Source: Strigamia acuminata (taxonomy: Eukaryota). Taken from it: a stretch of DNA of 64,000 bases. A program made the translations under genes and the position numbers. Below the pieces are notes generated by a model that was not told the origin of the DNA, did not search any database, and was given only the letters and a program-made list of their open reading frames with translations. Below are positions 1 through 64,000 of the stretch, in pieces (positions within the stretch are counted from its first letter, which is position 1; every line of letters begins with the position of its first letter). The stretch is from the NCBI GenBank assembly GCA_949358305.1, contig OX442314.1, positions 29,636,001-29,700,000 on the forward strand. The letters are read 5' to 3'.

Positions 1-1648
1 TAGCTGACGCTGAAAATCCATCAGGCGGGGATCATCAATGGTCTTGATGTCGGAGAGTTCTAGCCTTTCAGCTAGTCTCTGCCAGTCCTTCTGCGACTCG
101 GCGATCTGGGCGCTTTGGTATGCGTCCAGCTTCTGGAGCACTTCCTGCTGCGCTCTAATGGGTTGCTGCTCGTAGCAGGTCCATTGTGGTCCGAATGACT
201 CACTAAAAAATGGCCGGAGTTGCAGGTTGCTAACTCCAGCCGGCAAGCGGGAAACATATCCATGTTCGGGCAAGCGGCTAGCATGTCCAGGTACTGGCAC
301 GCTACAGTCGGGAGAGATATCACCGACAACACGTCTCATGGCGTATGGAGTAGCCGGGTTGTCCACTTTGAACGTGGAGGCGGTTCGGCTACTTCGGGCG
401 GACTGGATTGTGGAGTCCGATTCGAAGCTCAGCGAAGACGACGAGCCAAACGTCTCTTGTGTCCGTCCTCGTCGCGACTGCGGGCGTGATGGCGGTGCTT
501 CAGTCGAGTATGGGCGCGATCGCCTCTGTCGCTCCTCTCGATCGCGGCTGGATTCTCGAAACATCGGGCGTGTTGCTTGATCCGGCGGAGGGAGTCTTCC
601 CACCCTCAAATCCTCGTCTTGCAGCGGAGGATTGATGGCCGCTGGGGCCGGGAGTTCATCTTCTCGATAGAAAGGGAGAGCGCATCGCGCTTGCTCCTCT
701 GCCTCGTGTTCTTGAGCCAGTTGTCGATTTTCGTCGACGCGAAGCTGCGCTGCGGCAGCTCGGAGTGCTTTCGACTGGAAGAATCCTGGAAAATCATTGA
801 AGCACCCGGCGAGCGCCAACTGGTGGAGCTCGGTTTGTGTGACGGGAAATTGCGGGTTCCCGTCACGAACGGACTGACGGTACCGCTTAACGACTTCTCG
901 CTGAGTCGTTTTGAGGTTCTTCCTCACTTGGTGGAGAGCACCGTAATTAATTCCGGTGCTCCTGAGCACTCTTCTGCGCTCGTGACGCTCTCGAGGCGTC
1001 ACTGGCCACTGGTTGTGCAGCAATTCGGCAGCTAGTGGTCCTGGGGGGCTCTCGTCGAGCGTCCACTCGATTTCGTCGACTCCGTTGACGTGAGGCGCTC
1101 GATGAACCGGCCTTTTGCTCCAAGACCTTGCAGGGCGGACTTCGAGAAGTCGTGGCGCAACTTCCACCACGTGTTGTTTGCCGTCTTCAGTCTTCTGATT
1201 TTTTCGGGCAACGCCGCTCGAAAAATCAGCGGGTGCTGAGTCGGCACGTGATCGGGAAGCGCGAATGGCGTTTCTCGATCCCTCTCGATCTATATTCGAA
1301 GAAAAATAAATAAATTAGTTTATTTAAAAATAAACAAATAATTTCTTATTTGAAATATTTTTTAAGCTTAGCGCTTGTGGCCGTGAGCCACTAAGGGAAG
1401 TTGGTTGCTATAGCAACTCCCTTCGCACATGCTTGAAGCACGTGACTTTCATAGCCGCCATTTTTATTTTTTAGCGGCTTGTGTTTGAAGTCAGGAAAAG
1501 TGAAATTACTCAATTTTTCTGACTGAAACACTAGGTAAAACTTATTTTACTAATTTACCCTCTCTTGTAACGATAATTGGACGTTGTTACCGGCTCCTTC
1601 CATCGGCGTTTCATCGTCCGCATGGAGGTTGACTTCGTCGTCTGCCAT
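1..1648 (-). CDS. Putative spliced accessory ORF downstream of pol (coding exons 1648-1591 and 1289-<1), >=449 aa, unknown function
   Basis: Stop-free minus frame 1287->1 (429 codons, absent from ORF track because no stop in window); acceptor ...tttttcttcgaatatAG at 1291-1290 with AACTAAT branch-like site; phase-1 donor GCCG|gtaaca at 1590 joins MADDEVNLHADDETPMEGA in frame. Confidence 0.7.
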
Positions 1649-1870
1649 TTTCCTTCTTTTTCGCGTCGAAAAAGAAATTCTTTCGGCTAGAAAGAATTAA
1701 TAAATTATATTAAATATATTTATCGAATTTTTCATTCAGAAAAATAACTTACAGTTTGCTGAATCAAGAAAAACTGTCGTGTGGTATCGGAGTCGATGCA
1801 TCCACTTCAAAACTTATCGGAAAAGTGGCTAAGTTCGTTGATTGGAGCAACGAACTTGTTTCGGTGACAC

Positions 1871-1939
1871 CGAATGACGTCACAAATTATAACGCATTGT
1901 GAACGTTGTCATTCGAGTGTGAACTACGAATGACGTCAC
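1871..1939. promoter_or_regulatory. Two CRE/ATF palindromes (TGACGTCA) in a 13-bp direct repeat CGAATGACGTCAC; candidate internal promoter for the accessory ORF
   Basis: TGACGTCA at 1875-1882 and 1931-1938, between the pol stop and a putative 5'UTR intron (1752-1687, gtaagt...tttctag). Confidence 0.4.
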
Positions 1940-1990
1940 GAGATTGCTCTCTCGGATCTTTTGGGTAAACCCAAAAGGTGAAAGTCAACG

Positions 1991-4900
1991 CTATGTCTTG
2001 ACTCGCGGAACGCGAGATCTCAAGTTGTACTTTGACTTTCGCGAAGTACAATCCAACTTGTTTAGATTGTCATCAGCATCGTCTCCAATGTCAGATGAGT
2101 TATTTTCTTCATTGTTTGAAATTTTCTCTTTTTCTAAAAACATTTCCTTTTCTAGATTTTCATCAAGAGAAACATTTTCAAGTCGCTTGTTTATTTCATC
2201 GACTTCGTTATCTTTGAGTTTCGATTTTTCACTCGATTCCGTGTTTTCGACAGGAATTTTGGATAATTCAACATCATCCAAGGTATTAACAATATTTTTT
2301 GTTTTTTGACCCACTTCCTCCCCTTCCAGCCAAATTTCTTGGTTGAAAACGGGAAAGTACGGCATTAATTCAGTGCCGTGAACAGCTGGATAAATTTTAT
2401 TATCACTCAGCCGTCGAAGTTGAAAGGCGCCTCCTTGTAACCTTTTGACAATTACATAAGGCCCATTCCTTTTCGGTGAAATTCCTGCTGCTATTCCTTT
2501 AGCGGCATTTGAGAGAATATGAGACTCTCGCCAGACTAAATCATTTTGTCTGAAGTTGTCGAATTTCTTATCTGATTTTTCAGCTTCGACACGGCGTCTC
2601 AAATCTAAGACGTGAGACATCATATGCTGATATGTCTCTGCAATTATTGCTTCTAATTTTTGAACATATAAATGCGGATTTTTTGGATCAATGACCAAAA
2701 TTCCTTCCGGAATTCTTGGATCCCAAGGAATTCTTAATTCTCGGAAAAAATTCAAGAAAGCTGGAGAATAATCTCTGCCTCTTGTTACAGTTGTTCTCAA
2801 ACTGAATGCAAATTTGCGTAGATACTCATCCCATTGGTCGTGAATATCTAAATAAATCGAAACTAAATATTTAATATCTCGATTGGTTCTCTCCACAGGA
2901 TTGCTTTGTGGATGATAAATCGATGTCGGTGTTCGCGACATGTCGAATTTTTTGCAAAATTCTTTATAGACCTGTGATCGAAATTGAGGTCCATTATCAC
3001 TTATAATTTGTCTTGGAAATCCAAAAGTTATTGATAAGTGATAAATTGTGTTGGCAACTTTCATTGCCGTTGGATTACACATTGGAAATAATTCTGGCCA
3101 ATGTGTAGCGACATCTACGATGACGCAAATGTGGGTATTGTTTCTTCTGGTTCTTGGTTTGGGACCAGACAAATCCACACTGAGGCAGTCAAATGGTCCA
3201 AATGGTCCAATTTGAGCGCCTTCAATTTCGGTCTTCGATCTCGGCTTGCATGCCTGACATCCTTGACAATGTTGAATAAAACGTGTAATATCACGTTTCA
3301 TACCTTTCCAGGTATAAACTCTTCGAGTTCTGTACATTGTCCTCGCAATGCCTGGGTGGCCGGACAGTGGATGTCCGTGCATCAACCATATGATTTTATA
3401 AATCAATTTTCTTGGCACAACAACTTTAAGTGCCCTACCATCCTCTCCTAATTCATCGGTAGAGGTAGGATGATAATGGAGTAACATATCTTCTTCAATG
3501 AGATAAGTACTCGCGTGTCTTTCAAAATTTCTTCTTTGAAGACGAGTTACTATGTAACTTGGATATTGCTTGTTTAACAAGTAATTGCGAATATGTTGGC
3601 AAAATTTGTCTGCTTTTTGCGCCGCAATAATGTCATCTCTCGTTGGAGGATCACATTCTAATTGTTTGGCAATTTTAGCTGCAAATGCTTTAATTAAAAC
3701 ATTTGTTGTTGGCAGCTCGAATTTTTTAGCCATCATAGCTCTTAATTCGACGTCAGGGGTTCCTGACGGATCATGCATTTTAATACAAAAATTAATTAAT
3801 GCTTGATCATCTTCATTAACTATTATCGACTTGGGTAATTCGTTCAATTTTCCCATTTGCCAACTTCGGCAAGGAGATGGGCAATATGATAATAAATCAT
3901 CATTATCGCCATCGTCTTCTGGTTCGTCAGGTGCACTGACAGGTGCACGAGACAATGCGTCTGCTATTACATTCAGCGGACCTTTGACGTACTGTATTTC
4001 GAACGAATACGCCATCAGCTCCATTTGCCAACGAGCTAATCTGCCCGACGGGTCAGATAACGACATCAACCATTTTAAGGCTTGGTGATCCGTTTGTACA
4101 GTGAATGTAGTGTACTCTAAATATGGGCGAAATTTGCGCAATCCCCATACTACTGCGAGACATTCTAATTCTGTCACAGTATAATTCTTTTCAGCGGGTT
4201 GCAAGCTTCTGCTTGCATACACGCATGGCATTTCGACTTCTTGGCCATCCACATTTTTCTTTTGTGTAAGGGCTGCACCCAACCCTTGTTTACTGGCGTC
4301 AGTATGAACAATAAATGGCATGTACAAGTCAGGCATCTTCATTGTTTCAGCATTCGTAAGCAGGTCTTTTATTGCGTCGAATGCTGCTTGATGATGCAGT
4401 TCCCAATCGAACTCCGCATCTTTCTTCAAGAGAGGCCTTAATGGTTCTGCAACCGTGGCCAAATTCTTGATTAGGCGGTGAAAGAAATTCACCATGCCTA
4501 GAAATCTTTGTAATTCCTTAAGATTGGTAGGAGCCGGAAATTGCGTAATTGCAGCGACTTTTTTAGGGTCTACTGCAAGTCCTTCTACTCCTACTTTGTA
4601 GCCTAGAAAAATTAATTCCTTTCTACAGAGATGCGTCTTGCCAGGATGCGCATGTAAATTAGCTTCTGCCAATTTTTTAAACACTATATCTAAATGTTTA
4701 ATGTGTTCTTCGAACGATTTGGATACAACAATTATGTCATCCAAATATGCCCATGCAAATTTTCTGTAAACGTCACCCAAAACTTTTTCCATCAATTCTT
4801 GGAAGGTAGTTGGTGCGTTTACTAATCCGAAAGGCATGACTAAAAACATTAGTCTTCCCATTGGGCTCCAGAAGGCAGTTTTTTCTCTGTCTTCAGGTCG

Positions 4901-6250
4901 CAATTCTATCTGCCAATATCCCTTAGTCAGATCTATAGTACTGACCCACTCGAATTCTCCGATTTCTCGCAGAATTTCCTCAATTGTTGGCATTTGAGGT
5001 GGGTTGTACTTAGTATGTGTATTGATGGGGCGAAAATCAATGCACAAGCGTGGGTCGTTTCCTGGTCGCATGACTAGGACTGGCCGCATTCCGTAATCGC
5101 CTTCAGCTTTGACGACTACGCCTTTGTCAATCATGTCTTGACAAAGTTGTCTAATTATTTCCCTTTTTTGAGGGTTTATGCTCTTAAAGGGGACACGGAT
5201 GGGTTTCTCCGTGTCAAGCTCAATTTTGTGCTTAACCAGGTGTGTTTTACCTGGATCTTTAGAAATAATCCTTTTATGTTTGGATAACATTTTTTCTAAT
5301 AATTTGGATTGCTCCAAATTTAAGTTAGCTTCTTCGACTAACTTTTGGATGAAATTCTCTTCATCAATTTTGCTTTGAGTTACACTCGCAGCGTAAGCTT
5401 TTGCGAAGGTCACAAATGAGGAATCGGGTTCCTCTATTTTCTCCAAATAACGTTCCAGCAACGCTTGTGGAATGTATGGCAAATCTGCATCCACAGGTTG
5501 CGTAAAATTCCAAGACATCGTCTGTGGATTAGGTTGGATTTTTAATTTATTCATAAAATCGCAACCCAATAGTACCATTGGATACTTATTTGGTATTACG
5601 ATGAACGGATGACGTAATGTGCCATGTGTCCATCGAAATGAAAGATGGATTGTTCCATCTGGAGTGACTTCTTCACTAGCCGTCGTAACTCTGACACCAG
5701 GTCCGATAGGTCGTAGGTATTTTTCTAGACCTAATTGATTAATAACTGAAGTGGCTAGGAAGCTCTTATTTGCTCCTGAGTCCAACATACCAGTTATTAC
5801 ACCTTTTAACGTTTCTAACTTTAACGTCGGAAGGTCTTGGCTGTTTGGTATTCCAGCCAGTTTGCACTCAAACTTGCGCAATTTATGATGAATTGTAATT
5901 GGAGGCTCCAAAGGCAATTCATCTAATAACTCATTGGTATCAAGAGTTGTAGCTGCAAATAACTTAATGCACTCCTCAATTCCAGTCGTTTCTGGAACCG
6001 AGCTTGGTCTATCGTCTTTAACTTCGACTTTATCTTGAATATTGGAAGTGTCTTCTTCAGTCGGAGTTTCGCCGACAATCTCCTTCTTTAACTCAAGAGA
6101 TTCTTTTTCTTTTAGTTCTGTTTGACGAATTAATTCATCAATAACTTCTCCAACATCTTCCATTATCTTCAGATTTTCATTCTCTGATTCCGATTTCGGA
6201 GAAGACGCAGTGTCCACTAGACCTGATGGATCTGCGTCTACAAGTTTTTT
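1991..6250 (-). CDS. pol: Gypsy Pol polyprotein (protease, RT, RNase H, integrase), expressed by -1 frameshift
   Basis: 1408-aa ORF 1991-6217 with LDSGA, RLCIDFR, DLTKGYWQ, MPFGL, YLDD, HTDAS, HHCC zinc finger and DDE integrase; frame open upstream to the slippery site. Confidence 0.96.
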   Translation of the reverse strand, partial: KKLVDADPSGLVDTASSPKSESENENLKIMEDVGEVIDELIRQTELKEKESLELKKEIVGETPTEEDTSNIQDKVEVKDDRPSSVPETTGIEECIKLFAATTLDTNELLDELPLEPPITIHHKLRKFECKLAGIPNSQDLPTLKLETLKGVITGMLDSGANKSFLATSVINQLGLEKYLRPIGPGVRVTTASEEVTPDGTIHLSFRWTHGTLRHPFIVIPNKYPMVLLGCDFMNKLKIQPNPQTMSWNFTQPVDADLPYIPQALLERYLEKIEEPDSSFVTFAKAYAASVTQSKIDEENFIQKLVEEANLNLEQSKLLEKMLSKHKRIISKDPGKTHLVKHKIELDTEKPIRVPFKSINPQKREIIRQLCQDMIDKGVVVKAEGDYGMRPVLVMRPGNDPRLCIDFRPINTHTKYNPPQMPTIEEILREIGEFEWVSTIDLTKGYWQIELRPEDREKTAFWSPMGRLMFLVMPFGLVNAPTTFQELMEKVLGDVYRKFAWAYLDDIIVVSKSFEEHIKHLDIVFKKLAEANLHAHPGKTHLCRKELIFLGYKVGVEGLAVDPKKVAAITQFPAPTNLKELQRFLGMVNFFHRLIKNLATVAEPLRPLLKKDAEFDWELHHQAAFDAIKDLLTNAETMKMPDLYMPFIVHTDASKQGLGAALTQKKNVDGQEVEMPCVYASRSLQPAEKNYTVTELECLAVVWGLRKFRPYLEYTTFTVQTDHQALKWLMSLSDPSGRLARWQMELMAYSFEIQYVKGPLNVIADALSRAPVSAPDEPEDDGDNDDLLSYCPSPCRSWQMGKLNELPKSIIVNEDDQALINFCIKMHDPSGTPDVELRAMMAKKFELPTTNVLIKAFAAKIAKQLECDPPTRDDIIAAQKADKFCQHIRNYLLNKQYPSYIVTRLQRRNFERHASTYLIEEDMLLHYHPTSTDELGEDGRALKVVVPRKLIYKIIWLMHGHPLSGHPGIARTMYRTRRVYTWKGMKRDITRFIQHCQGCQACKPRSKTEIEGAQIGPFGPFDCLSVDLSGPKPRTRRNNTHICVIVDVATHWPELFPMCNPTAMKVANTIYHLSITFGFPRQIISDNGPQFRSQVYKEFCKKFDMSRTPTSIYHPQSNPVERTNRDIKYLVSIYLDIHDQWDEYLRKFAFSLRTTVTRGRDYSPAFLNFFRELRIPWDPRIPEGILVIDPKNPHLYVQKLEAIIAETYQHMMSHVLDLRRRVEAEKSDKKFDNFRQNDLVWRESHILSNAAKGIAAGISPKRNGPYVIVKRLQGGAFQLRRLSDNKIYPAVHGTELMPYFPVFNQEIWLEGEEVGQKTKNIVNTLDDVELSKIPVENTESSEKSKLKDNEVDEINKRLENVSLDENLEKEMFLEKEKISNNEENNSSDIGDDADDNLNKLDCTSRKSKYNLRSRVPRVKT
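6203..6250 (-). promoter_or_regulatory. -1 ribosomal frameshift signal: A_AAA_AAC plus downstream stem-loop
   Basis: Minus strand CGA AAA AAC TTG TAG (gag) vs AAA AAA CTT GTA GAC (pol); stem AGACGCAG-A-TCCA...TGGA-CA-CTGCGTCT starts 4 nt after the heptamer. Confidence 0.85.
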
Positions 6251-9200
6251 CGAAACATGTCAGTTATGATCTTGACTGCTTTTTCAAACTCAGCTGTTGA
6301 CACTGGTTTGTCCTTTTTAGAGGATGGGCAGTCTTTTTGCCAATGCCCTAATTTTTTGCATAAATTGCATGGATCAGTGGCAGGCGATTTCTTTTTCGTT
6401 GCTGCTAGCGAGGCAGAACGAGAACGAGCGTCAGACCGGCGCTCTGGCGACACCGCGGGTGATTTTGAATTCCTTTCGGTATTCACCTTTGATGCGTCAA
6501 ATGAAACATTTTTTGGTTTCATTCTTGGCTTCCATTTGCCTGCAACGGGGTTATTTTTTGCTAACAACGCCGCTGCTTTGGCTAATAAAGCCAACGTCTC
6601 GTCTCCCGCTTCCTCCTCCTCTTCAGCTTCTTCAGCGTCAGACGGCGGAGTTTCAGCTCCAGTTATATTTGCATGTAACTTAGGGACTGAATGAGGATTT
6701 TTGACGTCCTTTTTGGAAGATTCTTTTTTCGAACTCTTCCCTTCCACTTCGTCTAGAAAGTCTTCGTAACTAGGTGGCTGCAACAATTTCAAACCATTCA
6801 AGGTTTCATTGTTTTGCTCAGCGAGTCTCTTCTCTCGCTTTAAGTACGCTGACCTTTCGGCATCTGTAAGGTAGGCTTTGTACTTTTCGTCAATGCGTAA
6901 TTGATTGACCTCCATGAACTCGTTTAACTCGGAGAATTTCCCCGGGTCGGGAGCGTCCGACATCATCAGAATATTTTTACTATATTCTGTGAGACCAGCT
7001 CTGAACTGATCATCTGCTGTTGCGTCAGTAACGGCATGTGGCATTCTGCCAAGCAGATTCTCTGCTCTTAGCATGTACGAATGTAAGCTTTCGCCTTTTC
7101 GTTGCTTAAGACATCTCCAGAGCGTCTTGATGTCTTCGCTCGATTCACCAAATTTGAACATAAATTGTTTAACGAAGTCATCCCACTTCGTGAAGTCTTT
7201 CCTGCGAAACCACTCCTTGACATCGCCAACCAGTATTCTTGGTACTAGATGGGCCAATGCACCTTCACAGCCAAAACTGTGAACCTTGCCTAGTTCGAAT
7301 ATTTCCAGCAAGAGGTTTGACCCTGCTTGCCAATTTCCATTATAGGCATGTGGGATAACTCGATCCCATCTAATGAACTTTTCATCTGTTGTTTGATGAG
7401 TCCATTTATCAGAAGTGAATTCATTTATTTTTTGCAAAATAATTTTATCCCTTCTGTTTTTTCGCTGTTGTTGAGCATTTTGCCTCAACAACTGGTCAAT
7501 CTCATCTTTCGTGTAGAAATCGGGTCTTTGAGTTCTACTACGTGTTCTGTGACGAGATCGCCCTCTCACACTGGGACGTGAGGAATCTGTATCTGACGCA
7601 GATTCATGATTCGGATTTGGCGGCGGATCAGGGTCCGGAGGATCGTCGCCATCTGGCGGACGACGGTCTCCATTTGGTGGTCCCCTTCCACCTCGATTGC
7701 CATTCGAATTGTGGTCACGTGAGTGGCCACCTCCATGTCCATCTGAACTATCTCCACCTGGTGGGTCACCACCTGGTGGATTTCCACGGTATCTCGGCCC
7801 ATCACGGATGTCGTTGTGACAATCTCGCTTTGGTGAGCCTTCTCGCGGATTATCGTGTGACCGTCCACGATCGTGTGGTTTCTCACGTTCTTTATTTTTT
7901 CTCTCTAGCAATCCGATTAATCGGTCACTATTGCTAAAGAATCGATCCGAATTTTGCGGAACTTTTGGGAAATGATATTCGGTCGGGTCTGGTTGTCGCT
8001 TTCGCTTTTTGCGACTGTGATGACTATTACGGCTTCCACGACTACTGCGTGAGTCATCACTGTCAGTCCAACTTGATTGTCGACTGACTTTTGGTTTAGC
8101 TGATGTTAAATCAATCAACTCAGGTGATTTGGAAGCACCTTTTTGCAAAACTGGGGCTGGCTTTGCAAAATTATTTTTGCCGCAAACGTCTTGTACTTTT
8201 TGTACGACTACTGCAAAGTTCTCTTGTACCGTCAATAGATCTGCGCGAAGAATTTCGTTTTCACGAGCTTGCGCAGCTAAGTCGGCACGCAATAACTGCT
8301 CTGCAATACTTTGACTTTTGGCGGCTTGACCAGCATCAATTACTGACTGCTGTCGAGCGAGAAATACTTCATTTTCTCGTTGCGCTAATCTCTTAGCTCT
8401 TGCTGCTTGTTCTGCAGCATAATTCTCGTTATTTCGAGAAGTGGAGGGAATTACTTCCCTCGCTCGAACTGGGGCGGTTAGTTCGGCAGTCATTAAATTT
8501 GTGTTGGCTTCTCGCAAATTTGCGTTGGCCAATCTCAAATTTTCATTAGCAATTTCTAAATCTTTTTGGGCTTGATTTAGTTGCTCGAGCCTTTGTTGTT
8601 GCTCTTCGTCAGTAATTAGCCAGGAAGCTTTTTCCTGCTCTAATTGTAACAACTTAACATGATCATTCGCACGTTGTTGTTTTAGTTCGGCATTTTGCTG
8701 CTGCATTTCTGCATGCATTCGCTCGAACTCTGCTTGCAAGCTTGTTCTGACGATTTCAACGTCTTTTTGGCTTTGTTTGCGGACCATAGCTTTGTGGATT
8801 TGTTCCACAGTCATTTCGCTAGTGACTTTTACTCCCTCGAGCCTAGCTTGCTCACGGAGTGCGTCCATCATGGTTACACGCACGGGAGAATGAGAAACTT
8901 CCATATTGGAGTTCTCAGAATCTTGATGCGCTGCACCTTGGACTGGTGATGAATTCAGCGAGTGCTCCGCACTTGATGATTGAATTCGTAAATTCAAATC
9001 ATCGTTTTGCGTCTTGGAATGGCCACTTCCAGTTGGATTGTTTAAGTCCAACTGGCCGCTTGGCGGGGATGGCTGTTGTCGCTCCAACGCTTGCGTGAAT
9101 TCATTCACGATTAACTGTGCCGAGTTACAGTTAGCTGTTTGATCCATGGTTTCAAACAGTTCTTGTGACTCAGTCACTTCTTGATCCACGGCTGGTAGAT

Positions 9201-9261
9201 CGATCGCCACTCGTCTCTTCGCCGGCCTTCCTCTCGGTCTCTTCTCTGAAGGAGTCGCCAT
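6238..9261 (-). CDS. gag: Gypsy Gag, 1007 aa (coiled-coil N-half, capsid-like region, CCHC knuckle)
   Basis: CNLCKKLGHWQKDC; retrotransposon gag-like segment W-FVKQF-KFG...LKQRKGESL-SY; lies between PBS and pol. Confidence 0.93.
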   Translation of the reverse strand: MATPSEKRPRGRPAKRRVAIDLPAVDQEVTESQELFETMDQTANCNSAQLIVNEFTQALERQQPSPPSGQLDLNNPTGSGHSKTQNDDLNLRIQSSSAEHSLNSSPVQGAAHQDSENSNMEVSHSPVRVTMMDALREQARLEGVKVTSEMTVEQIHKAMVRKQSQKDVEIVRTSLQAEFERMHAEMQQQNAELKQQRANDHVKLLQLEQEKASWLITDEEQQQRLEQLNQAQKDLEIANENLRLANANLREANTNLMTAELTAPVRAREVIPSTSRNNENYAAEQAARAKRLAQRENEVFLARQQSVIDAGQAAKSQSIAEQLLRADLAAQARENEILRADLLTVQENFAVVVQKVQDVCGKNNFAKPAPVLQKGASKSPELIDLTSAKPKVSRQSSWTDSDDSRSSRGSRNSHHSRKKRKRQPDPTEYHFPKVPQNSDRFFSNSDRLIGLLERKNKEREKPHDRGRSHDNPREGSPKRDCHNDIRDGPRYRGNPPGGDPPGGDSSDGHGGGHSRDHNSNGNRGGRGPPNGDRRPPDGDDPPDPDPPPNPNHESASDTDSSRPSVRGRSRHRTRSRTQRPDFYTKDEIDQLLRQNAQQQRKNRRDKIILQKINEFTSDKWTHQTTDEKFIRWDRVIPHAYNGNWQAGSNLLLEIFELGKVHSFGCEGALAHLVPRILVGDVKEWFRRKDFTKWDDFVKQFMFKFGESSEDIKTLWRCLKQRKGESLHSYMLRAENLLGRMPHAVTDATADDQFRAGLTEYSKNILMMSDAPDPGKFSELNEFMEVNQLRIDEKYKAYLTDAERSAYLKREKRLAEQNNETLNGLKLLQPPSYEDFLDEVEGKSSKKESSKKDVKNPHSVPKLHANITGAETPPSDAEEAEEEEEAGDETLALLAKAAALLAKNNPVAGKWKPRMKPKNVSFDASKVNTERNSKSPAVSPERRSDARSRSASLAATKKKSPATDPCNLCKKLGHWQKDCPSSKKDKPVSTAEFEKAVKIITDMFRKNL

Positions 9262-9352
9262 TTTTCAATGAGGATAAAGAAAGGATAGAGAAGAAAGATA
9301 AGCAAGATAAAAATGGCGGGTAAATTTTAACTAACAAAGTTATACAATGACT

Positions 9353-9370
9353 ATCCCGGACGGGCCCCCA
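9353..9370 (-). promoter_or_regulatory. Primer-binding site, tRNA-Pro type
   Basis: Minus strand TGGGGGCCCGTCCGGGAT, one mismatch from the MLV-type tRNA-Pro PBS TGGGGGCTCGTCCGGGAT, 2 nt after the LTR end. Confidence 0.9.
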
Positions 9371-9372
9371 CG

Positions 9373-10332
9373 TGCTGCGATCCGGGTTTTTATCCACTTA
9401 ATTTCTAATAAATTAAGCAGAAACCGCAGGTGAATGCTATAAAAGACTTACAATCGGCGGCCTTAAATTATCTAGGGGTTAAGTTTAAGGAAAAGAAATA
9501 AAAAGACAGTTTTATCAATAAAAATCACAAATATGTATTTATTCGTTTAAATTACAATGACTAGTTAAAAATATCACGAATGCGACAAGTCGCGAAATGA
9601 AATGAGCGGGAACAATGGAAGGGCTTGCAACGACTGTTGCAAGCTACAAAGCGTCAGAAATGGCGCTTAAACAACACACAGTTGTTAGGCGAAGGCAAAT
9701 TGTCTTCGTTCTGCAAACTCACGAACGATGGTCGAAGACGATGGTTCTCGTGGGTTTCTTCTATGGCTCGTGCGACGGCTCGGCGGCGGTGGTTGACGGC
9801 TGTAGGCGTCTGGTCCAGGTACGATGGCGATGGTTGCCGTTCGCGCGGCAACGATGGCGATGGTTCACTTGGATCAGGAAACTTCTTCTCGTTACGTTTG
9901 CTGGAATTAGCTACGGCTAATTCAAGCAGGATAGCTGGCTTTGTAATTCGTTACAAAGCAAGCTGGTGAAACTTGACGGTTACACGGTCCACTGTCAATA
10001 CGTATTGTCGGAGCAGATATCGCAGTGATGTTGTGGGTTGTGTATTTTTGTCAAGAGTCCCGATTTGAGCCAAGGCGCGAGCCCAGCACGCTTCAATATT
10101 GCGCAGAAAACCTGCGCACTTAGCTCAAATGGGTGCAACTAGTGGTTATTACACCATATTGCACCATAACGGCTAATAACCGTCTTCACCCCGGACAACC
10201 TGGGGTGATATGTGCCTAGAGAGGATTTCTCCCCTCGGTCACATGATCTGACTTGGCGTGTGCCACAGTCAAATTAATTAGAAGACAATTAATTTTATCT
10301 TCTAAGTTGGTGAATATTTTGAGATCACCACA
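9373..10332 (-). repeat. 5' LTR (~960 bp) of the left Gypsy element
   Basis: Minus strand TGTGGTGATCTCAAA...GGATCGCAGCA, adjacent to PBS; outer end inferred from terminal similarity to LTR 62014-63498. Confidence 0.75.
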
Positions 10333-10537
10333 ATGTGGTAGTTAATTTGAAGTTTTAGTTGAGGGATAAAACATGTATTGATTATTTCAAATTGATTTTC
10401 CACAAAACAAGTTGCTAATCATCATTTTCTGCACGACATCCGCCGCTCTTCATTTTTTATTTATGCTGAATAACACGAAAGTGTAAACTCGATAACTACT
10501 TACTTTAATTTTCTTCAACAGCGTCAGTTGTGCAATC

Positions 10538-12456
10538 ATGCTGCAACGCAAACGGGCTCGTCCTAGTTATCCCGTCAAAGTATTCGTATACAGGTGCAGA
10601 AGTGTTAAAAAAGTTAGACGCGTCATATCCGAAGAAGATCAAATTAAATTTTTGGGATTAAACAAATTGAATGATCGATCGTACAGCGCAGTTTCCAAAT
10701 TTATTTGGTTTATAATTGTCGTGGCTTGCTTCGGCGGCTGTTGCTTCCAAATTTCCACACGCGTGATCATCTACCTTGAAGGATCAATTACACTCGAAGT
10801 GAAATTAACACCGCAAACGTTTTTTACACCACCTTCAGTCACGTTATGCGGCACAAATATGTTGTTTATGATGCTAAAATTGAGAAAAAATAGGTCAGAC
10901 GAGCATATTGTAAACAATCAAATCGATACGGTCAAATTATGGAATACAGTGGGTCAAGTGCATCCGAAAGACTTAGTTTCCTTATTCATTGTAAGTTTAC
11001 GTAAAATTAACCAAATATTGCACTAGTTACTTAAATCAAGTTTGCGCCCGCCAATTTGATAACGGGCACAAATTGTTCAAGCAAAGAGATAGAATTTTGA
11101 TTTTTGATTGAAGTACGTTTGTTCTTCACTAGTGCAAAGACGGATCCAGCGATGACTGTAGAAAACCAGTTGCACAATCAATGATAACTGAGACCTTTAA
11201 TACAATATTTGGACGTTGTACTATGCTGACTATGAGTAAGTTATCTGTAAAATATAAACACCTTATTGAGCCAGGGTTTGGAGTATGCAGTAGTCATCAG
11301 TGGTGGACCGGCCAAGGCATTAGTCTGTGGGCCCCTTAATCATTAAACAATATGTAATAATGTAACTTCCAACATTGTAATAGTGGTGGGCCCCCTTTGT
11401 CTCTTGACAACCAATATTTTTAGACCCAGTCCACTATTGATAGTCAGTGGCGCATCATGGCACTCACTGATCATGTGGTTCAAAAATTTTGCTTACATAA
11501 TTGTAGAGGAGAAAATGCTATTTAGAGGTCCAGTTACATTTGTAGATCTCTTCTGGAACAGTGTCAACTCAACCTATCCCCCACCAGAAGAAAATACAAT
11601 AGTAGTAGGTTTTTATAACGAAAATAAGGACAATTGTATTATAATTTTGGGGTGGGGAATTTTTAGTTTTCTCTCTACAAGGATACGTTCAAGCATGTAC
11701 ATGATGGCATAATTGTTGCCGATTATGCTGATGTCAATTATTATACAAGATTTCGGATATCTGCAAAAGAGGTAAAGTATTTCTTGCATTCAAAGTTTCT
11801 GCTTTTGCTATTTTCAAAAACAATAATAAAAAAATGTAAAAACCGAAATCAGAACATGCCTTGTTTTAGATTCATTTACGGATTCATTTGTATTTACTTT
11901 AGTACAATAATTTGGATATGCCTCACAATCCCTGTGCTCCAGAGGAGGAAGTCGTTTCTTGTCTGAACACATGCATTGACAAAACAATGTTGCAGAATAT
12001 GACCTGTGGGTAAGATGACCAAGTCGTTTTTAAAAAACGTTTTTTTCGTTCTATAAATCTTGTGTTTTTGTCAGATTGCCATTTATCAATTCTACATTGC
12101 CGCAGTGCACTGGCGTTAGCGAAACTGTAGATAATTACGTGTTTGCGTTAGAATTTACTTCGACAATGGCACGCCAATGTCAGTCTTGCAGATGCAAACG
12201 CAAATGCAACGAAGTAAAATACACACTGCACAAAGATATTCAGAGAATAAATAAAGAGAGTAACGATACACATTTGAGGTTGTTCTATGCAGACGAGACA
12301 CATGAAACGTTAACAGAGCGGGAATTGTTCACGCTTTCATCATTATTCAGTGATATTGGAGGAACCATGGGTGTATATCTTGGCATTAGCATATTCACAA
12401 TTCTTGATCTTACTAGCACTCTAATCCGAAAATTACTTCAATTTGTTTCTAAATGA
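10538..12456 (+). CDS. DEG/ENaC (pickpocket/ASIC-like) channel, paralog 1, ~415 aa; exons 10538-10990, 11133-11235, 11507-11604, 11667-11771, 11903-12009, 12075-12456
   Basis: TM1, PSVTLC, TIFGRC, Cys-rich thumb, TM2 LFSDIGGTMGVYLGISIFT with GxS filter; GT-AG introns give a continuous frame. Confidence 0.92.
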
Positions 12457-12540
12457 TTTGTAGCTTCAATTTAGATTTAAATATAAATAAAGATTAAAAC
12501 TTGTTTGGCATTTCTTTCCTTTTTTTAAACTTCTACAAGT

Positions 12541-13537
12541 TGTGGTGACCCCACTAGGATGGCTCAGCTTGGAGCAGCTGCACCGTGACCCACTTTCTTC
12601 TTGTGGGAGAGTGGAGGCCGCTTCCCCCTTTCTCAGTGCATTGACATTTTGTCAATGGGCAAGTGTCTGCCCCTAGGAAGCGGGGAGGACTCTACTCGAC
12701 GACATGCATTGGGTGACATCGGTCACCTGATGGCCCTCTTTTGTGCCAAGGAATTTGCCTCAGCACCAAGAGGGCAGAACAAATACAGAAAACGAACAAA
12801 CAACACGTAAAACCCAACGTCCTAAACCGTCAGGCCTTCGCAACCAAAGCAAGGAGTGACTTAACACATTGTACAATTTATACGTGATTAACGTTATTTC
12901 TGCACAACCTTCGCAGTTGCTAAACTGCGATATCAAACTTAGCCACGACACTTAGGCAACATTTCTCACTAACCGTGGGAAACAGCCAAATTAGCGTTGT
13001 ATTCAGTAGTTAGCGAGTCGTGAGGATATTGCCTCACAAGCCTAACTACTAAGACGCTCTTCGCCGAGGTTTGAATCGCCGGAGAGGCAAAATCCGCCTT
13101 TGTGTGCATCGCCGGATAAATGAAGTAAGTCTCTGTGTGGGCTTTCGTAGAACAAACGGAACCCTATACAACAGCCAAGGATTTCAGTCTCTCGTTGAGA
13201 GCATTCCACTCGCGCGATAGCATGAGCCCACGAGGACCAAGAAGGAAGACAAAGACGACTGCAGGACGACAACGGACCAACACACTCGAGGTAAACTCGC
13301 GTGCGAATTCGACCGCCATTTTGGATCGCCTTTGAAATCACATTCATTAATAGTATTGCATTCTTTATCGGGTGAAATAAACATCCCTTATATTTTATAC
13401 ACTTGTGTAATTCTTTGGGTAACCGCTCTAACAAAGCGGTAATTAAAAAGGTAAGTGAATCTCAACCATGTAAAGTAACTTCGGAGACGGTAGAGCGCGA
13501 CAAACTTCAATTCCTTCAACCCAACACATTCATCACA
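12541..13537 (+). repeat. Possible solo LTR (~1 kb)
   Basis: TGTGGTGA...TCATCACA termini, higher GC than flanks, AATAAA near 13376; no target-site duplication found. Confidence 0.35.
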
Positions 13538-13568
13538 ATGGTTAGTATTTAAAATGTCATGAATATAC

Positions 13569-13823
13569 TGTGGAGTTTTTCGGGCGTAACTGGCGATAAC
13601 GATCGCCAGGGGGCGGGCGGACACAAACGGAATATGTCCGAGAAACGTTTTGGGGGTGAACAGCCAATTGGGGGCCGTTCTTTGTAATCAACCAATCAGG
13701 GTTGACCAGTGTGATATATAATCAGTTTGTTTTGTTTAATAAAATCACTTGAAGTTAACTAGAGCTTGTAGTTGTGTCTTGGTAATTTCGGGTCAGCTAG
13801 TCTCAGCTTTGAGATAGTTTACA
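13569..13823 (+). repeat. 5' LTR
   Basis: TG...CA direct repeat of 18794-19048; TATATATA and AATAAA inside. Confidence 0.96.
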
Positions 13824-14016
13824 TCAGAAGTGGGGTAGAAGGATTCGATGCGACGATAAGTTAGACGAATAAAGTAGAAGACGATTGTTTTTGGCGACTG
13901 AAGCAGAATTCGAAATTCGGGTTAGCAAATAACGCGTGAACAATTCGGGAAACGAGAGAGTCGATTCGCCGAAACAAACACGTGTTACGAAGGTTAGCCG
14001 AATTACGAGAAAAGAG

Positions 14017-17000
14017 ATGGCCGGAGCAAAAGCAGTCGTAGCGAAAATCAGACGCGGAGCATTCCCAACGGAGGCCGAGTGGGACAAACTGAGAGCCAAA
14101 GACGTCCAGCCAATGTTGATAGAACGGAATATCGTGCCGCCGAGATTAAAACGAGATATGATCACCACGTTGCGACTAGCCGTGCTTACAGAGCTAGGAC
14201 TCGCGGACGAAGACGTGAATCAAGAAGAGGTAGAGGAAGACGACAAAGAAGAAGAAGAGAAAGACGAAGAGAAAGCAGAAGACAACAATCCGAAGATAGA
14301 AGAAAACGCGCCGATACAAGCGATGATAAACGGCAGATTTAGTGCGGATCAAGTGCAAAAGCTAATGCAAACGCAAATGAAGCAAATGATGGAGGCGATG
14401 CTAGCGATGCAGACGAAACCAGAGGCGCCGAAAGAGAAGAAAGAAGTTAAGAACGCGCCAAAGTTACCACGATTTTCGGGCACTCGAAGCGAGCTGCGTA
14501 CGACCACGCAATGGTTACAAGACGTCCGTGAATACGCGAAGGAATACCAATGGACGAACGTAACTACGGTGACGACGGCGGCAGCAGCGTTAGAAGGACC
14601 AGCGAAGGTGTGGCAAGACAGCGCGGGAACGACGATCCGGAACTTCGACGTATGGGCGGTTGAGCTAACAAAGAATTTTTCAGATCGACAGTTGTCGTAC
14701 GAAGACAAAGAAAGATTGATTCGAGCGCTGCAGAAAAACGACGAGACCACCGAAACCTATTTGCGACAAAAGTGGGCCACGTGCGAACGGTTGGGAATGT
14801 CGATCAACGACGCGCAGAATTACCTGTTAGACGGATTGAAGAGCAAGTCGGCAACGGCGCCGATGTACGTCGTCAAATACCAACACATTAGCGATATGGT
14901 TGGAACGGCGCAAGACTTGGAAGCGCGAGCAAAGGGGACAACGATCGAAGCTAAAACGAGGCCAAGCGTGGCGAAGCCGAACGGAAGGGGATTCGACGCA
15001 GGACCGAAGTGTTACAAGTGTGGCGAGAAGGGACATCAAAAGGCGGATAGTCCAAACGAGATGAAGTGTTTTAAGTGCCACGAGTCGGGACATTTGGCAA
15101 ACGCGTGTCCAAACGGAGTGAAATGTTTCAGTTGCAACGGTTTCGGGCATATGGCAAACACGTGTCCAGAGCCGAAGAAAGAGCGGAAGCAGCCACCGAA
15201 GGACAAGTTGGACGTTAAGACGAAGAAGATTTACAAAATCGAAGCCGAGGAGATGCAGCCAGAATTCGAGACCATGATGTGGGTCGATGGAAAGAAATGC
15301 AGCGCGGGAATCGATACGCAAAGCGCCGTGTGTCTAATTAGTAAGACGTTTTCGCAACGTACGAAGATCGAAGAGCCGGACTACGAATACGTGATCGAAG
15401 GGTTCAATCAGGACGCAAGTCGCTACCGCGGACGAACGAGGTGTGATGTAGAAAGCGCAAACGTGAAATTAACGGGTGTCGAGTTCTACGTGGTCGACGA
15501 CGCCAAAATGCCGACGGAAGTCTGGATAGGGAAACCATTCCTGAAACACCCGACGATCACGATGCAATCAGACGGAGGATACGTAACGTTCAGACCGAGG
15601 GAAGGGATGCAAGACGAATCAGGAATTTCAAGAATCCAGCCAAAAATCACTGCAGCAAAGCCGCGAGCGCTCGTGATCGACGAAAACAAAGTGGTACCAG
15701 CCCACTCGATAAGTTTGGTGACGGTGCGAGCGAAGAGTCAGTCAGACGGGTTGTTTTACGTAGAAAACGAGCACGCGGTGACAGATCGATTGGAAGTACC
15801 GGAAGGCCTGATCGAAGTGAAGAACGAGCGAGCAACGATGCCGATAATCAACAACGGGCCAGAAGAAGTCCGAATCACACGAGGACGGAAGCTTGGACAC
15901 GTCGAAATCACTGAAGAAGAGCCATCGTTACGCCAAGTACAAATCAAGAAAGTCGCAACGATCGAGGCAGGTCCGAAAACGCGAATAACGGCCGACGAGA
16001 TTAACTTGGGCAAGTCGGTGACGCCAGAAGAGAAGGAGATCGTATTGACGATGATCAACGACGAATTTCGGGACTGTTTCGCGACGAGTTTGGAGGAGGT
16101 CGGATGTTTTCCAGACCTCAAAATGGATATCGAGCTAACAACAACGAGACCAACGAATTTGCGGCGATACCAGTATTCAGCAGCGCAGCAAAAAGAGATC
16201 GACAAGATGGTCGCCGAATTGGAAGGAGCAGGATTCGTGACGCGATCAAAGAGTCCATTCAACAGTCCGATCGTGATGGTGCGCAAGAAAACCGGCGAAT
16301 GGAGAATTTGTATCGATTTCAGGTCGCTCAACGAAATAACGGTGAAGGAACACTTTCCGTGTCCCAGGATGGATGAGTTACTCGACGGGACGCACGAATG
16401 GCGAGTCTTCCTAGTGTTCGATTTGGCGTCGGGTTACTACCAGAACGAATTGACGGCCGGAGCGCAAGAGAAAACAGCATTTTCGACAATGAACGGCAAA
16501 TATCAGTTTGTGCGGATGCCGTTTGGGTGGATAAACGCGCCGTTTGTTTTCAATCGAGTAATGGAGTTGGCGTTCGGACATTTGCCATACGAAGTACTGC
16601 GCAGATATATGGACGATCTTCTATCGGGTGCGAAAACGAACGCAGAGTTAATCGAAAAGATGCGAAAGATCTTAATCGAGGTGAGAAGATCGAAGCTCAC
16701 ATTGAAGTTGAGCAAGTGCCACTTCCTCTGCGAAGAAGTACAGTTTCTCGGGCTACGACTGACGAAGGACGGCCTACAACCAGGATTCGAGAAAACAAGC
16801 GCGATCAAGAATTTTGCGAAGCCGAAAGACGTACGAGGCGTAAGGAGTTTCTTGGGGTTGTGTGGGTATTTCCGACGATTTATTGCGGGATATGCGACAA
16901 AAACAAGAGCACTAACGAAATTGACTCGAAAGAACGAAACGTTTGTGTGGACGACCGAGTGTGAAGCGGCGTTTCAGGGGTTGATTGGAGAATTGATTGC

Positions 17001-18780
17001 GGAGCCAGTGTTGAAGATCTACGATAACACACGACCATGCGAGGTGCATACGGACGCATCACAAGACAGGATTGGAGCAGTATTGATGCAGCGAGGCGAA
17101 GGAAACGATTTGCATCCGATTATCTACGCGAGTAGAACAACGACCGAATGCGAGAAACGATACCATTCGACGGAGCTCGAGTTAATGGCGGTGGTTTGGG
17201 CAGTGTTAAAGTTTCGGATGTACTTATACGGCGCAGAATTCACGGTGGTGACAGATTGCGAAGCAGTACGATACGGACTGAAGAAACGTGAGTTAACGCC
17301 ACGAATCGGGAGATGGGTATTGGCGCTTTCGGAATATAATTTCAAAGCAATACATCGACCAGGATTACTCATGGGCCACATCGACGCCCTGAGTAGGAAC
17401 GCGGAACCAGCAAGCGGCGAGGAAACGGAGATGGAACGACGGTTCAAAGTTAACCAAATTAAATTTACAGAAGGCGACTGGCTCGTGGCTGCGCAGGAAA
17501 GCGATTCCGGGTGTAAAGAGTTGAAGGACGCGTTGTTGGTAGAAGATAAAAGTTTATTGGACGAACGAATGCAGCACAAGAGTCGGGGATACAAGATCAA
17601 GAAGGGACACGTTTATTTCGAGTTATCAGCAAACGGACGGCGAAGAGATGTGTTGTATTTGCCCAAAATGATGCGGAGACAGATCACGAACGAAGTACAT
17701 ATTGGACACGCGCATCCGGGAGTCGACGCAACGATTGAGGCGATTCGGAAGAGGTTTTGGTTCCCCAGGATGCGAAGTTACGTGAAAGCAGCCGTAGGAG
17801 CGTGTATCGAGTGTTTGATGAGGAAAGAACCAGGAGGAAAACGAGCCGGCGAATTGAATATCATTGAGAGGCAAAGGGTGCCGTTCCACACGGTTCACCT
17901 GGATCATGTGGGCCCCTTTCCAAAGAGCGGCATTGGGTACCGACACATTTTGGTGGCGGTATGCAATTTTTCAAAATTGGTTTTTCTGATGCCGGTAAAA
18001 TCGACGAACGCAACGACTACGTGCAAAGAGATTCGGAAGTTATGCGCACGAATGTGGATCCCGACACGGATTATTACAGATCGAGGAACTGCGTTTACCA
18101 ACGCATTGTTTGCAGAAATGTGCAAAGAATTCGAGATTCGACACGTGCTGACTTCGACGGAAAATCCGAGAGCAAACGGGCAAGTGGAAAAAATGAACCG
18201 AACGATAGTCCCGATGTTGGCGAGCCAAACAACGAAGGACGACGGGAGCGATTGGAGCAGAGGGATTGACAAGGTCGAAATCGCGATCAACTCAAGAGTC
18301 AACCAATCGACCAAGAAAACACCATTGGAGGTGTTGTACGGGTTCCAGCCGAGAACGATCATCGAGCCAAGATTGGTAGCGATAGTAGTTGAGGAAAACG
18401 ACAAAGACGAGACGGAAATCGAAGACGTAAGAAACGAAGCGTACGAAACACTGACGGAAAACCAGATCAAGCAGAAAAAGGCGTTCGATAGACATCGAGG
18501 ACCAAACCGGACATACGAAGTCGGGGATATGGTCGTCGTACGAAGGAAAGCGATCGCAATACAAGGCAAAGCGGGAAAACTCAGTAATTTGTACCGAGGA
18601 CCATTGCGAGTAAGTCGGCGGATTTCGAGCACAGTGTACGAGATTACAAGTCTTGAGAACCCGCCTCGATACAAAACGACCGCACCAATCGACCAGATGA
18701 AGAAGTGGACATTCGAGGACGACGCGACATCAGGGGCCGAAGACGAATTAACAAGTGTCGGCGGGGACGCCGACATTTAG
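14017..18780 (+). CDS. Gag-Pol polyprotein (three zinc knuckles, PR, RT, RH, IN); first ATG 14017
   Basis: CFKCHESGHLANAC, CFSCNGFGHMANTC, degenerate CYKCGEKGHQKADS; WRICIDFR, YMDD, HTDAS, HHCC, DHVGP...ITDRG...NGQVE. Confidence 0.95.
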   Translation: MAGAKAVVAKIRRGAFPTEAEWDKLRAKDVQPMLIERNIVPPRLKRDMITTLRLAVLTELGLADEDVNQEEVEEDDKEEEEKDEEKAEDNNPKIEENAPIQAMINGRFSADQVQKLMQTQMKQMMEAMLAMQTKPEAPKEKKEVKNAPKLPRFSGTRSELRTTTQWLQDVREYAKEYQWTNVTTVTTAAAALEGPAKVWQDSAGTTIRNFDVWAVELTKNFSDRQLSYEDKERLIRALQKNDETTETYLRQKWATCERLGMSINDAQNYLLDGLKSKSATAPMYVVKYQHISDMVGTAQDLEARAKGTTIEAKTRPSVAKPNGRGFDAGPKCYKCGEKGHQKADSPNEMKCFKCHESGHLANACPNGVKCFSCNGFGHMANTCPEPKKERKQPPKDKLDVKTKKIYKIEAEEMQPEFETMMWVDGKKCSAGIDTQSAVCLISKTFSQRTKIEEPDYEYVIEGFNQDASRYRGRTRCDVESANVKLTGVEFYVVDDAKMPTEVWIGKPFLKHPTITMQSDGGYVTFRPREGMQDESGISRIQPKITAAKPRALVIDENKVVPAHSISLVTVRAKSQSDGLFYVENEHAVTDRLEVPEGLIEVKNERATMPIINNGPEEVRITRGRKLGHVEITEEEPSLRQVQIKKVATIEAGPKTRITADEINLGKSVTPEEKEIVLTMINDEFRDCFATSLEEVGCFPDLKMDIELTTTRPTNLRRYQYSAAQQKEIDKMVAELEGAGFVTRSKSPFNSPIVMVRKKTGEWRICIDFRSLNEITVKEHFPCPRMDELLDGTHEWRVFLVFDLASGYYQNELTAGAQEKTAFSTMNGKYQFVRMPFGWINAPFVFNRVMELAFGHLPYEVLRRYMDDLLSGAKTNAELIEKMRKILIEVRRSKLTLKLSKCHFLCEEVQFLGLRLTKDGLQPGFEKTSAIKNFAKPKDVRGVRSFLGLCGYFRRFIAGYATKTRALTKLTRKNETFVWTTECEAAFQGLIGELIAEPVLKIYDNTRPCEVHTDASQDRIGAVLMQRGEGNDLHPIIYASRTTTECEKRYHSTELELMAVVWAVLKFRMYLYGAEFTVVTDCEAVRYGLKKRELTPRIGRWVLALSEYNFKAIHRPGLLMGHIDALSRNAEPASGEETEMERRFKVNQIKFTEGDWLVAAQESDSGCKELKDALLVEDKSLLDERMQHKSRGYKIKKGHVYFELSANGRRRDVLYLPKMMRRQITNEVHIGHAHPGVDATIEAIRKRFWFPRMRSYVKAAVGACIECLMRKEPGGKRAGELNIIERQRVPFHTVHLDHVGPFPKSGIGYRHILVAVCNFSKLVFLMPVKSTNATTTCKEIRKLCARMWIPTRIITDRGTAFTNALFAEMCKEFEIRHVLTSTENPRANGQVEKMNRTIVPMLASQTTKDDGSDWSRGIDKVEIAINSRVNQSTKKTPLEVLYGFQPRTIIEPRLVAIVVEENDKDETEIEDVRNEAYETLTENQIKQKKAFDRHRGPNRTYEVGDMVVVRRKAIAIQGKAGKLSNLYRGPLRVSRRISSTVYEITSLENPPRYKTTAPIDQMKKWTFEDDATSGAEDELTSVGGDADI

Positions 18781-18793
18781 TCGGATGACCGAG

Positions 18794-19048
18794 TGTGGAG
18801 TTTTTCGGGCGTAACTGGCGATAACGATCGCCAGGGGGCGGGCGGACACAAACGGAATATGTCCGAGAAACGTTTTGGGGGTGAACAGCCAATTGGGGGC
18901 CGTTCTTTGTAATCAACCAATCAGGGTTGACCAGTGTGATATATAATCAGTTTGTTTTGTTTAATAAAATCACTTGAAGTTAACTAGAGCTTGTAGTTGT
19001 GTTTTGGTAATTTCGGGTCAGCTAGTCTCAGCTTTGAGATAGTTTACA
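18794..19048 (+). repeat. 3' LTR
   Basis: Direct repeat of 13569-13823 followed by TSD ATAC. Confidence 0.96.
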
Positions 19049-19490
19049 ATACTATCAGACAAGTGGTAATTTTCGTGTTGAGTTTTTTCTTTAGTGAAGG
19101 CGATTACTGAGAATTTAATGGTAAAGTTCTATAAAGTGGTGTCATAAAACGAAAAGTTGTTGTCTAATAAAACAGTGCTGTATTCTCTTGGATGTCTCAT
19201 TACTGATCATAATGCATAAGTGACACCGGTAATATTAAATTGATTTCCCACAAACTGAATCTCAATTACAATTTTATTAAACATATTTTGCTGCAACGAT
19301 TTCCGATTGCTCTACATTTCGGAACTCGTCTTCCATTTTACGACTTTGTCTTCTTTTAATACGGCACTAAAAGCATAACGACAACTACTAAAAACATTAA
19401 CTATCATTCTATATTGCGTATCTTTTGTTGTGGGATAGTCTTTGGCTTCATCTCCCGGCAAAACTCAGTCACGAGACGTTACATCTTATT

Positions 19491-21120
19491 ATGTTGCGAG
19501 TTAAACCTATCAGAGCTGTTAGGCCTACCAATATTTACGTCTACAGATGCATCAGCGAAAAGAAACGAACGAAGAAACCAACAAGAGATGCGACACAAAC
19601 TGAACCTCAAATTTCGTTTCTGGGATTGCATAAGTTATACGATCATTCTCACAGTCTATTTTCAAAAGTGTTGTGGTCTGTGATCGTTTTAAGTTGTTCT
19701 ACGAGTTGTTTGTACCAAATTTTCACCCGTGTGAGCTTTTTTCTCGAAGGTTCGGTCACGCTCGATGTTAAGTTGAGACCGCAAACATCGTTCTTCTTTC
19801 CTTCGATCACTTTATGCAATTCGAATCTGCTTCATCTAATGTTGGTTTTGAGTTCTGGGAATCCGACAGAGCAGGTTATTGGCAATCAAACCACTGATTT
19901 AACCGATACAAACAGTTTGTGGAATACAGTGGGAAGAATCCCTCATGAAAACATACGCATGTATTTATTGGTAAGTGAAATTAATAATATATCGAATGGC
20001 TGGTGTTTGGTTGACATTTTATTTGGTTTTAATTAGTGCAAAGATGAAATGAGCAACGACTGCACAACACCAGTTGCTGACTTAATGATAACTGATTATG
20101 TGAATACTTTATATGGAAGTTGTCTGATGCTCACTATGAGTAATATATTACATTATAATTACATTATGTTACCGTAAAATACTGGAGGTGTTTAATTGGG
20201 GATTAATACTTATTTAATTGTAGAAAAGAAAATGGATTACAGAGGTCCACACACTTATGTCAAGTTGCTCTTGAACACTATTAATGCATTTTTTGCTTTT
20301 TCGGTTAATACTCAATTAATTGTAAGATGTTACACAGCAATATGGCAAAGAAAGATTTTATATATTCAACTATGATTGGATATTTTTAGTTCTTTCTTCA
20401 CAGTGATTCATTCAAGCATGTGCATGATGGTTTAATAGTAGCTGAAAATGCCCAGACCGGTTATTTTACAAAATTTCGAATATATGCAAAAGAGGTAGTA
20501 GAAACGACATAATAATGATATATAATATTATTATTATTACACAATATATTTTAGTTTGAAAATTTAAATTTGCGTCAAAATCCGTGCGCACCAGCAGAGG
20601 AAGTCGACACATGTCTTAATAATTGCATCGATAAAATATTACGTAAGAAGTTAAACTGCCAGTAAGAAAACAATATAAATGCATATAAAAAAATATTTTT
20701 TATTACAAGGTATTTTGTTTTTTCTTTATCAGATTACCATTTATCAATTCTACATTACCAGCGTGCACAAACATTCGTCAAATTCTTGATGGGTATTGGT
20801 TAACTTTGAACATGAGTGTCCACATGGCGAAAACACTCGAAGATTGTAAATGCAAACGAAAATGCACCAAGATGAAATACATAGTGAACAAAGACACTCA
20901 GCGAATTAACGAGAACGTTAACGAAGCAAAATTGCAATTACTCTACGCGGACGACATACACGAAACGTTAATCGAGCGGGAAATGTTCCCGCTTTCAGAA
21001 TTACTCAGTGATATTGGAGGAACCGTTGGCGTATACCTTGGAATAAGCATTTTTACAATTACTGAACTAATAAGTTCTCTACTCACACGTACAATTTCTA
21101 AGATTAAACACTTACGATAA
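19491..21120 (+). CDS. DEG/ENaC paralog 2, ~426 aa; exons 19491-19970, 20037-20139, 20224-20321, 20390-20494, 20555-20661, 20733-21120
   Basis: FPSITLCN, TLYGSC, thumb cysteines, LLSDIGGTVGVYLGISIFT; internal exons 103/98/105/107 nt as in the other paralogs. Confidence 0.92.
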
Positions 21121-21625
21121 AATTTTCTATTTTTGAAAAAATTACGATGGCCCTTCTGGGCCACCATAGTATAATGTGTCAATAAATAATCACAGCACGC
21201 ACTTATGATGGGTGATGTTATAAATTGAGTTGTGTTGAATAATACTTGTATTATACTAATAAAATAATTCATGTGTGCAAATATAGGGATGATTGATCTA
21301 AAAATCCTTAAAATAATTTCACACGGGCATTAAAAATTTAATGGTTAATTAAGTGATGTCGGTGTTGTCTAATAAAATATTGTGTATTGCCATGGTTGTC
21401 AAATTACTGACTACAACGTAAAAAGTAATCGTTTTAAATTGATTTTCCTCATACAGAGTGTCGACTACAAGTTGTTTAATCACATTTTGCTGGCCAACTT
21501 CCTCTTGTAAATTGTCTTTTAGGAATTTTACGACTTCGTCTTGGTTAATGCGGCACTTAACGGTAATCAATATACACCGCATTAAATATTAACCAACTTT
21601 GAATATCGTGTAGATATCTTTAGAT

Positions 21626-23244
21626 ATGCGGCGATACGAGCGGTCCCTGGCTTGGCATCCTGTTAGAAATTACGTCTTCAGATCGGGCAATGAGGAAGAA
21701 AATGTCGGACGAGTTTTACACGACAAACAAGCGCAACGAATTCCAATTCTGGGCTTAAACAAATTCTACGATCGTTCGTACAGTCCGTGTTCGAAATCCT
21801 TATGGTTTCTAATTGTCGTGTGTTGCTTCACTTGTTGCTTCTACCAAGTTTCTACACGCGTCAACTTTTTCCTTGAAGGCTCAATTATACTCGAAGTTAA
21901 GCTGACACAACAAACATATTTCTCGTTTCCATCAATTACTTTATGCAATACTGATTTGATTAATCTAATGATGAATTTGTATGATAAGTGGAAGGTAAAA
22001 GGAGGAGTTATTAGCAGCCAAGATGATGAAATGAACGATTCTAACAAATTGTGGGACACAGTGGGCAAAATCGGTGATGAAGACATAAAAGTGCATCTAT
22101 TAGTAAGTAATATTAGTAATGTAGAATATCAAAATCGATCTTAATTTTGGTTTTATCAGTGCGAAGACGAAGCGAGCGGCGCCTGTAAGAAACCAGTTAC
22201 TGAATACATGCAAACTGAAACTGTGAAAACGTTATATGGAAGTTGCCTGATGCTTACTATGAGTAATAATTTAGATTACATTAATGCAAATGTTTAATTA
22301 ATGATTAATACCTATTTAATTGTAGAAAATAAAATGGTGTTTAGAGGTCCAAGCAGTTTTATCAAGTTGTTCGTAAACAGTTCCAACTCAATTTCTAATG
22401 CAGTTTATAAACCTCACTTATCTGTAAGATATTCTAGAAAATTTTACTAAGGACAATTTTATACAGTGTGTATCAAATTGTTGTAGTTTTTTCTTCACAA
22501 TGATAAATTCAAGCATGTGCATGACGGCGCACTAATATCTGAATACGCCAGAATCGGCGATGCTACAAAGTTTCGTATCCATGCGAAAGAAGTAAGATAA
22601 AGAGAATCACAAATCAAATTTTCGATTTACTTATAAGTGTGAAGAGATTATATTCTACATACGTATGTTTTAGTTTAGAAATTTAAATTTGCGTCGCGAT
22701 CCGTGCGCACCAGCAGAAGAAGTCGACGCGTGTCTTAATAATTGCATCGACAAAATACTACAGGAAAAATTAAATTGCGGGTAACAACGATATCCTTTTT
22801 TATCGATCCTGATGCGATGTGTTTTGTCCTTTCTTTCCCAGATTGCCATTTATCAATTCTACAGAATCGCAGTGCATCAACCTGCAAAACATTTTTAATA
22901 ATTATTGGGACGCTTTTAACGTTAGTCTCCACGCGGCGAAAAGTATGGACGATTGTAAATGCAAACGAAAATGCAACGAGATTAAATACACATTGGACAA
23001 GGATAGTGAGCGAAATTACAACGTCGATAACGTAACACTGTTGCAATTGTTTTATGCCGACGACACGCTTGAAACGTTAGCAGAGCGGGAAAGGTTCCCG
23101 CTTTCACAGTTTCTAAGTGATATTGGCGGTACCATTGGCATATACCTTGGCATAAGCGTTTTCACAATTGTCGACCTTATTCGCTTCTTACTCACACGTT
23201 CAATTTCTCAGATCAATCACCTACGACGAAGCACTAAAAAATAA
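21626..23244 (+). CDS. DEG/ENaC paralog 3, ~430 aa; exons 21626-22102, 22160-22262, 22326-22423, 22487-22591, 22674-22780, 22842-23244
   Basis: FPSITLCN, TLYGSC, FLSDIGGTIGIYLGISVFT; same exon sizes and phases. Confidence 0.92.
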
Positions 23245-23801
23245 TTTGCAATGCAGCGAAGTTTCAGGGGTTGCTTTTGAGCGCGAGTGTTAAAACAACA
23301 GATAAAGCTCACACACCGGCAGTAAACAATGAGATTCGCTATCAAACTAAAATTTACTGTATAATTATTAATGAATAATCACAACACTTATTTATGATGT
23401 TATAAATTGCGTCGTATTGAATAATATGTGTATTATACCAGATTACTCACGTTGATTGATCCACAAATTCTCAAAATAATTTCACACTGGCATTAAAAAT
23501 TTAATGGTCAATTAATAAGGGCGGCCGGTGTTGTCTAATAAAATATTAGTGTTGCCATGGTTGTCAAATTACTGACTTCAACGTAGACGTAATCGTTTTA
23601 AATTGATTTTCCACACACAGGGTCGACTGTAGTACGTTTTTTAATCACATTTTGCTGGCCAACTTCCGCTTGCTCTTAAACTTCCACCTTATTTCTTTTT
23701 TATATGAATTTTATGACTTTGTCTTGTTTAGACAGTACAAACGGTAATCGATGCCTTAGTAAACACTCGCCAAACTTAGATATCCTGTTATATCTTTAGT
23801 C

Positions 23802-25452
23802 ATGCAGCGATATAAGCGGTCACTGGCTTCTCGTCCTGGTCAAATTTACGTCTTCAGGGCGCAGAATAAGAGAAAAAATGTCCGACCACGAGTTGCACAC
23901 GAAAAACAGGCACAACGAATTGCTATTCTGGGATTAGACAAATTCTACGATCGTTCGTACAGTCAATATTCGAAATGTTTATGGTTTGTAATCGTCGTGG
24001 GTTGCGTCGCTTGTTGTTTCTACCAAATTTTCACACGTTTGAGTTTGTTCTTCGAAGACGCCGTTACACTCGAAGTTAAGTTGACACCGCAAACATATTT
24101 CTCGTTTCCGTCAATCACTTTGTGCAATACAGATCTGATTATCCAAATGTTGAATTGGTATTATGAGTTTGGACTACGTCAAGTCAATAGCACTGGAAAT
24201 GTGGAAATAAACGTTACGAACAAATTGTGGGACACAGTGGGCGTGATCGGTAATGAAGACGTAAATGTATATCAATTGGTAAGTAAAGTTAGTGATACGG
24301 AATGTGAAAAAATTGCTATTTATTATGTTTTTTCAGTGCGAAGAACAAACGAGTGGGAGCTGTATAAAGCCATCTACTGACTACATGAAGACTAAATCTG
24401 TAAATACTTTAATTGGAAGTTGTCTGATGCTTACTATGAGTAATAATTTACGTTACAATCACTAAAAGTATTCCCAAAATGTGTTTAATTATTGGTTAAA
24501 TGCCTGTACTGTATTTCTAGAAGAGAAAATGGTCTACAGAGGTGCAAATACTTTTATCATGTTGTTCGTAAACACAGCCAACGCAGTTTATAATCCGTTA
24601 TTTGATTCTAAATTAAGTGTAAGGTGTTTTATAAAAAATATAGTGTATACCAAATTATTATATTTGATATTTTCTAGTTTTTTCTTCACAATGATACGTT
24701 CAAGCATGTGCACGACGGCGTAATAATGGCGGAATACGCCAGTATCGGTAATACTACAAATTATCGGATATATGCGAAAGAGGTAAGGTCGAAAACCACA
24801 AAATAAAAAAGAAAATCACATTTTAGAATAACGCGTAAATTAAATAAAAGATTTTTACATACTTTTAAAATTAAAATTTTATATTTTAAATATTTATCTT
24901 TTAGTTTAGAAATTTAAATTTGCGTCGCGATCCGTGCGCGCCAGCGGAAGAAGTCGACACGTGTCTGAATAATTGCATCGACAAAAACCTACAGGACAGG
25001 TTGAGTTGTGGGTATACAACAACTAACAAAATATATATATTTTTTATTCAGTCTGTTGACAAGTGTTTTATTTTTTCTTCGCTAGATTGCCGATATTCAA
25101 TTCTACAAAACCACAGTGCACCAACATGAAGATGATTGAAACATTTTGGAATGCGTGGAATGAGAGTCTCCACATGGCAAAGAGTCTCGAAGATTGTAAA
25201 TGCAAACGAAAATGCAACAAGATGAAATACACACTGTACAACGATAGTCGGCGAAGCAATAACAACAACAACGACACACGATTGCGATTAGTTCATGGGG
25301 ATGACGCGCTTGAAACGTTAATAGAGCGCGAATTATATCCGCTTTCGGCTTTACTCAGTGACGTTGGAGGAACCGTTTGCATTTACCTGGGCATAAGCGT
25401 TTTCACAATTTTTGATCTTACTAGCACTTTAGTCACACGTTCAATTCTTTAA
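23802..25452 (+). CDS. DEG/ENaC paralog 4, ~418 aa; exons 23802-24278, 24337-24439, 24521-24618, 24678-24782, 24905-25011, 25086-25452
   Basis: FPSITLCN, TLIGSC, LLSDVGGTVCIYLGISVFT; same exon sizes and phases. Confidence 0.92.
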
Positions 25453-26125
25453 TAATATCGTGCACGCATTGGTGAATGAGGTTTTAGGCATAGATCTTGG
25501 CCTTGTGATTTTGTACTTGGAAGCAAAGATACAAAAATGGCGCCCAACTTGGTCTGGCGTGGTAGACTATCGAGCGGATACAGATTCATCATGTGATGTG
25601 AAGGGAATTGAATTGACTTGTGGAAACTCAATTGATGGACTGGCCTGCAGTTGGTCAGTGGATAAAGTTCAACCAATTGAGGTCATTTTTCACTCGGATT
25701 TAGGTATAGATCGGCTGAAGTAGCGAAAGCGGTTGAGCTTGCAAAGATGGCGCCCCAAAACGTAAACAAAAGAAAGATGTCCTATTTCTATTAATTGCGA
25801 CTTTCTTAAAAATGTCTTATTTTTCATTTTAATTGTACACTGACCCACAACTCCATTAAATCTATTAAACAACGACACTGCGGATTAATAGCGCACTAAT
25901 TGGTGGTAATAAAACGTGCAATTTTTGTCTAATAATAAAATATTGCTATTATCAAGATCATTATTTTAAATTGATGTTCAACAAACAACTTAATAATATA
26001 CTTTGCCGCACGACTTCCTCCCGTTTTTTATTTCGCAATTTGTCTTTTAATTGATGACTCTCAGGCACGAAACGTAGGCTTAATAACTCACAAGCACACA
26101 TAAATTTTCATCAGTCATTTGTAGA

Positions 26126-27916
26126 ATGGACCTGCAACCTAAACGGTTCCCAGCAACACGTCGTGGCAATATGCAAATCCGCACATCCAGCCAGGAAAAC
26201 GAAACACCCGAAAAACAAACCGAGCAATTTCATTTTCTGGGATTGAGCAAATTGAACGATCGGTCTTACAGCCCGTTTTCAAAATGCCTCTGGTTCGTTA
26301 TTGTCGTCGTTTGTTGCAGTAGTTGCTTCTACCAAATCATTACACGCGTTGGAATTTACCTTGACGGTTGTACCACCCTTGAAGTTACATTGACACCGCA
26401 GTCGTCTTTCTTCTTTCCTTCAATCACCTTATGTACTGATAATCTATTTTTACTAATTTGGGCATTGTCCGATAATATGACTGGTGATGGACAGTTAGTT
26501 GGCGATAAAAACATTCACTTTAGGGGTGCTAGTACTGACAAATTGTGGAGTACAATGGGGAAAGTACGACTCGAGGACTTGAGCGCCCATATTTTGGTAA
26601 GCTTAGACTTTAATTGATTAAGTTTGTCACGTATTGACAGTAGATAATTTAATAAATTTTGCGCATATTTTGCGCTCTTTTCCATATTTTGTCCCATTTT
26701 GATTGAAAATTGTTTTAATTTCTTCAAGTGATTTTTCGAAAACATTGTTTGAAGTCGATACATGACGTGACAAGTTCTGTTAAATATTACGGAGTATTTT
26801 TTAATGATATTTTGTTTTTGCCAGTGCATTAATGAAATATCCGGTGGTTGTACACAACCGGTTGCTGAATTAATGGAAACTGTGTACGTGAATACAATTC
26901 TTGGAAGTTGCTTGGTGCTGACTATGAGTAACTTTTTGTACTAGAATAAACTAAGGAGTTTAAATTACAAAATTCTGAAATTGTAGAAAGCAAAATGGAT
27001 TACAGAGGACCACACACAAACGTAAAATTGTTTTGGGACGTTGTTGAAACATCCTACAAACCCAACGTTCCAAATGGGATTACTGTAGGTTTTAACTTAC
27101 AAAAACATGTAATGAAACAATTTTATAACTGTAAAATTTATTGTTTTCTCGTAGTTTTTTCTTTACGGTGATACATTTAAGCATCAACACGACGGAATGA
27201 CAGTTGCTGAAACCGCCCTTGTCGGTTATTCAACCAAATTTCGAATTTACGCCAAAGAAGTAAGTGTGCACGAAATGCATCTTTGAAATTCTTAGAAAAT
27301 CGATTAAATGAAAAGGAATTTTATTTTAGAAAACAAACTTTTTGCTATTTCAGTTTAATAATCTAAATGTGCATCCAAATCCTTGTGCACCAGCAGAAGA
27401 AGTCGTAAAATGCCTTAATAATTGCGTCGAAGAACGATTATTGAGAAACCTCACTTGTCGGTATAATCACTGATCCACACACTCATACAAAATTAAGTTT
27501 ATTTTAACTCTGCTTTCTATTATCTTTTAACCAGATTCCCGTTCTTCAATTCTACATTACGAAACTGCACTAACACTGAAGAAATTGTCGAGAATTATTG
27601 GTGGGCATGGAACATAATCGGTAAAACAGCCAAACACAGTGAACCATGTCGATGCAAACGCAAATGCAACGAAATAAAATACAAATTACTCAAGGATACT
27701 CAAAGAGAGATCGATAACGCGACCGGTACAATTTTGCGTTTACTGTACGCAGACGAGACACACGTAACTCTAACGGAGCGGGAAATGTTCACGATGTCGG
27801 CATTGTTCAGTGATATTGGCGGAGCCATGGGTGTATACCTCGGCATAAGCATTTTCACCATTTTCGATCTTATTACTTTTTTAGTCCGACGTTCACTCAG
27901 TAAATCTCTGATTTAA
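26126..27916 (+). CDS. DEG/ENaC paralog 5, ~421 aa; exons 26126-26596, 26825-26927, 26987-27084, 27155-27259, 27354-27460, 27535-27916
   Basis: FPSITLC, TILGSC, LFSDIGGAMGVYLGISIFT; same exon sizes and phases. Confidence 0.92.
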
Positions 27917-27974
27917 ATTTAAATAATATTTGTTACATTTTTTCCTTTTGTTTAATTTTTTGTGTAGATTCATC

Positions 27975-28120
27975 GTGCTAATAAACCTAACGTGTGTTGT
28001 TACGGTGTTTATTGTGAATAACAATTCGTAGATAATAATAGGAAATTGATTTCCCATAAACTCGGTACTTAATACATGTTAATAACACATTTTGGTGTAC
28101 GACTTCCGCTCGCTCTTGTG
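27975..28120 (+). promoter_or_regulatory. Orphan sixth copy of the DEG/ENaC upstream module with no following CDS
   Basis: CTAATAAA...AAATTGATTTCCCA...CATTTTG...CGACTTCCGC in the same order as upstream of paralogs 1-5. Confidence 0.6.
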
Positions 28121-29227
28121 CGAGCATGCGGAAATTGTTAATTTGACAAGTCGTGTAATATTAATTACACAATTTGACTTGTTGGCACGAAACTGTAAAC
28201 TCAATAACTTATTAACCAAACGATCAATATCGGATGTTGACGCTGCAAATGGCAATTGTAACACGGGAATATTTTTGATAAATTTTTTTAAAAAATTTAT
28301 TTATTTGGTTTATTTTGCACATAAAAATACATTTTAAACGGGCCTAAAAATTCATTATCGTGTCTAAAAGACTATTTTTAAATCCATTAATCCGTGTTAT
28401 GAGCAAATTTTTAAATTTTCTCAATGCACGAGGGATTTGCCCCTGCCATGTAAACATGATGAATTTTAATTTGCGTTAATAAAACAATTTTATTTGAGCA
28501 ATAAAACAAAACATTAGCTTGTTGCCATGATATATTACTAATTAAAATATGTAGATTATAATGCTCAAGTAATTTTATACATACCGGTAGTTCTTATTTA
28601 TGAGACATTTTTCCTGCATTGTTTGCCTTTGTTTTTAATTTTCCAACATTTATGTTTTGTTTGCTCAAGACTGTAAACAAGTAACCGGTGCTATTATGCT
28701 TCTTAGCAACAATACTGCAGGCAAGTGCTCCGAACTCAACTTTCCCATAAAATATGCAACTTCGGATCCAGCTAAAAGAAGATCAAACAAGTCAGCAATA
28801 AAAATTCAGGTCAACAAACTGAATTTCTCGAACTGAATTGAATCATTATTCAAACAGCAGATTTTCCAAACTGAATAATGACAACCAAGTTTGTGAATAG
28901 AATGTTTGGAAACATTTACTGTGAGTATAATAATTGTTGTTAGTTTAGTTTTAGTTATTTCGCTTACGTTTGCCTGGCTGTTACCAAGGCAATGCCCGTA
29001 ATCCTTTGTAACATCAAACAACGTGTTTGATGTTATTCTTTTCAAAAAAGAATTTTGAATTTTAAAAAAAATTGTTTGCAATTTAGAAATCATTGTGTGG
29101 TAATCAGAGAATCGATATATCATTATCTACATTGTATCAAAGTTTGGTGAAATTATGATAACTAGTTTTCAAGTTATTGAAAAATTCAAGAGAATAATTT
29201 GACCCAAAGTAACCCTGAAATACGCTA

Positions 29228-29630
29228 CTCTTGTTCGAGTCAAAAAAGTCCTTTCTTCCATTGGCCGAGCCATTTTACTGGTGTAGTGATCCAAAAAAAT
29301 AGACCCAAACACCAGAATTGCATTACAATGTACAGACATTGTAATCGATTACCTATTGTTAGGATATTGTGTACTTTCTTGACAAAGCAATCAATAAACA
29401 GAACAAACATGAGTTTAAAATTAAAAAGTGCAAAAAACTTTATTTTATAAATTGAAAAAAAACATTTTATAATAAAAAACAATCAAAATTATATCAATTT
29501 AAATGGTCATAATAATCTAAAAAATAAATAAAAATAAAAACTACTTCTCCTAGTGGTAGTATACAGTCTGGAGTTAGGAGTAATGAGGCTCGGCCAATGG
29601 GAGAAAGGACTTTATCGACTCGAACAAGAG
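29228..29630. mobile_element. MITE, ~44-bp TIRs, TA TSD (Tc1/mariner-type)
   Basis: TA|CTCTTGTTCGAGTC...ATTGGCCGAGCC vs GGCTCGGCCAAT...GACTCGAACAAGAG|TA. Confidence 0.8.
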
Positions 29631-32600
29631 TATGATAATAATTACTAAAGACCAATATCTGCTTTTAGACTAAGTTCTATGCATCACGCCAGCATTACTT
29701 ATTCTAGTTTGCAACTTTGAGAATTAGCTTAACTTAACTCCAGCCAGAAATGACATTTCCAGCTACAGCAACAACAATTTAATCTAGCTTTACCATACTT
29801 TACATCTGCCAACAAGGTATTAGAATAGCTTTATTTACACCACTAAAAAAGAAAAATCCAATAGAAATAATATCTTTTCCCCCACTTTGGTAACTCCACC
29901 ACAACTAATTAACAAAAATTTAACAACACCATTTCAAAAATGACCTCTTTAAGCGGTCAGTTAATTTTTCTCTTCTTCCTTTCCAAAAAAAAAAGATTGC
30001 AAGGCCCAAAAACCAATACTTAAATGATGGAACGAGTTCATAAGTCAATTGATTGAACTGGTTGGCACCCGCCCATTCAGTTGCCAGGCACAAGACTTTG
30101 TTTGGGGAAATCCTTGTCGAAGGCCATGCCGGAGAAAAAAAGAGAAATAGTACTCTTTTCCTTCTACTTTTCTTCTGATCATACCGCCTGAGGTTGGCTT
30201 TTCTCCTAAGCCCATGAGCTGCGCAGAGAAAGTTGATAAACACCATGTTGACACTGTAGTTTGCTAGTTTTCCAGCCTTCTTCTCCTCCTCTCTTGGAGT
30301 GTGCATGCTGGTGAATGCAAATGGTATATTTTGATGTGTGCAGGTCAAATTGAAGAGGTTAACTTGTTTTTATAGATTGGCACTCGTGTGTTCGTGCGGT
30401 GTCACTTTTTCTTGAGAAAATGCCAACTAAGTGACACATTTCTATTCATGGGCATGTTAAAATTCATTGTTTTTTCCTTCTATGCTTGTCTAATTTTTCA
30501 TATATTCAGGTCTTAAATTAAACTGTGGGATTTATCATTTTTATTTTTTTTTTGGTTTAATAAAATTTGTCTTCCATGTCATCAGTTTTGGGTGTGTTTG
30601 AATGGCTCATAAAAAGAGGTTGTCATGAATGGAAATAAAAAATGTTGGCTGTGTTGCAAATGATGGCTTTATTGGAATTTAGTAAACATTGGGGAGGAAA
30701 AAGACAACAGGGGAATGTAAATTAAGATTAAAAAGCTAGATTTAAATGATGATGGTTCATGAAAGTTTAAGAAATGATTTTTTTGGTGATTTTTTTTTGT
30801 TGTAAGAAGTTTGGGCCAAAAGTTCTTGGATTTAAAGTAAATATTAATCCTGAGCAAATGCCTGGATTGAGTGGCAGTTACACACTGCTTAGTCAGGCTT
30901 TAAAGTTGAATCAGTTCAATAATATTTTTTTTTTAATGTTTTTTTTTGTCTTGATGAATCAATGTGAGTTTTGTAAGCATTGCAGTGAAGTGTCATTGGT
31001 TTAATGGGCAGCAGTTTGATGATATATGATAATAGGTTTGGCGGGAACTTATGTGTGTAAATAGTGCATGGGGACACTAATTGGTCGAATGAGGTCTTTG
31101 TAGTGGAAAAAAAAATATTAATTAAAGTTTAAGCTGTGCTTAAAATTTCATTAAGCAGACTTTTTTCATTTTGGTTTCGTTTTCTCATTAATGAAACACA
31201 ATTGTAATTTCTTTGACATTTGGTGTTTTTTTTTTTTGCTTTTTTTATGAGTTTTTTTTTTTAGAAAAAATTTAATGTCTCATCGTGTGTTTCAAGCTGA
31301 TTCTCGCGTTTAATACCCAAAATGAGAAATTGTTAATTTTGTTTTTCATGCAAACTTAACGAGCTGTGAGCCATTGTAGCCAACCGAGTGGAAATTAAAG
31401 ATGAGCGATAAACTTGTACTGTATGTATGAATAAAAGCCAAGGGGTTTTGAAAATTCAATCTTAAATGTAATCTGTGTTTGGGAGAAGAATGAAGTTCAA
31501 CGTTTGTAATTTCCTTTATAAACTGTCACTTCAACATTCAAATACTTGTGCACTATAGCCCGGAACCGGCCGTCTTTAAGTTACAAATTTCTAAATTCTT
31601 CGCTGCAAAATAATTAAATTTTTACAACAAAAATTAAAATAAAATCCTGAATAAATTTTAAAATTCTAATAATTAGATTTATGTACATACAAAAAATAAT
31701 TTTATTTCAATAAGTTCGAGATCAAGTTACAGAACGATTTACTGCGGAATTATCGTCTCCAAACATGGCTTCCATACATGATGCAACCTACTAAACTCGT
31801 AAGTGTTTAAACCCTCGTTTTAATCGCTCGTTTCATTTCTATCACATAAAAAATGCATAAAACTCCTGCAGATATATCAATTTATGAATTCTGATCCGTT
31901 AAACCAGTGGTTAAAATGCTAAAACCAATCAAAACCAACTTTATCGTGATTTATCATCGCTACAATCCCGTGGATTCTGCGGTCCAGTCGCCGCCAACAA
32001 GAATAAATCACCGCGCATTCACCCAAGTAAGTGATTTTAAAATCACGGCAACACAAACATTTACAGCTATCAAATACCGTTTACTATTTCACATTTTTAA
32101 AAACCATTATTTCACTAATTATATTGTACAGTTTAAGGTTGCTACTCCTACCGTTAATACGAATGCGACATCACGTGGTGTGACTGGGAAATGGGAATTG
32201 CAGGGGAATGCATTGGCCTGTTATTGCACGCGTGGGAAAATATTTTTTTTCTTCTAATTATGCGCGCCTGCATGAGGAGAGGAAACACCGCAATTTGCTT
32301 AATTTGTGAATGTTACAAGCTGGGGAAAATGGCTGCATTGGTTGCTCGGCAACTGCATAGAGATAGAAGTTTTTTGACATTTAAAAGCTATAAAATGCAG
32401 TTAAGGTGCTGCCATCTAGAGTAAAAAAGGAAGCTTAAGCTGGATAAGAGTATGGGTGTGGTGTTTGTTAATGATAAAATGGTTGAGGGCTGTGCTCTTT
32501 ATCTGGGAGTTAATGTTTTCATTAATAAAGTCGATTTTGAAATTGACTATTTCGCACTTATCCGTTTCACCAATCGTGTGCATAATTGCAAACACATACA

Positions 32601-33094
32601 AAAGAGGAAAAATGCAGAATCGCAAAATCAAGCATAAGGTTTACGATTGGTAAAATTGATAGCAAAATGGAAGCAGCCAAGCTCTATCTGAATGATAAAA
32701 TCAAATAACTACCGTATTTCTTCGATTCTAAGGCACGCCTTTTTCCTCTCTAAAAAGGGGGGTTGCGTCTCAGAATAAATGGCGTCTTAGAATCTAAAAA
32801 ATAATAAAAGGTACATGTTTATAGTGACTGACTATTTATCATAATTTTTAAATGTTTAGTTTTAAATGATTTTTTCTGTATCATGCTTTGATTGGTGATT
32901 ATTTGCAGTGTTAAGGAATTTCACACATGCAGAGTCATGCGATTGAATATGGGGCATGAAACTTAGGGTCCTAAAATGGGATAGGAGAAAATGGGGGTAG
33001 GAAGAAGTGAAATAAGGTGAAATTTGTAATTTTTTTTTAGCAAAAATAACACTATTCAGTAATATTCAATTTTCAGTAATTTTCAATATTCAGA

Positions 33095-33233
33095 AGCTGC
33101 ATTCAAAAACTAAAATATTTAGTGTTTTACTTCAATTTTAAACAATAAATGACATCATCTCCTGTTTAAATCCATGTTAAAACTTAAAATATATTTAAAC
33201 TAAAATTTTTTATTTTTGTTTTTGAATGCAGCT
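33095..33233. mobile_element. Small MITE with AGCTGCATTCAAAAAC termini (family shared with 44546-44661)
   Basis: 16-bp perfect inverted termini. Confidence 0.65.
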
Positions 33234-33285
33234 AGTGATTTTAATATTCGGTAAATATTCAGTATTCGGTATTCAGTGATTTTAA

Positions 33286-33750
33286 CCCTCGGAGGCATAA
33301 GGGTAAAATGTGTCGTTCTAGTATAAGGCATTACGGATTTATGGACAATTTTCAGGTCAATCAGTTAAAGCGCCGTTTTGATTTTTGAAAGTTTGCAATT
33401 AATTTTATAGAGGGCACTAGTTGTGAACAGTGAAAAAATATATTTTTTTTACCAACTAGTGGTTGGTTTAAACACTACTGGTAAATGCGAAAAGCTATTA
33501 ACTGAAGCGCTCTTTCTTAGGCAGCAAAGCCAGCATTATTGTTTTGCTGGAGTTTTAAGGGGCAGAAGATTTGCATTTAGCATAATTAATTATATAAATG
33601 ACCAATGACTTAAAATTTCACCTGTGTTCAGGTTCAGTATGATATAAACAAAATCACAAATTTTCAGCAAATAAAATGGATAGGAAAAAAAATTTTCCTA
33701 TTCAAGAAAGAGCTTGTCTGTAAATTTGTATAGCCTTACGCCTCCAAGGG
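33286..33750. mobile_element. piggyBac-type non-autonomous element
   Basis: TTAA|CCCTCGGAGGCATAAGG ... CCTTACGCCTCCAAGGG|TTAA (17-bp TIR, 2 mismatches, TTAA TSD). Confidence 0.8.
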
Positions 33751-34264
33751 TTAAAATTCGGTATTTGGCGATTTTGGCACAATCATTGTGTTTTCCTCGC
33801 ATTCCTTACATTTTGTGCTGTCTTAAGTGCCTGTTGTTAAGTTGTTGTCATTTTTCTCAAAGATGAATCTTGGATGAGGCTCAAAATATCAAGTGTCTTC
33901 TAGTTGAGTCAAACCAATCGTTTGCAAGAGTAAAGAATTTCTTAGTACTTTCAAGAAATAAAAAAAACTAACCTGTGGCATTTTTAAACTTAGCTTCTAA
34001 AGCTCAACTTTTATCTTAATTATATTACAGCTTAGGCAATAAATGTTGTTTAACTATAGGCTTGTCCAATTAATTTAATATTTACTAGTACTTAAAAGAA
34101 AAACCAGGTGGAGGGCTTGACCTCTACTTATGGTCTAGCCCGAGACCTGACCCCCAGTCCAATTTTACTAGCCAAGTTCTCCACACGTGATTTTTCGCGT
34201 TCAAGAAAATTTTGGCTATTTTTTAGTTTTATATCGCTTTTTTGCACTTTGACTACCTTTTACG

Positions 34265-35852
34265 ATGAGCCCTACTAAAGTTAGAGGTAAGAAGACAGCA
34301 GATGACTCTTTAAGCTCCAAAAAAGCACGACCACCGCGTGGTCGCACCAACACCACTAAGCCTATCACCACCACCACGCGTGTTGAAACTCACCACGAGC
34401 CCATCGCGCCGCCTTCCTCGTCCCAATCGAGGATCCTATTAGATGGTTCCATCGTTCCCACACCATCAGATGAAACGATAGAACGCCTTGACGAATCTTT
34501 TGGAAACGATGATGTACGGGATCCGAGAGGGCCCGACTTTACCGCCTCGCAAGTCGCGAATAGTCAGGCGCCCGACTTGGGACTTTCTTCCCAGGCCATC
34601 GAGAAGCTCATCTTTATGGCTTTCTCGCAGAATCAGACAGGTGGGGCCCCTCTTCAGCGGGAGGGGTCTACCGAATTGCCAAAAATGTCTCGATCTCGTA
34701 GAGACGAGTGGGGCACATTTCAGTCTGAAAATCAAGTAAGTAATTCTCATGCGGAATTGTAGATAAAATTCTCACTCTTGTTACTGACTGGTTGTAGTCA
34801 GATGTTTCAGAGTATGATTCCGACCGTTCGTCACGCTCTAGCTCGTCAGACGATGAGCGAGAATTTTCCGCAAGACTGTCTCGTAAGGACCGTGAAATTA
34901 TACGTCTCCGACGAGAACTCGAGAAAAGGGACAAACCGCACGCCAAATCGCGAAAATCGCCGTCTCGAAAGGACGAGGAATCCGACCGATCGTCGGACGA
35001 CTCCGATGATCTCGAAGAAGATGCGCCTTTTCTCCACGAATCGTCCGCCAAGGAAATAGTTCGAATTTTGAGCAAACCAGTTTCGACGGCCAAAAATAAC
35101 AGTTTTAAGGCCGATTTTCCGTGCCCGACTCGACAGGTTCCCTTTTTGAAAAAGAAGAAAATGGACGAAGATGTGGAGGCCTATGTGGGGGCACGAAACA
35201 CGTCCTTTTCCATTCCGCGAGAACGTTTTTTGCGTCGCTTAAACGGCATGATGGCGCGCGTTGGGTCGATTACGGCAAGAATCTACGATCGTTCGTCAAC
35301 AAACGACCCCATGAACAAAGACGAATTGCTTTACGCCAACAAAGCCATTTTTCAACAAGTTCGAAATGCTATGAACGCAATTAGCGACGAACGACGTTTC
35401 AATGTCGTTCAAGGTTTGGGTACGAAGAAGTCCGACATGGTGAAGCATTTTCGAAATTCGGAGGGAGACACTCTTTTTCAAGGGCAATTTTTTGAGAGAT
35501 TCAGTAACCCATATTTTCGATACAAAAAATTTAAGAGCCTTACAACTTATTGTTTTTCCTTGCAGAAAAGCAAGCCGACCAATTCGCATCAGTGGACAGA
35601 GCGAGAAGTAAAAATCCCGCGAAGGGTCCTCGTCGCGATAATCGATTCCGCCGTGGTTTTAGTCGCCCCGTCGAGAGTTTTCAGCGCAGAGATTATTCCC
35701 ACACACGACCGGACGACAGAGATCAGAGTAGAAGCTTTCGTAACCCGGATTACAACAAAGGGCAGCAACAGCCCTTTCGTAAAAACCCCTTCCCCAGCAA
35801 CCGGGGAAGGGGTCGTGGCGGCTTCACTAGAAACGGTAACGGCTTGGTGTAG
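34265..35852 (+). CDS. gag: DIRS Gag, spliced (34265-34735, 34798-35503, 35566-35852), ~487 aa
   Basis: Introns 34736-34797 (gtaagt...tactgac...tag) and 35504-35565 (gtaacc...ttccttgcag) join three segments in frame; ends in an RG-rich tail (NRGRGRGGF). Confidence 0.78.
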
Positions 35853-37960
35853 CCACTTTTCCTTTCCTGACGCCTGTCTTTCATCTGGACGTTTACCCCT
35901 TTGTCACGACACTTGGTCCTTTATCACCTCAGATTCTTGGGTTCTTGATACGGTCAGAGGGATAAAATTGGAATTTTTAAGTCCACCTATTCAATCAGAA
36001 TTTCGTACACCAGTTTTCGATCAGATTAAACATGAACTAATCAGGGAGGAGGTTAAGGCCATGATCCTTAAAGGGGCCGCTTATTCGGTTCTTCCTTGCC
36101 AAGATCAAATAATTAGTTTTCTTTTTCTAGTTTCTAAAAAAGATGGCGGTTTTCGGCCTATTATTAATCTTAAACCCCTCAATTCCTTTTTGGTTTTCAA
36201 CCATTTCAAAATGGAGAATATTCACACCGCCTTGTCTCTGGTGGAGAAAGACGCTTTTATGTTTAAACTGGATCTATCTGATGCCTATTTTTCGGTGGCC
36301 ATACACCCAGAATCTCGAAAATTTTTGAGATTTTTCTGGGAAGGTGTTCTGTATGAACTAGGAGTGCTTCCCTTTGGTTTAGGTCCCGCTCCCTTTTACT
36401 TTACAAAATTGTGTAGAGCTGTAGCAACTTTCCTTCGATCTCTTTACGTTCGGTTAGCAGTCTATTTAGACGATTGGTTTTTTATAAATAAATCTCACGA
36501 ACTTCTTACACGACAGAGGGATTTTGTTTGCCTTCTTTTTCGCGCTCTGGGTTTTATCATTAATTTGAAAAAATCGATCCTTGAGCCCACTACTTCGATT
36601 ACCTTTTTAGGCTTTCTAATTGATTCAGTTTCTATGAGCGTCTCCTTGCCACCAGACAGAGTTCAGAATATTCTTTCCTCCCTCGAAGACTTGCTTCAAT
36701 CAGAAACCTGTTCTATACGAGAACTGTCTTCTATTATCGGCAAACTTAACGCCACAACAATTGCCATTTCCTCTGCGCCCCTACATTACCGGGGACTGCA
36801 ACATTTAAAAGCCCGTAATTTCACCGGAAATTATGAATCCACATGTTTTATAACAGAAGAAGCTAGGTCAGAGCTTTTATGGTGGAAACAAAATTTGAGA
36901 TTTTGCAAGGGCAGATCTCTTCTTCCTAAACCTTGTCTCTTATGCTTTGATTCCGATGCCTCCCTAACAGGATGGGGGGCAACTTCTTCAGGCGTTAGTA
37001 TAGGAGGCTCCTGGCCCTCTCCCCTTGTTAAGAAACATATCAATGTTCTTGAACTTTTAGCTGCATTTTGGGGTCTCAAGTCTTTTGCTAAGGATTTATC
37101 CGATAGTATAGTTAAGATTAGAATGGACAATACTGCAGCGATTGCCTCCATTAATCATCTGGGCAGCCCCAGATCCCGAGACCTTACTGCCGTAGCACAA
37201 GACCTTTGGTCTTGGGCTATGGAAAGGAATATCTCTGTTCAAGCGGAGCACATCCCGGGTCGCCTCAATATAGAAGCGGACGCGGCCTCTAGGGGTAAGA
37301 TCGTAGACTCAGGTGACTGGATGTTGAATCATAAGGTCTTTCACTCCATTGATCAAATTTGGGGTCCCTTTTATTTAGACCTTTTCGCGGCAATGCATAA
37401 TGCGCAATTAGAAAACTTCTTTAGCTGGAAGCCCGACCCTGCTGCTCAGGCCTTTGATGCCTTAGTTCAGGACTGGGGATCAGGAATTTCTTACGCTTTT
37501 CCTCCTTTTTGCCTCGTTCCAAAATGCCTTCAAAAAATCCGCAATGCTTCGACACCTACTCGAATAGTTCTGATCACCCCGATTTGGCCTAGCCAAGCTT
37601 GGTTTCCGGTAATTCCACATTCAGGAAATTTGTTCTTTTCTTTCTACTAAATCGAGATTTATTTTTCAGCTTCTCTGGTCCCTATCGACGGAATCCCCGA
37701 TACGGTTGCCCCAACTCCCGAATCTTTTGACGAATGCGCTGAAACAACCCCATCCGCTTCTCCTAGCGCGATCCCTGCAGCTGGCCGCATGGAAACTGTC
37801 ATCGGTTCCCTCGGAAACGGAGGTCTTTCAACGAACGCTTCCAAATTGGTGGGGTGTTCCTGGCAGTCCTCATCAAATAAGATCTACGACGGACACTGGA
37901 AGTCTTGGCTCCACTGGTCTACACGAAACAATGTTGACCCTGTTCGCCCATCTGCCATAA
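35068..37960 (+). CDS. pol: DIRS RT-RNase H-methyltransferase-like protein, with intron 37609-37669; probably made as a Gag fusion
   Basis: GRL...WSFITSDSWVL, KKDGGFRPIINLK, KLDLSDAYF, YLDD, DASLTGWGA, HINVLEL, DLFA, YAFPPF; removing the 61-nt intron restores WFP|LLWSL...LPQLPNLL...HP...LAAWKLS. Confidence 0.9.
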
Positions 37961-38760
37961 AGTTGGCAAATTACCTTTCTTCTCTTTTTACTGATAATTT
38001 TGCGCTTAGCACAATAAATGCCCATCGTTCGGCTATTTCTCAGACCATCAGTTTAGTTTCTTCAATTGATCTAGGTTCTCACCCACTTATCAGGCGCGTC
38101 ATGAAAGGCATCGCAAATTCGCGTCCACAAATTCCGAAATATTCCTCCATTTGGCATGTAGGCCCGGTTCTTCTCTTCCTTAAGTCACGGTTTCTTTTAC
38201 TTCCTACCTTCTCCAAGTTAGAGATTAATCGTCATATCGCCACACTCTTGGCCCTTTCCTTAGCAGGAAGGGCTTCAGATCTCAAACTCTTATCATCCAA
38301 AGTAGTTTTTTCAGCTAACTCTTGTGTTTTTCCTCTCCTAGGAAAGAGAAAATCCTCCTCTACAGTCCCTTTCGTTCTACCCCGTTTCGAGGACGAGGAA
38401 TTATGTCCGGTCGAGGCCATTAAATTTTATTTAAAACACTCAGCCGCTTTTCGCGGATCCTCTCTTCAATTCTTTTTGGCGTCCTCACGTCCTTTTGGAC
38501 CGGTCACTTCTTCCACTATTGCCAGGTGGATCAAGGAAACCTTGTCCATGGCAGGAGTAAACACTGCTATTTTTTCGGCCCATTCTACCCGTGCAGCCGC
38601 CACTTCCTTTGCTTGGTCAAAAGGAGTTAATTTATCTCACATCCTTCGAGCGGCAGATTGGTCCTCTGCCTCGATATTTTTCAAATTTTATAATCATCCA
38701 GTCGAGAGAATTTCGACTGATTTTACTTCTACTGTTTTAGAGGCTACGAAGAGCCTATAG
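37789..38760 (+). CDS. DIRS tyrosine recombinase, 323 aa
   Basis: RSAIS, GRASDL, LCPV, HSTRAAA, W...FFKFY (R-H-R-Y pattern); overlaps the MT C-terminus in another frame. Confidence 0.93.
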   Translation: METVIGSLGNGGLSTNASKLVGCSWQSSSNKIYDGHWKSWLHWSTRNNVDPVRPSAIKLANYLSSLFTDNFALSTINAHRSAISQTISLVSSIDLGSHPLIRRVMKGIANSRPQIPKYSSIWHVGPVLLFLKSRFLLLPTFSKLEINRHIATLLALSLAGRASDLKLLSSKVVFSANSCVFPLLGKRKSSSTVPFVLPRFEDEELCPVEAIKFYLKHSAAFRGSSLQFFLASSRPFGPVTSSTIARWIKETLSMAGVNTAIFSAHSTRAAATSFAWSKGVNLSHILRAADWSSASIFFKFYNHPVERISTDFTSTVLEATKSL

Positions 38761-38857
38761 TTAAACAACATTTATTGCCTAAGCTGTAATATAATTGAAT
38801 ATTTTGCTAAGTTATGACGCAAAATATGAATTATATAAAGAGGCAATAAATGTTGTT
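38752..38857 (+). repeat. Internal complementary region (ICR) of the DIRS element
   Basis: Reverse complement of the joined right end (...AAAATATTCAATT) and left end (ATATTACAGCTTAGG...). Confidence 0.93.
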
Positions 38858-39914
38858 ATTTCCCACCCTCATTTGGATTTTATGTTTTTGGTTGATAGAT
38901 ATCTTGACCACCCTAACAACATTTGTTTATGGTTTTTTATTGTATTTTCAGATCGCCAATAAAGTCGATCCGTCACCTCTCCTTGATGTTTTCAGTAAAT
39001 AAAGTTTTATTTCTGAAACTACTTGTTTTATTCCTCAGTTCCTTAAAATTGGACTGGGGGTCAGGTCTCGGGCTAGACCATAAGTAGAGGTCAAGCCCTC
39101 CACCTGGTTTTTCTTTTAAGTACTAGTAAATATTAAATTAATTGGACAAGCCTATAGTTAAACAACATTTATTGCCTCTTTATATAATTCATATTTTGCG
39201 TCATAACTTAGCAAAATATTCAATTTCAGTGCGAGTTGGTTAATAAAAGTGAAGTTACTACTTAACGTTATTTTTGTGTACTGATGGACAAACTAGACTG
39301 ATTACAGTACTCCCAAGTTTGCTTTTAACCCATTTACTGTGAATTTTAGAATTAAATTAACCTAGAGTTGCATTTATTACTGTTAAAGGACTACTAAGCA
39401 GGAGAGTTAATCATCCTACATCACTGTTAATGACATGAAAAAGCAACTTGTTCTACCACAATCACTACTAGCCTACTACATTTGGTTCTTGTAATTTGGC
39501 GCAAACACATTCAAAGTGTCTGTCTAAATGGTTTTTGTGTTTCTATAAACATCTAAAACAGATGACATACATTACAAACGTGTGTTATTACAAAGAGTCC
39601 CCTACATGCAAACATTCGAGTTACGAACTTTAAGATGGACAAACTTCAAATTTTGCAACGGCGCATAAGTTAGTTTGCATGTCTAGCACTGTATGCTAGC
39701 TGTTGTACGGTCGTGGACAAAAAAACTTTCCCTCAGTTTAGCTGTTTTAATTTTATCTACCAGGTGGCATGAAAATCCATTGAGATTCAATGACATCAAT
39801 CTTGTCCCGGTCTCTCGTCTTGCCCTAACAACAGTATTAAAAAAAATGACGACAATTAACCCTAAATTAAACCTAAACTATATGGTTAGGTTAATATTAG
39901 TGTTAGTATTAGTG

Positions 39915-40040
39915 CCGTTTTAGCTACCATCACTTTAGCGAACATGTCATTTTAGCGATTTTTGTGTCGCTAAAATGATAAGTTCGCTAAAATGGTGTGT
40001 CGCTAAAATGGAATCGCTAAAATGAAATCGCTAAAATGAA
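39915..40040. repeat. Short TCGCTAAAATG tandem/inverted repeat array
   Basis: Five direct copies at 39968-40038 preceded by inverted TTTTAGC(G/T)A copies. Confidence 0.6.
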
Positions 40041-43000
40041 GTACATCCGTCAAAACCAGGCTTACCAGCAGTCAGGTCAAATTCGAGTTATACCAGCATG
40101 CCGTTTAAAGTGGGATAATACAGAAATAATTTCTCCATCTTGTATACCTTTGCTGGAAACAAATAAATCGACTTGCAAATACGTTCCCAGAACAGAACTC
40201 GTTCATATGTTAATGTATTTCATTTTTATGTTAGTATATAGTTTTAGTTTTGGGTTATATACGTAAACGCTATTCCGATTAAATTTCTTCATTACGGCCC
40301 ACTATTCTTTCCATGCAATTCCACCATTCATTTTGAATGAAATAATATTTTGTCAGAGATCCCCATCGCATGATGAGAGCTTGTATAGTTTCATTATCAT
40401 CCGTTGAAGAGGAGTGAACGATTTTTTTTCAGATCTTGAGTCAGGAATTTTTGGCTTATCCAAATGGGCACATTCGAAATGACTTCTTGTTGTGATAAGA
40501 TGTCTGGTAATTCAGTGAAAACAAGTTGTATGAAGAGAAAAGTCAATTAATTCTCCACACAGTTTGTCCAGTTGACTGCTCACACATGTCATTCTTTGGT
40601 CACTGCTACTTCATCGTTTTCGTTGCTAGGATTCTATTAAAGTGAGACCAATTCAGGCACCGGCAGGCGGCAAATATGTCCTACCCATTGAACCATTGAC
40701 TGCCAAATGGGAAAGTAGTCCACTGTCAGTAAATATCGATATTGATATTTTTGTAATTAATTAGTTTATTTTAGCAAAGAACAAAGGGAAGCTTACCGGA
40801 TTACCCCACCTATTGTCGCATGCCGTTGGGCATGGGTTTATCATCATTTTTACATCTTGCTCAAAAAGTCTATACCAGCATGCGGGTATAGAGCGAAACT
40901 TGCCGGTATAATTGAATAAACTTGTTTTTTTTTTGTTTAAAAGAGCTCAGATGAATAATTGTTAAAATTTGGGCCTGAAATTAAAGTTTTCTTGATATTC
41001 TGAAGATTACTCCTATTTTTTTGGGAAAATTTATAGAAATTTAAGCTAATTTCCTACATCTTGGACGTCTAAATGTGTGTTTTAAGCATGTTTTTGGCTC
41101 AAAATTAAAAAAAAAATTTATATTCACACCGGCATGTCGTTAAAAACGGGGTTTATCGGCATGCCGGTATTACTCGCACTATATCGACGTAAGCGGGGGA
41201 ATACGGTAAATTTTGTGTAGTCTAATGAATTGCCCATCCCCTGTTTACTCTAGAATCGTGAACACAATTTGTGATTACTAGTCAATTGCAGAAATATTTG
41301 ACTACAAACACTTTAAAGTGAACACTCTGTATTGTAAGGTATATGGGGAAGTTCGGGCACTAGGAGTGTGCCCAGTGTGACCGAATTATAATGCGCCACT
41401 GTTTAGCTTCTACTGATGTATTTGGAGTTGCAATTTGAAGCGAAAAGAATTAAATTGTAATTTCCAATGGCTGTAAAATTAATCAAAAACACAGCGGGCG
41501 TCTGACATTCTGCAGGGAATTGAAAAGAAATTCCACTTTCGTCATAATTTGCAGCGCTTTCCTAACGACTCGAGCGGATGTGCATTAAGGAAAGTTATTT
41601 TCAATTTCTCATTATTTTAAGGTTTGTCTCGCGTGATTAATTTGAGTGGACGATTTGTTAATTGGCCCAAACTCCTTTCTGATCACGTTCTCAGTTAGAT
41701 AGAATTGATTGAATTATGCAAATGACACGGATCATTGGTTAATTTGATAGTTTACAGCTAAGCTTGCTTCGGTTGTGGCAGCAGCTCGCTTTGTGCCATG
41801 TTTCCCTGTGTTAACAACTGCTATTAATTATTGAACTTTTTATTGACAAGCTGCTGTTTTTAAATATTAAACTACCAGAACGTTTGAAAACTCATTTGGA
41901 CTAAACAACATTTTGAAGCAAACAGTCGGCCCTCCAAAATCCCGGGTGAAAATTGGATAATTACTGTAACGTTAACTGTTTTTTTTTTACAATAGAGAGT
42001 TTGCAGGATGTGTTTTTCCCTTATTTTGCTCCACGATACACTAATTTAGTGCCATATCGTAAACGTGAACTAGTTCACACGACGATGAACGCGAACTTGA
42101 ACTAGTTTGCGATTTGGTGAACGAGATACAACACTAGCTAAGTGTTTAGTCTAAGATCCAACTTTAACTGGGAACTGGGTCAGCTAAAATTGTGAATTGA
42201 TGACGTCGTATGAGGGGATACCCAGAAATAACCTGAATTCTCTTCTAGTGGGCAGACCCCTTCTACTGTAGTACAAGCTTCCCTTGCTAGATGAGTCATC
42301 TATACCCAAACCCACTCCAAGAGTGTCCTGTGTCTAATTGGTCGAGCCGAATAACCTCTAATTAGAGACTGTGCACTACTGCAAGAAGTAGTTTTGTTGA
42401 TTTTTAATTTTTTTGAGTATTCTAATTATTAGAATTATGTAAATTTAATTTTGATTTTACAATAAAATGTGATTTTCATTGTAAGATGAAGTGTCATGAG
42501 CGCTGTACCTCCAGCGCCACCTACGTTAAAAACCCTTGAATAAACTCACTTGTTATATTACTGTCCACCATGGCTGACCGGTTATTTCATGACTCCGAAC
42601 ATTTAACAATGTCTTTAGTAAATACATACTACAACCAATTAGGTTTTTTTATATATTGTTTCCTTGAGAGTGCACTTGACCTTTAAACACGACTTTGTGA
42701 ATGCATTTAGTGATTTGTTAGATGCAAAACAAACTAAGTTATAGATTTTTTTGGACAGGGGTTGTTAATTCATGAAATATTTCCATAACTCAAAATCAAG
42801 CAAATCTGATTTTTAAAGAAAAAAGTTGAAAAGATAACCGGTTGTAAATGTGTAGAACCAGAATGACAAGGCTTTTGGAAACTAAATTGAGGTTGTTTCT
42901 AAACTAGGTTTACTGCTGAGCCCTGATAAGGGGAAAAGCAAAAACAAATTCAACTTTACAGGTTCCACTTGATCTTTTCTAGAGAATTCTTGCATGTCAT

Positions 43001-43598
43001 TTCATTTATTTTACTGTACACATTAGGTTGCTTTGGTTTGGAGTGTTAATGGAGTCTGCAATAAAATTATTGTTTTAATGCAGCATAATTATTCTGGGTA
43101 AATTTGTCTCATTTAATGAAACTGCATGCATTTTCTCATTATTTTTGACCAATTTCTTACAAATGGGTCATTTTGTGTCATCATCAAAAAAAAATGTGTA
43201 TTCAGTGAAGAGAAAAATATTTTTTTTATCACAATTTCTATCTTGGATTGTTATCTGTAAGTGCAGTGTAGAGTTGGTAAACCAAAACCTGACGATAAAA
43301 AAGCCACAAGTATCAGAAAGAAGGAGAAAGTTGTTCCAAATTGGAAATGCTATACTTTTTTTTAATGTGCTGTAACAGATATGAAATTCAATTCGATCCT
43401 TTTTTTGGTATACCAATAGTCATTATTTTTTTAAAACCCTGGAAGATTTCTTTACTTTTTATTTTTAATAGGCGTGAAATCGAGATAAAATTTTTTCTCA
43501 TTAAACTGTTGTTTGATTAAAGTAGTTAAAAAAAGAAAGTTTTCTACCACACTGTATTTAGAAATGGTATCCGAAGAGTAGATCGATAGAATCATGTA

Positions 43599-43687
43599 CA
43601 GTCGTGTTCCAAAAATACGAAATAAAAATTAATTACAATTTCAATTGCCAGCATAGAGTGAGGGTCCAGTTTTTTTGAACACGACTG
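43599..43687. mobile_element. Tiny Tc1-type MITE
   Basis: TA|CAGTCGTGTTC...GAACACGACTG|TA. Confidence 0.65.
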
Positions 43688-44545
43688 TACAACACCTGCC
43701 AAGAGGTGTCCAAGCCCAATTGGGAACAGAAATAAGTCTGTAGAATGAAATTATATGAAAATCAGTGGATTATTGTGTATCAACAATTGCTTGTAGAAAC
43801 TATTTGCCCAGAAAACCTACTTCTTCAAGTTCTTCATGCTGACAGAAAAAGTTTTCAATAAGCTGTTTTTATGGAAAGAGAATGCTGATTACACTAAAGC
43901 AGGGGTTCTCAAACTTTTTAACGTTTTAAGTTTTTAGTATGGCAATCTATCGCCACCCATTTCATCCTCAATGCATTGAATTTTTTTAGTGATACTTAGC
44001 CATAATAGCCAGAAAAAGTCATCTCGTATTTTGCAAAGTCCCTATTGAATTCTTAGTTTTGGCCAACATATTAATCCTGCTCTATCTTTTGACAACATTT
44101 TAGCTTAATTAGTTGTCCGGCTAGTCATTTGACTTTCTCTTCAAATCCCACTTTCTGAAAAAGAAAAAAAAATTGCTTTAAATTTGCCTGCATGATATAC
44201 CCTTAATGATTTTCCCATTTCATTACATTTTAGGTTTCATTAAAGAAAATCCTTGTTTACAACCTTCCTAATACCACGTATCTTCCAGTCTCCATGTTTC
44301 AAAAATCATATAAAATCCAATATCGCTCCATGTCCCTACCCAGCGTTAATTCCAAATTTTGCTGCTCTGTATTATGAAGCAAAATTATAATTATAATTAT
44401 ATTATGCTAGTTTTACTACCACTGATTAAAAATTTCATATTTACTTTACCGGAAAGTAAAATAAATATGATGTAAAGATTGTCTTTACTGTTTGTAAATA
44501 TAACTTTACAACTTTGCTAAATATGATATTTCACATCATACAGTT

Positions 44546-44661
44546 GCTGCATTCAAAAACTTTAAAACGTATGCAAAACTCGATTCGTGTCTGTACATGT
44601 GACGTCACATGTACACACACGAAACGAGTTTTGCACATGTTTTAGAGTTTTTGAATGCAGC
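44546..44661. repeat. 116-bp near-perfect palindrome (hairpin MITE) centred on TGACGTCA
   Basis: GCTGCATTCAAAAAC...TGTACATGTGACGTCACATGTACA...GTTTTTGAATGCAGC. Confidence 0.8.
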
Positions 44662-44790
44662 TACTATTTACAGAAGTAAACAGACACATTTACTTCCTTA
44701 TTTAACACAGATTTTACTTCAAATTTAATCGAATTTCAGTTACATTTATCATTAAATTTAATTACTGGTAGATTTTTAATTTTGTGTATA

Positions 44791-45242
44791 CCGTACCGCC
44801 CCGTTTAAACGCCCGGGCGTTTAATTGGTTTTTTCGACCGACCCTCCCGGCGCCTATTCGAAGCTCGGCGTTTAAACGGGACCGGCGCTTAACCCAAAAA
44901 AAATCTAGATTACTGCAGAAAAAATTTTTTTTTGGAATAATAAAAAATTTTTGAATTAAATTTTTATTATTTTAATTTTATATTAACCTAAACGTCCCAT
45001 TTTGCTAATAAATGGTCTGAAATAGCAAAGGCACCTGGATTGGAAGTGCCAACAATTGAAATAGCGTCAATTTATGTGCAGATTGCGGCACGTTATCTGG
45101 ACGTACCCGTCGACCCGGCGTCTATTTGAAGCCCGGCGTTTATACGGGCCTGGCGCCTATAAACTTTTGGGCCAATGACTGCCAGGCGCTTAAACGGGGC
45201 GGGCGCTTAAATGAACCCGGGCGTTTAAACGGGGCGGTACGG
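44791..45242. mobile_element. pogo/Tc1-type MITE (CCGTA termini, TA TSD) with subterminal GGCGYYTA repeats
   Basis: 27-bp perfect TIR CCGTACCGCCCCGTTTAAACGCCCGGG. Confidence 0.85.
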
Positions 45243-46477
45243 TATATATTTAACAGCAGATTTAATTGAATTTCAGTTATATTTATCATTGAAATTAATT
45301 AGATTTTTAGTTTTGTGTATATATTTAACAGCAGATTTAATTATCTTTTCTTTCTTGTTTTTATATATTTAACAGCATATTTAATTACCTTCTTTTTTGT
45401 TTTTATAAATTTCCACAGCATTTTTGTTTACTTTCGATTACACTCGGCTTTGCCCGGAGCTTTCATCATTGCATTTGTAAATATTAACTCATCAAGAAAA
45501 GAATACAGCAATCTGAAAATTGTTGCGTTGAAGTAGAAAGTCCACAAAGAATAAGCTGTCCAAATTTTACGACAATTGAGCAAAGCGTTAGAGAGTTATT
45601 GCTGTTTCAGACAAATAGACGCACATTTAGGATTTTAGGGTCAAATATGACCCGGGTTGGTGTTTAAGGGATTTTTTTTAGGTTGGTGTTGGATATTTAA
45701 CATACCATTAGTCGCTTTCACTTTAAAAATGTTTTAACTATTTGCAACCACGGGCTGAGGCGTTCAAGTTTTCGCTTAAGTTCTCCCTAATTAAACTTGT
45801 ACTAATAAATAGAACTGATAACAATGTTTAGGTGTTTTACGACAATTTCATGCGGCCTCCACCTCTTCTTTCCTGCACTTGAAATCCACCATCAAACACC
45901 TTAAAATGGAGCAATAAAATTAATGCTAATTAGTGGAAGCTCGTAAAGATGATGGCAGCTTTTATCTGGCGTTTAACTTGATTGGTTAGACGATTAGAGC
46001 TGAACTGGGGGCTGACGTTCGGAGCAAAGTTGCAATCTGATGAATGACAATCGGTTCTGTCAGGGGACACTGCTCTGCAACACTTTACATTATCAATTTT
46101 TCAGTTGAACATAGTTGTTTGTGTTTTTGGTGCCAAATCAATAGCAAGTAAAGCTGAGGGAAACACAACACGAGCTCTTGGATCCCACCCCTTCATCGAC
46201 AGAAAGTCCTAGCGTGTACTACATTTTTCCACGTCAGTACCGCCCTTATTCAGCTGCAGTGTGCGAGGCTCTCCCACATCTGGTGGTACACGTTTGAGTG
46301 GTTACAAGTGGTACTTGTCAGCAGCCGGTTGATGAATATTCACGTGCAACAAACAGTGATTGTTTTAATCGTTTTTCTGGCTTTATATGTATGAAACGCA
46401 CCTTATTGCCACAACCTATCTTCTAGGAGTGAGTGATTAATTTTCTGAAAATTGCTTCGAAAAGGTACTGTTGTATA

Positions 46478-47214
46478 CAGGGTGGTCAGAAAGTCTGGTT
46501 CTCAGTAAATAATTCCCAAACTGTTCTAGATGTTAATTCAGCAAAATTATTGTAAGGGTAGTATGTCGGGGGAAATCCAATTATGACATCCAATTTGACC
46601 TCTGAGGTCATCTTCAAGGTCATCCATATTGTAACTCGAGAACCGTGACAGATAGAGCAAAAAGGTGAATTAGTCTAGAACCGTTCTTAAAAAAATTATT
46701 TCTTACTGAAAAGTTTTGAGAAAAAAGGTCTGAATCGTTAGTCTACTCAGCTTTGTAACCTAAAACTATCATGTTGGAATGTATTTCCAAAATAAATTAT
46801 TTCCTTTCTTTTGTGTTTCCTCTCTTCCACTTACAAGTATGACCAAATAAAGTGTCCTAATTGAGGATTAGCTAGGTTGCCTCAATAGTTTTAGGTTACA
46901 AAGCTGAGTTACAATGCTGAGTAGACTAATGTTTCAGACCTTTTTTCTCAAAACTTTTCAGTAAGAAATAATTTTTTTAAGAACGGTTCTAAACTAATTG
47001 GATGATGCTCTACAACTTTCTAATTCACCTTTTTGCTCTATCTATCACGGTTCTCGAGTTACAATATGGATGACCTTGAAGATGACATCAGAGGTCAAAT
47101 TGGATGTCATAATTGGATTTCCCCGACATACTACCCTTACAATAATTTTGCTGAATCAACATCTAGAACAGTTTGGGAATTATTTACTGAGAATCAGACT
47201 TTCTGACCACTCTG
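46478..47214. mobile_element. mariner-type foldback MITE with ~290-bp TIRs
   Basis: TA|CAGGGTGGTCAGAAAGTCTG ... CAGACTTTCTGACCACTCTG|TA; arms complementary apart from a few substitutions and two indels. Confidence 0.9.
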
Positions 47215-50200
47215 TATAGTGTTTAAATTTCAAAGTACACCAATATATCGGTACCAAGGTTTTTCTTGTAGTGTTCTGGCAAACATTTTGCTAACATTTT
47301 GCACATGTGTCCAAAATAATCCTAAAAGGCTACAATGAACTTATTTATTGTTGTTTTTTTGTACATTTTTTACCTGGGAATAAAAATGGCACGTGTCCAT
47401 TAAAAGAACAAACGGACTGCAATCCTACTGTAATATTTTTCACTTACTGGACCAGTTACAATAGTTTCAAGTTTTTCCCATAGATGACTCTTCCAAGCGT
47501 AAGCCACTCAACGGTTCAGCTTTGGCCTTCCTTTTAACAGACGAAGCAAATCGTCTATTTGCAATCTGACTCGGTGCAACTGCATGTGGAGGCAGTGTGT
47601 TTCTTGCATTTGTCCGTGAGCTGGGGGTCTATTTAGGGCCCTTCTTTCCTTTGTGACAGAGAAGCTTTCTCGTTGACGTCATCACTAAATAAAAGCCCAT
47701 ATATGTTCGGAATGAGTCAAAAGTTAAAATGATTTTAGACATTACATTTAAATTAAATGTTAAAAGAAAAAAAAGTTTTTACGAAATTCCTTTTTAATCA
47801 GAAGTGCAATTAATGAATTGAGTTACTTTTTCTGTTAGGCATCGGCAAACTGTCTAACAACTGTAAATTAGAATAGACGTGTTCATAATTACACTTCATT
47901 GTATCTCAGCTTGTCATATGGAATCTTGGAAAGTTTAATGCTGATTGAAGACAGTTATAATTAAAATTAATTGAGTTACAAACATTAAATTTCAAAATTT
48001 TAATTAAAAAAAAATTAAAAAGTTGAAAACAAGAAAAATTAGTTGAGATTTCTTAGAAGAAGTGGAATGCCAAAGGTAAATGTTTAGGGAATAGTTAAAA
48101 GTAGACTGTGCGTAAATTCAAGCTGAAACACACAATTTGTATCGATTAATAGAATTTCTGCGAAGTACCGATTTCTGTTAAGTATTTATTTATTTTCTTT
48201 TAATCAACAACTGGGGATAAATTAAGAAGAATTTTTTTCTGAATTAATTGTTAGTTTGAGCAGTCTAATTTCATCAACGCCATCTTTTATTAAAAATCAC
48301 AAGTTGTAGGGATGTCTTTTCCTGTTGGTAATAATTTTCCCACTATCCGATGAAAATTAGTGGAATCTTTTTGCGTGAATAGAACTAGTTTTAGCTCTTA
48401 TTCAATCATTCCTTACTTAAAATTTTGCAATTAATCAATTCTATTTACTATATACATTTTGCGGTTATTCAACTGAATTCATTTATTACACATTTATTCA
48501 ATGCGCGTGTGCTTAATTATTACACTGCGCTACAAATTGATTTTGCTATTACTCAATTTAGCTGCAGGTATGTAACCCCGGCCTTAGGATTTGTGGCACC
48601 CAAATATGGGCCCTCCTAGATGTAAAATTATTTCAATTTTTTGGTCACTTGAAGCACGGGCCCTAACTCTAATACCTTGTTTGCACCAGAAAGTTTGGGC
48701 TAGCCCGAAGTTTAAATCTGGTTCTGGCATGATATTGGCTTAAAAAGTTCAGGCTAGAGCGTTCGCACCCAAAAGCAAAAAGCCCCATACCTAGGATAGC
48801 ATGTTGCCAATAGACAATCAACTTGTTACATGTTACACATGTTACAACATGTTACACACAGAGTTGTGGAAAGAATCTTAGCAGTTATCTAGTTCAGACA
48901 ATTGGATTAGGATAATCTAGTTTAAAAAATTGTTTGAAATGCAATAAGGTATTGCGGATAAAATAATTAAATCCCTGAATAACAATGCTTATTTCAAATT
49001 GAAATGTAATTTTTGTGAGAAATAAAGAAGCATGACTTTTCTACTCAAAAACTTCCTCAAGACTAAACTTTATTCTTTTCAGAACAGTGGTAATTAAAAA
49101 TACAAAGAAACAAATGACAAATACTCAGTGCTACAGGGTAAAGCGCACGGAGTAAAGATGACGCGTTCCAAGGGGGAACGCGAGATAATTGCTAACACCT
49201 TGCAAAGGTGAGTGAATTCTCAGAAAAGCAAAGGAAAAGGTTCAAGTTAAAAAGTAACAACTTCAAATTAAATTAAATACAACTTTGAAGGAATTTAAAT
49301 AAACACAGTCAAAATTAATAACATATCAGAATATCAAATTATTTCAAACAATGAACAAAATATAATAATAACATGTAAAAGCGTGTCGGTTTTCACACTG
49401 CCGGGGGCACGGGACCAGAATGAATCTCCATTTTTATTAGTCGTTGAACTGGTCGCCTAAATTTGTTGCCATTAGGCATTAACAACTCACATGAGCGCGT
49501 TACACCATCCTTGCTCGGATGTATACTGATGACACGTGCCATCTTCCAATTAACTCTTGATTTCAATAAATCTTCCACTAACACTACATCTCCTGCCTGA
49601 AGCTGACTAGTATTTGGTTTTCCCACTTGCTTTTTTAAGTCAACCAAATACTCACGGGACCATCGTTGCCAAAAGTCTATTAGAATACTTTTCCATTGGC
49701 GGATAAACAATTGCTGAGTTGGTTCGTTCGATACAGCGTCTTCAGCAGATGGCAAACTTGTCAAACTGGTCCCCGTCAAAAAATGAGCTGGCGTGAGCGC
49801 TTCGGGTTCATTTGGCGCGTCGTAGATGTAGGTAATGGGTCTTTTGTTGATGATGGCTTCTACCTGGGTAAGCAAAGTTTCAAGTTGAAAGAAGTTGAGA
49901 GAGGCTGATCCTATCGTTTTTTTTAAACAAGATTTGACAGTTTGAATCATCCTCTCCCAAAATCCTCCCCACCAAGGAGCGTTCTCAACAATAAATTTCC
50001 ACTCAACCCCTTTTTGAGTTAGGAAATTGCGTACGGAGTCGTCTCTTGTATTTTGCAGTAGAGCACACAGTTCACGGTTCGTACGATGGAACGTCGTCCC
50101 GTTGTCGCTGTAGATGGTCCTAGGCATTCCACGTCGACTGATGAAGCGTTCTAGCACGCCTACGAAATCTGAAGTGGTTAGTGACGGAATCAGTTCTAAG

Positions 50201-53200
50201 TGCACTGCTCGGATATTGGCGCAGGTGAAGAGGGCGATGTATGCCTTCGTCTTCCTTCCACGTACGATGATTGGGCCTGCGAAATCGACTCCGGTTATGG
50301 CAAATGGGCTGCATTGTGACACTCGATCAAAAGGTAGCTGTCCGGGCACCTCTCTCATCAATCGTCCATTTATTCTTTTGCAAGTCACACATTTATTTAG
50401 GATCGTTTTCAAGGTTCTCCTTGCGGCTGGCGTCCAATAATTCTGACGGAAATATGCCAGGGTGGCTGTCAAACCGCAGTGGAAAACCTGAGAATGCGAA
50501 AACGATAAAATTAATTTGGTGAGTGCGTGATCGGACGGGAGGAGCACGGGGGCGTTTGCAGTGATGGCGTCCTTGGAGTTCCTGAGTCGAGTGTCTAACT
50601 TGAGTACACCGGAAACGTCCAAAAAAGCTTTTAAGTTTTGTAGTTTTGAGTCGGTCAACGGCTTTTCGTTTTGTAATCGTGTCATCTCGGCTCCGTAACA
50701 CTCTCGCTGTGCAGCCCGGATCAGTGTCATCTCGGCTCGCTTGAGTTCGGTGACGGTTAGTGGTCCTTGGATTTTTTCTGAGGTGTCAGTAGTTCGTGTA
50801 TTGGCTGCGAATCTCAACATCCAAGCTGTAACGCGTCGTAATCGACTGAACGAGCTAAATTTAGAGAAAATAAATTCAGTGTTAATAATTTGGAGGGATT
50901 CGACGTGTGTCTTGATGTCGTCCTCATCCGATTCGTCTGCTATTTCCACCTCCGCGTTCGGCCAGTCGACAAGAGGGCCTCGCATCCATTCTGGTCCGTT
51001 CCACCACAGCTGGTCGGTCATCAATTCGTCGACCGTTAAACCGCGTGTCAAGCGGTCAGCAGGATTGTCGATGCCCGGTACGTGACGCCAATTGTCTATT
51101 TTTGACTTTTCGCGGATCTCCAGCACTCTATTCTGTATGAATGTCGGTGGCCTTTTAGCTGTGTTGCGGATCCAATGTATGCATATTTGGGAGTCAGTCC
51201 AGTAGTGTATTTCACGGCAGCTCGTCACTTCTTTAATTTGGTCGGCCATGCGGACTGCTACTAAAGCTCCCATTAGTTCCAATTTTGGCAATGTTAATGG
51301 TTTGACTGGCGCCACCCTACATTTAGAAAAAATAAAGAACGAATTGATTAAGTCTTCCGTGGTGTCTTGAATGTAGGCGACAGCACCGTACGCCTTGGGG
51401 CTTGCATCGGAAAAAATATGGATTTCGCAGTTCATTTCATTTTTCACTCCCAGCCATCTTGGAATTTGGAATTTGCTCAATTTTTGGATTTGTTCTGCCC
51501 ATTTAGTCCAGTTGATTCTAAGAGCTTCATCCAATATTTCATCCCATTCCAATTTTCTTAGCCAAAGTGATTGGAAAAATATCCTGGCGGTGACAGTGAA
51601 TGGTGTGACGAATCCGAGTGGGTCGAATATCTGGGCGGAAATTTGGACTACTTCTCTCTTCGTCACTGTTTTGCTGTTTACGCTTGAAATGTTTTCAATT
51701 TGTAAACTCAGTTTGTCCGAAGTTGGGTCCCACTTCAATCCTAGTACTTTGGATTCTTCATTTGATGTCACATTTGCATCTGTAGGATCTTTTCTTCTGA
51801 ATATTTCGCGTAGTTCAGGAGAATTAGTCTGCCATTTTACTAGTTGCATGCCAGCTGATGAGAGCATTTCGCGAGCTTGTTCGAATGTCTTCACTGCTTG
51901 GTCAATGTCGTCCACCGACGTGATCAGATCGTCCACGTATAAAAATCGACAAAGTAATTCGTACGTGGCGGGATATTTGTCTTTATAAATTTTGATGTGA
52001 CGTTTGATGGTCGCGTTTAGTAGGAAGGGGCTGGGTGCAGCGCCGAAAAGAACACGTGTTTGGCGTAGTATTCGAATTTTGGCTCGTCTCGTTCCGTCCC
52101 AGTCTGCGCAGACCCATAGAAAACGTGTCACATCTCGATCTTTGACTTCAATTTCGATCATGTGGAATGCCTTGCGAATATCCGATGTCTCGGCGATTTT
52201 TCGGAGTCTAAATTTCATCAATACAACAATTAGGGATGGCAGAAAATTAATACCTTTAGATAGGCAATCGTTTAGTGATAGCCGTCCCTTCCGATGGGCT
52301 GACGCGTCGAACACGATCCTCAGTTTTGTTGTGACTCGCTCTTCTTTTATTATTGGCCTGTGTGGCATGTAATAAATTGGGTTGGACGTGTCTCCAGTCA
52401 CTTCTTCAACGATGCCTTGTTCCAGCTGTTCCTCGATGACTTTCTTGTACTCTAGGTATAAGTTGGGTTGTCGTCGGAATTTTCTGAGCAGGTTCAAGAA
52501 GCGTTGTTCGGCAACTGCAAAGTTGTCTTCGAGCTCGTTGCTGTCGACGATCCACGGCAACGCCACCGAGTAGTTCTTTCCCGTCCATCGGATTGACTCG
52601 TCAAATTTGCGTAGAACTTCAGTTTCGTCTGTGTCCGCCATTGACTCGTGTTGGATTCCGATGGCCTCCAATTCCCAGAGTTTCCTCATGATGTCATCTG
52701 TGGATTGTACAAGGGTGATTTTATTTGTTCTCACCGTTGTTGCAAGGATGTGTGTGCCGTTGGTTGTTTGTCCATGCAGTGTCCACCCAAAGTTTGTGTT
52801 GACCGCTATTAAGTTGTCTTCGATGAATTCAGTTCTCTTGGTTGTAATTTTCCAGTAGTTGTCGACTCCTATCAACAAATCCACCTCGTCGGAATGTAGA
52901 GCTACCTGTTTGCATGTCACTTGGACTCCTTTTCTTTCCAATTTTTTGCTTAGGTATTCATTCGGGACTTCGCAGGGTGTTGACGTCACGTGTGCGATTT
53001 CTATGGCTTCGATTGTAATACGAGGCGTCTTGGCGTGCGTTGGAGTGAGAGTTAATTCCACCTTGTTGTGAACTCCTGTCGTCGGCTCGCGACCAAACAC
53101 GGATAAAGTCATTTGCTCAGTTCCTATAATTTTTAGATTCAATTTTCGCGATAATTCAGCTCTTATGAATGTCCGTTGTGCCCCGCCATCGACGTAGCAC

Positions 53201-54050
53201 ACGGCTGGTTTTGTCATTTTTTCACCAATCACGTTTACCATCGTGACCATCAAGAATTCGTATTTTCGATTGTTTTTACTCACGACGGCTGAGGCGTGTA
53301 CTTTTGACGCATTGTTGTCGATTGGGTTGACTCGTGGTTGATCGCAGATTTGAGTGTGGTGTAATCCATCGCATCGGAAGCATTTCATGGTGGTACGGCA
53401 GTCTTCAGTTTTATGAGGTGTTCTGCCTAAACATCTCATGCAGGTTCCTTGAGATTGGATTTTCTTCCTTCGCTCTTCCACCGTGAGTGGGCACGTTTTT
53501 CTGCTGTGTTCATTAGAAGAGCAAAATTGGCATTTATTCATTACCACTGAGAGTGAGTTGACGGAACTCTCCTTGGCTCCTCCTCTGCGTCGATGTGACT
53601 TTCCCTTCGAATCTCCACTTCCTTTGGCCGGGTCAGTTGGCGTGGGTGTTTTGATCGCTTTTTGTTGGTTTATCATCATTTCGTATCGATTCTCCTTTAA
53701 TAAAAATTCTCGTACCCACGACATTAATCTGATTACCGATCGTTCGCCCTCGCAGTCGTCATCATATTTGCGCATCACGGTTCTCGGAATGGCTGCGGCC
53801 AGGACGGGGAACAGCATGCGTTGGATTTCTACGAGCGGAACTTGGATATTCGACAAGTTTTCCACGTTTATTTCCACGTGTCGGTGCAGCTTTTGTAGTC
53901 CAACAATGTCTCGTTCACTGCTAATGATTGGCAAATTTAATAAGTTAGACAAAAACCTGTTTTCCAACACTGCCCGATCACAGTATTTTTTCGTCAGTCG
54001 ATTCACAGCCACGGCGTAGTTGGCGGCATTTATTTCGAGTGTTCTAATTT

Positions 54051-57000
54051 TGTTAGGGAAATTGAGCAGAGCTCCCAAACTGGGAAAGAATTCACACACG
54101 TTACATATTCAGTTGCAACCAAACGAGAACATCTGATTTAATGGTAACAATAGATTTAGGTATACAATGTACTCAACACTATACATTATTGTCTAAAGTG
54201 AATATATCTAACATAGCCGCCCATATTCATTTCCGAAAGAATCAATAAACTTATTTTACAAATCTTCTGAATAATTAATCAATCCCAACTTCCTGCAGTC
54301 TTGCTTCAATTTCGTGTCGGGTAAAGCTTTCGTCATCAGGTCGGCGTACATCTCATCTGTTGGAACAAACTCCACTTGATAGATGCCGTCCTGGATATCC
54401 TGCCTAATGAACGAGACTCGACGATTGAAATGTTTCGTCCTGCCGTGGTAACTATGATCCTTGGTCAATGCGATGGCTGGTTGGTTGTCACAGTAGATGG
54501 TAACCGGTCGTTGAGCTTCTCGTATATTCAGGTCCTCAATGAAGTTCTTTATCCATCTGACTTCTTTACCCAACTCGACCATGGCTGAAAACTCAGCCTC
54601 GCAAGTCGACATGCAGACTAACTTTAGTTTCTTCGCCTGCCAGGTGACGACTGTCCCGTTCAACATCGTAACGAAACCTGCAAAAGACTTTGCATCCACA
54701 TCACAAGAGTTCCAGGATGCATCTGTGTATCCAGTCAAATCTGCAACACTGCCCGTGTACGTCAACCGATAATTTGCCGTCCCCATCAGGTACCTCAGGA
54801 TCCTTTTTGCTGCCAACCAATGGGCTTGCTTCGGGTCGTTTAGCCACTGCGAAAGGAAAGAAACTGCAAACGCAATGTCCGGCCGCGTGCCCTGCGCCAA
54901 ATAAAGTAGGGCACCGACAAGCTCTCTATATGGCTTGTCTGCAGCTGAGGGTCCCAACGGGTAACCTGGGGCATCCAACTTCTGTGACACGTCCAACGGT
55001 GCCTTGACCGGCTTAGCCTGCAAAAGACCAAATCTAGTGATTAATTCCGAGATATATTTCGTTTGGTCCATGGTTATCTCGTTCTTCTCATCGTTTTGAC
55101 TTATTCGAATCCCTAATAGGGACTTAATCTCCCCCAAGTCAATAACCTTAATCTCCTTTCTAATTTTCTTCATCAACTGATCTAATAAACGATCATCATT
55201 GTCCAAGGTGATTAGATCGTCCACATAAGTGGCCACAAAAATTATGGATTGTCCTATGGTGTATTTATAAACACACTGTTCCGTCGGGTGCTTCGTAAAA
55301 CCCACGGCAAGCAATACTTTCTCCAACTTCTCGTGCCAAGCACGTCCCGCTTGGGGTAAACCGTATACCGCCTTCTCAAGTAAACATACTTGAGTTGTCC
55401 GATCACCAAATCCTTCAGGCAGCTCCATATAAACTGTTTCCCTCAGGCGGGCATGCAAGTATGCCGTTTCGACATCGTGGTGCTTGACTCGTAGTCGGCG
55501 TTTCGCTGCCAATGCCATCAGTATTCTCACCGTGGCTAACCGGACTACTGGGGAATAAGACTCATCGTAGTCAACCCCCTGGATGACATTAAAGCCTTGC
55601 GCGATCAATCTTGCTTTATATCGCGTTATGCGTCCTTCCTGATCGGTCTTTAATGAGTAGACCCAACGGGATCCAACTACTTTCGCATCCGGGGGTCTGT
55701 CCACGACTTTCCAAGTCTTTTGCTCACTATGTGACTTTAATTCGGCTTCCATTGCCAACTTCCACGATGCTGCTTGAGGGGAAGCCAATGCCTGCTTGTA
55801 GTTCTTAGGAACTATCACTAGACCTTGGGTCGCATCCTTCACTCGCGCGACATTCGCACCATCCGTGCCCGCTGGACGGTCACGGGTCCTACGATGTCTG
55901 CGCCAGTCTATACTCTCGTAGGGTACGGGTGGACGTCTATTCCTTTGTGGGTTTCTCCGAACTGGGCCGCATTGGGGCAAACGCGCCGCAGGGTAAATCG
56001 GGACGTCACCAATTGGATCCGGAGGAGGGGAATGGATTACAGGAACTTCCTCAGGTAAGTCTGGTATGGAGGGTGTCTCAACCCAATAATCCTCCTGATC
56101 CAAGGGTGTTGATCCAGAAATTAAAATTGAACCCAGGGCCTCTTCGTCAAATTTAACGTCACGCGAAACGAAATATTTACGTGTTATCGGGTCATAAAAA
56201 CTCCAACCAGGAGCATTGAACGGGTATCCCGTAAATATTACTCTTTTAGCTCTGGGCTCCAATTTGGAACGGTCTTGGACTGGTATCCATGTATAAGCGA
56301 GGCTTCCAAAGACTCGCATATTCGCCACATTCGGCTTACGGCCCGTCAGTCTCTCAATCGGTGTTTCCGATTCAAACCGTCTCATTTTTGATCTATTCGC
56401 TGCGTATGCTGCAGTTTCGACCGCATCCTGCCAAAAAATAGTCGGCAGCTTTGCGTCTAATAATAAAGTCCTAGCAGCGTCCAGCAACTTCCGGTTTGCG
56501 CGTTCTGCTGCGCCATTTTGGGAGGGGCTGTATGGAACGGTCAACTGGTGGTGGACACCACGGGCGGTCAACAATTCCTTGAACGCCGCATTGACGAACT
56601 CAGTACCATTATCGGATCTAAGTCGCTTTAATTTCGTCCCAAATCTCTTCTCGTGAAGTAACAAAAATTTCTCGAATTCCTCCACCGTTTGTGACTTATT
56701 CTTCAAAAAACGAGTGAAAATCACTCGGGAAAAATCGTCAACGATGGTGAAGATATACTTGTTTCCTTTCGTTGATTCGTGCCTAAATGGCCCGCATAAA
56801 TCGACGTGAAGCATCTCCAAAGGCCCCGTCGCCGTGATATAACCCGTAGACACGAAGGGAGATCGCGTTTTCTTTGCCACAATACACTTGTCGCACAACT
56901 TCGGGTCTCTCTCCATATTTAAGTTCATACCATCAACCAAATTTCGATACACCATCTCCCGGAGGGATTTAAAACCCAAATGTGCCATTCTGCGATGCCA

Positions 57001-58761
57001 CAAAGTCACTGGTAATTTGACCACTTTAGTTCCAGGTGTATCTTTACCCCCGGTCCTAGATAATCCAATATCAATCGGGGGGGAGGGAGGGACCGATTGG
57101 TCAGCTCTTCTATTCAACCGGAACAGCCCAGAAGTTTGGACTGCTTCAAATATCCTCGTACCATCTGCCGTTGATACAACGCATTTATCGCCTGAAAATG
57201 ACACCGCATATACTTGCTGCACAATCCGTGCAACCGACAATAAGTTCGTCTTCAAGGAGGGAACATATTTCACGTCGGTCAGTCGAATTATCCTCCTTTG
57301 ATTGTCCAACCACAACGCTAAAAGTACCGTCCCAGTCCCAACAGAAGGCACTTTTCGCCCATCCGCCAAAATTACCTGTCTACCAGGTAACAAGTCCAAT
57401 TTCGCAAAACACGTCGCGTCATTCGCCATATGCGATGATGCCCCGGAATCCATATACCATATTGGATCTTCACTAGTCGATGGTCCCCTCGGGGATTTAA
57501 GTAAACATGTGGTCTCATCATCTGTTTGCATAGCGTAATCGACCACGTACTGCAACTCGTCCACTTTAGTGGATGTAGAGGGGTGCTGAACGACCGCTGC
57601 ATTGCCGTTCTGCCTCCGACCCCTGAAATTCCCTCTGGAGCGGTTCTGCGAGCGGGCGCGAATCTCGGCTGCTGCCTTTGGGTCAACCGGTTGTCTACAT
57701 TCTGCGTATCGGTGTCCCAATCGACCACAATTCCAACATTTGGTAGCTTGCTTGCCGCCCCGGTTGGCTCCTCCGCCGCGCCAGGGTCCGGAACCTCCTC
57801 GTCCGCCACTTGTGTTTGAACCACGCACCCATGTTGCGCTCTCAAACTTGAGATCCGTAGGGGCGGGCAACGCCACGCGCCTCATCTCTTCGGCTTGTAG
57901 TGCACGTCGAAGTGTCAGCATCTTGAGCGTGCTACGTCCGACCACGTCGCAACTCGTAACGACTCCTCTGTAGTCGGGTGTCAAACCTCTCAAGACGTGT
58001 GCGCACAATTCGGCCTCGTCGATGGGTGCCCCAATGGAATTCAATTCTTCGGCGACTGATATCATCCGGTCGAGGTAAGCTGCCACAGTTTCTGTCGGTT
58101 TCATCCGAATATGCGCAAGTTCCACTCGCTTTTGGACTTTCAATTCAGCGATCTCGCCTTGATTTTCCGTCTTGAGTGCATTCCACGCCGCCTTTGCCGT
58201 GTCGTGGTTCAGCACATGCCTCAGTTGAGCGGTGTCGATTGACTGCAGAATTATATTCAACGCCTCGACGTCTTTGGTCGTCCATTCCTTCACTCGGGTC
58301 TTGAACGCGTCATCCGTTTCGCCCAGAGTTTTAATCGGCGGGTCATCAGTTATTACGAACCAGGCTTCTCTGGACTTCAACAAGATCCGCACCCGGTATT
58401 CCCACGTGGGATAATTACGACCATTCAGCTTCTCTACGTATGTAATGGCCGATTCGACTTTGGCCGCCATTTTGTTCAAAATTTCTCAATTCGTACCGCT
58501 CAATCTTGTAAACACTTCATAAATTTCTACACCGACTTCTGATTTCGATTTTTCCAAATGTTCCTTTCTTTTATATCATGTTGGGCCCATAACCCATGTT
58601 AGGGAAATTGAGCAGAGCTCCCAAACTGGGAAAGAATTCACACACGTTACATATTCAGTTGCAACCAAACGAGAACATCTGATTTAATGGTAACAATAGA
58701 TTTAGGTATACAATGTACTCAACACTATACATTATTGTCTAAAGTGAATATATCTCTAACA
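54051..58761 (-). mobile_element. Intact Ty1/Copia LTR retrotransposon nested in BEL gag
   Basis: LTRs 54051-54213 (163 bp) and 58597-58761 (165 bp, 2-nt indel), TSD AATTT, copia-type half-tRNAiMet PBS GGTTATGGGCCCA (58594-58582). Confidence 0.97.
54256..58470 (-). CDS. Copia gag-pol polyprotein (PR-IN-RT-RH order); first ATG 58470
   Basis: CWNCGRLGHRYAEC, WYMDSGASSHM, LWHRRMAH, HVDLCGP, RSDNGTEF, YKARLIAQG, YVDD, ADLMTK. Confidence 0.96.
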   Translation of the reverse strand: MAAKVESAITYVEKLNGRNYPTWEYRVRILLKSREAWFVITDDPPIKTLGETDDAFKTRVKEWTTKDVEALNIILQSIDTAQLRHVLNHDTAKAAWNALKTENQGEIAELKVQKRVELAHIRMKPTETVAAYLDRMISVAEELNSIGAPIDEAELCAHVLRGLTPDYRGVVTSCDVVGRSTLKMLTLRRALQAEEMRRVALPAPTDLKFESATWVRGSNTSGGRGGSGPWRGGGANRGGKQATKCWNCGRLGHRYAECRQPVDPKAAAEIRARSQNRSRGNFRGRRQNGNAAVVQHPSTSTKVDELQYVVDYAMQTDDETTCLLKSPRGPSTSEDPIWYMDSGASSHMANDATCFAKLDLLPGRQVILADGRKVPSVGTGTVLLALWLDNQRRIIRLTDVKYVPSLKTNLLSVARIVQQVYAVSFSGDKCVVSTADGTRIFEAVQTSGLFRLNRRADQSVPPSPPIDIGLSRTGGKDTPGTKVVKLPVTLWHRRMAHLGFKSLREMVYRNLVDGMNLNMERDPKLCDKCIVAKKTRSPFVSTGYITATGPLEMLHVDLCGPFRHESTKGNKYIFTIVDDFSRVIFTRFLKNKSQTVEEFEKFLLLHEKRFGTKLKRLRSDNGTEFVNAAFKELLTARGVHHQLTVPYSPSQNGAAERANRKLLDAARTLLLDAKLPTIFWQDAVETAAYAANRSKMRRFESETPIERLTGRKPNVANMRVFGSLAYTWIPVQDRSKLEPRAKRVIFTGYPFNAPGWSFYDPITRKYFVSRDVKFDEEALGSILISGSTPLDQEDYWVETPSIPDLPEEVPVIHSPPPDPIGDVPIYPAARLPQCGPVRRNPQRNRRPPVPYESIDWRRHRRTRDRPAGTDGANVARVKDATQGLVIVPKNYKQALASPQAASWKLAMEAELKSHSEQKTWKVVDRPPDAKVVGSRWVYSLKTDQEGRITRYKARLIAQGFNVIQGVDYDESYSPVVRLATVRILMALAAKRRLRVKHHDVETAYLHARLRETVYMELPEGFGDRTTQVCLLEKAVYGLPQAGRAWHEKLEKVLLAVGFTKHPTEQCVYKYTIGQSIIFVATYVDDLITLDNDDRLLDQLMKKIRKEIKVIDLGEIKSLLGIRISQNDEKNEITMDQTKYISELITRFGLLQAKPVKAPLDVSQKLDAPGYPLGPSAADKPYRELVGALLYLAQGTRPDIAFAVSFLSQWLNDPKQAHWLAAKRILRYLMGTANYRLTYTGSVADLTGYTDASWNSCDVDAKSFAGFVTMLNGTVVTWQAKKLKLVCMSTCEAEFSAMVELGKEVRWIKNFIEDLNIREAQRPVTIYCDNQPAIALTKDHSYHGRTKHFNRRVSFIRQDIQDGIYQVEFVPTDEMYADLMTKALPDTKLKQDCRKLGLINYSEDL

Positions 58762-60395
58762 AATTTCCTCCATTGCGTCGCCGAGCAGATGAGCACGTAA
58801 GTGCAGCAGCTTTTGTTCCTCGTCGAGCGTCGCGTCGTCCGCGACCTGTACGCAAAAAGTCTTCCAGAAACCCCCCCAGTCCTCGGGTCGTTTCCCGTCG
58901 AACCTCGGAATTTCCAGCGGTTTTCTTCTTACATTTTGGTGGATCACGGGCGGCGGAGTGGCTCGAGCGGTGGCGGTCACAGCGGCGGTCACGGCTGCGA
59001 CGAGCGCGTCGTGGTCAATCGGCGTGGGTGCGGGCAGCGGAGCGTCGACTACAGGTGGAACAGGCGGGTAATTTATTCGAATGTACCTGTCTATCGTTGC
59101 CTTTGTAGCGGCTGCTCTGTCTTCTGTCGCATCCATATCGCCCATTGTTTCATCGATCTCGTGTTCCGACTTGGCTTGTTCCAAACAGACTTCAAACGAT
59201 TTTTGTGCTCTGAGTAATTTTTGGTTGAGTTGTTGCGACCAAAGGGCGAGTTCGTCCTTCGACAATAGGGCTGCGTTGTTGACTCCCGTGGTGATAGTGG
59301 TCATCAGGGCGTTGGCAGCAGCAATGGCCGTCGTGAGCGCTCGCCTCTTTATCTCGTACACGCGTACCATATTTGTGATTCAGCGTGTGATGTGGGGAAT
59401 TACTTAGATGTTTTCCCGGGTTTCGGCACCAAATTTGAAATGCAATAAGGTATTGCGGATAAAATAATTAAATCCCTGAATAACAATGCTTATTTCAAAT
59501 TGAAATGTAATTTTTGTGAGAAATAAAGAAGCATGACTTTTCTACTCAAAAACTTCCTCAAGACTAAACTTTATTCTTTTCAGAACAGTGGTAATTAAAA
59601 ATACAAAGAAACAAATGACAAATACTCAGTGCTACAGGGTAAAGCGCACGGAGTAAAGATGACGCGTTCCAAGGGGGAACGCGAGATAATTGCTAACACC
59701 TTGCAAAGGTGAGTGAATTCTCAGAAAAGCAAAGGAAAAGGTTCAAGTTAAAAAGTAACAACTTCAAATTAAATTAAATACAACTTTGAAGGAATTTAAA
59801 TAAACACAGTCAAAATTAATAACATATCAGAATATCAAATTATTTCAAACAATGAACAAAATATAATAATAACATGTAAAAGCGTGTCGGTTTTCACAAA
59901 TTGTAAACTAAGTAATTTTGGGGTGGATGCGTTTGCACCAAGAACCAGAACTAGATTTAAACTTTGGGCTAGTCCAAACTTTCTGGTGCAAACAAGGTAT
60001 TAGGCTGTAAGAGCAGGGCCCAAAGTGACCACATTGGTTACATTACCATACTGTATTGCTCTTCTTTAAGCCGCATGCTGGTATAGTTTGAGTTTGACTG
60101 GCATGCTTCACTTTATGCTGGCATGCTGGTAAATGCTGGTTAACTGAAATTTCGAAAATATGGTAATCCCATGTACAGCGGCATGCGGCTGAAGTCACTA
60201 ATAAGACCATAGCAGTCACACGACTCCGACTGTCAAGTGAGAATTTGCACGAAGTCTACAGTGGCACTTTCCAATTATTCTTACCTGCCTCTGTCAGAGC
60301 CTAATTGCGGATGTGTTAGATTTGCATAAATTTAGACACGACTTTAGTTATGGAGCAGACTAGTGCTTCTTTTTAGGAATCATTGCGTGAAGTAC

Positions 60396-60573
60396 TAAAC
60401 TCTATTCCAAAAAGTATTACAAATACTCCCATTGGTTGGGAGATTCACAGTTCAGTTGTGTCTTGAATATGATGCTGTTTTCAGATTCCAGTAGACTTGT
60501 GCGAAGATTTTTTAAAGTGTCTCAACCAACCAACCAATGGGAGTATTTGTAATACTTTTTGGAATAGAGTTTA
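60396..60573. repeat. Inverted repeat with ~44-bp perfect arms (MITE-like)
   Basis: TAAACTCTATTCCAAAAAGTATTACAAATACTCCCATTGGTTGG and its reverse complement. Confidence 0.75.
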
Positions 60574-61122
60574 CTTTCGAATCCCGCTCCGAATCTCCGA
60601 ATCTCGAATCTTTACATGTTATAAAAATTTTGAATTTTTTGTCGAACATTGGACAAAAGTTAAAATATTTTCCACTTTTTTATTAAAATAATCAATTAAA
60701 TCTTTCCGAATTCGAACCGAATCCCATCCGAATCTGCTCCATTTCGCATATTTGCCTTTTTACAATGCTTACACCTGTATCACTTTTTGTGACGCTGCAT
60801 CTGCAGCGCCACCTGCTTGTTTTGAATATTAAACACCAGAGATTTACACATCTTCGTAATGGCCGCTCATCATTGAATCCTATAAAAGATTCGAATCTTT
60901 GACACGCAGATTCTGATTGTCGTACCCTCTGGGTACAACACAAGATATTACAACGTGCTTCGGCCAATGCGCATTGGAGACGCGAACTAGTTCACATCGC
61001 ATGTGGTGGACCCCAGGGTGCCGCTGCGCGCAGTTTGGGAACCACTGCGTTAATGCATGCATGTGAACCCGCCTTAAGTTAGGACTTCAAGTCGGGACGG
61101 GTGATTGCCCTTTCTTGACTCT

Positions 61123-61705
61123 TGTGACCTTCAGGCCACCTGGGGTGACCCACGTCACTACCACACACCACCGTGCGGCCCCAAGATCACCCCCTCATTG
61201 GGCAAGGTGATCTAGCCCGGAGGAAGGAGGGAGCTGAGTGGTGTGGGGAGGAGATGCAGACAGATAGAGTGCGGACACCGACCAGGACGGTCGTGTGTTT
61301 AGAGTCTAAGGAGTCGTAGTCATCAAGGGGACAAGACGTGTCCCGGCTGTGTGGACTCTGCATTCCTTCCCATTCACCACAGAGACGCTCAGTACTGTGG
61401 TGGAGTCCATAGTGCAGCCTCCATGAGTGGCCACTGCGGGTCGTAGGTGAGTACGACATGAATGTAATGTTGAACCGACCACGTCACCCATTGGGCTCAC
61501 GCCCAGTGTGTGACGGGTCGGTTGCCGGTGCGGTGTGCCTTCGTGGCACCCCCGCAACGGGTAACGGGATTCCCCATACCCCTAGACAACGTAATAAAGG
61601 CCAACCAACCTATATTCGGGGAGTTTTTGTTATTTACGTGAGTATGTGTCCCACACCAGAGTAATTAGTCCCCTAATTGCCCTGGTGAAGACCATATCAG
61701 TCACA
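61123..61705 (+). repeat. Solo LTR (583 bp)
   Basis: CTCT|TGTGAC...GTCACA|CTCT (6-bp inverted ends, 4-bp TSD), AATAAA near 61593, GC-rich. Confidence 0.8.
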
Positions 61706-62013
61706 CTCTTTAATAAGCATTCTATCCCTGTACTTGAAACAAAATAATTCCCTGCTGAGAAAATTGAACTTCAATGATTATGACTGATGAGGTCAAAAAC
61801 TATCGTTAAAAAAAATTTCAAGCAGAAACTTTTTTGCAGGAGCTGAAAACAAGTTTTAACAAGAAATCAATCACAAGATTAATCGAATTATTTCAGCCAA
61901 TTAACCTCTAGTCTATATATAATATTGACATTTATCTAGCTTTTTTGGAGAGGAGAATTTTCTTTCATTGGAAATGAGTTTCTTAGACAGGAATATAAAT
62001 TAATTTTATAACC

Positions 62014-64000
62014 TGTTGCGTTCCTGGATGTTCCCAAAATTATAATAATAATAATTGCACAGAATATTAATCTAATTCAATGCAAAAGGTCCCGGTATTC
62101 AACCTGTGGAAAGCAGTTGAATGCCGTAAAAGGTCTTCTATCGGGTTTGGCAGTTAAGTTGGTGTCTAGGGGTTTTTTGGCTGTGGTTTTTGTGTCTAGG
62201 GGTTTTTTGGTAGCAAATGCAATAATAACAAGTAATTTAAAAAAGGATAAACAGTTTTATTAACGTTAAAATTAAGGAGTAATATAAATACAAGGGATAA
62301 ATGAATAATTAAATGAATATTGATAAAGTTAAACAAGGAAAGAAGAGAAAGGCGCGAGAACAATGGAATTGTTCGCGCGCGCGGAAACAATAGGTTGAGA
62401 AAATGGCGGCAACGAATCGCCGTGAAAATTGGTGCAAATGCACACAAACGGGCGCGGAATCGTGAGATTTCGCGATGTGATTCGGCTGTGGAGCCAGAAT
62501 CGTGGCCAGCTAAATAGCCAGGCCGGGGTGGAGAATACGAGGTGTGAACCCTCGAGTTGAAACGGGAAATTCTCCGTTGAAAACTCACGAGTCCAACTGG
62601 CGTAGTTCGCACTGTCGAATTCGGTTTTCAGGTCCGTTTCTTCTCGGCAAATTATCGTCGTCGGCAGGTCGAGCGTCGAGGTTTCGTCGGCTTTCGCGCG
62701 TCGTCCCTCGTCAACTCGGCGGCTGGCTGGCGTCGATCTTCAACGTATGTTGATCGAATTACCGTCGTCGGGTGGCTAGCGTCGAGGTTTCGTCGGCTTG
62801 GCGCGCGTCGTCCCTCGTCGGCTTGGCGTGATCCGGGCGTCGGTCTACGATGGTGCGTATACGTTTATCTTCGGGCGGCGGCGGAAACAACGGTTGCTCG
62901 GTCCGTTGCACGTCGACTTCGTCGTCCGGGAAGGAGTCACTTGATGCGTATTGGCATCAAGCAAATCAGTTGAAACTTTGCAATATCTCACGGATCACGG
63001 ACAAAACAGTGTTATTGGGTTGAACAAAGTTGTGTCGGTGTGAACGGTGTGAGGAGGAGGCAAAGAGTGAGTAATAAACGAATTTATTACCCAAACTTTG
63101 GCCGGAAAATCGGCCGAGTGCGCATGCGTGGCATGCACCTGGCACACTTCGTGCCCAGCAACGGTGCAAATTAGGAGCTGGCCATAGCAACCCCCCAATT
63201 TGGCAGTTAGGTTGCCATGGCAGTCCTAACGGCTTCTGTTTAACAGCCGAAAGCACTTGGCAATTGCAAATAAAATGAGTATTTTATTTGCACAAGCAAG
63301 CAAAAAATATGTAATTATTTTAACAAATAATTCATTAAAAACACTAAAATAAATTGATTCCTTAAATTACCAATTTCTACTATTTCTAAATAATTAAAGG
63401 GACTGTAAAACAATTTATTTAACACATTAAATAGATTAAATTATTAATTTCTTATACTCCAAATATTCCAAATAAAAGGAACATTTGAGATCACAACACT
63501 TCCCCCCAATTAAAATCAAACATTTTTAATTTAAAAGGATGGAATATAGTGGGTCCTGATCACAAATTGTTCAAATAATTAAATTATTAACAAATTTGAT
63601 AGTAATAGGATTTACAAATTTGCAAATAGAGGTTAAAACACGGAATAAAATAATTTAGTAGTGAAGAATTAGTTATTTTCTAGGCTAAAACTGAATTTCA
63701 ACTAAAATTATTGGTAGTCACTACAGTAGTGCATTAAATAATTCGAATAACAATTTGATTTTCAAGAAAAAGTTATGCAAACGATTAAATACGTAAAAAA
63801 CAATGATATTAAAAATTTTAACATAAAAAGTTATTTAGTGGCATTGAATCCAATAAATGATGCCGATTGGTAACTCTGGGGCTAAAGGACTCGGCAATCG
63901 AGGTAAGCTCATGTCTGTTGTCTTGTCTCGAAGGTTTTCCCTCTCGAGGACAAGTTCAAACGGACGGCCGGTATACGGCCCAAAAATTAAATCTGTGTTG
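62014..64000 (-). mobile_element. 3' end of a Gypsy-like element: 3' LTR 62014-63498 (~1485 bp), PPT 63499-63508, ORF tail ending 63835
   Basis: Minus strand TGGGGGGAAG|TGTTGTGATCTCAAA...CCAGGAACGCAACA; termini resemble LTR 9373-10332. Confidence 0.7.

Follow-up and report, generated by a model that had tools for sequence, protein, structure and literature searches.

A probable intron-containing, non-envelope ORF3 downstream of pol in a high-copy Ty3/Gypsy element of Strigamia acuminata

The window analysed here, a stretch of 64,000 nucleotides, holds a Ty3/Gypsy element on its minus strand (1991-10332) and, directly after pol, on the same strand and with no LTR between them, a further reading frame, here called ORF3, which runs off the window, its 3' LTR and PPT being expected to the left of base 1. 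Read from the sequence, the 5' LTR of the element occupies 9373-10332 (960 nt, TG...CA), and two bases past its end lies a PBS-like stretch of 18 nt (9353-9370), which we take to be the complement of the 3' end of tRNA-Pro; tRNA genes were not found in 1-11000. A second copy of this LTR is absent from the whole 64-kb window, in which the first 24 nt of the LTR match a single site with up to three mismatches allowed. A gag-like ORF of 1007 aa follows at 6238-9261; its sole Pfam match is a zf-CCHC knuckle at 964-980 (E=8.7e-4, 19.7 bits, gathering cut-off 20.8), and Pfam found no capsid family in it. The pol ORF (1991-6217) encodes an aspartic protease (142-223), RVT_1 (389-542, E=3.6e-29), RT_RNaseH (633-737, E=1.4e-36), Integrase_H2C2 (934-993, E=9.7e-18) and rve (1023-1103, E=7.2e-9), and this order of protease, RT, RNase H and integrase is that of Ty3/Gypsy elements. 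Compared with outside proteins, the best relatives of pol share 31-46% identity, and rotifer proteins (32-36%) are among the few full-length matches. Since the best identity is 46%, the organism's own copies are missing from that protein collection, and blank protein searches with ORF3 are therefore uninformative on its copy number.

Several elements of the gene structure given in the preliminary description are present as it had stated. A minus-strand frame of 429 codons is free of stops from 1287 to the window edge at base 1, with the nearest upstream in-frame stop at 1317-1315 and the first in-frame ATG only at about residue 241; an acceptor, ...TTTTTCTTCGAATATAG, ends at 1290; and a 66-nt GT..AG intron lies at 1752-1687. 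For comparison with other copies we used contigs from three public runs (X1, X2 and X3; recorded kind '?' for X1 and X2 and 'DNA?' for X3), one of which is possibly the sample behind the window's assembly. These contigs are short, about 60-270 nt, so that linkage means overlapping chains together with depth, and depth is not a copy number. Contigs that skip exactly 1687-1752, with a joint from 1686 to 1753 and plus-strand ends CT..AC, occur once in X1 (depth 501) and once in X3 (depth 402), that is, in two runs from two studies; among the contigs listed, none lacks the second intron.

The first coding exon had been drawn from an ATG at 1648 to 1591, and here the two ends fared differently. The ATG (1648-1646) is present, with A at -3 and G at +4, and the donor at 1590 (CCG/GTAACA, phase 1) is real but weak. 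At 1558, 32 nt further on, lies the near-consensus donor AGG/GTAAAT in phase 0, which is the closest to consensus of the five stop-free GTs from the ATG through 1558. An exon end at 1591 in phase 1 suits only the window's own shifted frame and is probably wrong. The gene would then comprise a putative leader exon reaching to 1753 within the spacer after pol (1753-1990, bridged by high-depth contigs), intron 1 (1687-1752), an exon at 1559-1686 with the ATG at 1648 and 30 codons to the donor at 1558 (phase 0, GC3 0.60), an intron 2 of 269 nt (1290-1558), placed by its splice sites and phase, and an exon that runs from 1289 past the window. The first part of this last visible exon, 65 codons at 1093-1289 with codon starts at 1289, 1286 and so on, begins right at the acceptor; the remaining 364 codons (1-1092) are open to the window edge and show the synonymous excess described below. 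ATG 1801, from which the frame stays open through the joint left by intron 1, was rejected as the coding start: its context is weak, and both of the two differences listed there are non-synonymous.

On this model the two parts of the last exon are separated by a frameshift in the window copy. Contigs of all three runs indicate a one-base difference in length between the window and most other copies at about 1092: the length difference is carried by all of the depth in X2 (9127.8/9127.8, two contigs) and X3 (3454.6/3454.6, three contigs) and by half of it in X1 (17451.9/34558.3, two contigs), and it is the sole length difference within 1-1289 among the differences listed (40 of 82). Because most copies differ in this way, the first 65 codons of the 429-codon frame were probably misread in the preliminary description. 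A second frame, with codons from 1289, is open over 1289-1093 and in phase 0 at the acceptor, and the GC content of 1093-1289 by codon position is 0.57/0.46/0.68 in this frame and 0.68/0.59/0.46 in the frame first proposed. GC3 is thus 0.68 in the 1289 frame, close to that of exon 1 (0.60) and the main ORF (0.59), as against 0.46 in the original frame over the same bases. A model with 1648-1559 joined to 1289 onward therefore appears to suit the other copies better.

On this revised model the window copy would itself be broken. Its 1289 frame, continued past 1092, meets a stop about 21 codons on, and since the copy is out of register there, its product would be truncated at about 117 aa, except where splicing takes the weak donor at 1590. 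In X1, half of the depth has the window's state at 1092, so this form has itself multiplied, and it might use donor 1590. We therefore weighed whether the original model, with donor 1590, phase 1 and a continuous frame from 1289, works exactly as proposed in a subfamily of its own. That donor does make the window frame continuous, and the X1 copies share the window's state; however, the donor is weak with a far better one 32 nt on, all of the X2 and X3 depth has the other state, codon-position GC over 1093-1289 fits the other frame, and chance would keep a GC-rich frame open for about 74 codons in some 7% of cases, as estimated from base composition. We regard that model as rather improbable.

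ORF3 is a real coding sequence. The preliminary description had proposed comparing it across copies; it is present in them, and their differences are mostly synonymous. In a sample of the variation (40 of 82 differences listed), 13 of the 22 differences falling in 1-1091 are synonymous in the long frame, against 6.1 expected when the same kinds of change are placed at random (P=0.002), and the control frames gave 1/22 and 7/22; third codon positions hold 14 of the 22 listed differences (binomial P=0.0035). Purifying selection has thus left a clear mark on ORF3 in the comparison of copies. The same data bear on the suggestion that 1-1990 is a single-copy host gene beside a 3'-truncated Gypsy element, or a frame that has stayed open by chance in DNA rich in GC. 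Such an origin would accommodate a 3' LTR that lies outside the window, and GC-rich sequence does leave several frames open, but the synonymous excess is limited to one frame, and in each of the three runs contigs with depths in the thousands occupy all 30 bins of 1-2600 (1654 contigs in X1, 738 in X2 and 372 in X3). A run designated X6 gave no contigs on 1-2600. Nor does a conserved host gene agree with the phmmer search of ORF3 against 1.84 billion representative proteins, which returned no homologue at E<=0.001. Contradicted by contig depth, by linkage to pol and by the synonymous excess, both versions are hardly credible.

Linkage to pol can be followed along overlapping contigs. In X3 the contig chain is unbroken from the pol stop into the ORF3 leader, with depths of 4130 (2002-2250), 4444 (1963-2031, no differences), 2232 (1932-1992), 2377 (1890-1951), 1417 (1823-1882), 2537 (1753-1852) and 2187 (1710-1781), and for pieces of ORF3 itself (74-189, 221-396 and 1213-1438) the depth is 2041-2621. 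These observations support the conclusion that ORF3 is repeated at about the depth of pol and joined to the end of pol in other copies. The main depth in X3, about 4100-4400 over pol, drops to about 2000-2600 past position 1962 or so, and pol-bearing copies need not all carry exactly this downstream sequence. No LTR-like continuation was found among 12 of the 13 loose contig ends in 1700-2250; five are diverged versions of the same sequence and others are too short to judge, while the loose end at 2138 continues into unrelated sequence. In agreement with the preliminary description, the sequence between pol and ORF3 contains neither an LTR nor a PPT. Purine runs of at least 10 bases in 1-1990 are limited to 1662-1648; this run was rejected as a PPT, since it reaches the ATG with no LTR-like sequence after it and is interrupted in other copies, with loose ends at 1649 and 1654.

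The codon usage of ORF3 sets it apart from the rest of the element. Its GC3 of 0.59-0.68, unlike the 0.34 of pol and 0.39 of gag, suggests that it came from elsewhere, as would be expected of a captured gene and also of a chimera of two elements. In the latter case, 1-1990 would be the 5' part of another retroelement (promoter, leader and first ORF) joined after pol, either as a composite that then multiplied or because the two elements are often nested. Besides codon usage, such a junction could explain why ORF3 begins with a promoter-like stretch and leader of its own and why the depth in X3 falls by about half beyond 1962 or so, and it would agree with a window that shows no 3' LTR; moreover, non-LTR elements usually have a first ORF that is orphan and arginine-rich. 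Against it, the junction is bridged at pol depth (4444 at 1963-2031, compared with 4130 at 2002-2250), no strongly supported alternative continuation follows pol, and ORF3 resembles neither the element's own gag (best BLASTP E=2.5) nor any other gag, ORF1 or protein family. A composite that multiplied as a single unit would amount to an ORF3 carried by the element. We consider a chimera unlikely.

The readable part of the product is hydrophilic and without a signal peptide, as first described, and it has no membrane segment either: over about 460 residues the highest 19-residue Kyte-Doolittle mean is 0.68. Its N-terminus is acidic, K+R and D+E are equal at 64, the read-through product has arginine clusters at residues 132 and 284 (RHERRRVLR and RQRRSR), and there is one loose NES-like pattern. 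Homologues were sought widely. Pfam matched neither the 429-aa frame, env families included, nor the 65-aa alternative frame (1093-1289); a protein homologue search covering lengths of 235-751 aa found none at E<=0.001; the ESM Atlas gave no usable match and PDB sequences none at E<=1; and of 139 pattern matches in metagenome contigs, none was confirmed. A single-sequence AlphaFold2 model of 1-1092 has a mean pLDDT of 50.6 and a pTM of 0.27, with helices and a disordered region at 211-313, a long Arg/Ser/Pro-rich stretch being predicted as disordered; its quality is too low to support a comparison of folds.

As far as it can be read, then, the product is not an envelope protein, and the C-terminal part beyond the window could hold a membrane anchor. 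An envelope-type ORF3 would have to show here an unusual ectodomain or cytoplasmic N-terminal part, its anchor and fusion part lying off the window. ORF3 does occupy the place of env, with pol before it and the 3' LTR expected after it; genes so placed have mostly been taken for env (PMC5408684), and the C-terminus does lie beyond the window; yet the acidic N-terminus without a signal peptide, the lack of any hydrophobic stretch, the long disordered Arg/Ser/Pro-rich region and the absence of an env family match in Pfam make this very unlikely. We favour, with a probability of roughly 0.6, the reading that 1-1990 contains about 460 codons from the start of a coding gene with introns, most likely ORF3 of the high-copy Ty3/Gypsy element at 1991-10332. 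The earlier proposal of a non-env accessory gene carried by the element is thus supported in part, in that the gene is repeated, joined to pol and free of membrane features as far as it can be read; its model of exon 1 probably does not hold.

In the spacer and leader (1753-1990) there is a 9-bp hairpin, and a TATAAT-like box and two TGACGTCA palindromes fall within 1870-1940; these are motif sightings, from which a promoter role of 1753-1990 is suggested. ORF3 might be expressed from an internal promoter in this stretch, as is env in some Tor elements and as the separate transcription unit of the preliminary description would imply, or alternatively by further splicing of the LTR transcript. 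Within intron 2 there is a GC-rich island of four predicted hairpins (1370-1480; MFE -42.5 kcal/mol, z -4.12), and a search of 1-2400 against Rfam gave only three matches, far under gathering scores. The copies without intron 1 may be a trace of spliced genomic RNA that was copied back into DNA.

What the protein does can be approached through composition and analogy. It would be a soluble, arginine-rich, non-envelope protein, predicted to be nuclear and to act on the element's own RNA. Because of its position, the predicted splicing of its message, its arginine clusters and its want of membrane features, we tentatively suggest a regulator of the element's RNA, comparable to CERV of Cer1 or to retroviral Rev, and on present evidence this is possible rather than probable. 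A bolder and quite doubtful joint reading is that this invertebrate Gypsy element evolved a circuit like Rev/RRE on its own. An internal CRE/TATA promoter would drive a message that, spliced twice, encodes the orphan, arginine-rich ORF3 protein; this protein would bind the four-hairpin island as a candidate response element, which, lying inside intron 2, would be present in unspliced RNA only, and would take intron-containing genomic RNA out of the nucleus. Copies without intron 1 would then be fossils of occasional failure of the circuit.

Non-env ORF3s of Ty3/Gypsy elements are already known (PMC10309623, PMC5408684). CERV of the Ty3/Gypsy element Cer1 in Caenorhabditis elegans appears closest to ORF3 in working, and we adopted it as our working model. 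According to PMC10309623, CERV is translated from a spliced mRNA, has homologues in a narrow lineage only, lacks membrane features and carries basic motifs, and its product, a nuclear protein, is needed for unspliced genomic RNA to be exported. ORF3 is predicted to be spliced, with GT-AG introns in fitting phases and contigs without intron 1 in two runs. The likeness has limits: the phmmer search with ORF3 returned no protein at E<=0.001, and the first exons of CERV lie in gag, in the same frame (PMC10309623), whereas all visible exons of ORF3 are downstream of pol. That source also describes Rev/RRE of complex retroviruses, in which a spliced message yields a small, arginine-rich protein through which intron-containing genomic RNA is exported. 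Any resemblance of ORF3 to Rev would be one of function, there being no homology, with the hairpin island of intron 2 as the candidate response element.

Other elements resemble this one in part. In Tor3b and Tor4b of Oikopleura dioica, env is expressed independently of the LTR from an internal promoter, with a start in pol or in the post-pol spacer (PMC4402516), and the ORF3 leader exon with its TATA-like and TGACGTCA motifs would fit such an internal start. The Tor ORF3, however, is a membrane glycoprotein whose internal start was mapped by 5'RACE (PMC4402516), whereas the start here is a putative one suggested by motifs. The Gypsy-like elements Juno, Vesta and TelKA of bdelloid rotifers carry varied, often non-env, captured ORF3s, and the families named in PMC5408684 are a GDSL esterase, a DEDDy exonuclease, a paramyxovirus-F-like env and TM/coiled-coil proteins, whereas ORF3 matched no family in the Pfam and phmmer searches; in that paper the word 'intron' has no occurrence. 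Retand and other LTR retrotransposons of plants also carry additional ORFs (PMC7264820, PMC11963269); these belong to plant lineages and have no sequence relation to ORF3.

For most LTR retrotransposons gag and pol suffice, and further genes at the place of env, though common, are almost all unexplained, CERV of Cer1 being among the few with a tested role. The locus also holds a lesson for annotation, since the frameshift in the single copy of the window probably led to a mistaken exon boundary. ORF3 belongs to a very high-copy family and has two predicted spliceosomal introns inside a retroelement, an arrangement in which the element must shield its introns from splicing in its genomic RNA, and natural copies that miss one of the introns exist. 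It may thus offer a usable second case for the roles of non-env ORF3 proteins and for the balance between splicing and the export of unspliced RNA.

A Ty3/Gypsy LTR retrotransposon lies on the minus strand at the start of the window. Two bases past its LTR (10332-9373, 960 nt, TG...CA) is an 18-nt stretch resembling a primer-binding site, presumably for tRNA-Pro, followed by a gag-like ORF (9261-6238, 1007 aa) and by pol (6217-1991, 1408 aa), which carries protease, RT, RNase H and integrase matches in Pfam and closes with an acidic tail before its TAG stop at 1993-1991. The gag-like ORF is unusually long, with a helical-looking, Gln/Glu/Leu-rich N-terminal third and a low-complexity middle rich in Gly, Pro, Asp and Arg; its sole Pfam match is a sub-threshold CCHC knuckle. 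Among the 120 matches listed, pol is just 31-46% identical to its best outside relatives; few of them match over the full length, rotifer proteins included. The preliminary description placed no LTR or PPT between pol and the intron-containing minus-strand gene 3' of it (ORF3; 1-1990, running off the window edge), and this holds: no second LTR copy was found anywhere else in the window by a repeat search, a 24-mer search (up to 3 mismatches; one match, the LTR itself) or sensitive blastn (three chance matches of 22-23 nt and nothing more), and the sole purine run of at least 10 bases within 1-1990 (1662-1648), which leads into an ATG, was rejected as a PPT. Elsewhere the window holds four further retroelements with long open frames (13933-18780 and 34798-38760, plus strand; 49393-54108 and 54256-58485, minus strand): a second Gypsy element, whose gag and pol are fused (1615 aa); a DIRS-like element encoding RT, a tyrosine recombinase and a Dam-like methyltransferase domain; one BEL/Pao; and one Copia. 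Genes of the ASC/ENaC type (amiloride-sensitive sodium channels) lie at 10496-27916 on the plus strand as a tandem array of five or more copies, seen as repeating pairs of exon-sized ORFs, two of which match Pfam ASC (E=7e-15 and 1e-10). CpG observed/expected is 1.16 in ORF3, 1.58 in leader and introns, 0.96 in pol and 1.13 in the whole window; about 1 or above throughout, it gives no sign of methylation-driven depletion in 1-10332 or the whole window.

That other copies of the element carry the ORF was borne out by Logan contigs of three public runs, X1, X2 and X3 (recorded type '?', '?' and 'DNA?'; the assembly itself may derive from one of them), compared with 1-2600. Short contigs matched in large numbers (1654, 738 and 372, respectively) and covered all 30 bins in every run, with summed depths ranging from thousands up to hundreds of thousands; in X6, a fourth run, no contig matched 1-2600. 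Thus, ORF, leader and pol each occur in many copies, with depths of the same order. In X3, contigs within 1700-2250 overlap as a chain from pol into the leader (2002-2250, depth 4130; 1963-2031, depth 4444, without differences; 1932-1992, depth 2232; 1890-1951, depth 2377; 1823-1882, depth 1417; 1753-1852, depth 2537; 1710-1781, depth 2187), and depths are 2041-2621 for the ORF pieces at 74-189, 221-396 and 1213-1438. There are 13 loose ends in 1700-2250, and the 12 listed include no LTR-like continuation after pol; those at 1859, 1894, 1975, 2000 and 2132 carry the same sequence in recognisably diverged form, and that at 2138 is a single contig leading into unrelated sequence. Together, the chain and the loose ends indicate that the junction of pol with the ORF3 region belongs to the whole family and not to this locus. 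X3 depth drops from about 4100-4400 to about 2000-2600, perhaps through variant paths or because some copies lack this region, contig depth being only a rough guide.

The earlier observation proved largely real, and its interpretation right in outline, with one exon boundary probably wrong. The minus-strand frame stays open through 429 codons (1287 to base 1), the acceptor ends at 1290, and ATG 1648 stands in good context. An upstream ATG at 1801 (1801-1649, minus strand), in weak context, would be in frame with ATG 1648 once intron 1 is spliced out, lengthening the product by about 51 residues; both copy differences listed there are, by our reading, non-synonymous. The proposed donor, the phase-1 GT at 1590, is present and happens to suit the window's own frame, which is probably shifted at 1092. 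Three length differences between copies occur in 1-2600, and the sole one inside the ORF, in contigs of X1-X3, is a one-base difference from the window at 1092, found in all X2 depth (2 contigs), all X3 depth (3 contigs) and half of X1 depth (2 contigs). Upstream of it, 65 codons of a second frame (codon starts 1289, 1286...) are free of stops, and this frame begins in phase 0 precisely at the acceptor; a loose end at 1093 reads as if this frame continued into the long frame in other copies. Exon 1 is open for 30 codons from ATG 1648 to AGG|GTAAAT at 1558, the best of the candidate donors, also in phase 0. GC by codon position is 0.66/0.48/0.59 in the main ORF, 0.57/0.46/0.68 in the 1289 frame and 0.67/0.30/0.60 in exon 1; in the originally proposed frame it is 0.68/0.59/0.46 over 1093-1289. 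Because of the length difference, the phase-0 donor and codon-position GC, the better predicted model is exon 1686-1559, intron 1558-1290 (269 nt) and exon 1289 onward, on which the window copy would be frameshifted at about 1092 and its product would end about 21 codons later. Since half of X1 depth has the window's state at 1092, that form also multiplied; even so, we consider it improbable that donor 1590 with the window's own frame is the functional form.

Between-copy differences support the long frame. Of 82 differences 40 were listed, 22 of them within 1-1091, where 14 of the 22 fall at third codon positions of the original frame (binomial P=0.0035), 13 are synonymous and none creates a stop. 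The same kinds of change placed at random gave a mean of 6.1 synonymous (P=0.002), and the control frames gave 1 and 7 of 22. The ORF has therefore been selected in other copies too: purifying selection acted on the long frame as the family multiplied.

The 66-nt GT-AG intron described at 1752-1687 (intron 1) is present, and two contigs from separate studies, an X1 contig of depth 501 and an X3 contig of depth 402, skip exactly 1687-1752, with GT..AG ends on the minus strand and no letters in common at the joint; each side of the joint is 29 nt, as expected for a bubble in a 31-mer graph, although caution is in order below 30. Introns and spacers are evenly covered, which suggests that the runs are DNA. 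If so, some copies lack intron 1, and these would be products of reverse transcription of spliced genomic RNA; if a run is RNA, the skipping contig is a spliced transcript. In either case, intron 1 would be used, on RNA of the minus strand. No contig without intron 2 (1558-1290) was among those listed for 1-2600, which is not evidence either way. Within this AT-rich intron, a GC-rich island (1370-1480, minus strand) is predicted to fold into a row of four hairpins (MFE -42.5 kcal/mol, z -4.12; none of 200 shuffled sequences was as stable) and has no above-threshold Rfam match; possibly it acts in cis, as an RNA element that only unspliced RNA would contain.

The visible product, read through the pieces with X at the frame break, has about 460 residues, with 11% Arg and 7-9% each of Leu, Ala, Pro, Glu, Gln and Ser, an acidic N-terminus, two arginine clusters and balanced charge (K+R = D+E = 64). 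Its highest 19-residue hydropathy mean is 0.68 and thus it contains no membrane segment. A single-sequence structure model of 364 residues was poor (mean pLDDT 50.6); it shows helices near both ends (first 140 and last 55 residues) and disorder over 211-313. No relative emerged from any of the homology searches, placing the predicted product outside every protein family that could be tested. GC3 is 0.59-0.68 in ORF3 vs 0.34 in pol and 0.39 in gag, so ORF3 was probably captured from elsewhere and did not co-evolve with gag and pol.

By its predicted features, ORF3 occupies the env position, yet its visible part is not env-like. Its expression might start from a candidate internal promoter in 1753-1990, where a TATAAT-like box and two TGACGTCA palindromes are found, or, alternatively, involve further splicing of the LTR transcript. 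Within 1870-1975 (minus strand), directly after the pol stop, comes a perfect 9-bp hairpin (CTTTTGGGT / ACCCAAAAG), followed by the palindromes, about 57 nt apart with the box between them; one X2 contig lacks 83 nt (1847-1929). The palindrome is kept in one diverged copy. Similarly, some Gypsy-like Tor elements of Oikopleura dioica are reported to express env from an internal promoter (PMC4402516); the promoter of ORF3 is a candidate by motifs. ORF3 would need splicing, its introns sit within the genomic RNA, and that RNA would have to remain unspliced for packaging. The one well-studied parallel is CERV, an ORF of the Caenorhabditis elegans Ty3/Gypsy element Cer1: this lineage-specific protein is made from a spliced message, is nuclear and is needed for unspliced genomic RNA to be exported, and the authors of that study note that many LTR elements carry unexplained 3' ORFs in the same position (PMC10309623). 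ORF3, likewise predicted to be spliced and without relatives, may have a CERV/Rev-like role on the element's RNA, which by this analogy is its most likely single function, at a probability of about one in four. Among animal Gypsy-like elements, non-env ORF3s are described in bdelloid rotifers (PMC5408684) and in Cer1, and orphan additional ORFs are reported to be common in plants (PMC7264820, PMC11963269). The kind is thus already known, and ORF3 is probably a new case, unrelated to the known ones; a pair of internal introns, selection traceable over a very large family and copies apparently lacking an intron set it apart.

What the first reader, a model, noticed from the sequence alone, without database searches (positions are those of the whole stretch)
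34018..39225. Complete DIRS1 retrotransposon that retains three spliceosomal introns
Seen: GT-AG introns of 62, 62 and 61 nt (34736-34797, 35504-35565, 37609-37669), host-like in size, with branch-like TACTGAC/TACTAA in introns 1 and 3. Introns 1 and 3 contain in-frame stops; removing intron 3 restores the typical DIRS MT tail (WFP|LL...LP..PNLL...HP...LAAWKLS). ITRs match perfectly and ORFs are intact, so the copy looks recent. Established: retrotransposition normally purges introns; retention is known for Penelope-like and a few YR elements. Inference: the element replicates from unspliced RNA and translates spliced RNA.
Basis: partly seen in the sequence, partly recalled or inferred. Interest (0 to 1): 0.85.

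Follow-up and report, generated by a model that had tools for sequence, protein, structure and literature searches.

The report
Animal DIRS1 retrotransposon that keeps introns
A complete, recently inserted DIRS1-type retrotransposon in an animal genome carries three short host-like introns that every sequenced copy keeps, so it likely copies itself from unspliced RNA while its full proteins would be made from spliced RNA, which is unusual for elements that replicate through RNA.

Summary
Window 34018-39225 is a complete DIRS1-type element: perfect 134-nt inverted-repeat arms, an internal complementary region, gag, RT/RNase H/methyltransferase and tyrosine recombinase.

- **Intron 3:** removing it rejoins the conserved methyltransferase tail with zero gap in 65 of 67 homologues that match both sides.
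- **Introns 2 and 3:** their length varies between copies (62/61/72 nt and 61/62 nt), while the flanking exons show no indels and change mostly at third codon positions.
- **Intron 1:** it links the only start codon to a selected reading frame that has no ATG of its own for 121 codons.
- **Host fit:** size and base composition match introns modelled in neighbouring host genes (57-82 nt).
- **Copies:** DNA contigs from three runs cover all three segments uninterrupted. A subfamily about 10% diverged also has intron 2. No intron-less junction was seen. An empty-site allele shows the insertion is recent.

No RNA data were available, so splicing itself is inferred. The idea that retaining intron 2 gives Gag-Pol is rejected, and how Pol is reached stays open. 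Introns are already reported for kangaroo-1 and Penelope-like elements, and this scan has noted intron-bearing tyrosine-recombinase retrotransposons in other genomes. I rate this a new variant of a known kind.

The parts
34018..34167 (+). Left inverted terminal repeat. The outer 16 nt are unique to this end and begin with AATT.
   Evidence: Arm 34034-34167 is 100% complementary to 39044-39177. 34018-34062 is 100% complementary to the ICR at 38752-38796. Other copies diverge into unlike flanks just before 34018 (table 7).
34265..34735 (+). gag exon 1: ATG plus 157 codons of a low-complexity N-terminal part.
   Evidence: ORF. GC is 0.52 against 0.35 in the 5' leader. It holds the only ATG able to feed the exon-2 frame.
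34736..34797 (+). Intron 1: 62 nt, phase 0, GTAAGT...TACTGAC...TTGTAG.
   Evidence: An in-frame stop follows after 8 codons. The exon-2 frame opens exactly at the intron's final TAG. GC is 0.355. The high-depth contigs X2 rec 10 and X1 rec 1 span it unchanged.
34798..35503 (+). gag exon 2, holding the conserved Gag core. The first in-frame Met is only at 35161.
   Evidence: A profile built from 15 Gag-Pol homologues aligns from residue 73 onward. Between subfamilies, 15 of 18 differences in 35079-35259 are at third codon positions and 15 of 17 changed codons are synonymous.
35504..35565 (+). Intron 2: 62 nt, phase 1, GTAACC...CTTAC...TTGCAG.
   Evidence: GC is 0.306. It is 61 nt in the main copy of run X3 and 72 nt in the diverged subfamily. 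All 8 listed indel events lie at 35520-35552, with none in the flanking exons. The Gag profile alignment crosses the junction only in the spliced form.
35566..35852 (+). gag exon 3: basic, Arg/Gly-rich tail ending at TAG 35850-35852.
   Evidence: ORF. It gives weak BLAST matches to the Arg/Gly-rich Gag tails of P0048 and P0006.
35854..37608 (+). pol exon A: RT, RNase H and the N-terminal part of the methyltransferase. It lies in the +1 frame relative to gag exon 3 and has no ATG before its conserved N-terminus.
   Evidence: Pfam RVT_1 E 5e-16 and Dam E 4e-9. 120 homologues were listed, the best at 47% identity. Between copies, 10 of 12 differences are at third codon positions.
37609..37669 (+). 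Intron 3: 61 nt, phase 0, GTAATT...TACTAA...TTTCAG.
   Evidence: Read-through stops after 13 codons. Removal gives a zero gap in 65 of 67 homologues. GC is 0.279. It carries a +1-nt variant and one substitution in the X3 copy.
37670..37960 (+). pol exon B: the conserved methyltransferase tail plus stop codon.
   Evidence: It matches 67 of 120 homologues directly after their W(F/Y)P motif.
37786..38760 (+). Tyrosine recombinase ORF, which overlaps the pol tail in another frame.
   Evidence: Pfam Phage_integrase E 7e-7. Between copies, 9 of 11 differences are at third codon positions.
38752..38857 (+). Internal complementary region: the reverse complement of the left end followed by that of the right end, sharing one AATT.
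   Evidence: 45 nt and 65 nt, each 100% complementary.
39044..39225 (+). Right inverted terminal repeat. The outer 48 nt are unique to this end and finish with AATT.
   Evidence: The empty-site contigs join 34017 to 39222 with 4 shared letters in X1, X2 and X3 (table 5).

Best explanation
This is a complete, polymorphic DIRS1-type tyrosine-recombinase retrotransposon whose gag and pol genes are interrupted by three 61-62-nt GT-AG segments that all copies seen retain and that are predicted to be spliceosomal introns, so the family likely replicates from unspliced RNA and would make full-length Gag and the complete Pol only from spliced RNA.

Shown directly:
- The DIRS1 anatomy is complete: ITRs, ICR, gag, RT/RH/MT and YR.
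- The locus has an empty-site allele, with AATT at both element ends and once in the ICR.
- The three segments break the reading frames, and removing them restores conserved protein.
- Each segment is present in high-depth DNA contigs. Intron 2 is also present, at another length, in a subfamily about 10% diverged.
- Between copies the segments tolerate length changes that are not multiples of three, while the exons show none and evolve under purifying selection.

Inferred:
- The host spliceosome removes the three segments from a share of sense transcripts, giving mRNAs for a Gag of about 487 residues and for the Pol tail.
- The reverse-transcription template is a full-length transcript that has not been spliced.
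- Spliced RNA is rarely or never used as template, because no intron-less copy was seen.
- How unspliced RNA is chosen is unknown. Possible routes are slow splicing in competition with element proteins, template signals that lie in or across the introns, or reverse transcription in the nucleus.
- Pol lies +1 to Gag and is probably reached by a frameshift at or near the gag stop codon.
For: - **Anatomy:**
- **Intron 3:** 120 of 120 homologues match exon A and 67 also match exon B. The projected gap at the junction is 0 in 65 of the 67; the other two are -9 and +1. The read-through peptide matches nothing and stops after 13 codons.
- **Intron 2:** its length is 62 nt here, 61 nt in the X3 main copy and 72 nt in the diverged subfamily. 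All 8 indel rows lie within 35520-35552 and none lie in 35292-35503 or 35566-35864. The Gag profile scores 23.8 bits and crosses the junction when spliced. Unspliced, it scores 19.8 bits and stops before the junction.
- **Intron 1:** the exon-2 frame is closed by TAG at 34795-34797 and has no ATG until 35161. Yet the stretch just upstream of that Met is under selection: by my count from the listing, 10 of the 13 listed differences in 35079-35160 are at third codon positions. In the diverged subfamily, 34899-35012 is 'same length, diverged'.
- **Composition:** GC is 0.36/0.31/0.28 in the segments against 0.43-0.54 in the exons.
- **Host fit:** ad hoc models of two neighbouring host genes give introns of 57-82 nt with GC 0.17-0.39.
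- **Retention:** contigs bridging I1 (X2 rec 10, X3 rec 17), I2 (X1 rec 4, X2 rec 11, X3 rec 18) and I3 (X2 rec 14, X3 rec 20) are listed. None of the 10 joints listed there removes an intron.
- **Activity:** an empty site is present in 3 of 3 holder runs. Five contigs each in X1 and X2 run from the left end into unlike flanks. Third-position differences are 10 of 12 in pol and 9 of 11 in YR.
Against: - No RNA evidence exists. No junction read, transcript end or strand could be examined.
- Gag is poorly conserved, so the homology support for introns 1 and 2 is weak. The spliced form gains only about 3-4 bits, and gag exon 2 found one hit at E 3.6e-6 among 1.84 billion representative proteins.
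- Intron 1 could not be resolved in the diverged copies; the joints at 34710/34713 to 34768/34780 have unknown letters between them.
- Whether GT and AG are conserved in the diverged copies was not visible, because the difference tables were cut at 40 rows.
- The contigs are short de Bruijn assemblies, so rare intron-less copies could be missed, and depth is not a copy number.
- In Dictyostelium DIRS-1 a sense-oriented marker intron is removed before integration (PMC7192593), so intron loss would be expected. Its absence here is unexplained.
- The host intron sizes come from my own gene models, not from annotation.
Confidence: 0.7

Rival explanations
1. The family spreads mainly at the DNA level. 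The recombinase would excise and reinsert double-stranded circles, or host recombination would duplicate copies, so introns are never exposed to loss. Reverse transcription would play little part.
For: The AATT core at both ends and in the ICR, together with the clean empty site, shows conservative site-specific recombination. Tyrosine-recombinase DNA transposons (Cryptons) do carry introns (PMC13465315, passages read).
Against: RT, RNase H and methyltransferase are intact and under purifying selection between copies, with 10 of 12 differences at third codon positions. The ICR is kept perfect, and in the DIRS model (recalled) its role is to rebuild the ends during reverse transcription. Cut-and-paste alone would not raise copy number.
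Confidence: 0.1
2. The replication template is an antisense transcript driven by the inverted right repeat. The spliceosome cannot recognise the sense-oriented introns in that RNA. Sense RNA would serve only as spliced mRNA.
For: The two repeats are perfect inverted copies over 134 nt, so any inward promoter in the left repeat also exists at the right end, pointing antisense. This would explain why no intron-less copy is seen. Antisense DIRS-1 transcription in Dictyostelium is recalled from memory and was not checked.
Against: There is no transcript data of either strand. The single ICR near the right end fits the sense-RNA model. In Dictyostelium, a marker intron oriented to splice from the element's own primary transcript is lost on retrotransposition, so sense RNA is the template there (PMC7192593).
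Confidence: 0.08
3. The segments are not spliced. These copies would encode truncated proteins and be mobilised in trans by an intron-less or unrelated master element.
For: DIRS-1 reverse transcriptase can act in trans (PMC7192593). Splicing has not been shown here.
Against: No intron-less form appears among the contigs of three runs at 88-90% identity or above. Exons downstream of each segment remain under purifying selection in the frames that only splicing connects. The segments have canonical ends, host-like size and low GC. Two subfamilies both carry intron 2.
Confidence: 0.07
4. Retention of intron 2 is a switch. Spliced RNA would give Gag, and unspliced RNA would read through in frame into Pol as a Gag-Pol fusion.
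For: In the window copy the frame is open from 34798 to 37650, which is 950 codons and runs through intron 2.
Against: With the same Gag tail and the element's own codon usage, the +1 frame stays open in 57% of resamplings. Intron 2 is 61 nt in the X3 copy and 72 nt in the diverged subfamily, so read-through would land in other frames. The X3 copy also has a stop in that frame at 35659-35661.
Confidence: 0.03

Closest known systems
DIRS1-like retrotransposons (Dictyostelium DIRS-1 and its animal relatives)
   Same: Inverted terminal repeats, an internal complementary region, gag, RT/RNase H/methyltransferase, an overlapping tyrosine-recombinase ORF, and no protease or DDE integrase. The Pol protein is 35-59% identical to 120 database relatives.
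   Different: Those relatives have an uninterrupted ORF across the intron-3 site: 65 of 67 proteins, and none of 38 metagenome loci with both flanks has an intron-sized insert. Several encode Gag-Pol as one frame. Here three introns split gag and pol, and Pol is +1 to Gag. None of the open papers I searched describes natural introns in DIRS1-like elements.
kangaroo-1 of Volvox carteri (PAT-like, order DIRS)
   Same: It is a tyrosine-recombinase retrotransposon listed among elements with introns in their transcripts (PMC1636488, passage read).
   Different: As recalled, not checked, it is a green-algal element with split direct repeats and no methyltransferase domain. The original paper was not held, so the number, place and inheritance of its introns could not be compared.
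Penelope-like elements
   Same: They are retroelements described as able to retain introns after retrotransposition (PMC8557442, passage read).
   Different: They have a different reverse-transcriptase clade, a GIY-YIG endonuclease and target-primed integration (same paper). Pfam reported neither a GIY-YIG domain nor any family other than RVT_1, Dam and Phage_integrase here.
Retroviruses and LTR retrotransposons with spliced subgenomic mRNAs
   Same: By general knowledge, unspliced RNA is the replication template and spliced RNA serves translation.
   Different: There the unspliced RNA is itself the Gag(-Pol) mRNA, and splicing removes whole genes. Here the unspliced RNA would give a Gag cut off at about 165 residues and a Pol that lacks its tail.
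Intron-bearing Ngaro-like and PAT-like elements noted earlier in this scan (other genomes)
   Same: They are tyrosine-recombinase retrotransposons with short introns inherited by their copies (unchecked AI notes).
   Different: Per those notes, they are from protists, fungi or unidentified eukaryotes and mostly have split direct repeats. This one is a DIRS1-type element with ITR, ICR and methyltransferase in an animal genome, and it has an empty-site allele.

Membership tests
DIRS1-like group (order DIRS) | Reverse transcriptase plus RNase H of the DIRS lineage | tested here: met
   RVT_1 E 5.4e-16. 597 homologues at E<=1e-10, with the listed ones being DIRS-type Pol ORFs.
DIRS1-like group (order DIRS) | Methyltransferase domain downstream of RT/RH | tested here: met
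   Pfam Dam E 4.1e-9, cut at the exon end at profile position 104 of 169. The tail continues in exon B.
DIRS1-like group (order DIRS) | Tyrosine recombinase in place of a DDE integrase, and no aspartic protease | tested here: met
   Phage_integrase E 7.3e-7. There is no rve or protease hit in any of the six translated parts.
DIRS1-like group (order DIRS) | Inverted terminal repeats | tested here: met
   134-nt arms, 100% complementary.
DIRS1-like group (order DIRS) | Internal complementary region matching both outer ends | tested here: met
   38752-38796 matches the left end (45 nt) and 38793-38857 matches the right end (65 nt), both at 100%.
DIRS1-like group (order DIRS) | Replication through an RNA intermediate | not testable with these tools
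   This is inferred only, from purifying selection on RT and the multi-site copies.
Spliceosomal (U2-type) intron | GT...AG ends, with removal restoring the reading frame and conserved protein | tested here: met
   for I3, for I2, and for I1.
Spliceosomal (U2-type) intron | Size and composition like the host's own introns | tested here: met
   Ten modelled introns of two neighbouring host genes are 57-82 nt with GC 0.17-0.39. These are my own models, not annotation.
Spliceosomal (U2-type) intron | Relaxed constraint relative to exons, including length changes that are not multiples of three | tested here: met
   I2 is 62/61/72 nt and I3 is 61/62 nt, with no indel in the exons. I1 is unresolved.
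Spliceosomal (U2-type) intron | Branch point and polypyrimidine tract | tested here: inconclusive
   TACTGAC, CTTAC and TACTAA motifs and T-rich 3' ends are present. No host-specific model was available to score them.
Spliceosomal (U2-type) intron | Exon-exon junctions in RNA | not testable with these tools
   No listed run is on record as RNA.
Penelope-like elements | GIY-YIG endonuclease and telomerase-like RT | tested here: not met
   Pfam reported only RVT_1, Dam and Phage_integrase. The homologues are DIRS Pol proteins. The element resembles Penelope-like elements only in keeping introns.

The most novel reading that the evidence does not exclude
An active animal DIRS1 family has made host-like introns a heritable and obligatory part of a retroelement. 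It would use two RNAs. One is a sense transcript spliced like a host mRNA for translation. The other is a template that escapes the spliceosome by design: either an antisense transcript from the inverted right repeat, or nascent pre-mRNA reverse-transcribed in the nucleus. The introns would then both survive copying and disguise the element from surveillance of intron-less transcripts.
Probability: 0.12. Interest if true: 0.9.

Novelty: new variant of a known kind. Interest (0 to 1): 0.6.

Why it matters
Copying through RNA is expected to erase introns. That expectation underlies how processed pseudogenes and retroelements are recognised. It is also the principle of the intron-marked retrotransposition assays used on DIRS-1 itself (PMC7192593).

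This family is young, polymorphic and under selection, yet it keeps three introns through diversification. It therefore offers a tractable animal case for asking how a retroelement separates its template RNA from its messenger RNA. It also lets one ask whether introns help mobile elements pass as host genes.

Two practical points follow. Gene predictors and transposon annotators that assume intron-less retroelement ORFs will call such copies broken. The intron-3 site is absent from all sampled relatives, so this also documents intron gain inside a retrotransposon.

Tried and rejected
- **RNA:** no RNA holder was listed for the element, so expression and splicing could not be examined. Run X6 held next to nothing.
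- **Whole genome:** none is held for this window, so copies were surveyed only through contigs of runs X1-X3.
- **Intron-2 retention as the Gag-Pol route:** rejected.
- **A 58-nt GT-AG candidate at 35740-35797:** it would shift gag into the pol frame. I did not adopt it, because a more diverged contig lacks the GT (loose end at 35769).
- **Gag homology:** gag exon 2 gave one weak hit among 1.84 billion representatives. BLAST of gag exons 1 and 2 against the 120 Pol homologues gave nothing.
- **Host gene homologue:** the 'longer' search found none. My first gene-model script skipped small exons and was replaced. The models for genes C and D remain poor and were not used.
- **Metagenome relatives:** the single-protein scan found none. 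Alignment A1 was too diverse for the tool. The smaller alignment A2 gave 80 loci, none with an intron at the I3 site.
- **Other sequence checks:** Rfam gave no match at E<=0.1. The three introns show no significant similarity to each other or to the rest of the window.
- **Earlier scan notes:** nothing by place or by sequence.
- **Literature:** seven searches found no open paper on natural introns in DIRS1-like elements. Duncan et al. 2002 on kangaroo is not held. The Goodwin and Poulter papers were not available and may bear on novelty. No supplements were consulted.
- **Intron 1 in the diverged copies:** unresolved; the joints have unknown letters between them.

Full report
**What is there.**
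- Window 34018-39225 is a textbook DIRS1-type element.
- The two ends are inverted repeats with a 134-nt arm that is 100% complementary (34034-34167 against 39044-39177).
- The outermost 45 nt on the left and 65 nt on the right are each 100% complementary to an internal region at 38752-38857. This is the internal complementary region expected of DIRS1.
- Pfam finds RVT_1 (E 5e-16) and a Dam-type methyltransferase (E 4e-9) in 35854-37608, and a phage-type integrase (E 7e-7) in 37786-38757. It finds no protease and no DDE integrase.
- Only one copy lies in the window.
- The host is an animal. The element sits beside a tandem array of amiloride-sensitive sodium channel genes and among two Gypsy, one BEL/Pao and one Copia element.

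**The three segments.**
All are GT...AG.
- Read through, intron 1 stops after 8 codons and intron 3 after 13. Intron 2 is open.
- GC falls to 0.355, 0.306 and 0.279, against 0.43-0.54 in the flanking exons.
- No annotation was available, so I modelled the neighbouring host genes with a simple script. The two models that agree with each other in protein alignment have ten introns of 57-82 nt with GC 0.17-0.39. 'Host-like in size' therefore holds, with the caveat that these are my own models.

**Intron 3.**
- A search with pol exon A returned 597 relatives at E<=1e-10. The best 120 were listed, with a top identity of 47% over the full length and 57-58% for two partial centipede proteins.
- All 120 match exon A, and 67 also match the 96 residues of exon B (37670-37957) at E<=0.01.
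- In 65 of those 67, exon B starts at the very next residue after exon A ends. The other two give -9 and +1.
- Of the 53 without a BLAST match to exon B, 5 end before the junction. A few run into other sequence. By eye, most of the rest continue straight after their W(F/Y)P motif with the same pattern.
- The read-through peptide matches nothing.
- So 61 nt have been inserted at a point where every relative is continuous. Unless they are removed from the RNA, Pol loses its conserved tail.
- In 80 related loci from metagenome contigs, 38 had both flanks. None had an intron-sized insert there: 20 had 0 nt between, 14 had in-frame shortenings of 6-30 nt, and 4 had small frameshifts.
- Intron 3 is therefore a gain in this lineage.

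**Copies and their variation.**
- No whole genome is held, so I used DNA contigs of three runs of the same organism label.
- In X1 and X2 the interior contigs have about 11-14 times the k-mer depth of the flank contig. Five contigs in each run lead from the left end into unlike sequence. The family is therefore multi-copy, although the tool warns that depth is not a copy number.
- High-depth contigs span each segment with 0-1 differences: I1 by X2 rec 10, I2 by X1 rec 4 and X2 rec 11, and I3 by X2 rec 14.
- None of the 10 joints listed removes a segment.
- The X3 main copy carries a 1-nt deletion at 35524 (intron 2) and a 1-nt insertion at 37663 (intron 3). These are the only two indels listed between 34265 and 38760 (12 of 13 indel rows were shown).
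- A second laying at 88% likeness revealed a subfamily about 10% diverged (X1 rec 5 and X3 rec 20). All of its listed indels, 10 inserted letters in 7 rows, lie at 35520-35552 inside intron 2. There are none in 35292-35503 or 35566-35864.
- Intron 2 is thus 62, 61 or 72 nt, and intron 3 is 61 or 62 nt. These lengths do not respect the reading frame, while the exons never change length.

**Selection on the exons.**
- Between subfamilies, 15 of 18 listed differences in 35079-35259 fall at third positions of the exon-2 frame, and 15 of 17 changed codons are synonymous. Read in the other two frames, 0 are synonymous.
- In pol, 10 of 12 listed differences are at third positions; in the recombinase, 9 of 11.
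- These lists are the best-supported rows of tables cut at 40 rows, not all differences.

**Intron 1.**
- Gag is poorly conserved. Exon 2 found one hit (E 3.6e-6) among 1.84 billion representatives. The case for intron 1 is therefore mostly internal.
- Exon 1 has the ATG (34265) and runs 157 codons to the GTAAGT.
- The exon-2 frame is closed by the TAG that forms the intron's 3' end, and it has no ATG until 35161.
- The 82 nt just upstream of that Met are nevertheless under selection: by my count from the listing, 10 of the 13 listed differences in 35079-35160 are at third positions (listing).
- Further upstream the diverged subfamily keeps the same length over a 114-nt stretch too diverged to align.
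- A profile built from the Gag parts of 15 long Gag-Pol homologues aligns from exon-2 residue 73, which is before the first Met.
- Translation of this stretch needs exon 1 joined in phase, which the 62-nt removal provides.
- In the diverged copies the intron-1 region itself could not be resolved.

**Intron 2 and homology.** The same Gag profile scores 23.8 bits on the spliced exons 2+3, and the alignment runs across the junction through the conserved LFG..F motif into the basic tail. On the unspliced reading it scores 19.8 bits and stops before the junction. On its own this is weak support. The length variation is the stronger argument.

**A recent, active element.** Contigs in X1, X2 and X3 join 34017 directly to 39222 with four shared letters. 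AATT stands at both element ends and once at the centre of the ICR. This is the pattern expected from conservative recombination between a circle junction and an AATT target. The insertion is therefore polymorphic or private to the assembled individual, which fits the perfect repeats.

**How Pol is reached.**
- After splicing, Gag ends at TAG 35850-35852. Pol is in the +1 frame and has no ATG before its conserved N-terminal motif.
- Several relatives encode Gag-Pol in one frame.
- The attractive idea that retaining intron 2 fuses Gag to Pol fails on three counts:
  - the +1 frame stays open in 57% of synonymous resamplings;
  - the intron-2 length differs modulo three between copies;
  - the X3 copy has a stop in that frame at 35659-35661.
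- A +1 frameshift at the stop codon or an extra splice downstream of 35661 both remain possible. I could not decide between them.

**Mechanism.**
- The simplest account is as follows. The host spliceosome removes the three introns from part of the sense transcripts, and those mRNAs give full Gag and Pol. Full-length RNA that has not been spliced is reverse-transcribed, so the introns are inherited.
- In Dictyostelium DIRS-1, a marker intron placed to splice from the element's own primary transcript is removed in new copies, but non-spliced cDNA is also seen for one cassette position. The authors suggest competition between splicing and retrotransposition factors (PMC7192593, passages read).
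- That makes an unspliced template plausible. It also makes the absence of intron-less copies here a real question.
- The rivals are DNA-level spread by the recombinase, an antisense template from the inverted right repeat, and unspliced dead copies moved in trans. I give each 0.1 or less, for the reasons listed under each.

**Comparison with what is known.**
- Penelope-like elements are described as highly unusual among retroelements for retaining introns (PMC8557442, passage read).
- A 2006 paper lists L1, Tad, kangaroo-1, Penelope and Athena as elements with introns in their transcripts (PMC1636488, passage read). Kangaroo-1 is a tyrosine-recombinase retrotransposon, but the original paper was not held.
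- Seven full-text searches found no open paper describing natural introns in DIRS1-like elements. The fungal DIRS/Ngaro survey does not contain the word intron (PMC3783388).
- The subscription papers by Goodwin and Poulter could not be read.
- This scan has noted intron-bearing Ngaro-like, PAT-like and DIRS-like elements in at least five other genomes (unchecked AI notes).
- I therefore file this as a new variant of a known kind: the DIRS1 type proper, in an animal, with DNA-level evidence that introns are inherited across subfamilies, and with one intron shown to be a lineage-specific gain.

Noticed in passing
window 34014-34021, 38793-38796, 39222-39229: Contigs in three runs join 34017 to 39222 with four shared letters (an empty-site allele). 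AATT stands at both element ends and once at the centre of the internal complementary region. This fits a tyrosine-recombinase crossover in a 4-nt core shared by the circle junction and the target.
   Followed up: partly
window 35662-35886: Pol lies in the +1 frame relative to spliced Gag and has no ATG before its conserved N-terminus. Gag stops at TAG 35850-35852. The high-depth contigs share this arrangement. The diverged subfamily has no indel up to 35864. Candidate routes are a +1 frameshift at the stop codon or a 58-nt GT-AG at 35740-35797. That candidate starts with the same GTAACCC and holds the same TTACAAC as intron 2, but one more diverged contig lacks the GT.
   Followed up: partly
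window 10496-27913, + strand: There is a tandem array of at least five paralogous amiloride-sensitive sodium channel (ASC/ENaC) genes, each about 1.7-1.9 kb. My own models for two of them give short introns of 57-82 nt.
   Followed up: partly
window 1991-9264 (-), 13933-18780 (+), 49393-54108 (-), 54256-58485 (-): Four other retrotransposons have very long open frames: two Gypsy-type, one BEL/Pao-type and one Copia-type. The region is rich in seemingly young mobile elements.
   Followed up: no
window 34038-34043, 38846-38851, and the minus strand of the right repeat: The hexamer AATAAA lies inside the repeat and so recurs on the plus strand at the right edge of the ICR. It could end sense transcripts just after the ICR and before the right repeat.
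   Followed up: no
window 34899-35012: In the diverged subfamily, the acidic, serine-rich part of Gag is too diverged to align yet has exactly the same length (114 nt). It is a fast-evolving but length-constrained linker.
   Followed up: no

Follow-up and report, generated by a model that had tools for sequence, protein, structure and literature searches.

How does a retrotransposon make its polymerase when the reading frame of its reverse transcriptase has no start codon of its own? The question is raised by a DIRS1-like element of about 5.2 kb at 34018..39226 of a 64,000-nucleotide stretch of Strigamia acuminata DNA (the window, in which all positions below are counted); the element, with its genes, introns and junction signals, lies on the forward strand. 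Contigs of many copies part from its sequence before 34018 and after 39226. Its DIRS1-like anatomy is complete: the left inverted terminal repeat (34034..34167, 134 nt) is 100% complementary to the right one (39044..39177), and an internal complementary region (38752..38857) matches both element ends, 38752-38796 being complementary to the left end at 34018-34062 (45 nt, 100%) and 38768-38857 to the right end at 39161-39250 (90 nt, 88%). Terminal repeats and internal complementary region, size, high copy number and the order gag, then reverse transcriptase (RT), RNase H (RH) and Dam-like methyltransferase (MT), then a tyrosine recombinase overlapping the end of pol, are all shared with the DIRS1-like elements surveyed by Piednoel et al. 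(2011, PMC3266345). The element differs from them by three spliceosomal-type introns of 61-62 nt in its genomic copies, two in gag and one in pol; the word "intron" is absent from the main text of that survey.

The N-terminus of Gag is encoded by exon 1 (34265..34735, 157 codons from the ATG at 34265, frame 2), its core by exon 2 (34798..35503, 706 nt, frame 1) and its RG-rich tail by 35566..35852 (frame 0, stop TAG at 35850-35852). The subfamily variants listed in exon 1 (34612 and 34630) are both synonymous in frame 2, and variants 34929, 35472 and 35481 of exon 2 are synonymous in frame 1. The position of this first frame upstream of pol and its basic RG tail fit a DIRS1-like gag; for the core, no homologue was found in protein database searches, nor in 80 related loci searched with tblastn and phmmer. 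The pol exon (35853..37608, frame 1) encodes RT, RNase H and the first part of the methyltransferase, whose C-terminal region is in exon 4 (37670..37960, frame 2, stop at 37958-37960). Pfam recognises RVT_1 (1.7e-15) and Dam (2.8e-09) in pol, which has 4657 protein matches at E<=1e-30. The nearest proteins are from the tick Ornithodoros turicata (XP_064482803.1) and the centipede Strigamia maritima (T1J8R7), and with the proteins found the RT reaches at best 47% identity (58% over a partial protein). The conserved part of pol begins at GRL (35887), protein homology starting from near residue 362 of the open reading frame (53,376 proteins); the changes at 35856 and 35865 leave the frame-1 protein as it is (codon positions by hand reading). 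The recombinase frame (37789..38760, frame 1) overlaps the end of pol and has its own first ATG at 37789; in the open reading frame 37651-38757 Pfam finds Phage_integrase (1e-06, above the curated cut-off), that is, a tyrosine recombinase and not a DDE integrase. No further copy of the element was found within the 64-kb window and no Rfam match over 34000-39300, and a metagenome scan with a single protein query returned nothing usable.

The element carries three GT..AG segments of similar length (62, 62 and 61 nt). Intron 1 (34736..34797, GTAAGT..TGTAG, GC 0.35) contains an in-frame TAG, and we infer that its removal joins the frame of exon 1 to that of exon 2. Removal of intron 3 (37609..37669, GTAATT..TTTCAG, GC 0.28) restores a conserved protein region, the alignment then running ungapped across the junction (AWFP before it, LLWSL after it) in 6/6 relatives. 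Intron 2 (35504..35565, GTAACC..TTGCAG) is like the other two in length and composition, its GC being 0.31 as against 0.48 and 0.54 in its flanks, and a sister subfamily keeps its splice sites despite changes in its interior; on these features we take it to be a genuine intron.

Since retrotransposons copy themselves via RNA, the introns in their genes are expected to be lost. Contrary to this expectation, we have here an abundant and recently active DIRS1-like family with three introns kept: among 699 contigs, which come from two sequencing runs of unspecified kind and behave as DNA, no intron-less copy was seen. The RNA template for copying would have to be unspliced, and the presence of the three introns in the copies means that the element must separate unspliced template RNA from spliced mRNAs, as retroviruses likewise do. 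In Penelope-like elements, the only retroelement group known for it, introns also stay in genomic copies through amplification, a retention called highly unusual among retroelements (bioRxiv 10.1101/2021.04.23.441226). Those elements differ in belonging to an unrelated RT clade and in using another integration mechanism, and the introns of the DIRS element, as compared with theirs, lie inside the coding sequence, so that translation requires their removal.

In the original prediction, intron 2 was the switch that answers our question: spliced, the RNA would encode Gag, and retained, Gag-Pol. The arrangement on which this was built was found again. Intron 2, at 62 nt (3n+2), is free of stops in the gag frame that enters it from exon 2 (the frame of those window positions that leave 1 when divided by 3). 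Once introns 1 and 2 are spliced out, Gag has 487 aa, its tail ending in ...NRGRGRGGFTRNGNGLV before the TAG; if intron 2 stays and introns 1 and 3 are taken out, a frame of 1190 aa is open through RT-RH-MT, both in the window copy and in the main family contig, which is identical to it except for 35538 C>T, synonymous in the read-through frame (hand reading). The uninterrupted frame 34798-37650 is open over 950 codons. The RT does lack a start of its own, since near the junction an ATG occurs in frame only at 35437 and at 36061; the accessible part of the DIRS literature offered no explanation of how Pol is produced without a start codon.

Such a read-through exceeds chance only mildly. The interior of intron 2 is stop-free in the gag frame in 26.7% of 20,000 composition-preserving shuffles, and across the tail the +1 frame stays open in 56% of the synonymous resamples and 34% of the codon shuffles, the RG/P/N/Q-rich tail having few codons able to make +1 stops. 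The gag core and the RT fall in the same frame by chance 1 time in 3; taken jointly with the openness of intron and overlap, this match has a probability of about 0.03-0.05, which is the statistical case for retention.

Subfamily B, a sister about 89% identical to the main subfamily and at about 1/6 of its depth in both runs, keeps the splice sites of intron 2 (GTAATC..TTTTAG), but inside it 9 substitutions are listed and 10 bases are inserted, so that the intron is 72 nt long; the flanking exons have no indels. This intron was rebuilt from contig variants, and 30/30 bases agree with an independent contig end (the contig of a third subfamily, whose alignment skips 35507-35745, was left out of the comparison). 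As 72 nt is a multiple of three, retention cannot reach the RT there: the read-through stays in the tail frame and, in the reconstructed sequence, runs into a TGA of the gag frame. Hence the expectation that a stop-free non-3n intron is kept in relatives is not borne out in this subfamily. The second evidence comes from 25 variant sites, the best-supported ones listed, between 35568 and 35768: in the tail frame 0 they are synonymous 16 times and non-synonymous 9 times, in the read-through frame 1 only 4 times against 21. For subfamily B alone the listed sites give 14 and 9 in the tail frame; variants 35759 and 35762 come, by depth, from other contigs. The diverged subfamilies also keep selected open reading frames elsewhere in the element, with 24 synonymous and 13 non-synonymous changes at 37 listed sites of single coding frame.

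This means that the frame of the Gag tail is under purifying selection and that removal of intron 2 joins the gag core to it. That the splicing of intron 2 is needed to give Gag its conserved RG-rich tail is likely from these comparisons, and the stop-free, non-3n state of the intron is probably incidental. Thus the genuine intron, the RG-rich tail of the spliced Gag and the RT without ATG stand, whereas a conserved retention switch is not supported. Nor is the proposed dual coding of the whole of 35566-35852, for upstream of about 35770 the read-through frame shows no coding constraint. The donor GTAACC, which had been called weak, is unremarkable because intron 3, necessarily spliced, has GTAATT.

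Retention is nonetheless possible physically in the dominant subfamily, to which the window copy belongs, and with introns as short as these, alternative splicing usually takes the form of intron retention. Restricted to that subfamily, the proposal is that ribosomes leaving the gag core would translate the intron and then a 96-codon shadow of the tail before entering the RT, splicing setting the ratio of Gag to Gag-Pol. We consider this quite unlikely: to the changed intron of subfamily B, the unconstrained read-through frame, which is unlike the relatives, and the ordinary donor is added the fact that the Gag-Pol so made would be without the conserved tail, which the fused relatives retain.

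The closest precedent is found among the copia elements. Alternative splicing produces a Gag-only mRNA in the barley Ty1/copia element BARE1, in Drosophila copia and in Arabidopsis EVD. In BARE1 about half of the capped transcripts have a 104-nt intron spliced out, and the splice brings about a frameshift with a stop behind gag (PMC3735527). If the retention model were right, the DIRS element would obey the same logic, proven for BARE1: a short non-3n intron at the end of gag whose splicing moves translation into a frame that soon meets a stop, the unspliced RNA encoding Gag-Pol (PMC3735527, PMC5580714). In the window copy, when introns 1 and 3 are taken out, the frame is indeed continuous from gag to pol. 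The DIRS element differs, however, by its retrotransposon order, by the absence of the arrangement in its sister subfamily, and by the conserved 95-residue tail that the spliced form gains, as against three residues in the BARE1 type. Should splicing set Gag:Pol here, the copia/BARE strategy would extend to a third, unrelated retrotransposon order.

What, then, do the relatives say of the tail? It aligns to residues 342-372 of a tick element (P0004, E 0.005), a stretch which adjoins, on the upstream side, the RT start of that element and its GRI motif. The end of the tail was also compared with the 40 residues that precede GRL in each of 73 relatives: its top score was 54, where shuffles gave 36.4 +/- 4.5 (P 0.003), and three frame-1 peptides compared with the same 73 relatives showed no likeness (P 0.21-0.78). 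The synonymous excess, together with this likeness to the region just upstream of the relatives' RT, identifies the tail frame as the coding one. A resemblance of the frame-1 peptide GVVAASLETV to the GVLALNLSLV-type motif found upstream of the RT in some relatives was considered and dropped, as it is not significant against shuffles.

The tail stop is 35 nt from the conserved RT start, and the RT is in the +1 frame. The RT frame, which has no ATG between 35437 and 36061, overlaps the end of the tail, and in this overlap we noticed a predicted slippery run, CCCTTTC (35772..35778), read as CCC TTT C in the tail frame, on which both tRNAs could re-pair one base forward, from the tail frame 0 to the RT frame 1. 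It is followed after 6 nt by an 11-bp hairpin (35785..35813; ACCCCTTCCCC, loop AGCAACC, GGGGAAGGGGT), the most stable 45-nt window of the element, with a folding energy of -23.1 kcal/mol (z -3.55 to -3.88; 0/200 shuffles fold as well, and P is 0.0013 against 3000 synonymous resamples). Run and hairpin stand at the start of 35766..35850, which by contig depth and cross-family alignment is the best conserved part of the gag-pol junction and is predicted to be a dual-coding overlap: a contig of another family aligns to the element only at 35766-35850, its gag stop being at the same place, and the summed contig depth is highest at 35760-35840. The variant at 35844 is synonymous in both frames (hand reading). 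Within 35769-35797, subfamily B has 2 differences that are not among the listed sites (contig totals minus listed sites, by our own count), and the run or the stem may be altered there.

Our tentative preference, for which we would claim somewhat less than an even chance, is that ribosomes get to Pol through a predicted +1 frameshift close to the gag end, and not chiefly by retention of intron 2. It is favoured by the 3n intron of subfamily B, by the lack of constraint on the read-through frame, by the cassette that opens the best conserved block of the junction and by intronless relatives with the same +1 geometry. The majority of ribosomes on the spliced mRNA would end Gag at 35850-52; a minority would slip +1 at CCC UUU C (35772-78), aided by the hairpin, and would read VKTPSPATGEGVV...SHFSFP...GRL into RT-RH-MT, giving Gag-Pol. 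With such a shift, only 35779-35852 would be truly dual-coding. The junction, of about 90 nt, makes a compact and testable system.

At the gag-pol junctions of retroviruses and LTR retrotransposons, -1 frameshifting uses a heptamer, a spacer and a stem, and +1 types are those of Ty1, Ty3 and antizyme. The element shares with these systems a Pol without start codon that overlaps the end of gag in another frame, and a homopolymeric slippery run, 6 nt and a stable stem. It differs from them by the +1 direction, by the forward movement of both tRNAs and by the absence of the usual +1 motifs before the stop: none of the Ty1, Ty3, EST3 or antizyme types occurs upstream of the gag stop, and what is in frame is only CCC-T quadruplets, at 35772 and 35787. 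A hairpin-stimulated tandem +1 slip would be unusual. The form of the cassette is in fact that of a canonical -1 signal (C CCT TTC at 35772, 6-nt spacer, 11-bp stem), but read in this way the heptamer leads from the RT frame to the tail frame, while the passage from gag to pol needs a +1 slip; a ribosome arriving through a retained intron 2 would meet this canonical-looking signal and could be sent back into the tail frame, which counts further against retention. Two more facts weigh against the +1 shift: a slip at 35772 drops the RG box from Gag-Pol, unlike the fused relatives, which keep an RG box in the polyprotein, and the three mod-3 relations found in the window's subfamily fit splicing routes, above what is expected if none is used. 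The accessible part of the literature does not mention frameshifting for the gag-pol of DIRS1-like elements, the word "frameshift" there denoting damaged copies.

We examined the same junction in 66 metagenome loci whose sequence extends at least 900 nt ahead of the RT. The RT is in the -1 frame in 28 of them, in the +1 frame in 5 and fused to gag in 9, and 24 are unclear; in the 28 and the 5, gag ends near the RT. A canonical heptamer is present in the gag frame in 9/28 of the -1 loci, and in two of these (L015 and L027) the heptamer is followed after 6-7 nt by a strong stem (z -3.6 and -2.8), so that related DIRS loci share textbook -1 cassettes at the very same junction with the retroviral and LTR systems. 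The 5 +1 loci are intronless, with uninterrupted gag frames of 302-475 codons, and their RT frame is open for 143-251 nt upstream of the gag stop. A hairpin comparable to ours is absent from the 4/5 of them examined, whose best 45-nt folds range from -9.5 to -18.6 kcal/mol, and this counts against the shift that we prefer. These geometries suggest that recoding in overlapping frames may be common among DIRS-related loci.

Splicing could also reach Pol without any use of the interior of intron 2. If exon 2 were skipped, the intron 1 donor being joined to the intron 2 acceptor, exon 1 would be fused in frame to RT-RH-MT, and the product (E1-E3-E4) is open for 934 aa. This route would account for an RT without ATG and, being independent of the intron 2 interior, fits subfamily B with its 72-nt intron too, where frame 1 has no stop in 35569-35770. 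The frame relation, however, is expected by chance in 1 case of 3 and the open +1 frame in 34-56%; the 107-residue linker shows no coding constraint, the conserved hairpin block is left without a role, and the route is closed to the intronless relatives of the same +1 geometry. For these reasons we find the skipping of exon 2 rather unlikely. In the same scheme exon 3 would be skipped and the gag core fused to the recombinase, so that Gag, Pol and possibly the recombinase would all start from ATG 34265; E1-E2-E4 is open for 755 aa with the recombinase at its end, but the recombinase has its own ATG at 37789. Taken more generally, one start codon and the combinatorial splicing of three introns might yield all the proteins, with host splicing setting their ratios: all four exons would give Gag, the skipping of exon 2 or, in the dominant subfamily, the retention of intron 2 would give Pol, and the skipping of exon 3 a Gag-recombinase fusion. 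We regard this general scheme as unlikely; if it were true, host splicing, and not ribosomal recoding, would set the structural to enzymatic ratio in an animal tyrosine-recombinase retrotransposon.

Two other readings concern the tail itself, and to both of them we give little credence. By the first, an alternative splice would enter the RT frame before the RG box, either through a 58-nt intron (35740-35797, GTAACC ... TTACAAC ... CCCCAG), whose removal gives a Gag-Pol of 1150 aa, or from the intron 2 donor (35504) to the acceptor at 35797, which also reaches the RT frame and is preceded by 70% pyrimidines. The donor GTAACCC and the putative branch heptamer TTACAAC are identical to those of intron 2, and 35798-35852 would become dual-coding, in agreement with the conserved block. 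Against this splice, subfamily B and one more contig have the donor GTACCC (35743 A>C) together with 35738 T>C, the GC of 0.52 is unlike that of the three introns, the pyrimidine tract is inside the 5' arm of the hairpin, and the local similarity of the segment to intron 2 is not significant (P 0.25). With this alignment, an origin of intron 2 as a duplication of tail sequence was also set aside. A 97-nt intron (35836-35932) in frame with the RT was rejected as well: it would delete the conserved GRL..W..D.WVL motif (hand reading).

By the second reading, a +1 shift or another recoding would take place at the gag stop itself (GUG UAG C, 35847-35853), the whole tail with its RG box being kept in Gag-Pol, as it is in the fused relatives. 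This is very doubtful in view of the valine tRNA, which cannot re-pair, of the lack of any of the above +1 motifs at the stop and of the unstructured RNA on its 3' side (z +1.32); the strong upstream hairpin and the conservation of the block from 35766 would also be left unexplained. Such a recoding would agree with the likeness of the tail to the relatives, which reaches the last residues before their RT start, and with a second predicted stem (35815-35856) enclosing the stop. It would further agree with the other family, where the gag stop at the same place is followed in the +1 frame by EFFSFP, to be compared with SHFSFP here (hand translation).

A single DIRS1-like retrotransposon, complete and young, occupies 34018-39226 (+). 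Its inverted terminal repeats of 134 nt are 100% complementary, an internal region is complementary to both ends, and the ORFs have matches to RVT_1, to a Dam-like methyltransferase and to a tyrosine recombinase of the phage type. This is the only copy in the window; the family is present in two public DNA contig sets (X1 and X2) with a very high summed depth and several diverged subfamilies. The closest named relatives are arthropod proteins (soft tick, centipede), with an RT identity of at best 47%. The element holds three GT..AG segments of 62, 62 and 61 nt (introns 1 to 3: 34736-34797, 35504-35565 and 37609-37669), whose GC contents are 0.35, 0.31 and 0.28 against 0.43-0.54 in the exons. 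The word "intron" does not occur in the main text of a survey of DIRS1-like elements (PMC3266345), and full-text literature searches yielded no paper that treats introns or splicing in this order. A preprint (bioRxiv 10.1101/2021.04.23.441226) terms Penelope-like elements highly unusual for keeping introns, and frame-shifting splicing which yields Gag only is established in BARE1, copia and EVD (PMC3735527; PMC5580714).

Judged by sequence comparison, intron 3 is real, because the spliced product aligns without any gap over the junction in all six relatives tested. The recombinase ORF (37651-38760) has the same genomic frame as RT, and only the TAA at 37648-50, inside intron 3, separates the two. 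No gag homologue with which to check the junction of intron 2 was found in database searches or among related loci, and this intron was therefore tested on the variation of the family itself, taking the differences from the best-supported rows of the two contig sets. Subfamily B, a sister subfamily, is about 89% identical to the main form, the dominant subfamily to which the window copy belongs (contig depths in X1 and X2 of 432 and 183 for B, 2483 and 992 for the main form). Its intron 2 carries nine listed substitutions and seven insertions totalling 10 bases and retains its splice sites (donor GTAATC, acceptor TTTTAG); the exon parts covered have no indel. The rebuilt contig of subfamily B agrees with an independent contig end at 30/30 bases. 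None of the six listed joints falls at an intron boundary, hence no intron-less copy was seen among 426 + 273 contigs. Over the end of exon 1 and intron 1 (34713-34780) the diverged subfamily contigs cannot be aligned, with joints skipping 54 and 66 nt, which suggests that intron 1 is also evolving fast.

All the numbers of the original prediction on intron 2 and the gag-pol junction were recomputed with the same values: removing introns 1 and 2 gives a Gag of 487 aa with an RG-rich tail (35566-35852) ending at TAG 35850-52, retaining intron 2 gives a frame continuous into RT-RH-MT (1190 aa), and RT lacks a start of its own, in-frame ATG being absent between 35437 and 36061. Among the 25 listed variant sites of 35568-35768, of which two come from contigs other than subfamily B, 16 are synonymous third positions in the tail frame (frame 0); in the read-through frame (frame 1), that of RT, 4 are synonymous and 21 are not. 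Counted for subfamily B alone, the tail has 14 changes that are synonymous in frame 0 against 9 that are not. The Gag tail aligns with the residues that immediately precede RT in the tick element, and its last 40 residues resemble, beyond composition (P 0.003), the 40 residues upstream of GRL, the conserved RT start, in 73 relatives. None of three frame-1 peptides resembles that region in this way. Several relatives are a single gag-tail-RT ORF with the RG box in frame. From the synonymous excess in frame 0, the likeness of the tail to relatives and the in-frame RG box of the fused ones, we concluded that splicing of intron 2 yields the ancestral, selected Gag.

It had been proposed that retention of intron 2 switches the product from Gag to Gag-Pol. 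This is possible in the window copy, and for the dominant subfamily alone, but three arguments weigh against it. The first is chance: 27% of shuffled intron 2 sequences are stop-free and the +1 frame is open over the tail in 34-56% of resamples, so that the whole coincidence, including the 1-in-3 frame match, has a probability of about 0.03-0.05. Moreover, intron 2 of subfamily B is 72 nt long, a multiple of three, and its read-through remains in the tail frame; as rebuilt it also hits a TGA, this stop lying in a part which lacks an independent check while the length is firm. Finally, the read-through peptide is unconstrained and would supplant the conserved tail. Elsewhere in the element, of 37 changed sites in other subfamily contigs, 24 are synonymous and 13 non-synonymous; since the ORFs stay under selection there, the diverged lineages do not look dead. 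These contigs may belong to B, and B may be autonomous.

Scanning metagenome contigs with a profile yielded 80 related loci; 66 of them extend 900 nt or more upstream of RT and were classified. In 28, a long gag ORF ends close to the start of RT, which lies in the -1 frame; RT is in the +1 frame in 5, gag and RT are fused in 9, and 24 are unclear. In the +1 loci the gag ORFs are uninterrupted (one, of 475 codons, includes the motif PPFRGRGRGY) and the RT frame is open for 143-251 nt before the gag stop. Apart from having no intron, these loci share the geometry of the window element. Of the 28 loci with RT in the -1 frame, nine (L015, L027, L034, L052, L053, L057, L023, L062, L064) contain a canonical heptamer that lies within the overlap and in the gag frame, of the classical -1 slippery types (TTTAAAC, AAAAAAC, TTTTTTA, GGGTTTT), and two of these nine, L015 and L027, have a strong stem 6-7 nt downstream. 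In the papers on these elements that we consulted, we found no description of frameshifting at DIRS gag-pol junctions.

In the window element, the run CCCTTTC at 35772 lies 6 nt ahead of a predicted 11-bp stem, ACCCCTTCCCC / GGGGAAGGGGT; no other local fold of the element is as stable (z -3.55; matched by 0/200 shuffles; P 0.0013 relative to synonymous resamples). A second predicted stem at 35815-35856 (GUGGC...GCCAC, inner CACUAG/CUUGGUG) directly follows this hairpin and encloses the gag stop. By its register CCCTTTC connects precisely these two frames, that of the tail and that of RT: taken as a -1 signal it would lead from RT frame to tail frame, while at CCC UUU C in the tail frame both tRNAs could re-pair one base forward, into RT. 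The segment 35766-35850 is the only part in common with a contig of another family, whose gag stop has the same position; the summed depth is also highest in this segment. By hand reading, variants after 35840 are few and synonymous in frame 1, the one at 35844 in both frames. Because of the geometry of the relatives, the slippery run with its stem, the register and the conserved block, the route to Gag-Pol that we favour is a predicted +1 frameshift at the run and its stem, in which ribosomes would slip one base forward from the tail frame to the RT frame. Against it, the direction is unusual, no +1 motif of the Ty1, Ty3, EST3 or antizyme types occurs before the gag stop, and the +1 relatives have no comparable stem. 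The dual coding predicted for 35566-35852 would then be genuine over 35779-35852, and it is not borne out over 35568-35768, where so few sites are synonymous in frame 1.

Other splice forms may also join the domains. If exon 2 is skipped, exon 1 would read on in frame into RT-RH-MT (934 aa), and if exon 3 is skipped, the gag core would do so into the recombinase (755 aa); both forms are compatible with subfamily B. A further intron of 58 nt, at 35740-35797, may give a Gag-Pol of 1150 aa, but its donor is altered in that subfamily.

The window is also crowded with retrotransposons that look intact (1-9264, 13933-18780, 49393-58485): two pol ORFs of Ty3/gypsy type, with 1422 and 1615 codons, an ORF of 1008 codons with a zinc knuckle, a BEL/Pao element of 1571 codons and a Ty1/copia element of 1409 codons. 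At 39968-40038, some 740 nt beyond the downstream end of the DIRS1-like element, the motif CGCTAAAATG occurs five times with spacings of 14-17 nt.
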